This document shows positions 1-22,197 of a stretch of DNA of 22,197 nucleotides, one piece after another. Numbering within the stretch: position 1 is the stretch's first letter; the number at the start of each line of letters is the position of its first letter. The position numbers and the translations under genes are program-made. The notes under the pieces are model-generated. The model did no database searches. It worked only from the letters and a program-made list of their open reading frames with translations, and was not told the DNA's origin. The stretch comes from Paraspadella gotoi (taxonomy: Eukaryota; Animalia; Chaetognatha): assembly GCA_051294375.1 (NCBI GenBank), contig JBJCIZ010000039.1, forward strand, positions 1 through 22,197. Direction: 5' to 3'.

Positions 1-860
1 GTCTGATTCTCTCTGATTTGGCCCAGGATGGCGCTGTCCAACTCACTTTCTTCCCCATCCCTCAATATGCTCGCTTTGCTTATAGCATCTATGCTTGCTG
101 AGAGTGGCCCAGGTTGATTGTGTAGTTTGACAGTCGCCTTCCCCATCCAATGTTGACAGTCTCTACTTGTGGAGCAAAATAACTTGTGATCACTGGTTGA
201 ATCTCCCTGATTTGGTCCACGTCGGTACAGTAACACTGACTTCGGTCCCCATCCCTTCAACGCTTGCTCAATACTTGCTTGAATCGGCCCAGGATCGTTG
301 AGTTGTTCAGTTGCCTTCGCCACCCAATGTTGGTTTGATATAATCAGTGATGGCGAGTATGTTTTTTTTTGTATTTTGTCTGCTCTTGCGGGGTCATCTA
401 CTGCCAATTTCTGGACAATGAGCGGTGTCAGGAGACTGCATTGAACGGAGTCAAATTCGTTTTTATAAAGCTTGTAGAAAAGGGACAAGGAGCATCTTTT
501 TCAAAAACTACCAACATGACGTGAACTGTTGGCAAGGGATGGAATTGATGCGAAGCAAATTCATGACATATGATTTTGCAATTGGTGGCCTGGGTCCTGA
601 ATTTGAGTTCTTCATAGCAGGACTATCTCTTTAGTAATGCATGACGGTTGACGGCACCGTAAAACACCTATGAAATCCACCGGGATTTGACATAGGATCC
701 TTTATGGTTGTGTGGGCCGAGCCTTAGTGCATGAAAGAGAGTGTTGGCTGTCAATGGTTGACACGGGATCAACCTAAAATTATACAAGCTGAATCTGAAC
801 GGTTTGATAATATTGGTGGGATTTGGCGTTGCTCGGTGGAAAAAATCCACGTCAGATGAA

Positions 861-966
<106 letters not shown>

Positions 967-2257
967 ATTTTAGTTGCTTGGTTTCGCTCGGTTTTTTGCC
1001 TCGTCGATTGAAAATTAAAAACCCTGAATGGATATTTAACAAAATTTAAAAAGGCCTCTTCTTTCTTTTCAGTGTTTTCTTTACCGTGGGAGGTCGAGTT
1101 GCTACTATGGCAACAAAGGTTGCCAGTCTCTTCATTGACAGGATCGAAGTTTAGTGAGACTTTTAAATCGCCGGTCATAAACTGTGAGCCAGATAAATTG
1201 ACCGCTTTTCGTCAGACGAGTCCTCAAACAACTGACGGTATTCAGGGCGAAAGAACGCACAAAGATGGTTTACATGCTTACGAATTTTAACTGGCCACTA
1301 GGGCTTAGGGGAACTCGAAGCGCAAGTTGGTGTGCCGTGCGCGACGCGCCACTTCGGCGAAATGGCTACGGAACTCTGTTAGGAGGAAACTCTTTAGTTG
1401 GGGTTTTAATATTCTCGTAATAATGTTTCTTTCATGAAAGGCGAGACAAGAAAAATGCATAAATTACCCATTTTATCAAAACTGATCGTAATCTGTTTTT
1501 CAAAATCCCTGAACATTTTTTTAATGAATATAAGACTGCGATTGCGGTACGGTTGCTTTTATGACAACAACTACATATTTTGGCATTGCATTTACTGGGT
1601 TGCGTGGTTTAGAGATCTCCCCGATGGTTGCTATGGTCTGGGGTGAATGTAGGGTAGGAATGCGATATTGGGTCAGTTAACGCCTCGCCCGCCCACACTG
1701 TTGCATTTGACTCATAATAGAATCCGACGGACTTTAGAAAAAGAGAATATTAATCCTGAAAATCTCCCTTTGCCTCGGTTCTTACTACATTTTTTAAGTC
1801 GAGAGTTTATTTAGGTTTGTAGTGATTTTTTTTTTTCGTAGTGTCCATTTTGTTTTTAGAAAAGTGTAAAAGAAATTTTGTTTAGATAATCCGTATAGTA
1901 AATTTTTTTCTTTCATTTAGCTATTTTTTTAGAAAATTTTTTTTTCACGTCGTTTAGCGATATAATAAAATTATTTTCGTGCACATTTTCTTTCTCAGTT
2001 TTTTGTTTTTTAAATGCCTCGCGGTAATCTTGACCCATTTCGGAATCCATCGCCACCACTGGGATTTCCCATAAACGCCGAGAAGTTCGACGCCTACGCG
2101 GAATTGATCCAGCAAGAATTATAGAATTAATAAAGGGTGCTTTGGACGAAACTCAAGTTGATCCAGTCCCGCGATCAATCACCATAGACAATATTAGAAT
2201 ATTAAAGCGCCAGGACAATACTCTAAGAATCCGCTGCACAATTCGGACAAATGGACA

Positions 2258-3412
2258 ATGAAGATGAACGACGCGGCTGGCCAGGGAGTTGGCGACAACT
2301 CTAGCTACAGGTATGAAAGAAGGTTGAAAGCCCAACACGAGCAGACTCGTGAAGACATGGACGCCTTTGGTGAGTGGAATCATCGTTATATGGAAAAACA
2401 AACAGATGCTTTTCAACATTTAATTGATTTACAGCATAGGAATCATCAAGAGGATCTAAAGATAATGATGAACAAGATGGAGGAAATGCAAATTTCTCAT
2501 CAGCTTGCTGCTGAAGCAGAAGCCAATGGTGAAAATTAATCTTCCAAAGTACGATGGCGTCTCCGTGGCATTTGAGGATTGGCGGGATAACGTAAGTGCA
2601 ATCTGTAAGTCAAATGGATGGGAAGATGTTAAAAGAATCATGGAAATCCTTCCGTCGTCCCTTACTGGGTCTGCTAAGCGAGCCTTTGAATCTCTTTCAG
2701 GAGAGGAAAAGGAGAATTTGGAAACTATGTTTGTTGGAATGCAGCTGCAACTGATCCCTCGTCGGAAGAAAGGAATCGCCAGTTGTTTGCTTCAGCAACG
2801 AAAAATTCGGGAGAAACTATGACTGCCTTTATCAACAGGTGTAAAATGTATTTAAGAAGGTTTAATATGAATCCGTCATCTGATTTAGCGCTTGAAATGT
2901 GTAAACAAAAACTTCTTTCTAATTGTCGTTCAACAGACAGCCGCATAATTAAAGCAACAGTTTCAAAAAATGCTTCTTTGCAGGAATGGACTCAGAAAGC
3001 GGACGAAATTATTGGGACGAACGATTCGTGCATCGGAGGAGTTACTGAACCCGATGACGCGGCGACGGATAAAAAGGTAAGCTCGGCGTCGTTTAAAGCA
3101 GTCGACAGTAAAAACATAGCTTGGGTCCCGATGGTATATGCTAATAATGAATTTACTCCATATCAACTGCAGCCTGTTCCCATGTCGCCGCCGACTAGCT
3201 TTCAAACTCGGACACGGTCCTCTGTCTCCACGGGCTCTTCAAGCTCCCAACGACGGCCAGGGAATGGAATAACCTGTTGGAACTGTGGAAAGCCTGGTCA
3301 TGTTCGTTCTCAATGTAGAAAAAGATTCACAGGTAATCAAAATACAGAGGAAAATATAAATCAAAGGGAAACTCAAATTGAAAATACAGTACAGAATCCT
3401 TTAAACTCCTAA
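2258..3412 (+). pseudogene. gag: Gag (capsid plus CCHC nucleocapsid), split into three ORFs by two frameshifts
   Basis: LPKYDGVSVAFEDW...LTGSAKRAF capsid-like motif (2505-2822); GETMTAFINR MHR-like motif; zinc knuckle CWNCGKPGHVRSQC at 3275-3316; ORFs at 2258 and 2783 share a frame, 2505 is +1. Confidence 0.85.
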
Positions 3413-3433
3413 AGCCCTCCTATTTAGGAGGGC
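3400..3433 (+). promoter_or_regulatory. -1 programmed ribosomal frameshift signal (gag-pol)
   Basis: T TTA AAC at 3400-3406 in X XXY YYZ phase in gag; 7-nt spacer; stem GCCCTCCT(3414-3421)/AGGAGGGC(3426-3433); -1 frame is open into pol at 3442. Confidence 0.85.
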
Positions 3434-3441
3434 AAAAATTT

Positions 3442-6282
3442 ATGACATCAAGAAAACCTTTTCCGGAATATGAAATAATAAGTTTATTTGCAGAACATGC
3501 TAATGTTAATTCGTTCTTACCAAAGGTTAAGGAAGATTTTTACGACGACCTCGAACAACAACCGTCGGTCTCTTTATTACTTGGAAGCATTAGAGGAATA
3601 CCATTAAATCTCGTAATTGATACAGGTGCGGCCAGGTGCTTGCTACTTTATGAACTATATTGTAAAATAAATCCAGATAACTCTTACATGCTTTATCCTT
3701 ACGACAAATGTTTTGAGGCAATAAATGGTAGTAAGCTTGAGTGTATTGGATTTGCAAAATTACCAACAATATTTTTTGGGATAAAAAATAATTATGAGGC
3801 CACAATTAAATTCTTTATAATCAAGGATCTCGCTGTAGAAGCTTTACTCGGTTTAGATGAAGTCAATCGTCACGGTCTCGTATTAAACGTCGCCCAAAAT
3901 TCTTGTTTGCAGCCAAAAGCTGGGGAACTCATTTTACAAAAGGTTTTTCGAGACCCAATCCAAATCCGTTCGGTGACGGTGGAAAGAGACGTGATGATCA
4001 AACCTCTTTCGCTCGGATGGGTGCCATTAAAGCTTCCAAACTGTCAACGCGGCGTTCTTGGGATAATGGAACCTATTCAGGAATCCTTTACAGGTGTTTT
4101 TATAGCAAATATTTTGTGTTATGAAGAGGATATAATATATGCCAAAGTAGCAAATCTAACAAAGGTTGAATTTCCCTTTTGTCTTGGAGAGGTTTTTGGA
4201 GAATTTTTTCCAATTGAAAATGATTATTTTAATAGGGAAGAATCTAATGCGTTTGGCGTCGGGAATGTGGAACCGCTGTTTGACTCAAGAGGGGAAGAAA
4301 AAGAAAATTTCGACGAAGCTAAGGATCTCGATATGTTCCAGGCGGAGCCGTTGGACGACTGTGATTTTGGATTGGGGAATTCTCCGGCGACCGAGGAAGA
4401 AAAACAAAAGGTAAAAGCAATAATAAGGAAATATAAAGATATTTTTCAAATGGACGGCGTCCCAGTTTCCGTGGCTCACAGAGTAAAGCATAAGATAATT
4501 TTAAAGCCGAATACTAAACCAATTAAACAAAGGATGAGAAGGTTCTCTGATTCTCAAAATGATATTATTGATAAAGAAGTTGAAAAACTGATTTTGCAGG
4601 ACATCGTGGAGCCCTCAACGTCGGAATGGAATAATCCCATCGTTTTGGCGTCGTCACCATACAAACCTAAACCAAGAGTCTGCTTTGATTTACGACAAGT
4701 TAATAAAGTAAGCCTGTCTGACGCTTATCCATTGCCTCACATTGATAAAGTGATTAGCCACTTCTCCGGTATGCGTTATTTTTGTAGCCTCGATCTTTAT
4801 CAAGGATATCACCAGATGGAGTTGGAGAGAGAGAGTCGGCCAATTACAGCCTTCAGTACCCGGCGTGGCCTTTGGCAATTCAAGCGGCTTCCATTCGGAA
4901 TTTCCTCAGGGCCGGCGTCTTTTCAAAGGTTGGTGGAAGATGTGCTGAAAGGATTAAATTGGGAGATTGCTATAGTTTTTATAGATGACATTATTTTATT
5001 TGGTAAAACAATACAAGATGTTTCAGAGAGGTTAGAGATTATATTTCAAAGAATTCGGGATTCTGGTTTAAAATTGCGGGCAGCAAAATGCAGCCTTCTG
5101 CAGGATCATGTTGAATATTTGGGACACGTTATTTCACACCAAGGCATAAAACCCTGTAGGCGCATTGTGTCAGCCATTTTAGATTTTCCTCGGCCGCACA
5201 ATGTTAAAACAATTATGCGCTTCTGTGGACTTTCAAATTTTTATAGAAGTTTTATTAAAAATCACTCTGTCATCTTGGAGCCACTAACCAGACTGACTCG
5301 TAAAAATGTTGATTTTAATTGGACAGATGAATGCGAATCTGCGTTTGGGGCTATTAAAGAAAAGATTGCTCTCATTCCGACTCGACACTATCCTGACCCA
5401 AAGCTTCTCTATGTTTTGTCCTGCGATGCAAGTGCATTTGGTATTGGCGCTGCGCTGCATCAAACAGACTCAAAAGGTAGGTTAAAGGTTTTGGGCTTTG
5501 GATCCCATCTTCTGAAACCATCTGAAAGATTTTGGTCGACAACTGAAAAGGAATTATATTCTATAGTTTATTTCATAAGAAAATTTCGGCATTTTTTGAC
5601 AGGAGTGGGATTTTTAGTTTTAAGTGATCATGGTGCTCTCCGTTATATTAATACTTTAAAAGATTCAACATCGCGAATCGCTCGCTGGTTGAATTTTTTA
5701 CAAAATTTTCATTTTGAAATTCACCATATTTGTGGCACTGCCAATGTTCCTGCAGACGTTCTCAGCCGCGCGCACGAACCTATCTTGGATACGACTCCTA
5801 CAATTGCCCAACAACTTGAAAAACCCATCTTCAAACTTGTGCGTGGGAAATCACCGATCTTTACGGAATTTTTCCGTCTTCAAGCGCCATCAGAAGAGGA
5901 CTTTGACGACGAAGGTAATTTAAGAATAGATAGCGATATAAGGGAAACTAAGATAAAGGAAGAACCCGCTCAATCCGTTTTAAAGAAGTTGGAAAAAGAG
6001 TCTGTCAATGGCTGTCAATCTTGCTGGTTGATTCAGGAAAGAAATTTTCTTTATACCATAGATGAAAAATTCGAGAGCCGAGACGACGACGGAGATGACG
6101 ATGGCGGCGAAAGAAACGTCGTCCACAATGGTCGCAGTAAGGATGAAGAGGGCAACGAAGACTGTTATGGCGACAATGGCGACGGCGAAGTCGCCGATAA
6201 CAGTGAAAACGACGAGAATTGCGGCGTCAATGGTGACGACGGAAATGGCACCACCAGCGATGACGATGGCAGTGAAACATGA
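3442..6282 (+). CDS. pol: Pol: aspartic protease, reverse transcriptase and RNase H with acidic C-terminal tail; no integrase
   Basis: LVIDTGA (protease); CFDLRQVN, DAYPLPHID, SLDLYQGYHQ, LPFGISSGPASFQR, FIDDII (RT); CDAS, EKELYSI, SDHGAL, ADVLSR (Ty3-type RNase H). Probably entered by frameshift at 3406. Confidence 0.97.
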   Translation: MTSRKPFPEYEIISLFAEHANVNSFLPKVKEDFYDDLEQQPSVSLLLGSIRGIPLNLVIDTGAARCLLLYELYCKINPDNSYMLYPYDKCFEAINGSKLECIGFAKLPTIFFGIKNNYEATIKFFIIKDLAVEALLGLDEVNRHGLVLNVAQNSCLQPKAGELILQKVFRDPIQIRSVTVERDVMIKPLSLGWVPLKLPNCQRGVLGIMEPIQESFTGVFIANILCYEEDIIYAKVANLTKVEFPFCLGEVFGEFFPIENDYFNREESNAFGVGNVEPLFDSRGEEKENFDEAKDLDMFQAEPLDDCDFGLGNSPATEEEKQKVKAIIRKYKDIFQMDGVPVSVAHRVKHKIILKPNTKPIKQRMRRFSDSQNDIIDKEVEKLILQDIVEPSTSEWNNPIVLASSPYKPKPRVCFDLRQVNKVSLSDAYPLPHIDKVISHFSGMRYFCSLDLYQGYHQMELERESRPITAFSTRRGLWQFKRLPFGISSGPASFQRLVEDVLKGLNWEIAIVFIDDIILFGKTIQDVSERLEIIFQRIRDSGLKLRAAKCSLLQDHVEYLGHVISHQGIKPCRRIVSAILDFPRPHNVKTIMRFCGLSNFYRSFIKNHSVILEPLTRLTRKNVDFNWTDECESAFGAIKEKIALIPTRHYPDPKLLYVLSCDASAFGIGAALHQTDSKGRLKVLGFGSHLLKPSERFWSTTEKELYSIVYFIRKFRHFLTGVGFLVLSDHGALRYINTLKDSTSRIARWLNFLQNFHFEIHHICGTANVPADVLSRAHEPILDTTPTIAQQLEKPIFKLVRGKSPIFTEFFRLQAPSEEDFDDEGNLRIDSDIRETKIKEEPAQSVLKKLEKESVNGCQSCWLIQERNFLYTIDEKFESRDDDGDDDGGERNVVHNGRSKDEEGNEDCYGDNGDGEVADNSENDENCGVNGDDGNGTTSDDDGSET

Positions 6283-6644
6283 TTAATGATGGTGATGGAG
6301 ACGCTGCCCTCGTCAAAGACTTAAGATATGCACCCCGTGGAATGCTTTTCTTTTGACATTAAAATAATTGATGATTCTTTTAAACAAAACAATTTATTCA
6401 TAAAAATAGTAAAATTAACGTCGTCCGGGGATATATATTTTCTTTTCTCTAAAAGCTCTTTCTGAACATTGTGTTTTTGTCTTAATCAATTCAATTGGCG
6501 AGTTTTGGGATGTTGGCTATTTTGTTGCTCATAAATAGGGCCCATTTTATGTGTAATTGTTTGCCTTCATTTCTTTATTTGTCGCGTGATTTAAATATTT
6601 TTTTGTTTTCTTTGGTTTTGTTTTGTTCCATTTTGCAGGACGAA

Positions 6645-7877
6645 ATGGACGGAGAAGCCGGTACCGATGGAGATATGATGGAGCAAGGCCTTGCGGTGGG
6701 ACAACCAAATTTAGATCCCGTATCTCAAGCGGATGGAACCGTTTTTGCTTTGATTGATAACAATGGGAATGTTATGGAGTGGCTTTTAAATGAAGAGAAT
6801 CCGGGTACAAATGTATCCGAAGAAGTCGCTACTGCTCAACCCTCAAATGAAAGTATTTTTCCAGTCACGATCTCTAAAGGGTTGGTTCAAGAAATCTCTC
6901 ACGATGTAAACTTGGAAAAAAGTTTACCGATCAATGAAAACATTATTTTGCCAGAGGCGATGGGGTTGGACTTGTTGGCGGAAAACAAAGAAAACATACC
7001 CCCGATATTTTCCCCGGTTGACTTTGCAGTGCCGCAAACACTGGTTGATCAAAACCCTTTAAATACTACCAGCAAGCAAGAACGTGGACCTCCCTCACTC
7101 GACAAATTGCCTAAGGAGATTATTTCATTAATTTTTCAGTATCTCCAGCCACATGACGCTTTGCAACTGGCGGCCGCTTGTAAGTCAACCTACGATCTGT
7201 CACCGCTTCGAATCTGTCATAATGACGACATTCCAGGTTGTGGTGGTGACAATTTAATTGTCATTTTGGACAACGTCGACAACTACAAGAGGTTACAAGT
7301 GGCTCTTCAAGAGGGTCGGTTTCAAACTGTGAATGTAATTTTGGCGAGCAACCTGACTGAGTTGGAATCTCCAACCGAGTGGAATAATTTAAAAAAATTT
7401 TTTTGTTATGCAACCCAGGATGGCGTTTTTCCCATTGACAAATTAGAAATATTTCGAGAAGTTGGAGATTGTGGATGTAGACTGGGCATAATTGCTAATT
7501 ATGTTAGATGCCTAATCATGTCGGGTTACCAAGATGTGTATGTTCTGAGAAAGCTAGTAAAAAATCTTATAGGGACTGGGGGTTCATTCACAGAGAAGAT
7601 CGTCTTGACTGGAGAGATCAGCCTACGCGAAGCCACTGGATTAAGGAAGAAGATGCCAACGAGCATCGACCTGGCAATACGGGAAGACCGTCTTATTGTT
7701 CGAGGAGTCGCTGTGGGAAGCCTTAATGCACATATGGAAGGAATAAATATTTTTACGGAAAAAGAAGAATCCAAGTTTGTGCCATCACGTTTGTTTGGAA
7801 TTGACATTGATTTCATGCAGGATGATGTAAGGGTCCCTCTTGCAATTTTAATGGCAAGGGCAGTTTTACTGCGCTGA
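6645..7877 (+). CDS. F-box domain protein (accessory ORF, ~410 aa)
   Basis: LDKLPKEIISLIFQYLQPHDALQLAAACKSTYDL (~7098-7200) fits the F-box consensus; acidic N-terminus; the track's start at 6495 reads through a T-rich tract ending TTTTGCAG(6638), so ATG 6645 is preferred. Confidence 0.75.
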   Translation: MDGEAGTDGDMMEQGLAVGQPNLDPVSQADGTVFALIDNNGNVMEWLLNEENPGTNVSEEVATAQPSNESIFPVTISKGLVQEISHDVNLEKSLPINENIILPEAMGLDLLAENKENIPPIFSPVDFAVPQTLVDQNPLNTTSKQERGPPSLDKLPKEIISLIFQYLQPHDALQLAAACKSTYDLSPLRICHNDDIPGCGGDNLIVILDNVDNYKRLQVALQEGRFQTVNVILASNLTELESPTEWNNLKKFFCYATQDGVFPIDKLEIFREVGDCGCRLGIIANYVRCLIMSGYQDVYVLRKLVKNLIGTGGSFTEKIVLTGEISLREATGLRKKMPTSIDLAIREDRLIVRGVAVGSLNAHMEGINIFTEKEESKFVPSRLFGIDIDFMQDDVRVPLAILMARAVLLR

Positions 7878-8019
7878 GAATCGCTTTCTTCAGTAAAGAC
7901 TGATTGATCAACTTATTGCTCTTATGTTTCTTTTGGTCAAATGTGAAACGAGCTGATTCTCTTTAAAAGTAATAAGCTTTGTTTGCCGTTTTCCCCTTGT
8001 AGGTCATCTTTATCATAAA

Positions 8020-8448
8020 ATGTCAGATATTGTCGCGGAGGCGATGCAAGCGGCACTGATCGCAGATCAAGAATCTCTGGAGACTCTGGAGAACGTCTCC
8101 ACAACACTTGATGAGTTTTGTGCTTCGGGTGGATCAAGCAAGTCGGGGAATCGTGTTGATGAAATGGCGATTCTATCTTTGGAAAAGCCGTTTCAAAAGA
8201 TTCCTGAAGGGACAGTTTTTGTATGTCAAGCTTGCGGCAAAACATTTGGTCAAAAAAAGGGTCTAGACGGGCATAAGCGAGTCCATGGTAAGCATGAGAT
8301 CAAAGAGTCATGGGACAGCGAAACGGAATGCAAACGTTGCCGGAAAACTTTACCTTCCGAAGACTCAGCGATTATCCACGTCTTGAAAAGACACAGGCCT
8401 CAGTTGTACGAGAAACTGAAAGGCGACATTTTGTTCAATACAAAATGA
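8020..8448 (+). CDS. Small two-finger C2H2 zinc-finger protein (142 aa)
   Basis: FVCQACGKTFGQKKGLDGHKRVH (canonical) and CKRCRKTLPSEDSAIIHVLKRH; AAAATG start context; acceptor CCCCTTGTAG ending 8002. Confidence 0.85.
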   Translation: MSDIVAEAMQAALIADQESLETLENVSTTLDEFCASGGSSKSGNRVDEMAILSLEKPFQKIPEGTVFVCQACGKTFGQKKGLDGHKRVHGKHEIKESWDSETECKRCRKTLPSEDSAIIHVLKRHRPQLYEKLKGDILFNTK

Positions 8449-8569
8449 ACGGGTTCTTTAGTGTTTCAGTTCATTGTGACTCATGTATGCAAACTGTGGC
8501 TAGTCCTTGTTTTGCTCGTTTTGATTTTCTTTTTTCAGCTAAAATTAAATCGGTTTTGCATGATCGATC

Positions 8570-9136
8570 ATGGAATGGCTTAACCCTTCAAAGGGTCAAT
8601 TGATGGCTATGATCAATTTTGGCCACAGCCAGGTGCCAATACAGTCGGTTCCACCAATGATAGTTGTCATGATTGAGCACCCTTTAAATATGGCAACCAA
8701 AATAGCCTACGAAATGGCAACAATGGCTGCATCAAATTCATGGCGTCAGGAAGCCAACATTCTTTATTATCTTCTGAGTGGAAACACGAAAGCAATCGTC
8801 AGTGCCCTGGTTAATGTAGAAATAAATGGCATGACAACAAACCTTAAGGATTTGAATTTATTAAGCAACTCACTCGCCCTTACTGAACAATTTCACTCTA
8901 CCATGGTTGGATACCACCAAAGCTCAACCTTGGGCTCAAACGTAAACCCAAGATGGTTTAACTTGTCAGGGATTCTTTTGATGGCTCTACAGCTTGTTGG
9001 GTTGCTAATCAAAGTTTTTTATAAACGAGAAGCCACAAATCTTAATTTATTGTATTTTACGTTTTATCGTGAATGGATGAGAAAGAAAATTGTTGTGAAA
9101 GGAACTACCGTTTTAGTTGATGCCAAGTTTGCATAA
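8570..9136 (+). CDS. Hypothetical protein with a possible transmembrane helix (188 aa)
   Basis: Open 188 codons in AT-rich DNA; hydrophobic WFNLSGILLMALQLVGLLIKVFY followed by basic residues; acceptor TTTTTTCAG ending 8538. Confidence 0.6.
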   Translation: MEWLNPSKGQLMAMINFGHSQVPIQSVPPMIVVMIEHPLNMATKIAYEMATMAASNSWRQEANILYYLLSGNTKAIVSALVNVEINGMTTNLKDLNLLSNSLALTEQFHSTMVGYHQSSTLGSNVNPRWFNLSGILLMALQLVGLLIKVFYKREATNLNLLYFTFYREWMRKKIVVKGTTVLVDAKFA

Positions 9137-9271
9137 AAATTTTTTTGAGTCGATGTGTCAATTCTTGTTGTTGTCTGTATATATATATTTTTTTTTTCCC
9201 TGTTTGTTTATTTCCAGGTACTCTCTTATTCCGTTATTTTTTTTCTCGAACACTCGCACCTGCAAGAGAAA

Positions 9272-10465
9272 ATGTCGGGAGAAGAAGCAACCAGGTCGCG
9301 ACAAGCCCTTGAAAACAAAGTTCGCGAGCAGCGGACAGAAATAAACACTTTGAAAGTATCGCTTGAGCGGGCCGAGCGTGACGTATCTTTCTTACGGACG
9401 CGCCTTCGCCATGAAGAACATGAAATGAATCATCTTCGATCGTCTCTTCGCCTTTGTCATGAGACATTAAGTTCTGCAATAAATCCACCCTCAGGTGGAA
9501 CATCGCGACCATCAAGTTATGATGGTTATCGTCAAGGGGAGCGTCGCTCAATGATTCCGCGTCAGAATCGTTTTATTCAGAAACGTCCGCAATCAGCCTC
9601 AACCCCGGAGCGTGATCGAATCCGGAAAACCTCTCTGTCTCCGGTTCCGCGGAAAAAAGCTGAAAGAAGCAAGTCGCCTGAATACACGGTGGAAGATTTG
9701 CAAGAAGCAGATGAGCGCCGTCTCTCGATCAACTTAAAGGCAAGAGAAATCTTGGCTAAAGATCAAGATGACAACGGGCGAAAGCGATCAGGAGCACGTT
9801 CCCAAGAGTGTCGTCGTCGAGATACCGAGCGCAAGGACGACGATCGTAGAAAGGAAGATACGGTAGTAATTCCGAAACAAAAGCCACCGGAAAACCAGGA
9901 ACAAAGTCGAACAGAAAAAGAAAAGAAAGCAAAGAGAAAAGACAATGAGAAGACCGATAGCGAATCCGACCTGTCGCTTATTGCCCGTTGTTCGGACGTC
10001 GACATGATAAACCTAAGTCTGGGCTCCAACCTCCCGTCATCGCCAAAAGAGCCGACATCCTACCAGGCCCTTGAAATGGCCCCGCCTTCGTCTTCCAAAG
10101 GCAAAAAGTCTTCCAAGGAACCAAAAAAATCGGTGGATGAAGGGAGCGTAAGGCATATGCTCGACCTACTGAAGAAGTACAAGGATAAGGCGGATTGCAA
10201 GGAGCCGACGCATCAATTTGGGCAGCATTTTGCTCGCCGTTTGGCCCAAAAACGAAAATATCTTTCCATTAAAGAATTTCTCAAAGATAATTGCAAGTGC
10301 TGTGGCCTAGATCATCAGGAGGAAAAAAGATGTGAGCCTAGATGTCCAAGTTGTTGGCATAAACACCGTGGGCATAAAGGCCCATGCTGTCAATGCATAG
10401 TTGATTGGAATGAGGAATTAAAGAAACTATGGGATAGACTGGCGTCCTCGAGCTCTGGAGATTGA
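9272..10465 (+). CDS. Coiled-coil, R/S/K-rich protein with Cys/His-rich C-terminus (~397 aa)
   Basis: Heptad-like LENKVREQRTEINTLKVSLERAERDVSFL; charged low-complexity middle; CKCCGLDH...CEPRCPSCWHKHRGHKGPCCQC; upstream in-frame part (9155-9271) is T-rich with TTTCCAG ending 9217. Confidence 0.7.
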   Translation: MSGEEATRSRQALENKVREQRTEINTLKVSLERAERDVSFLRTRLRHEEHEMNHLRSSLRLCHETLSSAINPPSGGTSRPSSYDGYRQGERRSMIPRQNRFIQKRPQSASTPERDRIRKTSLSPVPRKKAERSKSPEYTVEDLQEADERRLSINLKAREILAKDQDDNGRKRSGARSQECRRRDTERKDDDRRKEDTVVIPKQKPPENQEQSRTEKEKKAKRKDNEKTDSESDLSLIARCSDVDMINLSLGSNLPSSPKEPTSYQALEMAPPSSSKGKKSSKEPKKSVDEGSVRHMLDLLKKYKDKADCKEPTHQFGQHFARRLAQKRKYLSIKEFLKDNCKCCGLDHQEEKRCEPRCPSCWHKHRGHKGPCCQCIVDWNEELKKLWDRLASSSSGD

Positions 10466-10556
10466 GTTCTTTAGCTTTTCAGTTCAATTGCTTGGGTTCA
10501 ATTTCTTGGGTTCTGGAGATTGAGTTCTTTAGCTTTTCAGTTCATTTGCTTGGGTT
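10454..10556 (+). repeat. ~45-bp direct duplication (period 58) spanning the stop codon of the Cys-rich ORF
   Basis: TCTGGAGATTGAGTTCTTTAGCTTTTCAGTTCA(A/T)TTGCTTGGGTT at 10454 and 10512. Confidence 0.9.
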
Positions 10557-10785
10557 TGCGTTTTGGTTACAAAAGTCTTGTTTTTAGTTGGTTTTTTTTT
10601 TTTTTTTTCTTCTTTTAGTCAATTGTGTTCTATCTGTACGTTTTAAAATATGTGAAATGAAAATTTGACATTTGTCCTTTCACTTACTTGTTTCATTTAT
10701 CTTCTGTTAGGAAGATCATCATCATCATTATGATTATATATTGTTGCACAACAACCTTATTTGAAAATGACATTTTTATATTCAG

Positions 10786-12375
10786 ATGGAATTATTCAGT
10801 GAAAATATTTTTACTGTGTTTGAAGATGAACATTACGCCGCTATAAACGTTAAAAGCCATCAAGCCACGGATCCCGAGTTGACTACAATTGTCAACATAA
10901 TAAATGAGAAAACTGAAACGCTAGAGAAATCCCTACTGCCGTGGCGAAATTCGTTTAAACAACTCTGTGTTGAAGATGGTATTCTGTACAAGGCAACTAC
11001 CAATGGTCTCGTGTTGGTCGTCCCAAAATCTCTGCGCACTAAAATTTTACATCGCGTTCATGGCTCGAAGTGGGCATCGCATTTTGGGATCAACCGGAGC
11101 TATCATGTTTTAAAAAGCAGGTATTTTTGGCCTTTAATGCTTAAGGATTTAGAAGAGTTTATAAGTCAATGTGAAGAATGTTTAAGGCGAAAGAACCCAG
11201 TAAAATCACAAAGTTCCTATTCTCAACCTATTAATTTTGCTTCCACACCAGGAGAGGTTATCGCACTCGATGTTAAAGGCCCTTACATTACGAGCGAAAA
11301 AACGAATGCCTATCCTTTTGAATGCCGGTTCTGCCTCGTCATCGTTGACTACGCCAGCAGGTATTCTATGGCGATTCCGTGTGAAAATGTAAAGGCGGAG
11401 GTGGTGGTTGCGCATTTGTTTAATCGCTGGTTTCCTTTGTTTGGTCTCCCGACGAGAATAGTAACGGATAATGGGCGAAATTTTAAATCTAAGATTATTA
11501 AATATATGTTACAGTGTCTTCAAATTGATCATAGTTTTACTGCCATTTATCACCCTCAGTCTAACGGGTTGTGTGAATCAATCAACAGAGTACTGGGCGG
11601 GATTCTTTCTTCCACTATTGACGGCACTGTGGAAAAATGGCCCAGCTTCATCGACGCCACCATGCTGGGATACAACTCGGCTCCCCAAGAAACAACAAGA
11701 GTCTCCCCAAATCACATTATCTTTGGGCGCGAGTTGGTTCAACCACTGGACATTGTGTTTAACACAAATCCGTATTCGAAGGTAAAAATATCAGTAGACA
11801 AATATATAATTGAAAGAAATACATTAAGGGAAAAAGCTTTAAATTTTGCAATTTTGAATACATCTATGTCGCAGGAAAAAACGGCAAAACGTCTTGCAAA
11901 TGAAAAGGTAATCAACGATTTGGAGCCGGGCGATCCTGTTGCTTATAAACTGCCCAGAAAGAAAAACAAACTGAAACCAAAATGGGAAATTAACTATAAG
12001 GTAAAAAAGAAAATTTCGCCATTGACATATGTAATTAGTAATGATGTAAAATCAAAAGTAGTTAATCGATCTCTGTTGAAAAAAGTTCCACCAAAATCAG
12101 AACTTTCCTCATTTGATATTGTAAATTTAGGAAATTTGACCTCGACAGCCAAAGCCGAAAAAACAAAAGATCAAGCTGACGACATTGCCTGGAATCCAGA
12201 CGTTTCAAGTTCGGGTGAAGACGACGCCAGTGATAGTAAATGTGAAGATATCAATGACTGGTCATTCGGTAATAAAGATCATGGCGCGGAACCAACGACT
12301 CTTAATACTTCTTTAACTAAAACTCTACGTAACCGCGATAACTTGAGAAAGCCAAGTCGTTATGAGAAATATTGA
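10786..12375 (+). CDS. Gypsy-type DDE integrase as a stand-alone ORF (529 aa)
   Basis: HHCC zinc domain (HGSKWASHFG...CEEC); ALDVKGP, VTDNGRNF, YHPQSNGLCESINR (D,D,E); GPY/F-like KLKPKWEINYKV; ATG directly after TTCAG. Confidence 0.95.
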   Translation: MELFSENIFTVFEDEHYAAINVKSHQATDPELTTIVNIINEKTETLEKSLLPWRNSFKQLCVEDGILYKATTNGLVLVVPKSLRTKILHRVHGSKWASHFGINRSYHVLKSRYFWPLMLKDLEEFISQCEECLRRKNPVKSQSSYSQPINFASTPGEVIALDVKGPYITSEKTNAYPFECRFCLVIVDYASRYSMAIPCENVKAEVVVAHLFNRWFPLFGLPTRIVTDNGRNFKSKIIKYMLQCLQIDHSFTAIYHPQSNGLCESINRVLGGILSSTIDGTVEKWPSFIDATMLGYNSAPQETTRVSPNHIIFGRELVQPLDIVFNTNPYSKVKISVDKYIIERNTLREKALNFAILNTSMSQEKTAKRLANEKVINDLEPGDPVAYKLPRKKNKLKPKWEINYKVKKKISPLTYVISNDVKSKVVNRSLLKKVPPKSELSSFDIVNLGNLTSTAKAEKTKDQADDIAWNPDVSSSGEDDASDSKCEDINDWSFGNKDHGAEPTTLNTSLTKTLRNRDNLRKPSRYEKY

Positions 12376-12440
12376 TTTCTGTTGTGCTTATTAGACAATT
12401 GGAGTTTTGTTCAAATTTTTTCTGCTTAAATTTTAAATAG

Positions 12441-13436
12441 ATGCCGCGAGAAATTATCAATGATCCGGCCGGGCGCGACCCTAAATTCCTCCCAATAACC
12501 GAGAAAACTTTCATGGGTATTAACTTTAAAGTAAGATGGGAAGAAAGTAAAAGAAATTGTTTGTACAGGACGCTCGCCTCAGGCGTTTTTGGTGGGACGA
12601 AAACTTATAATGAAGTAAAGAATGAGATTATTTACTACGCTAAAAACAATTGGGATGCTTTTGCGCCAATGATCAAAGAGCTTCATGGGATAATTGAATA
12701 TAAAGAGTACGCCACGGCTCTTCAACTCAATCTCCATAGTCCTCGAGAATCTGAGGTTTTGATCGCAACGGAAGCTTTTAAGACTCCGCTCATCGCCATT
12801 CCTTCGGCTCGAGACGATTTCCTTGCGTTTAATCTAAGAAAGTTTACAAGTCGGCCCGTCTTCTTTCTCCTTTCCGCTTTTTTCGACGACGACGTGCGCG
12901 CGTGTTGGCTGCACGCAGATTCGTTGGAGCCGGCAAGACCCCTTACGCGAACGGAGGCACTACGAATGCTTGATCCCCGTGACGAAGGAACACAATTTCT
13001 TGAGACAGGATGTCCAGTTGATTTTAAAGCTGCGGAATTTAAATTACTGTATCGTCTAAAAGTCGTCGAAAATGAATCACTTTGCTCATGGAATGGACTT
13101 CAGTTAAATCCTTGCAAACAAAACATTTTAATGAGCATGAATGTGTTCAGCATTCCCCCGCAACCGGACTCATGGCCTCACCGTATGACGCGTCTTGTCA
13201 TGAACAACCTGTGGCAGCAACACCACGCGCCATTCTGTTCACTAACAGTTGCTTTTGAAAATATCATACTCAGAACGTATATGATGCGAAACGGTGATCG
13301 TGGAAGAAAACTTACATTCTACGATATAGTGGGAGATGAGTGCGCCTTTTGTCTTCATTTTGATGTTGGCGTCAAGTGGGCAAGATCTCCGGTAGAAAGA
13401 AAAGGATCGTTTTTACATTCAGTCTCATCATTTTAA
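12441..13436 (+). CDS. OTU-like cysteine protease (deubiquitinase-like) domain plus unknown C-terminal domain
   Basis: RNCLYRTLASGVFGG..YNEVKNEIIYYAKNNWDAF resembles OTU DGNCLFRA..; ESEVLIATEAF resembles the E-L-x-A helix; WLHADSL resembles HYDSL. Confidence 0.6.
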   Translation: MPREIINDPAGRDPKFLPITEKTFMGINFKVRWEESKRNCLYRTLASGVFGGTKTYNEVKNEIIYYAKNNWDAFAPMIKELHGIIEYKEYATALQLNLHSPRESEVLIATEAFKTPLIAIPSARDDFLAFNLRKFTSRPVFFLLSAFFDDDVRACWLHADSLEPARPLTRTEALRMLDPRDEGTQFLETGCPVDFKAAEFKLLYRLKVVENESLCSWNGLQLNPCKQNILMSMNVFSIPPQPDSWPHRMTRLVMNNLWQQHHAPFCSLTVAFENIILRTYMMRNGDRGRKLTFYDIVGDECAFCLHFDVGVKWARSPVERKGSFLHSVSSF

Positions 13437-13942
13437 TGACTGTAACGGAAGTTGTTGTGAACAACGAATATGCCACCAGCATTTACAGGCACGGGAGATC
13501 CTCAACGGCGTGTAACCGTTCAGATGAAAAGATATGTTGCCAATGCGGGAGGATGATGCTGGAAAAGATTGGAATCGATATGTCCGGGACGAGAGAAGTG
13601 GACGAATGGGTCTCTTCCCTCTTTATTAATCGGAGGTATTGTTCAAGAGACAATGTTTTTCGCGTACAACGCTACCTCGCTCTTGAAGCCCTCATGCCGA
13701 AAGGGGCGACGTTCCACCCCCTCTTCGTGGCTCTTCTTCTCAGCTATGGACTCGATTATCTACTAAAATTGAAAGCCGTTCAAAGTGACGCCTTCCTAGA
13801 AAACCAATGGTCAAAAATTCGATCGCTATTCACCGAAGAACGTCGTCTCAAAACGTATCAAGGAATGTACGTTGTCGAGGGAGTCTATCAGACGGGTAAA
13901 ACGCGCCGACGATTTCTTACTGTTGAGCAACAATGGGAATAG
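13436..13942 (+). CDS. Hypothetical protein (~168 aa) with N-terminal Cys/His cluster
   Basis: ATG 13436 overlaps the upstream stop (TAATG); HGRSSTAC...CCQC; acceptor TTTTTACATTCAG ending 13422; AATAAA downstream at 14095. Confidence 0.6.
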   Translation: MTVTEVVVNNEYATSIYRHGRSSTACNRSDEKICCQCGRMMLEKIGIDMSGTREVDEWVSSLFINRRYCSRDNVFRVQRYLALEALMPKGATFHPLFVALLLSYGLDYLLKLKAVQSDAFLENQWSKIRSLFTEERRLKTYQGMYVVEGVYQTGKTRRRFLTVEQQWE

Positions 13943-14326
13943 TTTTTAAATTTTTTTGTGTAGTCAATTTTAATTCGTTTCAAGTAATCTTTGAGGACGA
14001 TTTTATTTTATATACTTTGCCTCGTCATTTGTTCTATGAAAATTTTATTTAAACGTCGTCAATTGTCATGAGTAAAATTCTATCCACGTTTAAAAATAAA
14101 AAGAATTCTTTGTCCTCCACTTGAGTAAAATTAAAGCAAATCCTTAGTCAGCATTTATAATTAAGAAGGGAATTCGAAGTGGTACAGGAAATAAATAATC
14201 GTCATTAATAAATTAAATATAACCATGATAGGATCTTAGCCTGTAGGACTATCGCGGCGGTTTGGTGTTCTGCCCGGCGGATACGTCGATCTAAGAAATT
14301 CTCAGCGCTCATTGATAGTAGTCGTT

Positions 14327-14456
14327 CTGGTCGGGGAGAGTTGCAACCTTTTCATCACCCTGTTCCGGACTCCTGGTCGGGGAGAGTCGCAGCCTTTTCG
14401 TCATCCTGGTCGGGGAGAATCATTATTTCGTGACTCGGAATCCTGGTCGGGGAGAG
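14327..14456 (+). repeat. Four copies of CTGGTCGGGGAGA with related spacers
   Basis: Copies at 14327, 14373, 14406, 14443; fifth partial copy TGGTCGGGGAG at 15243. Confidence 0.9.
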
Positions 14457-14835
14457 ATCTCCGATATCACCTACAATTTACACACATTACAATAGGAACT
14501 AAAGACTAAAGACGTCATCAAATTAAGGTGAAGATTTTGATTTATTAATACGTCTCATTGGTTTGTTTTTTTGTTTTTTGTTTTTTTTGTTTTTTTTTGG
14601 TTTTGTTTTTACAGATAAGTTTTTAGAACTGTGTTTCTGTAAAAATTTTTTTTTTTAAGTGCGTCTCTCTGTAAAATTGTCGTTTTTGTTTTTTTTTGTG
14701 TGGGTTTTCTAGATTCTTTAATTTGCCTCTTTAGATTGTATCTCTGTCATTAAAGGTAAGTATAAGAGATAGATTCTTAAAACAATACTGAATAAGATTG
14801 AGATTTTATCAATCCCATTTGTATAAAGTAGTAAA

Positions 14836-15207
14836 TCATTTTAAGTCCAATTGATTTTTGTACCGTTTCATTAGTGGGCATATTATTAGATTACCATGCG
14901 GTTCTATATTGTTTAATAGTTTAATTAATTCATGGTTAATTTTGTGATGACTTGATAGAATAATTATGTTATTAATGATTGAGAGTTTATCTCTATCTTG
15001 GGTGACCTTTTCATAACTCATAAATACTTTATTATTCAAAGGTGAAATCCATGGTCGAATTGGACAAAGGAAGTACTCCCATGATAGAATTCCATATTTC
15101 ATATACCTGAGCCCCACTCCTATATAAGTTTTTAGTAACTGTGTCTCTGTAATTTCTTTTCTTTTTTTTATTGAAATGAATATTTTTGTAGCAGGTGCCG
15201 TTGCCAA
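14836..15207 (-). CDS. Possible antisense hypothetical protein (123 aa)
   Basis: Open 123 codons in very AT-rich DNA; no recognisable motif; non-ATG start in the track. Confidence 0.25.
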   Translation of the reverse strand: MATAPATKIFISIKKRKEITETQLLKTYIGVGLRYMKYGILSWEYFLCPIRPWISPLNNKVFMSYEKVTQDRDKLSIINNIIILSSHHKINHELIKLLNNIEPHGNLIICPLMKRYKNQLDLK

Positions 15208-15257
15208 GTCTTAGGGTTGTAGTTTTGGGGACCAAAACCGGGTGGTCGGGGAGGATG

Positions 15258-15402
15258 TTTCTTCCTTCCTATCCTTAGGTTGCTGAGCAGGGATGAGAAT
15301 ATTAGCTCAGGTACCTCCTCTTTCCTTCCTATCCTTAGGTTGCTGAGCAGGGGTGAGAATACTAGCTCAGGTACCTCTCTCTTCCTTCCTATCCTGAGCA
15401 GG
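15258..15402 (+). repeat. 60-bp tandem repeat, ~2.4 copies, next to the assembly gap
   Basis: TTCCTTCCTATCCTTAGGTTGCTGAGCAGGG..GAGAATA.TAGCTCAGGTACCTC repeated with period 60. Confidence 0.9.
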
Positions 15403-15421
15403 GCGAGATCCCTAGCCTCGT

Positions 15422-15446
15422 NNNNNNNNNNNNNNNNNNNNNNNNN
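15422..15446. other. Assembly gap (25 N)
   Basis: N run. Confidence 1.
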
Positions 15447-15783
15447 TTCTTTACATTTTATTTGGTTATTTTATATGATACGATCATAGAAAGTGAATTA
15501 GTCCATTTTGGTGAAATTTTTATTTAAAGTAAAAGTAAAAGAGGAGCTAACGATCGGAATTCTAAGAGTTTTCAACCGGGAGTCAGATTCAGTAAAAATC
15601 TTCTATGGCGAAAATCTTCAAAGAAGGGGTGGATTTTCCGAAGATTTTGGTTGATATTTTCTATATTTATGGTAGGATTTTTTTGAAACTTAATATTAAC
15701 AATATTGCCATCATTCTACTTGGCCGGTATAAGAATATATTAACAAAGTTTGATTTTATTTTGCAACGAATTTTATTTTATAA

Positions 15784-15828
15784 GAGCAGACATGTTTCGG
15801 CTCACAATACGAGCCTTCTTCAGCGCAC
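15784..15828 (-). ncRNA. Minimal type I hammerhead ribozyme, Penelope-like-element/retrozyme style
   Basis: Minus strand reads GTGCG-CTGAAGA-A-GGCTC(gtattgt)GAGCC-GAAA-CATGTC-TGCTC: CUGANGA and GAAA cores, 5-bp stem II, palindromic ACATGT stem III, GUC cleavage triplet; AATAAA follows. Confidence 0.75.
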
Positions 15829-15863
15829 ATGAGTTATGAACTTGATACAAGTTTTTAGTTAAA

Positions 15864-15866
<3 letters not shown>

Positions 15867-15897
<31 letters not shown>
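15867..15897 (+). repeat. (AG)n microsatellite
   Basis: About 15 AG units; a degenerate second tract lies at ~16005-16039. Confidence 0.9.
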
Positions 15898-15900
<3 letters not shown>

Positions 15901-17254
15901 AAGGTTTCCAACAAAGAATTGAGTAAGGACAGTGATCAGTGGTGAGGACAGATTTTAGGAAGTGGCTAGTTTGAATAAGTTTTGAAAAGAAGTGAAAATT
16001 GGTGAGAGAGATAGAGAGAGAGAAGGGAGAGAGAGAGAGACAAAATAATAAATAATTACATTTGAGCAATGTACAACATAGATAAAGATAATGGAAACTG
16101 TTTTATAACAAATTGAAATAATAATTTTTGAAATGAAATTGAAAAGTTGAAAATTGAAATTGAGAAGTTGAAAATTTGAGATTTTAGAGAGATAGATAAG
16201 TAAGATTGTAGTGAAATATAAGAATTAAGAAAGAGCTCAAAATGAGCTGGGCCCCCCCGGTCTTATGAAGGAGAGGTATTGCTGACGGGGCGCGGTCATT
16301 GGCCGCGTCATGGGTTGAAGGATAATGGATTGATCTCGTGTTGGCTGGGTCAGGTATTGCTCCCTGAGGAAACAAACCCAAGGCCACCCTTATATCCCTC
16401 TGGCCTGATGCGCCTGCCGGTGGCCCTCTTCTCACCTGACGGGGAGGTGGGCGGGTATCCACTCTTGCCACTTTAGTGACTGGGATGGTGGAATCCTCAT
16501 CTTCCTGTAGCCGTCGTTTGGGGCGACGCCCAGACCTCAGAGAAAGAGGCTGAGTTGCTGCCCGGAGATTCGGAGTGTCAGGTGCCCATCGCTTAACGAG
16601 GGTCTCCGCCTTACCCGTTGAGTAGGGATAGGATCTCTCTTTCTTTTAATTTTGAGAGCCCTTCAGACATATGGCTATCGGATTCCTAAATTTGAAGTTT
16701 ATTGTAAAATCACAACATACCTTAAATGCGTTGACATTGTATTTAAGTTGAGAAATCCCTTTATTTTATATATAAAAATTGCATCGAAAATATTTTCCCG
16801 AGCGGACCAGTCTATTTGAATCTGATGGTTTGATGTCAAAATGATGGTTATTTGTCAAGAGGGAAAAAATGCGAGCCCTTCAGATCCAACAGGATCGGAA
16901 TCGAGTGTTTTTACATCTATTTTTTACCTGAATTTTTCCCAGGGGTGTTGACATTATTTGGTAGTCAGATTTTAATGAAAATCTCCATTGATTTCTAAGA
17001 ACGACGTCGACTCCTACCTGGCGAATAGTTTTCGAGCGTCGTCGGGCTTTCGAACTTCACTAGGGATACTGGTTTCTGCGAAGGGAGAAAATTTTGGGAA
17101 ATAAAATTTTCGGGCCAGTTCTTTGGGACCGGTAGAACGTTGACAATTTACCGAATACGTACATCGACCACACCGCGCTGAACGAGGACGCCGTCAAACC
17201 CGGAGACCGGTGAGGAACGGAGAAGAGCGTATTAAACCCTGAAGCCGACGCAAA

Positions 17255-18730
17255 GTGAGTATGACGAGGCCTACGCCGCAAGGCGATGGCAGGAGTGAAA
17301 CCTTGGCAGAAAAAACTGGTTATTTCAACAATCCTAACAACGTAAACGGACGCGGGGTACGATCGTTCCTCAACAATTTACAAGCGGAGTTAGAATGTTT
17401 TAAGATCGCGTATCATCAAGCCAAGGTTGAGCTCTCGGTTCGAACCGCTCACAAAGCTAACGGAACCTGAGAGCGAGTTTGGACGTTATTTCTTGAACTG
17501 TCACGTTTTATTGCACTGCACCCATCTTTCTAAACCGATCGTGTGCGTAGATATTTAAACGAGGAATCACCTGAATCCGTACCGTACGTCGTAGGGAATT
17601 GTCCTATTGTTTTTTATATTGAATTGAGTGCCGCGTCAAAGTCGAATCTGGAAGCTAAAGAAGAGGAAGGGGGGGAAGAGGAATTAGTTACCGTTGAGGA
17701 GCTGACGGGATCGCCATGTTCCCCCACAAAAAAAAACCCACCTTTGCGTCATAGTAGTCCGTTGCCGCGCGTACGAAACTGGTTGGAGTCGACGCCGGAC
17801 TCGTCCGAATCACCGCGTGCGGAGGAGGAGACGCCCATGTCGCCGGCCCACTCTAGAATAAGCGTCGTGTCGTCAAGGAGAAATACCACGGCCACTACGC
17901 TCTCACCACGGTCATCACGTGAGACCGTGCGTCGAAGGTTAGTCGAAGAGCTGGAAAACATGGAAAGAAAAAAATTGGAGTTGGAGGCGAAAGAACAGAG
18001 GATGAAAATGAAAGGGAACAGGTCGAACTTAATTTTCAAAAGAAAGAGACGGAAATGGAGGAAAGAATGATGAGGGAAAAATTAAAGCGTATAAACGAAA
18101 GCAGTACTGACGAGTAAGGCGTAGTAAAATTTCTAAATTTAACTTTATTAAAATTTTAAAAGTGGGGAACGAACAACATTATATTAATAAACATTTATGT
18201 AATAACAAAATTTATAATAAATTTTACAATTTACGCAGTAGGCCATATTTATACTAGTACTAAACCAATAAATGTTAAAATTTCAAAACAGTTTTTTTCT
18301 AAGATTTTTTGCAGATTTGGATTCGTCATAAAAAGTTGATATAAAGAAATATAATTAATTCTTTTTGAAAAATTCCTTTATTAAGTGGTCAAAAATTAAA
18401 AAAAGCTATACTTAAGCTGAAAATTAATTTTTATATATTAATATAGTTTTTTTAATTTTTTAACCTACTTAATTGAAAGAATTTTAAAAATGATTTATAT
18501 TTTCTTTTATCAACTTTTGACGAGGAATTTAAATCTGAATTAAAATTGAGAAAAGCCTATTTTGAAATTTTTCGATTTTATAAAGAATAAAAAAACAAAA
18601 AAATAATTTTTTTTACAAATTAATGTTCATTGAAGGTATGTTGTTCATAATTGACTTTTAGAATTTTCGTATGTAACTTTCACTACGCCTTACTGACGAG
18701 GTAACACAGGCTGCCACACAGGCACTATGA
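17255..18730 (+). pseudogene. Decayed ORF with Ser/Arg-rich segment and Glu-rich coiled coil, interrupted by a MITE; possibly a retroelement gag N-terminus
   Basis: SRISVVSSRR..SPRSSRETVRRRLVEELENMERKKLELEAKEQR continues after a frameshift as EKLKRINESSTDE and, past the MITE, VTQAATQAL*. Confidence 0.35.
18115..18692. mobile_element. 578-bp foldback MITE with 8-bp TSD (hAT- or P-type)
   Basis: Ends TAAGGCGTAGT / ACTACGCCTTA are perfect inverted repeats; TSD CTGACGAG at 18107-18114 and 18693-18700; interior is an imperfect palindrome (e.g. AAAAGTTGATATAAAGAAATATAA vs TTATATTTTCTTTTATCAACTTTT). Confidence 0.92.
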
Positions 18731-18972
18731 CACCCCAAAATAATAGTAAGTGCTATAAAAATTTGTTTCATTTAGCGGGCAGCACAATGAATAAAGTCGT
18801 CATAAAAACTTTGTGTAGATCAGTACTTTTGGTTTAGATATCATTAAATTAGAAATTTATCATTTTTATGAAATCTTTTTTTGTATCTGCTTTGGGAACT
18901 GCTGTACGAGAAGCAATTCTTGCTCGAATGTAACCATCTCTATTATTAAAACCAGAAACATGGGAAGCAACA

Positions 18973-19209
18973 TCAGTTATATCTCTTATTAAAAGGAGGA
19001 AGTATAAGCTTTTCTTTTTCAATATTTTTAAGCTCTTTTATAGACATGGAACAAGTTAGAATTGATTCTGTTATAACCACAGGAGTTTCGGCTTGTAGAT
19101 AGCGATCAATCAATCCGCAAAGGGTGCCAACGGTGTCATGCAATCCTTCGGGAGTTAAATCATTCATGTTGATGCGCGCGTATTCCTCCTCGAGTTCAGC
19201 GAAAGACAT
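18973..19209 (-). CDS. Small hypothetical ORF, probably frameshifted and continuing to ~18850
   Basis: MSFAELEEEYARIN...; an alternate frame continues DITDVASHVSGFNNRDGYIRARIASR; upstream minus-strand AAG|GTGAGT donors at 19596 and 19692. Confidence 0.4.
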   Translation of the reverse strand: MSFAELEEEYARINMNDLTPEGLHDTVGTLCGLIDRYLQAETPVVITESILTCSMSIKELKNIEKEKLILPPFNKRYN

Positions 19210-20238
19210 CGTTCAATATGAAATAAAGAAAAAATTTCAATTAAAGAGAGCAAGGGAAAATTTGAATCAATCAATCAATCAGTATATAATCAAATTGCAA
19301 AGTCACTTAGACAGAAAATTTAATTCGTAAAATTAAAAAATTCCTTTAGACAAATTTGAATCACAAAAATTTTCGTTAAAAAATGAGTGAATTTGAAATA
19401 TCTTGCCTAATTAAACTTTGAACAGAGAGGGACGGCACCAAAGCAAACAAAATGACAATTAACCAATCATAAATTCGTTGAATAATCAATCACTAAATCA
19501 GCTAATCGAATCAATAAATCAATGCATTAATCAATAAAATCAATCGGTCAATTAGCTAATCAATCAATCAATCAATCAATCATCGATCAGACTCACCTTT
19601 TGGATTGATGTTTTCCGGTTCAAAGGGTTCCGTTGTCAAGCTTGGAAAACAAATTTAGTTCAATACAAAAAACAATCACAAAACCAACTCACCTTTCCGA
19701 AGCGATGTATACTTTCTTACTGTAGAGAAGCTTGGCTCTCTACGCCTCTTGAGGTGAGAATGGTCCACTTGGTCGCAACGTAATCTGACGAAAAGTATCC
19801 CAAACGTTTGTGTAACTGAAGCTCGAAAATGTCGGAAGGAAAAAATGCGGGAATCAAAGTAAATAAATGTAATAAATCAAGGCAAAATCCGTAGAAAATC
19901 GAGGTAAATCAATGATGAATCAAAATGTCGTATAGAGAAATCCAATAATCGTAGAAGAATCTTCAGTAAAAACGTAGTAGGAACTTTGTAAGAAAGTAGT
20001 TGACGGTCTCTCTAAAATGTGATCCAGTGAATCTAAATCTGTCCTGTTTGGTCTCGTCCAAGTAAAGTTTGGAGAGAGAAAGAGAGAGAGGGAAAGAAAG
20101 AGTGGAGAAAGAGTCGGGTCAGTCTCTGGCCGGTCGATCGGTCAATCGGTCGAATGGGTCAGATCTGGCCGTCTCCGTCGGTCTCGGCCTTTTCTCTTCA
20201 GTATCAGAGAGTACTCTCTCGCGGAAGGGGCAAAAAAG

Positions 20239-21062
20239 ATGAACATTCTTACCATGTGCGGCAACAAGTCCTTTGGTGGTTGCGCCGTTTGCGGTTGTGG
20301 CGATGGGGAAAGAAATCCCATAGTTTCCGCCGTGACGTTGGATCCTCAAGAGTTCAAGGAGCTTCGATTTCAGTCCAACGCCGTCCTTCATCATGCCCTG
20401 GAAATGTCGACCAAGGTGTGGGAAGTCGCTCCTGACAATAAAAGTGAAACGGTCAAAAACGTCAATGCGATGGTCACCTCGTGGCTAAAATGTGGACAAA
20501 AGGGATCCAGGCTGTATATGGCCTTGGTTAACAACTGTGGTCAGGGCGAAAACCAAGTTCCTCTAATGACCTGTTATCCCATGGGTCGAGATGAATTCCT
20601 ACGACCACGCCTTCCCGGTCACTTTTGCTGTTCGTCCTTGAAGGCGACGGAGACGGCTCGAGAAATCGTTTCGGGCTTGCCCGAGCCCGCCGCCGCTTCA
20701 CCCGAGAAGAAGAAGAAAGAATCTTCGCCTAAGAAAAAAAGGGGGGCGCAGTTGGTGGGAGTTAAAAAAAAAAAATAACAACGACGACAAAAAAAAAAAA
20801 AAGATCCTACGACGGGGGGCAACCGATTCAAAGTTACTCTATGAGGCTCGCCAATCCTCCCAACGATACCCTAGTCAATTTAGAAACCCCCGGAGGGTGG
20901 AACGAAACATTCGTGGGTGATTTAGCTTACCAGCAGCAGCAGCAGCAGCAGGGAATCGTCGACGATTGCGATGAACAACGGCAGCTGGTTGAAATGGAGC
21001 GTTCGGTGGATCAGCTTCTTCGCGAGTTGGAGGAGAAAAATGTGGGCCAAGCTGAAAATTGA
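20239..21062 (+). CDS. Hypothetical Cys-containing protein with basic NLS-like motif; likely one gene broken at A-homopolymers (20239-20778 plus 20841-21062)
   Basis: GC-richer coding-like island; CAVCGC, HFCC, SPKKKR; break falls in A-runs at 20764-20802; poly-Q from a CAG repeat; acceptor TTTCTCTTCAG ending 20201. Confidence 0.45.
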
Positions 21063-21460
21063 ACTTGGGTGAAGGGGGGAGAAAAAAAAGATTAATAAAT
21101 GTATATACAAATTATTAGTTTGCGTTTTTTTCATTTGCTAATATATGTTTAAAAAAAAAAAAAAGTGTCTTTCTTTCTTTCTTTCGTTACAAAGCGACTA
21201 CAAAAAAAAAGGGGGAAAAATGGATGGTATATCCCACGTTAGTTACCTATATTAAAAATGGAGATGAGAATCCCCTACGTGAGGAAAAAAAAAAGTAGGA
21301 AATTTTAGTAAATGTTACGTGAATTTTAGTAGACAATTTTAGTTAAATATTAACAAAGTATTTTAGGAAAAAGAGAAAAAAATCACGGAATAACTATTAA
21401 CAAAGCCACTGGTCACGTGACAAAGACAAAAGAAAAAAGAAAAAAGAAAAAAGAAAAAAA

Positions 21461-22078
21461 GAAACCGAAACAGCGATACGGCTCATTCGTTATTGCGGTT
21501 GACAGAAACAGAGAGGAAAATCTTTCATAATTTGAAAGAAGAAAAAAAATATTAGGAAATAATAATAATAATAAATGTTTGCCGCAAGAAAAAGTGGATC
21601 GAAAACTATTACAAATGCTGTTTCAATATGTATTCTACTTCGACCCGCAACAAAAACAAAAGGGACCATTTCTGAGAAAATATATCACAAAGGATATACG
21701 ATTGGGAAATTTTGCGTCACACAGGAGAGAGAGAGGGAAATGAAGAAGAAGAAAAAAATAAAAAAAGAAACCGAAACGGCGATACGGCTCATTCGTTATT
21801 GCGGTTGACAGAAACAGAGAGGAAAATCTTTCATAATTTGAAAGAAGAAAAAAAATATTAGGAAATAATAATAATAATAAATGTTTGCCACAAGAAAAAG
21901 TGGATCGAAAACTATTACAAAATGCTTTTTCAATATGTATTCTACTTCGAACCGCAACAAAAACAAAAGGGACCATTTCTGAGAAAATATATCACAAAGA
22001 ATATACGATTGGGAAATTTTGCGTCACATAGAAGAAGAAAAAGAGAGAGAGAGAGGGAAATGAAGAAGAAGAAGAAAA
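21461..22078 (+). repeat. ~306-bp tandem duplication (2 copies)
   Basis: GAAACCGAAAC(A/G)GCGATACGGCTCATTCGTTATTGCGGTTGACAG begins at 21461 and 21767; near-identical through AGAGAGGGAAATGAAGAAGAAG. Confidence 0.93.
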
Positions 22079-22197
22079 GGTCACGATCGTTACAAAAGGA
22101 TAATTCTGAGAAAGAATTAAAAATTGGATATATATTAAATACGAAGAGAAAACAAAAAAAAAGAGTCACAATCAGTACAAAAGGATGATTCTGAGAA

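Follow-up and report, generated by a model that had tools for sequence, protein, structure and literature searches.

The window, the whole stretch of 22,197 nt analysed here from the chaetognath Paraspadella gotoi, holds a Ty3/Gypsy-type retroelement of ~12 kb at 2014..13942, whose closely packed ORFs are all co-oriented on the + strand, as the preliminary description had stated. ORF mapping and Pfam searches gave the order gag, a protease–reverse transcriptase–RNase H (PR-RT-RH) pol, four accessory genes, a separate integrase ORF and an OTU-like gene, with a coding share of 90 % and spacers of 29–356 nt, of which the six downstream of pol contain 41–57 % T, in agreement with the short T-rich spacers first noted. 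The frames of pol, integrase and the accessory ORFs are all open, as had been claimed, and the dense packing of nine units was borne out, but not their number, which is probably eight, since the two most downstream ORFs probably belong to a single gene. The genes and signals are as follows.

2014..3412, + strand: gag, lying in several frames in the window, with a CCHC zinc knuckle near its end
3399..3437, + strand: predicted −1 frameshift signal from gag to pol, a slippery heptamer in the gag frame followed by a hairpin
3442..6282, + strand: pol, 946 aa, with protease (DTG), RT, RNase H, a lineage-specific tail and an acidic end; no integrase
3300..6286, + strand: spliced-only frame of 423 codons in nine exons, three in the pol frame and the others in alternative frames
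6645..7877 (first ATG 6510), + strand: F-box protein (F-box-like, Pfam E 1.5e-6)
8020..8448, + strand: small C2H2 zinc-finger protein (zf-C2H2_6, E 2.5e-6)
8570..9136, + strand: orphan protein with one predicted membrane helix (hydropathy peak 2.18)
9272..10465, + strand: charged protein rich in Arg, Ser, Glu and Lys by composition, with a Cys/His-rich end
10786..12375, + strand: integrase with H2C2, DDE core and SH3-like parts, its ATG directly behind an acceptor
12441..13942, + strand: OTU-like gene, probably one of about 500 aa (window ORFs 12441-13436 and 13436-13942)
13943..14560, + strand: transcribed 3' region (X7 contig 13742-14554) with poly(A)-like hexamers, four 21-nt repeats and no LTR match

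Gag was identified by its zinc knuckle (zf-CCHC, Pfam E 4e-6), and no Pfam capsid match was found in it. The contigs of sequencing runs X1, X5 and X7 have common indels relative to the window within 965-2809, and for this reason the breaks in the gag frame look like assembly errors. At the gag–pol boundary the hairpin has a predicted energy of −16.1 kcal/mol and the pol frame is open upstream of the pol ATG; XXXYYYZ heptamers are known −1 frameshift signals, and it is on this basis that the mechanism is predicted here.

The RT and RNase H are of Ty3/Gypsy type by both Pfam and structure matches. The closest solved RT-RH was that of Ty3 (247 bits), with a score above that of 8r0s (180), a caulimovirus enzyme, and retroviral chains reached ≤90 bits. 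No env was found, the only membrane candidate being one short protein with one helix, and the presence of an integrase also sets the element apart from the Caulimoviridae. With gag upstream of pol (zf-CCHC) and the order PR-RT-RH then integrase, the layout is that of the Metaviridae, except that the integrase lies outside the Pol polyprotein, with the Pol stop at 6280-6282 and the integrase start at 10786. In ordinary Gypsy loci a median of 277 nt separates RNase H from integrase, as against 5 kb here, and in 49/60 the two lie in one open frame. The 11 of these 60 controls in which one open frame was not seen were considered as further cases of a separate integrase and set aside, as in the six loci examined, out of nine mapped, the frame is interrupted at varying positions, a pattern typical of decay.

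Among 157 proteins compared by RT-RH, the closest 12, which form eight clusters, have 49–52 % identity to the window Pol, whereas the others have ≤43 %; all 12 are without integrase and end 87–105 residues after RNase H. A quick tree of 60 of the 158 rows placed the window Pol and these integrase-less relatives in one clade (SH-aLRT 97), nested among Gypsy-type Pols, in the absence of named clade references. A profile of the Pol tail built from eight relatives matched, among 186 proteins, only members of its own clusters and the window (E 1.5e-13); the predicted fold of this tail was of low confidence. Because the eight relatives in one clade also lack integrase, the detached integrase is, as far as these sequences tell, a lineage trait, which favours the earlier suggestion of a potentially undescribed lineage. 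No DNA of the lineage was found in viral contigs or prokaryote genomes; one metagenome scan came up empty, and another yielded 80 Gypsy loci of the ordinary kind, in which neither the Pol tail nor any accessory gene occurred.

The closest relative of the integrase, P0001 (41 % identity), begins at the same motif and likewise starts free-standing. Fusion of RNase H to integrase by splicing was also considered and rejected, as the donors in the Pol tail are of phase 1 and 2 and none is of phase 0. Because no in-frame donor joins Pol to integrase, the latter would be packaged as a free protein.

The gene order is genuine and does not stem from a misassembly. Short-read contigs from three samples run through the junction of pol and the cassette of accessory genes (X1 2669-9168; X5 4116-9050; X6 5713-6385 and onward), the X1 depth of 57.7–59.8 over 2669-13489 is flat from pol through the OTU-like gene, and the sole joint listed in the three DNA runs is a deletion in gag, so that none links RNase H directly to integrase, and the refuting condition named at the outset was not encountered. 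No repeats bound the cassette, and the proposal that all of this forms one unit is thereby upheld. The junction between cassette and integrase, 10483-10622, is without a bridging listed DNA contig, the method skipping repeats there. All six samples listed for the host, which come from three studies, carry the element; they differ little from one another, and pol has no listed difference. Non-synonymous changes account for four of the seven coding differences listed and all fall in accessory genes, a number too small to weigh. X1 contains extra copies of the 5' part (depth 87–156), one with a deletion, and there is apparently one full copy; near-identity among samples and the flat depth fit one locus, which may no longer be mobile.

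The termini proposed for checking were not recovered: no LTR pair (repeat finder, self-BLAST and local alignment against shuffles), primer-binding site or target-site duplication was found in the window, which starts 2 kb before gag, carries high-copy repeats and has an N gap at 15422-15446. The transcribed 3' region folds no better than shuffles (z 0.58), an Rfam search gave one match at chance level, and a tRNA search of the window gave none.

Searches of Pfam, PDB, the Atlas and the metagenome Gypsy loci turned up no relative of any accessory gene, apart from matches of a general kind to F-box, C2H2 and OTU motifs. In the F-box gene ATG 6510 sits within a pyrimidine tract and the likely start is 6645, after a strong acceptor at 6638; weak Atlas leads (score 0.85–0.88) point to nematode F-box clusters. 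The orphan protein gave no Pfam or PDB match, and the 9272 protein, with no Pfam match, is from its composition a candidate RNA regulator. Where the last two ORFs meet, X7 departs from the window by small indels, and the three DNA contigs there have one gap each and all end at one and the same position, which makes a single gene probable. The best match of the 12441 protein is the OTU protein P0157; OTUD1 matched it with E 0.0012, and its Cys motif, in an OTU-like domain at the start, aligns with both. It gave no Pfam match and nothing in the Atlas. The model of its OTU-like domain is of low confidence (pLDDT 48), with viral OTUs in the top two Foldseek rows (E 0.9–1.0), and PDB searches with the last protein and the F-box protein returned nothing significant.

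Pol, integrase and the accessory ORFs had been described as apparently uninterrupted by introns, a view that X7 overturns. This is a likely-RNA run, its RNA status being a guess as no run is recorded as RNA, and it shows 17 joints of 65–398 nt, 17/17 with GT..AG on the sense strand: 12 across gag-pol, three in the integrase, one from the F-box gene into the next spacer and one in the last ORF.

2370-2434, 2592-2700, 2839-2983, 3077-3172 and 3333-3525, + strand: gag-pol introns 1–5 (X7)
3626-3912, 4094-4235, 4411-4599 and 4708-4787, + strand: gag-pol introns 6–9 (X7)
4929-5326, 5477-5755 and 5915-6061, + strand: gag-pol introns 10–12 (X7)
7775..8002, + strand: intron running from the end of the F-box gene as far as the acceptor that precedes the C2H2 gene (X7 joint, depth 2)
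11361-11588, 11782-11874 and 12001-12130, + strand: integrase introns (X7 joints)
13636-13743, + strand: intron in the last ORF (X7 joint)

None of the 17 joints was found in the DNA runs X1, X5 and X6. The 12 gag-pol introns total 2130 nt, and their exons sum to a 2830-nt contig of X7 that shows no branches across 11 exons and is exceeded in depth by the gag 5' contig alone. GC content is 35 % in these introns versus 47 % in the exons. The introns excise catalytic residues of RT, RNase H and integrase, the first integrase intron taking out the second Asp and the Glu. The splicing data come from one run in the form of contigs, in which single molecules and levels are not visible; no trans-spliced leader appeared among loose contig ends, although contigs drop short tips. 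The analogy with complex retroviruses is stronger than originally claimed because the RNA from this one unit is multiply spliced, in the likely-RNA X7 only.

Splicing also creates the 423-codon frame, a putative coding frame mixing pol and alternative frames. Third-base GC in pol differs between exons (146/338) and introns (151/536; P 7e-6), an alternative frame is open in 7/8 pol exons (P 0.0006, 5000 within-class synonymous shuffles), and the five frames needed were all open in 5/20000 draws preserving the third-base make-up of each exon; the spliced frame itself has a P of about 0.0003 under codon-preserving nulls. Random splice paths reached 423 codons in 1.4 % of 1841 cases, with splice-site scores trained on the very sites scored. 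A splice-blind test of the alternative-frame openness of pol gave z 1.7–2.0, and 4/39 control Gypsy pols reach 1.7. Along the integrase (0/1500 shuffles) and pol (P 0.013), third-base GC is patchier than chance, suggesting that it is the sequence of the element itself that was shaped. The first intron brings an immediate stop into gag and a further stop lies at 3270; the 423-codon frame therefore lies behind upstream ORFs.

Complex retroviruses, such as HIV-1 with its Rev system, combine accessory genes with spliced and unspliced RNA, retroviruses remove gag-pol as one long intron, and in caulimoviruses the ORFs are tightly packed and Pol lacks an integrase. The present element resembles the first in its accessory genes and spliced RNA and the last in its integrase-less Pol and packed ORFs. 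With Ty3/Gypsy elements (Metaviridae, e.g. Ty3) it shares a CCHC Gag, the PR-RT-RH order, an H2C2-rve-SH3 integrase downstream of RH and the predicted −1 frameshift; unlike them, it has an integrase ORF of its own 5 kb past RH with four genes between, a lineage-specific Pol tail, 17 introns and no LTRs found in the window. Cer1 of Caenorhabditis elegans is also a Gypsy element in which spliced exons overlap the polyprotein and the enzymes need unspliced RNA, and its CERV, of five exons, one in another frame, is required for genomic RNA export (PMC10309623, excerpt). However, Cer1 as described there has one polyprotein with integrase, five exons and one extra protein, compared to 12 introns across gag-pol, three in the integrase and five or six accessory genes here. 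Planarian Burro is likewise a large Gypsy-like element, with ubiquitination- and apoptosis-related cargo, but has LTRs and one giant PR-RT-RH-IN polyprotein rather than short separate ORFs and a detached integrase (PMC6431247, excerpt). LTR elements of bdelloid rotifers with an ORF3 also have varied extra ORFs, typically on spliced messages, but place them behind an intact integrase-containing pol (PMC5408684, excerpt). No report of such a gene order or of introns across pol was found in the literature search, outside which lay Repbase, Dfam, GyDB, closed journals and supplements, and a catalogue entry may exist.

The element is best read as a member of a new Gypsy lineage that operates in the manner of complex retroviruses or of Cer1. 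Since many short introns remove the enzyme cores, it is likely a two-state splicing switch, and we place the combination of an integrase-detached lineage with such a switch at slightly better than even (about 0.55). Spliced RNA would give regulatory and host-manipulating proteins, and unspliced RNA alone would give Gag, Gag-Pol by the predicted −1 frameshift and active integrase. By analogy with CERV for Cer1, an element-encoded factor may export unspliced RNA from the nucleus, the first candidate being the charged 9272 protein and the second the product of the 423-codon spliced frame. The F-box and OTU-like proteins may target host ubiquitin pathways, and the downstream genes would be expressed via their preceding acceptors, at 6638, 8002, 8538, 9217, 10785 and 12440, by cis- or trans-splicing. 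The fullest version, a complex Gypsy lineage with integrase moved out of Pol, virus-like ubiquitin and RNA regulators, a second nine-exon gene that uses alternative frames of gag-pol, and 17 short introns across the enzyme cores through which a single splicing choice flips between regulatory and replicative states, is considered less likely than not.

Alternatively, the introns could be imposed by the host, its spliceosome cutting AT-rich segments out of a transcript foreign to it and nonsense-mediated decay sparing whichever path chanced to remain open; the element would then be silenced by splicing, and the 423-codon frame would be functionless. The introns are indeed the AT-rich parts, the splice-blind result is unremarkable, spliced gag meets early stops, the spliced frame is a patchwork, and P element splicing under host control is a known case (PMC6917496, excerpt). 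However, the needed frames are still improbable when exon-specific base make-up is kept, the patchy third-base GC suggests that the element's own sequence has been shaped, the spliced contig is unbranched and second in depth only to the gag 5' contig, and filtering by decay leaves it unexplained how the RNA survives with stops in its first exons; we regard this explanation as rather unlikely.

An improbable reading is that of a one-off chimaera, in which host genes that were captured and an integrase of unrelated origin lie next to an integrase-less Gypsy Pol of this clade, the cassette being cargo or a nested insert at this locus. The cassette is known from this locus alone and without termini, its genes carry host-type motifs, and the junction before the integrase is not spanned by a listed DNA contig, repeats being skipped there; yet pol, the cassette, the integrase and the OTU-like gene have the same depth, the coding density, acceptors ahead of genes and open frames argue for one unit, no repeats flank the cassette, and the nearest integrase relative also begins free-standing. 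Domestication as an immobile locus that lost its termini while the host keeps one or more products would agree with the missing LTRs, the transcription, the presence in every listed sample and the few differences between samples, with none listed in pol. Nevertheless, every catalytic motif is intact, as is the frameshift signal, and X1 has extra 5'-part copies; the non-synonymous differences among accessory genes also point away from it, although too few to weigh, and we consider this reading very improbable.

In summary, the placement of Pol and integrase in one polyprotein has, to our knowledge, been taken as fixed in Gypsy elements and retroviruses, and a clade making integrase separately raises the question of how integrase enters particles; its detachment may be a step needed toward integrase-free pararetroviruses. 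Annotation from DNA only overlooks the splicing layer completely. We know of the passage of unspliced retroelement RNA past host splicing and decay so far only for Cer1 and retroviruses, and the dense introns in RT, RNase H and integrase, together with open overlapping frames, provide a testable case of unspliced RNA evading both.

The ORF map of the window bore out the reading-frame positions proposed in the preliminary description of this ~12 kb Ty3/Gypsy-type element, and Pfam searches gave the following layout on the forward strand.

gag, made up of several reading frames in the window; zinc knuckle
3442-6282, pol, 946 aa; reverse transcriptase (RT) and RNase H (RH)
6510, F-box, and 8020, C2H2 fingers; Pfam cut-offs passed or approached
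8570, no Pfam match; one predicted hydrophobic helix
9272, no Pfam match; rich in Arg, Ser, Glu and Lys, with Cys/His at its end
10786-12375, integrase, 529 aa; H2C2 and rve
12441, no Pfam match
13436, no Pfam match

No env gene was found among these ORFs, and searches of the window for paired LTRs, tRNAs and RNA families were negative. Among solved structures, Ty3 was nearest to the RT-RH of the element. The sole match of the 12441 protein among 1.84 billion proteins was an OTU protein (E 6e-4), and its best solved-structure match was OTUD1 (E 0.0012); its predicted fold was of low confidence and the OTU-like assignment therefore remains a lead. A slippery heptamer (3399-3405) with a hairpin (-16.1 kcal/mol), together with a pol frame that stays open upstream of the pol ATG, predicts a -1 frameshift.

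Gypsy elements have their integrase within Pol, whereas this element does not; in 60 ordinary Gypsy loci the RNase H-to-integrase gap had a median of 277 nt and the two lay in one frame in 49. The best five of 695 RT-RH matches, and three more found via their profile, were Pol proteins of 582-880 aa without integrase. When 157 RT-RH proteins were compared, all 12 of those closest in RT-RH (eight clusters and four members, 49-52 %) lacked integrase and the remainder reached at most 43 % to the window Pol; 17 further proteins also had no integrase match, but these were without the lineage tail. The eight relatives stop 87-105 residues past RNase H, and members within a cluster stop at an identical residue though their contigs differ in length. 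A tail profile built from them matched the window Pol (E 1.5e-13) and otherwise only their own cluster members among 186 proteins, and a quick tree (60 of 158 rows, without named clade references) grouped all nine together on a single branch (SH-aLRT 97). Of the integrases, P0001 is the nearest to that of the element (41 %); it starts at the same motif, without a preceding RNase H. These protein comparisons make it very probable that a clade with a detached integrase exists.

The stretch is present in nine runs, representing six samples, three studies and one organism; the DNA runs X1 (a possible source of the window sequence), X5 and X6 and the likely-RNA run X7 were compared with it as contigs. 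DNA contigs cover the passage from pol into the four accessory genes preceding the integrase (X1 2669-9168, X5 4116-9050, X6 5713-6385 and onward), and X1 depth was 57.7-59.8 across 2669-13489. The spacer between this cassette and the integrase has no bridging contig because repeats there were skipped in the comparison. We consider the cassette probably integral to the element. The 5' part (965-2698) was deeper in X1 (87-156, 1.5-2.7 times pol depth), which indicates that partial or deleted copies of it exist, and a variant without 2569-2668 occurred at depth 36. Gag indels relative to the window were common to X1, X5 and X7, and all four runs differed from it where the last two ORFs meet, with the frames in between open; the frame breaks at both places are likely assembly errors. 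Eight genes are thus likelier than the nine originally counted.

The surroundings of the element in the window, its transcribed 3' region included, contain the following.

1-962, 150-nt unit in two degenerate copies (4-155, 198-332)
863-960, 98-nt poly(A) run directly 5' of the element's 5' region
14320-14456, direct repeat of 21 nt, present four times within the transcribed 3' region; does not fold stably
14560-15420, repeats of very high copy number (X1 depth, added up, as much as about 5000 versus 58 for the element), including a 60-nt tandem pair (15262-15398); these may hide the element's 3' end
15422-15446, N gap right after these repeats
15794-15823 (-), exact match to a CTGA...GAAAC core, presumably of the type in hammerhead ribozymes of Penelope-like elements; no Rfam match
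15773-16645 (-), decayed ORF pieces beside that core; no Pfam match
17000-18120 and 20023-21062 (+), GC-richer, ORFs of 178, 251 and 98 codons, then poly(A)-like signals; without a match in Pfam; possibly another mobile element
18277-18571, 295-nt imperfect palindrome, apparently MITE-like
21437-22078, tandem duplication, 306 nt

Pol, the integrase and the accessory ORFs had been described as apparently free of introns, a view contradicted by X7, in which 17 joints were seen, each of them GT..AG in sense orientation. The stretches removed measure 65-398 nt, with a median of 145, and the length is divisible by three in eight. The RNA status of X7 is a guess, and the splicing evidence consists of contigs of this one run. 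None of the 17 was among the joints listed for the DNA runs, where a gag deletion in X1 was the only one; three joints beyond the first listing are probably the three seen later in X7. Twelve introns remove 2130 nt from gag-pol, and with them the FIDD motif of the RT, two motifs of RNase H and the larger part of the protease; a 2830-nt contig equals eleven exons summed. Removal of the first intron brings an immediate stop in gag, and the first integrase intron takes out the second Asp and the Glu; a contig at depth 2.3 within the latter points to some unspliced RNA or DNA. In every downstream gene, a pyrimidine tract and an AG lie a short way 5' of the ATG. Predicted acceptors there score 2.8-11.6 (minimum of used sites, 5.2), that at 8002 being the only one seen in use.

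From 3300 onwards, the spliced RNA can be read through 423 codons, with three exons in the pol frame and the others in alternative frames. An alternative frame is open in seven of the eight pol exons, a count matched by 0.06 % of 5000 synonymous within-exon shuffles; the five needed frames were all open in 0.02 % of 5000 such shuffles and in 5 of 20 000 draws keeping each exon's third-base make-up, and 1.4 % of 1841 random splice paths gave an ORF of equal length. Three points weigh against these figures: an exon-blind test of alternative-frame openness gave z 1.7-2.0, equalled by 4 of 39 control pols; the data are contigs of a single run; and decay of isoforms with stops could select an open splice path.

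We favour, at a probability of about 0.55, splicing as the element's own switch. The main rival is that host-imposed splicing silences the element, for which PMC6917496 gives a P-element precedent; a one-off chimaera and a domesticated locus are lesser alternatives. Active Gag-Pol and integrase can be made only from intron-retaining RNA. No donor joining Pol in frame to the integrase was found, and the integrase would therefore be packaged as a free protein. The F-box and OTU-like proteins may target host ubiquitin pathways. A word search of PMC6338049 returned neither OTU nor F-box.

Captured ORFs mostly sit downstream of pol, and Burro, unlike our element, keeps PR-RT-RH-IN together in one giant polyprotein (PMC6431247); rotifer elements add ORF3 3' of pol (PMC5408684) and Copia elements make gag mRNA via one splice (PMC5580714). 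The related metagenome Gypsy loci L012, L017 and L025 carry an extra ORF of 680-1070 codons 3' of the integrase, with a C-terminus common to them. The layout described here was not found in the literature searched, repeat databases, closed journals and supplements lying outside that search. CERV, which Cer1 needs for export of unspliced RNA, is made from an mRNA of five exons, one of which is read in a different frame (PMC10309623); Cer1 and retroviruses, like the element as read here, make their enzymes from intron-keeping RNA. By this likeness, the candidates for a regulator of unspliced RNA are the 9272 protein and the spliced frame, and the element would work like a Gypsy core operating in the manner of a complex retrovirus.

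What the first reader, a model, noticed from the sequence alone, without database searches (positions are those of the whole stretch)
6590..13436. Each downstream ORF has its own polypyrimidine tract and YAG acceptor just before the ATG
Seen: TTTTGCAG(6638) before ATG 6645; CCCCTTGTAG(8002) before 8020; TTTTTTCAG(8538) before 8570; TTTCCAG(9217) before 9272; ATATTCAG(10785) and TTTTAAATAG(12440) directly abut the ATG; TTTTTACATTCAG(13422) before 13436; also TTTCTCAG(1998) upstream of gag. Seven of seven downstream ORFs show this, mostly behind long T-rich spacers. Inference: a single polycistronic RNA is resolved either by a common 5' donor spliced to alternative acceptors (HIV-like) or by spliced-leader trans-splicing, i.e. 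a retroelement built as a eukaryotic operon. T-rich DNA yields chance acceptors, so this needs testing.
Basis: partly seen in the sequence, partly recalled or inferred. Interest (0 to 1): 0.85.

Follow-up and report, generated by a model that had tools for sequence, protein, structure and literature searches.

The report
Retrotransposon hiding a spliced second gene
A gypsy-type jumping gene keeps its integrase apart from its other enzymes, and its RNA is cut at twelve introns that lie inside the gag and polymerase coding sequence, leaving one long new reading frame that likely encodes a second, hidden protein, while the splice signals in front of its extra genes are real but only one was seen in use.

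Summary
All eight acceptor motifs are at the stated places. Six stand before real ORFs and together beat shuffled spacers (p 0.0006 to 0.002); only 6638 and 8538 are strong alone. The one at 13422 lies inside what reads as a single ORF. RNA contigs of one run show 8002 used, from a donor inside the F-box ORF. No common donor or spliced leader was seen; contigs cross 1998, 6638, 8538, 10785, 12440 and 13422 unspliced, but contigs can drop such forms.

The larger result was not in the finding. The RNA has 17 joints (16 shown, all GT-AG): 12 in gag-pol, 3 in the integrase (one inferred). The pol frame is open across all of its introns, which remove the catalytic cores. The spliced RNA holds a 432-codon open frame over eight junctions, six of nine exons in frames other than pol (0 to 2 of 20,000 synonymous shuffles). 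Five relatives form a clade whose Pol also ends after RNase H. Best reading: a complex, Cer1/CERV-like retroelement with a splice switch between replication RNA and a dual-coded spliced RNA. The hidden protein and its function are inferred.

The parts
2014..3412 (+). gag region with one CCHC knuckle; broken into several frames in the window
   Evidence: zf-CCHC E=4e-6; ORFs; RNA contig differs by small indels
3400..3433 (+). slippery heptamer and 8-bp hairpin, likely -1 frameshift from gag to pol; lies inside intron 3333-3525
   Evidence: sequence, fold -16.1 kcal/mol; pol frame open from 3382; function inferred
3442..6282 (+). pol: protease, RT, RNase H, no integrase (946 aa)
   Evidence: Pfam RVT_1, RT_RNaseH; five relatives end likewise
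2370..6061 (+). twelve GT-AG introns of 65-398 nt inside gag and pol: 2370-2434, 2592-2700, 2839-2983, 3077-3172, 3333-3525, 3626-3912, 4094-4235, 4411-4599, 4708-4787, 4929-5326, 5477-5755, 5915-6061
   Evidence: joints in contigs of run X1, boundaries
3273..6286 (+). hidden spliced frame: 432 open codons over nine exons, ATG at 3300 (423 aa), six exons in frames other than pol
   Evidence: nulls; protein inferred
6612..6638 (+). strongest acceptor of the element; phase 0 to the F-box ORF; crossed unspliced by the contig
6645..7877 (+). F-box ORF (410 aa)
   Evidence: Pfam F-box-like E=1e-6
7775..8002 (+). 228-nt intron from the F-box ORF to acceptor 8002; spliced and unspliced paths both present; the spliced F-box frame stops at 8016-8018, one base before ATG 8020
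   Evidence: (joint, depth 2; unspliced contig 7747-8032)
8020..8448 (+). C2H2 zinc-finger ORF (142 aa)
   Evidence: Pfam
8512..8538 (+). strong acceptor; out-of-frame ATG and in-frame stop before the ORF; crossed unspliced
8570..9136 (+). 188-aa ORF with one hydrophobic stretch, no family
9191..9217 (+). acceptor, phase 0 and stop-free to the next ORF; not covered by contigs
9272..10465 (+). 397-aa Arg/Ser/Lys-rich ORF with Cys/His-rich end, no family
10778..10785 (+). YAG directly before the integrase ATG; crossed unspliced by a depth-2.9 contig
10786..12375 (+). free-standing integrase ORF (529 aa) with introns 11361-11588, 11782-11874 (shown) and 12001-12130 (inferred)
   Evidence: Pfam Integrase_H2C2, rve; relative P0001
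12431..12440 (+). YAG directly before the OTU-like ATG; crossed unspliced
12441..13942 (+). OTU-like ORF and the ORF at 13436, likely one gene of 500 codons broken in the window; in-frame intron 13636-13743
   Evidence: PDB OTUD1 E=0.003, Atlas OTU 0.85
14095..14212 (+). three AATAAA signals after the last ORF, likely the common 3' end
   Evidence: use not shown

Best explanation
This is a gypsy-type retroelement whose RNA is spliced at GT-AG introns inside gag, pol and the integrase, so that it likely switches between an unspliced RNA that makes Gag and Pol and a fully spliced RNA whose 432-codon overprinted frame would make a second, probably regulatory protein. Shown: twelve introns in gag-pol and two in the integrase are removed in RNA (a third is inferred); they take out the frameshift site and the catalytic cores; pol is nevertheless open across them; the spliced RNA runs on into the accessory genes. 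Inferred: replication needs all these introns kept, which would need a Rev/CERV-like factor, and the hidden frame or the 397-aa basic ORF is the candidate. The acceptors before the downstream ORFs most likely belong to the same host-type splicing code and serve as minor or stage-specific 3' sites that bring each ORF near a 5' end, or fuse it to upstream exons. One (8002) is shown in use, in cis. The integrase would need such a site with its own introns kept, and packaging apart from Pol.
For: 15 of 17 joints listed and one more, all GT-AG. One frame is open for 411 of 411 codons over pol: 0 of 20,000 synonymous shuffles of whole pol, 28 of 20,000 random exon placements, 2 and 1 of 20,000 shuffles restricted to exons. 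Off-frame stops: 0 in the 282 codons used against 97 in 1006 in introns. Six of eight introns are phase 0 in the hidden frame, p 0.02. With amino acids fixed, third-position GC is 0.14 higher in exons, 0 of 5000 shuffles. 15 of 17 introns fall in replication ORFs, which are 53% of coding length, p 0.003. Five relatives form a clade (SH-aLRT 100, quick tree) with Pol ending after RNase H. Precedent: Cer1 needs its splice sites skipped for Gag-Pol and makes CERV from a spliced RNA with one exon in its own frame (PMC3315495, PMC10309623).
Against: One run, contigs only, no raw reads, library type guessed. The hidden frame is closed upstream by a stop at 3270 and lies behind earlier ATGs, so how ribosomes reach 3300 is unexplained. 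None of 7 off-frame pieces matches Pfam. Much of the +1 stop depletion follows from exon amino-acid make-up: only 0.5-0.9 stops expected per exon. A DNA-only version of the test also flags 1 of 12 ordinary gypsy pols at p 0.0025 and one at 0.048. No DNA of close relatives was found, so conservation of introns or of the frame is untested. No joint to 6638, 8538, 10785 or 12440 was seen. No LTR pair lies in the window, and gag is broken there.
Confidence: 0.6

Rival explanations
1. Spliced-leader operon: on top of the cis-splicing, a host leader is added in trans at each ORF acceptor and gives nested mRNAs that share one 3' end.
For: Top-ranked acceptors at 6638 and 8538 are crossed unspliced; no donor-like site was found within 450 nt upstream of 9217 or 10785. 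Two AG stand directly before ATG (p 0.008); the relative P0001 has Gln directly before the same Met-Glu-Leu start, which fits CAG-ATG. Cer1 is SL1 trans-spliced (PMC3315495). 8538 cannot give an in-frame fusion.
Against: No loose end at any ORF acceptor. No AATAAA in the six spacers, so not the cleave-and-splice operon type (recalled). The one used acceptor is used in cis. Whether the host has leaders is unknown.
Confidence: 0.3
2. Alternative last exons: phase-0 donors of the hidden frame are spliced in cis to the ORF acceptors, fusing a shared N-terminal part to the F-box, 397-aa, integrase or OTU-like ORF, as CERV joins gag-region exons to an ORF behind pol.
For: Donors 3333, 4411, 4708, 4929, 5477, 5915 are phase 0 in the hidden frame; acceptors 6638, 9217, 10785, 12440 are phase 0 and stop-free to their ORF (4 of 6). 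CERV is built this way (PMC10309623).
Against: No such joint among the 16 shown; the deepest contig over 6638 is unspliced. 4 of 6 in phase is weak. 8002 and 8538 do not fit.
Confidence: 0.2
3. Cryptic or defensive splicing: the host spliceosome cuts any long A/T-rich RNA into exons of 90-190 nt, which disables the element. The open frame only lets the RNA escape decay, and no protein matters. The ORF acceptors are by-products of T-rich spacers.
For: Several donors are weak. The hidden frame has no known domain and a poor leader. Four of six ORF acceptors are not significant alone. Spliced integrase ends 7 nt after the inferred third junction.
Against: Accessory ORFs of like base make-up are almost intron-free (2 of 17 joints). 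Decay filtering would favour in-frame introns, yet five of the eight introns of the hidden frame shift frame. Codon choice follows the exon-intron map.
Confidence: 0.25
4. Each downstream ORF has its own promoter and poly(A) site, and contigs merely overlap.
For: Contigs cannot prove single molecules; coverage has gaps at 9183-9297, about 10541-10705 and 10876-10917.
Against: An intron joins the F-box and zinc-finger ORFs; spliced contigs bridge pol to F-box and integrase to OTU; spacers of 65-362 nt hold no AATAAA.
Confidence: 0.07

Closest known systems
Cer1 of C. elegans and its CERV protein (PMC3315495 passages; PMC10309623 abstract, Background section, passages)
   Same: Gypsy element whose Gag-Pol RNA must skip consensus splice sites; a spliced RNA encodes another protein from exons that overlap the polyprotein, one in its own frame; SL1 trans-splicing occurs.
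   Different: CERV has five exons, four at the gag start and one behind pol, and Cer1 Pol includes integrase. Here twelve introns run through gag and all of pol, five exons overprint pol itself, integrase is a separate ORF behind four extra genes and is itself spliced. No sequence comparison with CERV was made.
Complex retroviruses such as HIV-1 (Rev passage in PMC10309623; the rest recalled)
   Same: Unspliced RNA for Gag-Pol by -1 frameshift; several acceptors before accessory ORFs; overlapping frames.
   Different: HIV uses one major donor and removes gag-pol as one intron (recalled). Here gag-pol is cut into short exons, and the one used ORF acceptor takes a local donor.
Foamy viruses (PMC3705302 abstract)
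   Same: An enzyme precursor made apart from Gag, from a spliced RNA, that needs its own packaging route.
   Different: There the whole Pol is separate; here only integrase is, and RT falls among gypsy-like sequences.
LTR retrotransposons with extra ORFs (PMC6431247 passages)
   Same: Captured ORFs behind pol; ubiquitin-related modules occur in planarian Burro.
   Different: [quoted passage not shown]

Membership tests
Ty3/Gypsy LTR retrotransposon (Metaviridae) | gag with CCHC, then protease, RT, RNase H, integrase in this order | tested here: met
   Pfam; RT-RNase H relatives are gypsy-like
Ty3/Gypsy LTR retrotransposon (Metaviridae) | integrase part of the Pol polyprotein | tested here: not met
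   Pol stops at 6282, integrase starts at 10786; five relatives also stop 92-104 residues after the matched RT-RNase H block. The donor at 5915 is phase 1 in pol, so it would not join pol to integrase in frame.
Ty3/Gypsy LTR retrotransposon (Metaviridae) | long terminal repeats | tested here: inconclusive
   No 5'-3' repeat above shuffles; a poly(A) run bounds the left side and an N gap lies at 15422-15446, so ends may be missing
Ty3/Gypsy LTR retrotransposon (Metaviridae) | primer-binding site, polypurine tract, target duplication | not tested
   No host tRNAs or second copy available; four GGGGAGA repeats at 14320-14456 are only a lead
Cer1/CERV-type splice-regulated element | splice sites inside the polyprotein gene that must be skipped | tested here: met
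   12 joints in gag-pol, pol open across its own
Cer1/CERV-type splice-regulated element | spliced RNA encodes another protein using a different frame | tested here: inconclusive
   432-codon frame beyond chance; translation not shown
Cer1/CERV-type splice-regulated element | upstream exons joined to an ORF behind pol | tested here: inconclusive
   phases allow it; no joint in contigs
Cer1/CERV-type splice-regulated element | product needed for export of unspliced RNA | not testable with these tools
   needs experiments
Spliced-leader operon | leader added at downstream acceptors | tested here: inconclusive
   no loose ends; contigs drop short tips
Spliced-leader operon | poly(A) signal between cistrons (recalled) | tested here: not met
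   0 of 6 spacers hold AATAAA; one holds ATTAAA upstream of its acceptor
Spliced-leader operon | host has leader RNA | not testable with these tools
   no genome held for the window
HIV-like common-donor splicing | one 5' donor joined to several ORF acceptors | tested here: inconclusive
   the single joint to an ORF acceptor uses a local donor; minor joints can be lost from contigs

The most novel reading that the evidence does not exclude
A clade of gypsy-like retroelements built as an intron-rich operon: pol is a dual-coding gene whose spliced form makes a 423-aa regulator, the integrase is a free gene, fifteen introns must be held back together for replication, and each accessory gene (F-box, zinc finger, OTU-like and two orphans) gets its own mRNA through its own acceptor, by leader trans-splicing or as an alternative last exon.
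Probability: 0.25. Interest if true: 0.92.

Novelty: new variant of a known kind. Interest (0 to 1): 0.78.

Why it matters
Retroelements must export unspliced RNA past a host that splices what it can. Cer1 solves this with a few exons. This element carries about fifteen working introns in its replication genes and a second frame written over reverse transcriptase and RNase H. It is a compact test case for coordinated intron retention, for overprinting on constrained enzymes, and for packaging an integrase made apart from Pol. It also warns that DNA-only annotation misses the spliced gene and RNA-only annotation misses the transposon. Six paper searches for such an arrangement listed nothing closer than Cer1; they cover open-licence papers and preprints only.

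Tried and rejected
No whole genome is held, so copy number, LTRs and a host splice model could not be had; the acceptor matrix rests on 16 sites of the element itself, one of them inferred. No listed holder is on record as RNA; X1 is treated as RNA because of its GT-AG joints. I first read 14 extra letters of one contig as a leader before 8003; the record runs backwards, they lie at the masked repeat after 9168, and the idea was dropped (notes). Depth differences between genes were not used. The deepest contig begins a few bases behind AG 1932, in a T run; contigs cannot show starts. Locus searches: viral contigs, none; metagenomes, 22 loci at 23-39% identity, none of the close clade; 12 of 18 tried served as controls, 6 had short frames, 4 were not given. 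Integrase searches gave one close relative, P0001. The OTU-like ORF has one weak hit in 1.84 billion proteins; its single-sequence model had pLDDT 31.6 and was not searched. Atlas hits for the 397-aa ORF were under 0.9 and unnamed or unrelated. PDB sequence searches for three other ORFs gave nothing under E 0.05. The tree is the quick one, 56 rows, no bootstrap. A second overprinted frame in exons 4236-4410 and 4600-4707 was considered and dropped: zero stops there is expected (P 0.49, 0.36). Earlier findings by place and sequence: none. Supplements were not read; Cer1 splice figures there may bear on the comparison.
Full report
The element. From about 963 to at least 14,500 the + strand carries gag with a CCHC knuckle, a 946-aa pol with protease, RT and RNase H but no integrase, then an F-box ORF, a C2H2 ORF, orphan ORFs of 188 and 397 aa, a free integrase, and an OTU-like ORF. 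A slippery heptamer with a hairpin 7 nt behind it lies at the gag-pol overlap. The five best of 701 RT-RNase H hits (49-52% identity) also lack integrase domains and share a C-terminal motif after RNase H. Two of them have three cluster members of equal length on different contigs, so those ends are natural. They form one branch with the window, SH-aLRT 100 in a quick tree of 56 rows. One free integrase relative starts with the same Met-Glu-Leu. The split Pol is thus a trait of a clade. No LTR pair was found and no whole genome is held. The host is unknown.

The observation. All eight motifs are present. With a matrix from 16 RNA-based acceptors, 6638, 8538, 1998 and 9217 rank 1, 3, 7 and 13 of 738 AGs; 10785, 8002, 12440 and 13422 rank 34, 36, 65 and 159. 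Summed over six spacers the excess over base shuffles is p 0.0006 (matrix) or 0.002 (pyrimidine count); alone, only 6638 and 8538 pass 0.05 by the matrix. Two AG directly before ATG have chance 0.008. The seventh case falls: the RNA contig differs in length from the window near 13,400-13,500, and read through these breaks ORFs 12441 and 13436 are one frame of 500 codons.

RNA evidence on those acceptors. One run holds 79% of the sampled words; it is kept as contigs. A joint 7774 to 8003 shows that 8002 is used, from a donor inside the F-box ORF, beside an unspliced path. Contigs cross 1998, 6638, 8538, 10785, 12440 and 13422 without a joint; 9217 is uncovered. No loose end marks a leader. Contigs lose short tips and minor joints, so this limits only dominant use in this library. 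Spliced contigs bridge pol to the F-box ORF and integrase to the OTU-like ORF, and no spacer holds AATAAA. A shared precursor is therefore likely; how each ORF reaches a 5' end stays open.

One search lists 15 of 17 joints, all GT-AG: twelve in gag-pol, two in the integrase, one in the last ORF. One search adds the sixteenth. The seventeenth, 12001-12130, is inferred from record coordinates and has GT-AG ends. Introns are 65-398 nt and gag-pol exons 93-181 nt. Bin depths over pol equal those of exons alone. The introns remove pol residues 62-157, 218-265, 324-386, 423-449, 496-629, 679-772, 825-874 and integrase residues 192-268, 333-363, 406-449. By the alignments and recalled motifs these hold or split the active sites of all four enzymes; the frameshift site is removed too. 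Yet pol has no stop in its 512 intron codons, where the other frames have 97 stops in 1006 codons. Both forms are therefore kept by selection. Fifteen of 17 introns fall in replication ORFs (p 0.003; coverage of accessory ORFs is not complete).

The hidden frame. One frame is open for 432 codons, 3273 to 6284, with ATG at 3300 (423 aa). Three exons are read in the pol frame, three in -1 and three in +1. Over pol it is open for 411 of 411 codons: 0 of 20,000 synonymous shuffles, 28 of 20,000 random exon placements, 2 and 1 of 20,000 exon-restricted shuffles. Six of eight introns are phase 0 in this frame (p 0.02). Codon third positions follow the exon map with amino acids fixed (0 of 5000). Without RNA, pol has six off-frame open stretches of 60 codons or more against 1.4 expected (0 of 5000); the seven of 12 control pols at GC up to 0.42 with 852-873 codons have 0-3, but one GC-rich control also exceeds chance. 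Against: a stop at 3270 and earlier ATGs precede it, no piece matches Pfam (0 of 7), and part of the depletion follows from exon amino-acid make-up.

Mechanism. Most likely (0.6) a splice switch as in Cer1, carried much further. Spliced RNA is the form seen; it cannot make the enzymes but has the hidden frame and nearly intact accessory ORFs. Unspliced RNA would make Gag and frameshifted Pol and serve as genome. A Rev/CERV-like factor is inferred, not shown. The ORF acceptors most likely serve minor or stage-specific mRNAs, either by leader trans-splicing (0.3) or as alternative last exons in phase with the hidden frame (0.2; four of six fit). These two add to the main reading and do not exclude it. 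Cryptic or defensive splicing with no useful protein keeps 0.25.

Comparison. Cer1 skips consensus sites to make an 8-kb Gag-Pol RNA and makes a spliced, partly SL1-trans-spliced 2.4-kb RNA (PMC3315495, passages). Its product CERV has five exons, one in a unique frame, and is needed for export of genomic RNA (PMC10309623, abstract, Background section and passages). Foamy viruses make Pol apart from Gag from spliced RNA (PMC3705302, abstract). A review places extra ORFs behind pol or around env (PMC6431247, passages). Searches for introns with overprinting in pol, or for a separate integrase, listed nothing closer (listings only). The element works like Cer1 and is gypsy-like by RT. It fails the integrase-in-Pol feature and its LTRs are unshown, so it is filed as a new variant, not as a plain member. 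Two earlier notes on extra ORFs in other gypsy elements only add that such ORFs are common.

Verdict. Observation partly confirmed; interpretation partly supported. The acceptors are a real but unproven side of a stronger finding: an intron-riddled, probably dual-coding pol in a split-Pol clade. The splicing is shown in one library; the protein and the mechanism are inferred. Interest 0.78.

Noticed in passing
window 865-962: A run of about 97 A directly left of the element; it may be the tail of another retroposed sequence that cut off the 5' end, or an assembly artefact.
   Followed up: partly
window 2014-2261: Read through its breaks, the ORF from ATG 2014 is a separate frame of 82 codons overlapping the start of the long gag frame; acceptor 1998 is crossed unspliced.
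   Followed up: partly
window 8016-8022: After the 7775-8002 splice the F-box frame stops one base before the zinc-finger ATG, an arrangement that would suit termination-reinitiation (recalled mechanism).
   Followed up: partly
window 14320-14456: Four copies of a 21-nt repeat ending in GGGGAGA; further 60-nt tandem repeats at 15262-15398.
   Followed up: no
window 14526-14613 and 14756-15194: Donor- and acceptor-like sites that may mark introns in the 3' non-coding part; outside the stretch laid.
   Followed up: no
window 10447-10556: Two 52-nt direct repeats over the end of the 397-aa ORF; a strong orphan acceptor at 10618.
   Followed up: no
window 2809: One contig leaves the window here with 28 unmatched letters.
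   Followed up: no
window 18277-18571: A 300-nt imperfect palindrome, MITE-like.
   Followed up: no
window 17200-21100: Several orphan ORFs on both strands between T-rich spacers, no Pfam match; possibly another element or host gene. Tandem 306-nt repeats at 21414-22078.
   Followed up: partly
L009: A GC-rich ordinary gypsy pol with 11 long off-frame open stretches against 6.2 expected.
   Followed up: no

What the first reader, a model, noticed from the sequence alone, without database searches (positions are those of the whole stretch)
6645..7877. F-box protein carried inside a retrotransposon
Seen: convincing F-box motif after an acidic, disordered N-terminus, followed by an unrecognised alpha/beta or LRR-like region. 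Known: F-box domains bind Skp1 to recruit substrates to SCF E3 ligases; the polerovirus P0 F-box-like protein promotes Argonaute degradation. Inference: possible anti-silencing effector that removes a host restriction or piRNA factor.
Basis: partly seen in the sequence, partly recalled or inferred. Interest (0 to 1): 0.75.

Follow-up and report, generated by a model that had tools for sequence, protein, structure and literature searches.

The report
Retrotransposon with ubiquitin-tool accessory genes
A jumping gene related to retroviruses carries an intact F-box gene and five other extra genes, has its integrase split off as a separate gene, and likely uses the F-box protein to send a host protein, not yet identified, for destruction.

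Summary
The F-box is real. It passes Pfam cut-offs, the ORF is intact in runs of two further studies, and a relative at 24% identity keeps the F-box region plus C-terminal domain in gapless register. That domain models as a likely LRR-type solenoid, so the protein resembles an FBXL adaptor, not polerovirus P0.

A Ty3-like gag/PR-RT-RNaseH ends in a stop. Four intronless ORFs follow (F-box, C2H2 zinc finger, two unknown), then the integrase as its own ORF, then an OTU-like ORF and one more. Most start just after a T-rich spacer and AG. The nearest integrase relative starts at the same Met, with no RNase H upstream.

In one probable RNA data set, 15 GT-AG joints cut through gag, pol, integrase and the last ORF and remove catalytic residues. 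One contig links spliced pol exons to the F-box. The spliced form holds a 432-codon stop-free run, possibly a CERV-like overprinted protein.

No LTR pair was found. Skp1 binding and the substrate are untested, and nothing supports Argonaute or piRNA targeting specifically. Verdict: a new, complex variant of Ty3/gypsy-like element.

The parts
6645..7877 (+). F-box protein: acidic N-terminus, F-box (aa 152-185), predicted LRR-like solenoid
6600..6638 (+). polypyrimidine tract and CAG acceptor 6 nt before the F-box ATG; predicted, and not used in the one contig that crosses it
   Evidence: rank 4 of 751 AGs on a matrix trained on the 15 joints seen in contigs; X7 record 10 reads through
2258..3412 (+). 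gag region in three frames in the window; CCHC knuckle; laid contigs differ from the window by small indels here
3400..3440 (+). slippery heptamer plus 8-bp hairpin: candidate -1 gag-pol frameshift signal
   Evidence: hairpin -16.1 kcal/mol; pol frame open from 3382
3442..6282 (+). PR-RT-RNase H followed by an acidic tail and stop; no integrase
   Evidence: RT-RH best match Ty3, E 6.5e-76
2370..6061 (+). 12 GT-AG introns seen in contigs of X7/X8; the exons give a 432-codon stop-free run, partly in non-Pol frames
8020..8448 (+). C2H2 zinc-finger ORF; an X7/X8 contig begins exactly at 8003, the base after its predicted acceptor
8570..9136 (+). 188-aa ORF of no known family, hydrophobic C-terminal stretch
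9272..10465 (+). 397-aa ORF: R/S/K/E-rich, Cys/His-rich C-terminus, no known family
10786..12375 (+). integrase as its own ORF (H2C2, DDE core), ATG directly after CAG; two in-frame introns seen in contigs, one removing two catalytic residues
12441..13436 (+). OTU-like cysteine protease ORF (Cys40; candidate His158/Asp160 read from the sequence); 3' end uncertain because contigs show indels
   Evidence: OTUD1 E 0.0029; no Pfam hit
13436..13942 (+). 168-aa ORF with a 108-nt intron seen in contigs; frame uncertain (indels in contigs)
14163..14172 (+). short purine run, weak polypurine-tract candidate; no matching LTR pair found
   Evidence: sequence

Best explanation
The ORF is an intact F-box gene inside a large Ty3/gypsy-like element, and it likely works as the element's own accessory protein, predicted to bind host Skp1 and use an LRR-like domain to bring a host protein that limits the element to an SCF ligase for destruction. 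Shown: F-box, position between RNase H and integrase, a conserved relative, one contig joining spliced pol exons to the F-box. Inferred: the element works like a complex retrovirus. Unspliced RNA would give Gag and, by -1 frameshift, Gag-PR-RT-RH. Integrase and the cargo ORFs would be made from separately processed RNAs through their own acceptors (cis-splicing from an upstream donor, or leader trans-splicing; not resolved). The OTU-like protease would remove ubiquitin from element proteins. My odds by step: element-borne F-box gene 0.85; working SCF adaptor 0.7; a host substrate whose loss helps the element 0.5; that substrate being Argonaute or a piRNA factor 0.15-0.2.
For: Pfam cut-offs passed. 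P0007 aligns without gaps over 129 aa from the F-box into the C-terminal domain at 24% (its own F-box score is weak, E 0.078). P0001-P0003 cover the rest of the domain at 27-29%. Model pLDDT 64.8; the best 13 of the 50 rows shown score Z 8.0-8.7 and are mostly LRR proteins, one being an SCF ligase-substrate complex. F-box and LRR proteins of giant viruses recur in the viral list. ORF intact in studies P2 and P3. Integrase relative P0008 (40%) aligns from the same Met with no RNase H upstream. Six cargo ORFs share strand and short T-rich spacers. No shared 11-mer direct or inverted repeat at the cargo block's edges. Precedent: planarian Burro elements carry ubiquitination-related domains (PMC6431247 passages).
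Against: No Skp1 or substrate test. No LTR pair. One copy only and no genome held, so no copy-level selection test. The context of the relatives is unknown: two metagenome and three viral scans gave no informative locus. The LRR call is middling: rmsd 3.8-5.7 A, Foldseek prefers TIM barrels at TM 0.2-0.36, and residues 1-56 of the model, including the F-box, are under pLDDT 50. The one contig crossing 6638 does not use that acceptor. Acceptors at 8002, 10785 and 12440 rank only 165, 151 and 431 of 751. No listed contig piece bridges 10483-10775, so the cargo-integrase link rests on the window assembly. X7 and X8 look like one data set filed twice, and its RNA status is a guess.
Confidence: 0.5

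Rival explanations
1. Self-directed use: the F-box protein degrades an element-encoded protein, either to limit Gag, integrase or the zinc-finger protein, or as the antidote to a toxin among the unknown cargo ORFs, making the element addictive.
For: F-box antidotes that act through SCF are shown for nematode selfish elements (PMC12680543 abstract). Three neighbouring ORFs have no known family.
Against: No cargo ORF matched a toxin family; neighbourhood alone is weak evidence.
Confidence: 0.17
2. Passive cargo: a block of host or foreign genes was inserted between RNase H and integrase of an ordinary gypsy element and does nothing for it; the splicing is host disarming of a dying copy.
For: F-box genes sit in TE-rich regions in nematodes (PMC12062965 passages). 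Gag is frameshifted in the window and no LTRs were found. The splicing removes or splits PR, RT, RH and IN catalytic motifs. Cargo GC3 (0.40-0.49) is a little above gag/pol/IN (0.36-0.37).
Against: Integrase has its own AG-ATG start, matched in P0008; pol stays open for about 165 codons past RNase H; cargo lies on both sides of integrase; no duplication or inverted repeat at the edges.
Confidence: 0.15
3. Composite locus: an integrase-less retroelement next to a Ginger1-like DNA transposon (gypsy-type integrase plus OTU), with the F-box block belonging to either.
For: Ginger1 transposases carry OTU domains and introns (PMC2836005 passages). No listed contig piece bridges 10483-10775.
Against: No inverted repeats around the integrase-OTU block. 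OTU is a separate ORF after a stop that X5 and X7 contigs also show. The split falls at the usual RH-IN linker and keeps the gypsy order.
Confidence: 0.1
4. Decoy: the protein binds Skp1 but recruits nothing and dampens host SCF activity in general.
For: For polerovirus P0 the role of Skp1 binding in suppression is itself unsettled (PMC6593998, start of abstract in listing).
Against: The C-terminal domain is conserved to the last residues in relatives, as expected of a substrate-binding surface.
Confidence: 0.08

Closest known systems
FBXL proteins (F-box plus LRR; Skp2 and FBXL3 names recalled)
   Same: F-box followed by a predicted beta/alpha solenoid; SCF-complex entries appear in the fold lists
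   Different: No LRR Pfam match, 8-15% identity in the top rows, conserved CGC motif, long acidic N-terminus, intronless and carried by a mobile element
C. elegans Cer1 and CERV (PMC3315495, PMC10309623)
   Same: Gypsy element whose gag-pol RNA is multiply spliced, with or without SL1, to give a protein using a second frame
   Different: Cer1 has five exons and integrase in the polyprotein; here at least 12 introns in gag-pol, a separate integrase and six cargo ORFs; no sequence link to CERV was tested
Planarian Burro giant gypsy elements (PMC6431247)
   Same: Large gypsy elements with ubiquitination-related extra domains and accessory ORFs
   Different: Burro packs most domains into one polyprotein and has long LTRs; no F-box in the passages read
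Bdelloid rotifer LTR elements with ORF3 (PMC5408684)
   Same: Captured non-env ORFs, typically expressed from spliced messages
   Different: One ORF3 after pol; no F-box in the text (0 occurrences)
Ginger1 DNA transposons (PMC2836005)
   Same: Gypsy-type integrase without RT in its ORF, OTU, introns
   Different: Ginger1 has TIRs and a fused OTU, and no gag or RT
Polerovirus P0
   Same: Parasite-encoded F-box-type protein (analogy of function only)
   Different: P0 has only an F-box-like motif (listing); no sequence or fold link found here

Membership tests
F-box proteins | F-box domain above curated cut-off | tested here: met
   PF12937 28.4 vs 24.3; PF00646 21.7 vs 20.5
F-box proteins | Binds Skp1 and assembles an SCF | not tested
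FBXL (F-box + LRR) | C-terminal LRR solenoid | tested here: inconclusive
   Top Z 8.0-8.7, rmsd 3.8-5.7 A, 143-170 aligned, mostly LRR proteins; Foldseek unclear; no LRR Pfam hit
Ty3/gypsy (Metaviridae) | Ty3-type RT-RNase H | tested here: met
   Ty3 E 6.5e-76; next family 1.1e-54
Ty3/gypsy (Metaviridae) | Order gag, PR, RT, RH, IN | tested here: met
   Order kept on the DNA; PR read from its DTG motif, no Pfam hit
Ty3/gypsy (Metaviridae) | Integrase inside the Pol polyprotein | tested here: not met
   Stop at 6282; integrase ORF starts 4.5 kb later
Ty3/gypsy (Metaviridae) | Flanking LTR pair with target-site duplication | tested here: not met
   Self-BLAST and local alignments at shuffle level; holds for this copy in this window, which has an N gap near 15423. 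Filed as Ty3/gypsy-like, not as a member
Ginger1 DNA transposons | Terminal inverted repeats of 40-270 bp | tested here: not met
   No shared inverted 12-mer; none in self-BLAST
Ginger1 DNA transposons | OTU or Ulp1 fused to the transposase | tested here: not met
   Separate ORFs, stop at 12375
OTU deubiquitinases (ORF 12441) | OTU fold with Cys-His-Asp/Asn | tested here: inconclusive
   42-aa match to OTUD1 around the Cys, E 0.0029; no Pfam or Atlas hit; not folded
Polerovirus P0-type silencing suppressors | Homology to P0 | tested here: inconclusive
   Not among the 50 rows shown of at least 500; no Pfam match
Polerovirus P0-type silencing suppressors | Argonaute degradation or silencing suppression | not testable with these tools
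   Needs a cell assay

The most novel reading that the evidence does not exclude
An unrecognised lineage of 'complex' invertebrate retroelements built like an operon. Integrase and six accessory genes are each released from one long RNA by their own splice acceptors, possibly by leader trans-splicing. An overprinted multi-exon regulator hides in gag-pol, and a paired E3 adaptor (F-box-LRR) and deubiquitinase (OTU) rewire host ubiquitin to defeat germline defence.
Probability: 0.25. Interest if true: 0.9.

Novelty: new variant of a known kind. Interest (0 to 1): 0.72.

Why it matters
Whether animal retrotransposons carry dedicated counter-defence proteins, as lentiviruses and plant viruses do, is largely open (own knowledge). 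An F-box adaptor is bait that names its target by one pull-down, so the question becomes testable and could expose an unknown host restriction factor. A gypsy-type element with integrase expressed apart from Pol, and with gag-pol spliced at a dozen sites, would also widen the known expression strategies. LTR-based annotation tools would split or miss such an element.

Tried and rejected
No genome held. Single-sequence homologue search: 0 of 5353 candidates. Single-sequence fold unusable, pLDDT 38. Neighbourhood scans: none confirmed; one search gave one locus, L001, an unrelated decayed gypsy. No RNA holder on record; X7's RNA label is a guess. A second laying of reads gave no result, so the letters at contig starts, 2 of 17 joints and a DNA-source control for the joints remain unseen. 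I first read 14 extra letters on X7 record 11 as a leader at 8003; the record is on the minus strand, so they lie at the other end: rejected. The only leader hint left is 22 unseen letters before the 1957/1958 site. Troyka/Kuafuortervirus considered from memory as a split-integrase group: the parts read do not describe that; no tree was built. HGPRT, ribosomal and PCNA hits and the Rfam hit at E 0.39 taken as chance. Atlas hits 0.83-0.93 only echo 'F-box' or unnamed clusters. The acceptor null (0 of 20000) compares with mostly coding ATGs, so it partly measures T-rich spacers. My 13421 coordinate was not an AG and got no rank. Complex prediction not run: no Skp1 at hand, and a textbook pair. 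Earlier-findings look-ups were empty.

Full report
Observation. ORF 6645-7877 encodes 410 aa. Residues 152-185 pass both Pfam F-box cut-offs and align weakly to the FBXW7 F-box (E 0.84). The first 148 aa hold 25 acidic and 5 basic residues. An in-frame ATG at 6510 exists, but it precedes a T-rich tract whose AG at 6638 ranks 4 of 751 on a matrix trained on the 15 joints seen in contigs, so 6645 is the likelier start (inference). X7/X8 cover 6060-7549 and X5 covers 6362-7397 and 7408-9129, with one substitution in the ORF and no gaps.

Relatives and fold. A search of 1.84 billion representatives gave 3 hits (27-29%); a profile search added P0007 (4 of 5436 candidates, three of them profile members). 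All are unnamed proteins from 1.1-3.1 kb JGI/ENA contigs. P0007 aligns without gaps over 129 aa from the F-box to a conserved CGC motif, although its F-box scores only E 0.078. The architecture has therefore lasted over long divergence (inference); whether the relatives sit in retroelements is unknown. With a 4-sequence alignment the model reached pLDDT 64.8, good over about 60-240 and poor over the F-box. Of 48,161 chains, the best rows (Z 8.0-8.7, rmsd 3.8-5.7 A) are mostly LRR proteins by title or by my recall; the tool warns that such Z can reflect a common arrangement, and Foldseek lists TIM barrels at low TM. LRR-like is favoured, not proven.

The element. Gag lies at 2258-3412 in three frames with a CCHC knuckle. 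A slippery heptamer and hairpin sit at 3400-3440 in the frame for a -1 shift into pol. Pol has RT and RNase H closest to Ty3, then an acidic tail and a stop at 6282. Four ORFs follow (F-box, C2H2 finger, 188 aa, 397 aa), then integrase at 10786-12375, an OTU-like ORF (OTUD1, E 0.0029) and a 168-aa ORF. Six spacers of 65-356 nt are 41-57% T. Acceptor ranks: 6638 4th, 8538 15th, 9217 32nd, 10785 151st, 8002 165th, 12440 431st of 751, so three are strong and three are not. Integrase and OTU ATGs follow an AG directly. The best of 29 integrase hits, P0008, aligns from the same Met and has 50 upstream residues with no RNase H match; one relative on a 1.4-kb contig is modest support for a conserved split. 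No LTR pair, TIR or edge duplication was found, so I file it as Ty3/gypsy-like only.

RNA evidence. Nine runs of three studies hold the stretch; I laid 4 of the 11 listed. X7 and X8 have near-identical figures and count once. Of 17 joints 15 were shown, all GT-AG, all in X7/X8, none in X5 or X9: 12 in gag-pol, 2 in integrase, 1 in the last ORF. Introns are 65-398 nt. They split the protease DTG and remove the RT FIDD, RNase H residues and two integrase catalytic residues, so this RNA cannot make the enzymes. Record 10 joins pol exons to 6060-7549, tying the F-box to pol on one molecule, but reads through the 6638 acceptor. Record 11 begins exactly at 8003, the base after the predicted acceptor. 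An X9 contig appears to begin at the base after the AG at 1957, and X7/X8 carry 22 more unseen letters there; SL1 is 22 nt (PMC3315495), so this is a hint of trans-splicing and no more. A processed DNA copy is not excluded, since no source-DNA run was laid. The host is not identified; the acceptors are looser than the C. elegans type.

An overprinted frame? Tracing phase across record 10's exons gives a 432-codon stop-free run from exon 3 to 11, using non-Pol frames in exons 5 and 8-11. For exons 4-11 the run is 417; 24 of 2827 random GT-AG chains reached it (3000 drawn, 173 dropped as overlapping). Six of 7 pol exons have an open non-Pol frame against backgrounds of 0.11-0.31 (P about 3e-4). 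This recalls Cer1's CERV, a spliced, partly out-of-frame protein needed for genomic RNA export (PMC10309623). Against: in the window's sequence the gag-phase reading stops in exon 3, the five alternate-frame pieces scanned match no Pfam family, and NMD filtering of cryptic isoforms could give the same pattern.

Mechanism. From established SCF biology, an F-box binds Skp1 and an LRR domain binds substrate. A gene of this kind kept intact in a retroelement, near an OTU-like protease, most simply serves the element by removing a limiting host protein (0.5). Rivals are a self or antidote target (0.17), passive cargo (0.15), a composite with a Ginger1-like unit (0.10) and a Skp1 decoy (0.08). Nothing here points to Argonaute or piRNA factors in particular.

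Literature. Seen: PMC12440569 (part 1 of 5 and one passage), PMC11673190 (part 1 of 3), passages of PMC6431247, PMC3315495, PMC10309623, PMC12062965, PMC2836005, PMC5408684; abstract and outline of PMC12680543; listing of PMC6593998. No supplements were read. Searches listed no paper whose title, abstract start or read passages describe a gypsy element with F-box cargo or a stand-alone integrase ORF after RNase H; most listed papers were not opened, and Repbase and subscription journals were not searched, so prior annotation is possible.

Verdict. Observation confirmed; interpretation partly supported; new variant of a known kind; interest 0.72.

Noticed in passing
window 862-962: About 100-nt poly(A) run just upstream of the element's 5' region; may be another element's tail or an assembly artefact.
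   Followed up: no
window 8453, 10466, 10524: A 23-nt T-rich motif (87-91% alike) follows the stops of the zinc-finger and 397-aa ORFs; TCAWTT is enriched in spacers (12 matches in 1255 nt of spacer, against 18 in all of 2258-13942). Possible 3'-end or splicing signal.
   Followed up: partly
window 14320-14456: Four copies of a 21-nt unit, covered by an X7/X8 contig that runs to 14554; may belong to an unpaired 3' terminal region.
   Followed up: partly
window 14763-15250: High-copy repeat with many variant contigs and loose ends in all four runs, then 60-nt tandem units and an N gap near 15423.
   Followed up: no
window 15785-15826, minus strand: CTGAAGA-stem-GAAAC arrangement like the minimal hammerhead of Penelope-like elements (motif recalled); fold z 0.01 and no Rfam hit.
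   Followed up: partly
window 20023-20775 and 17534-18067: Open frames of 251 and 178 codons outside the element; the ATG-started 179-aa part of the first has only a sub-threshold BRCT match.
   Followed up: partly
window 21414-22197: About 306-nt tandem unit, 92% alike, running off the window's end.
   Followed up: no
window 1042-2752 and 12889-13804: Laid contigs differ from the window mostly by small indels, suggesting assembly errors or a variant copy; ORF limits there are uncertain.
   Followed up: partly
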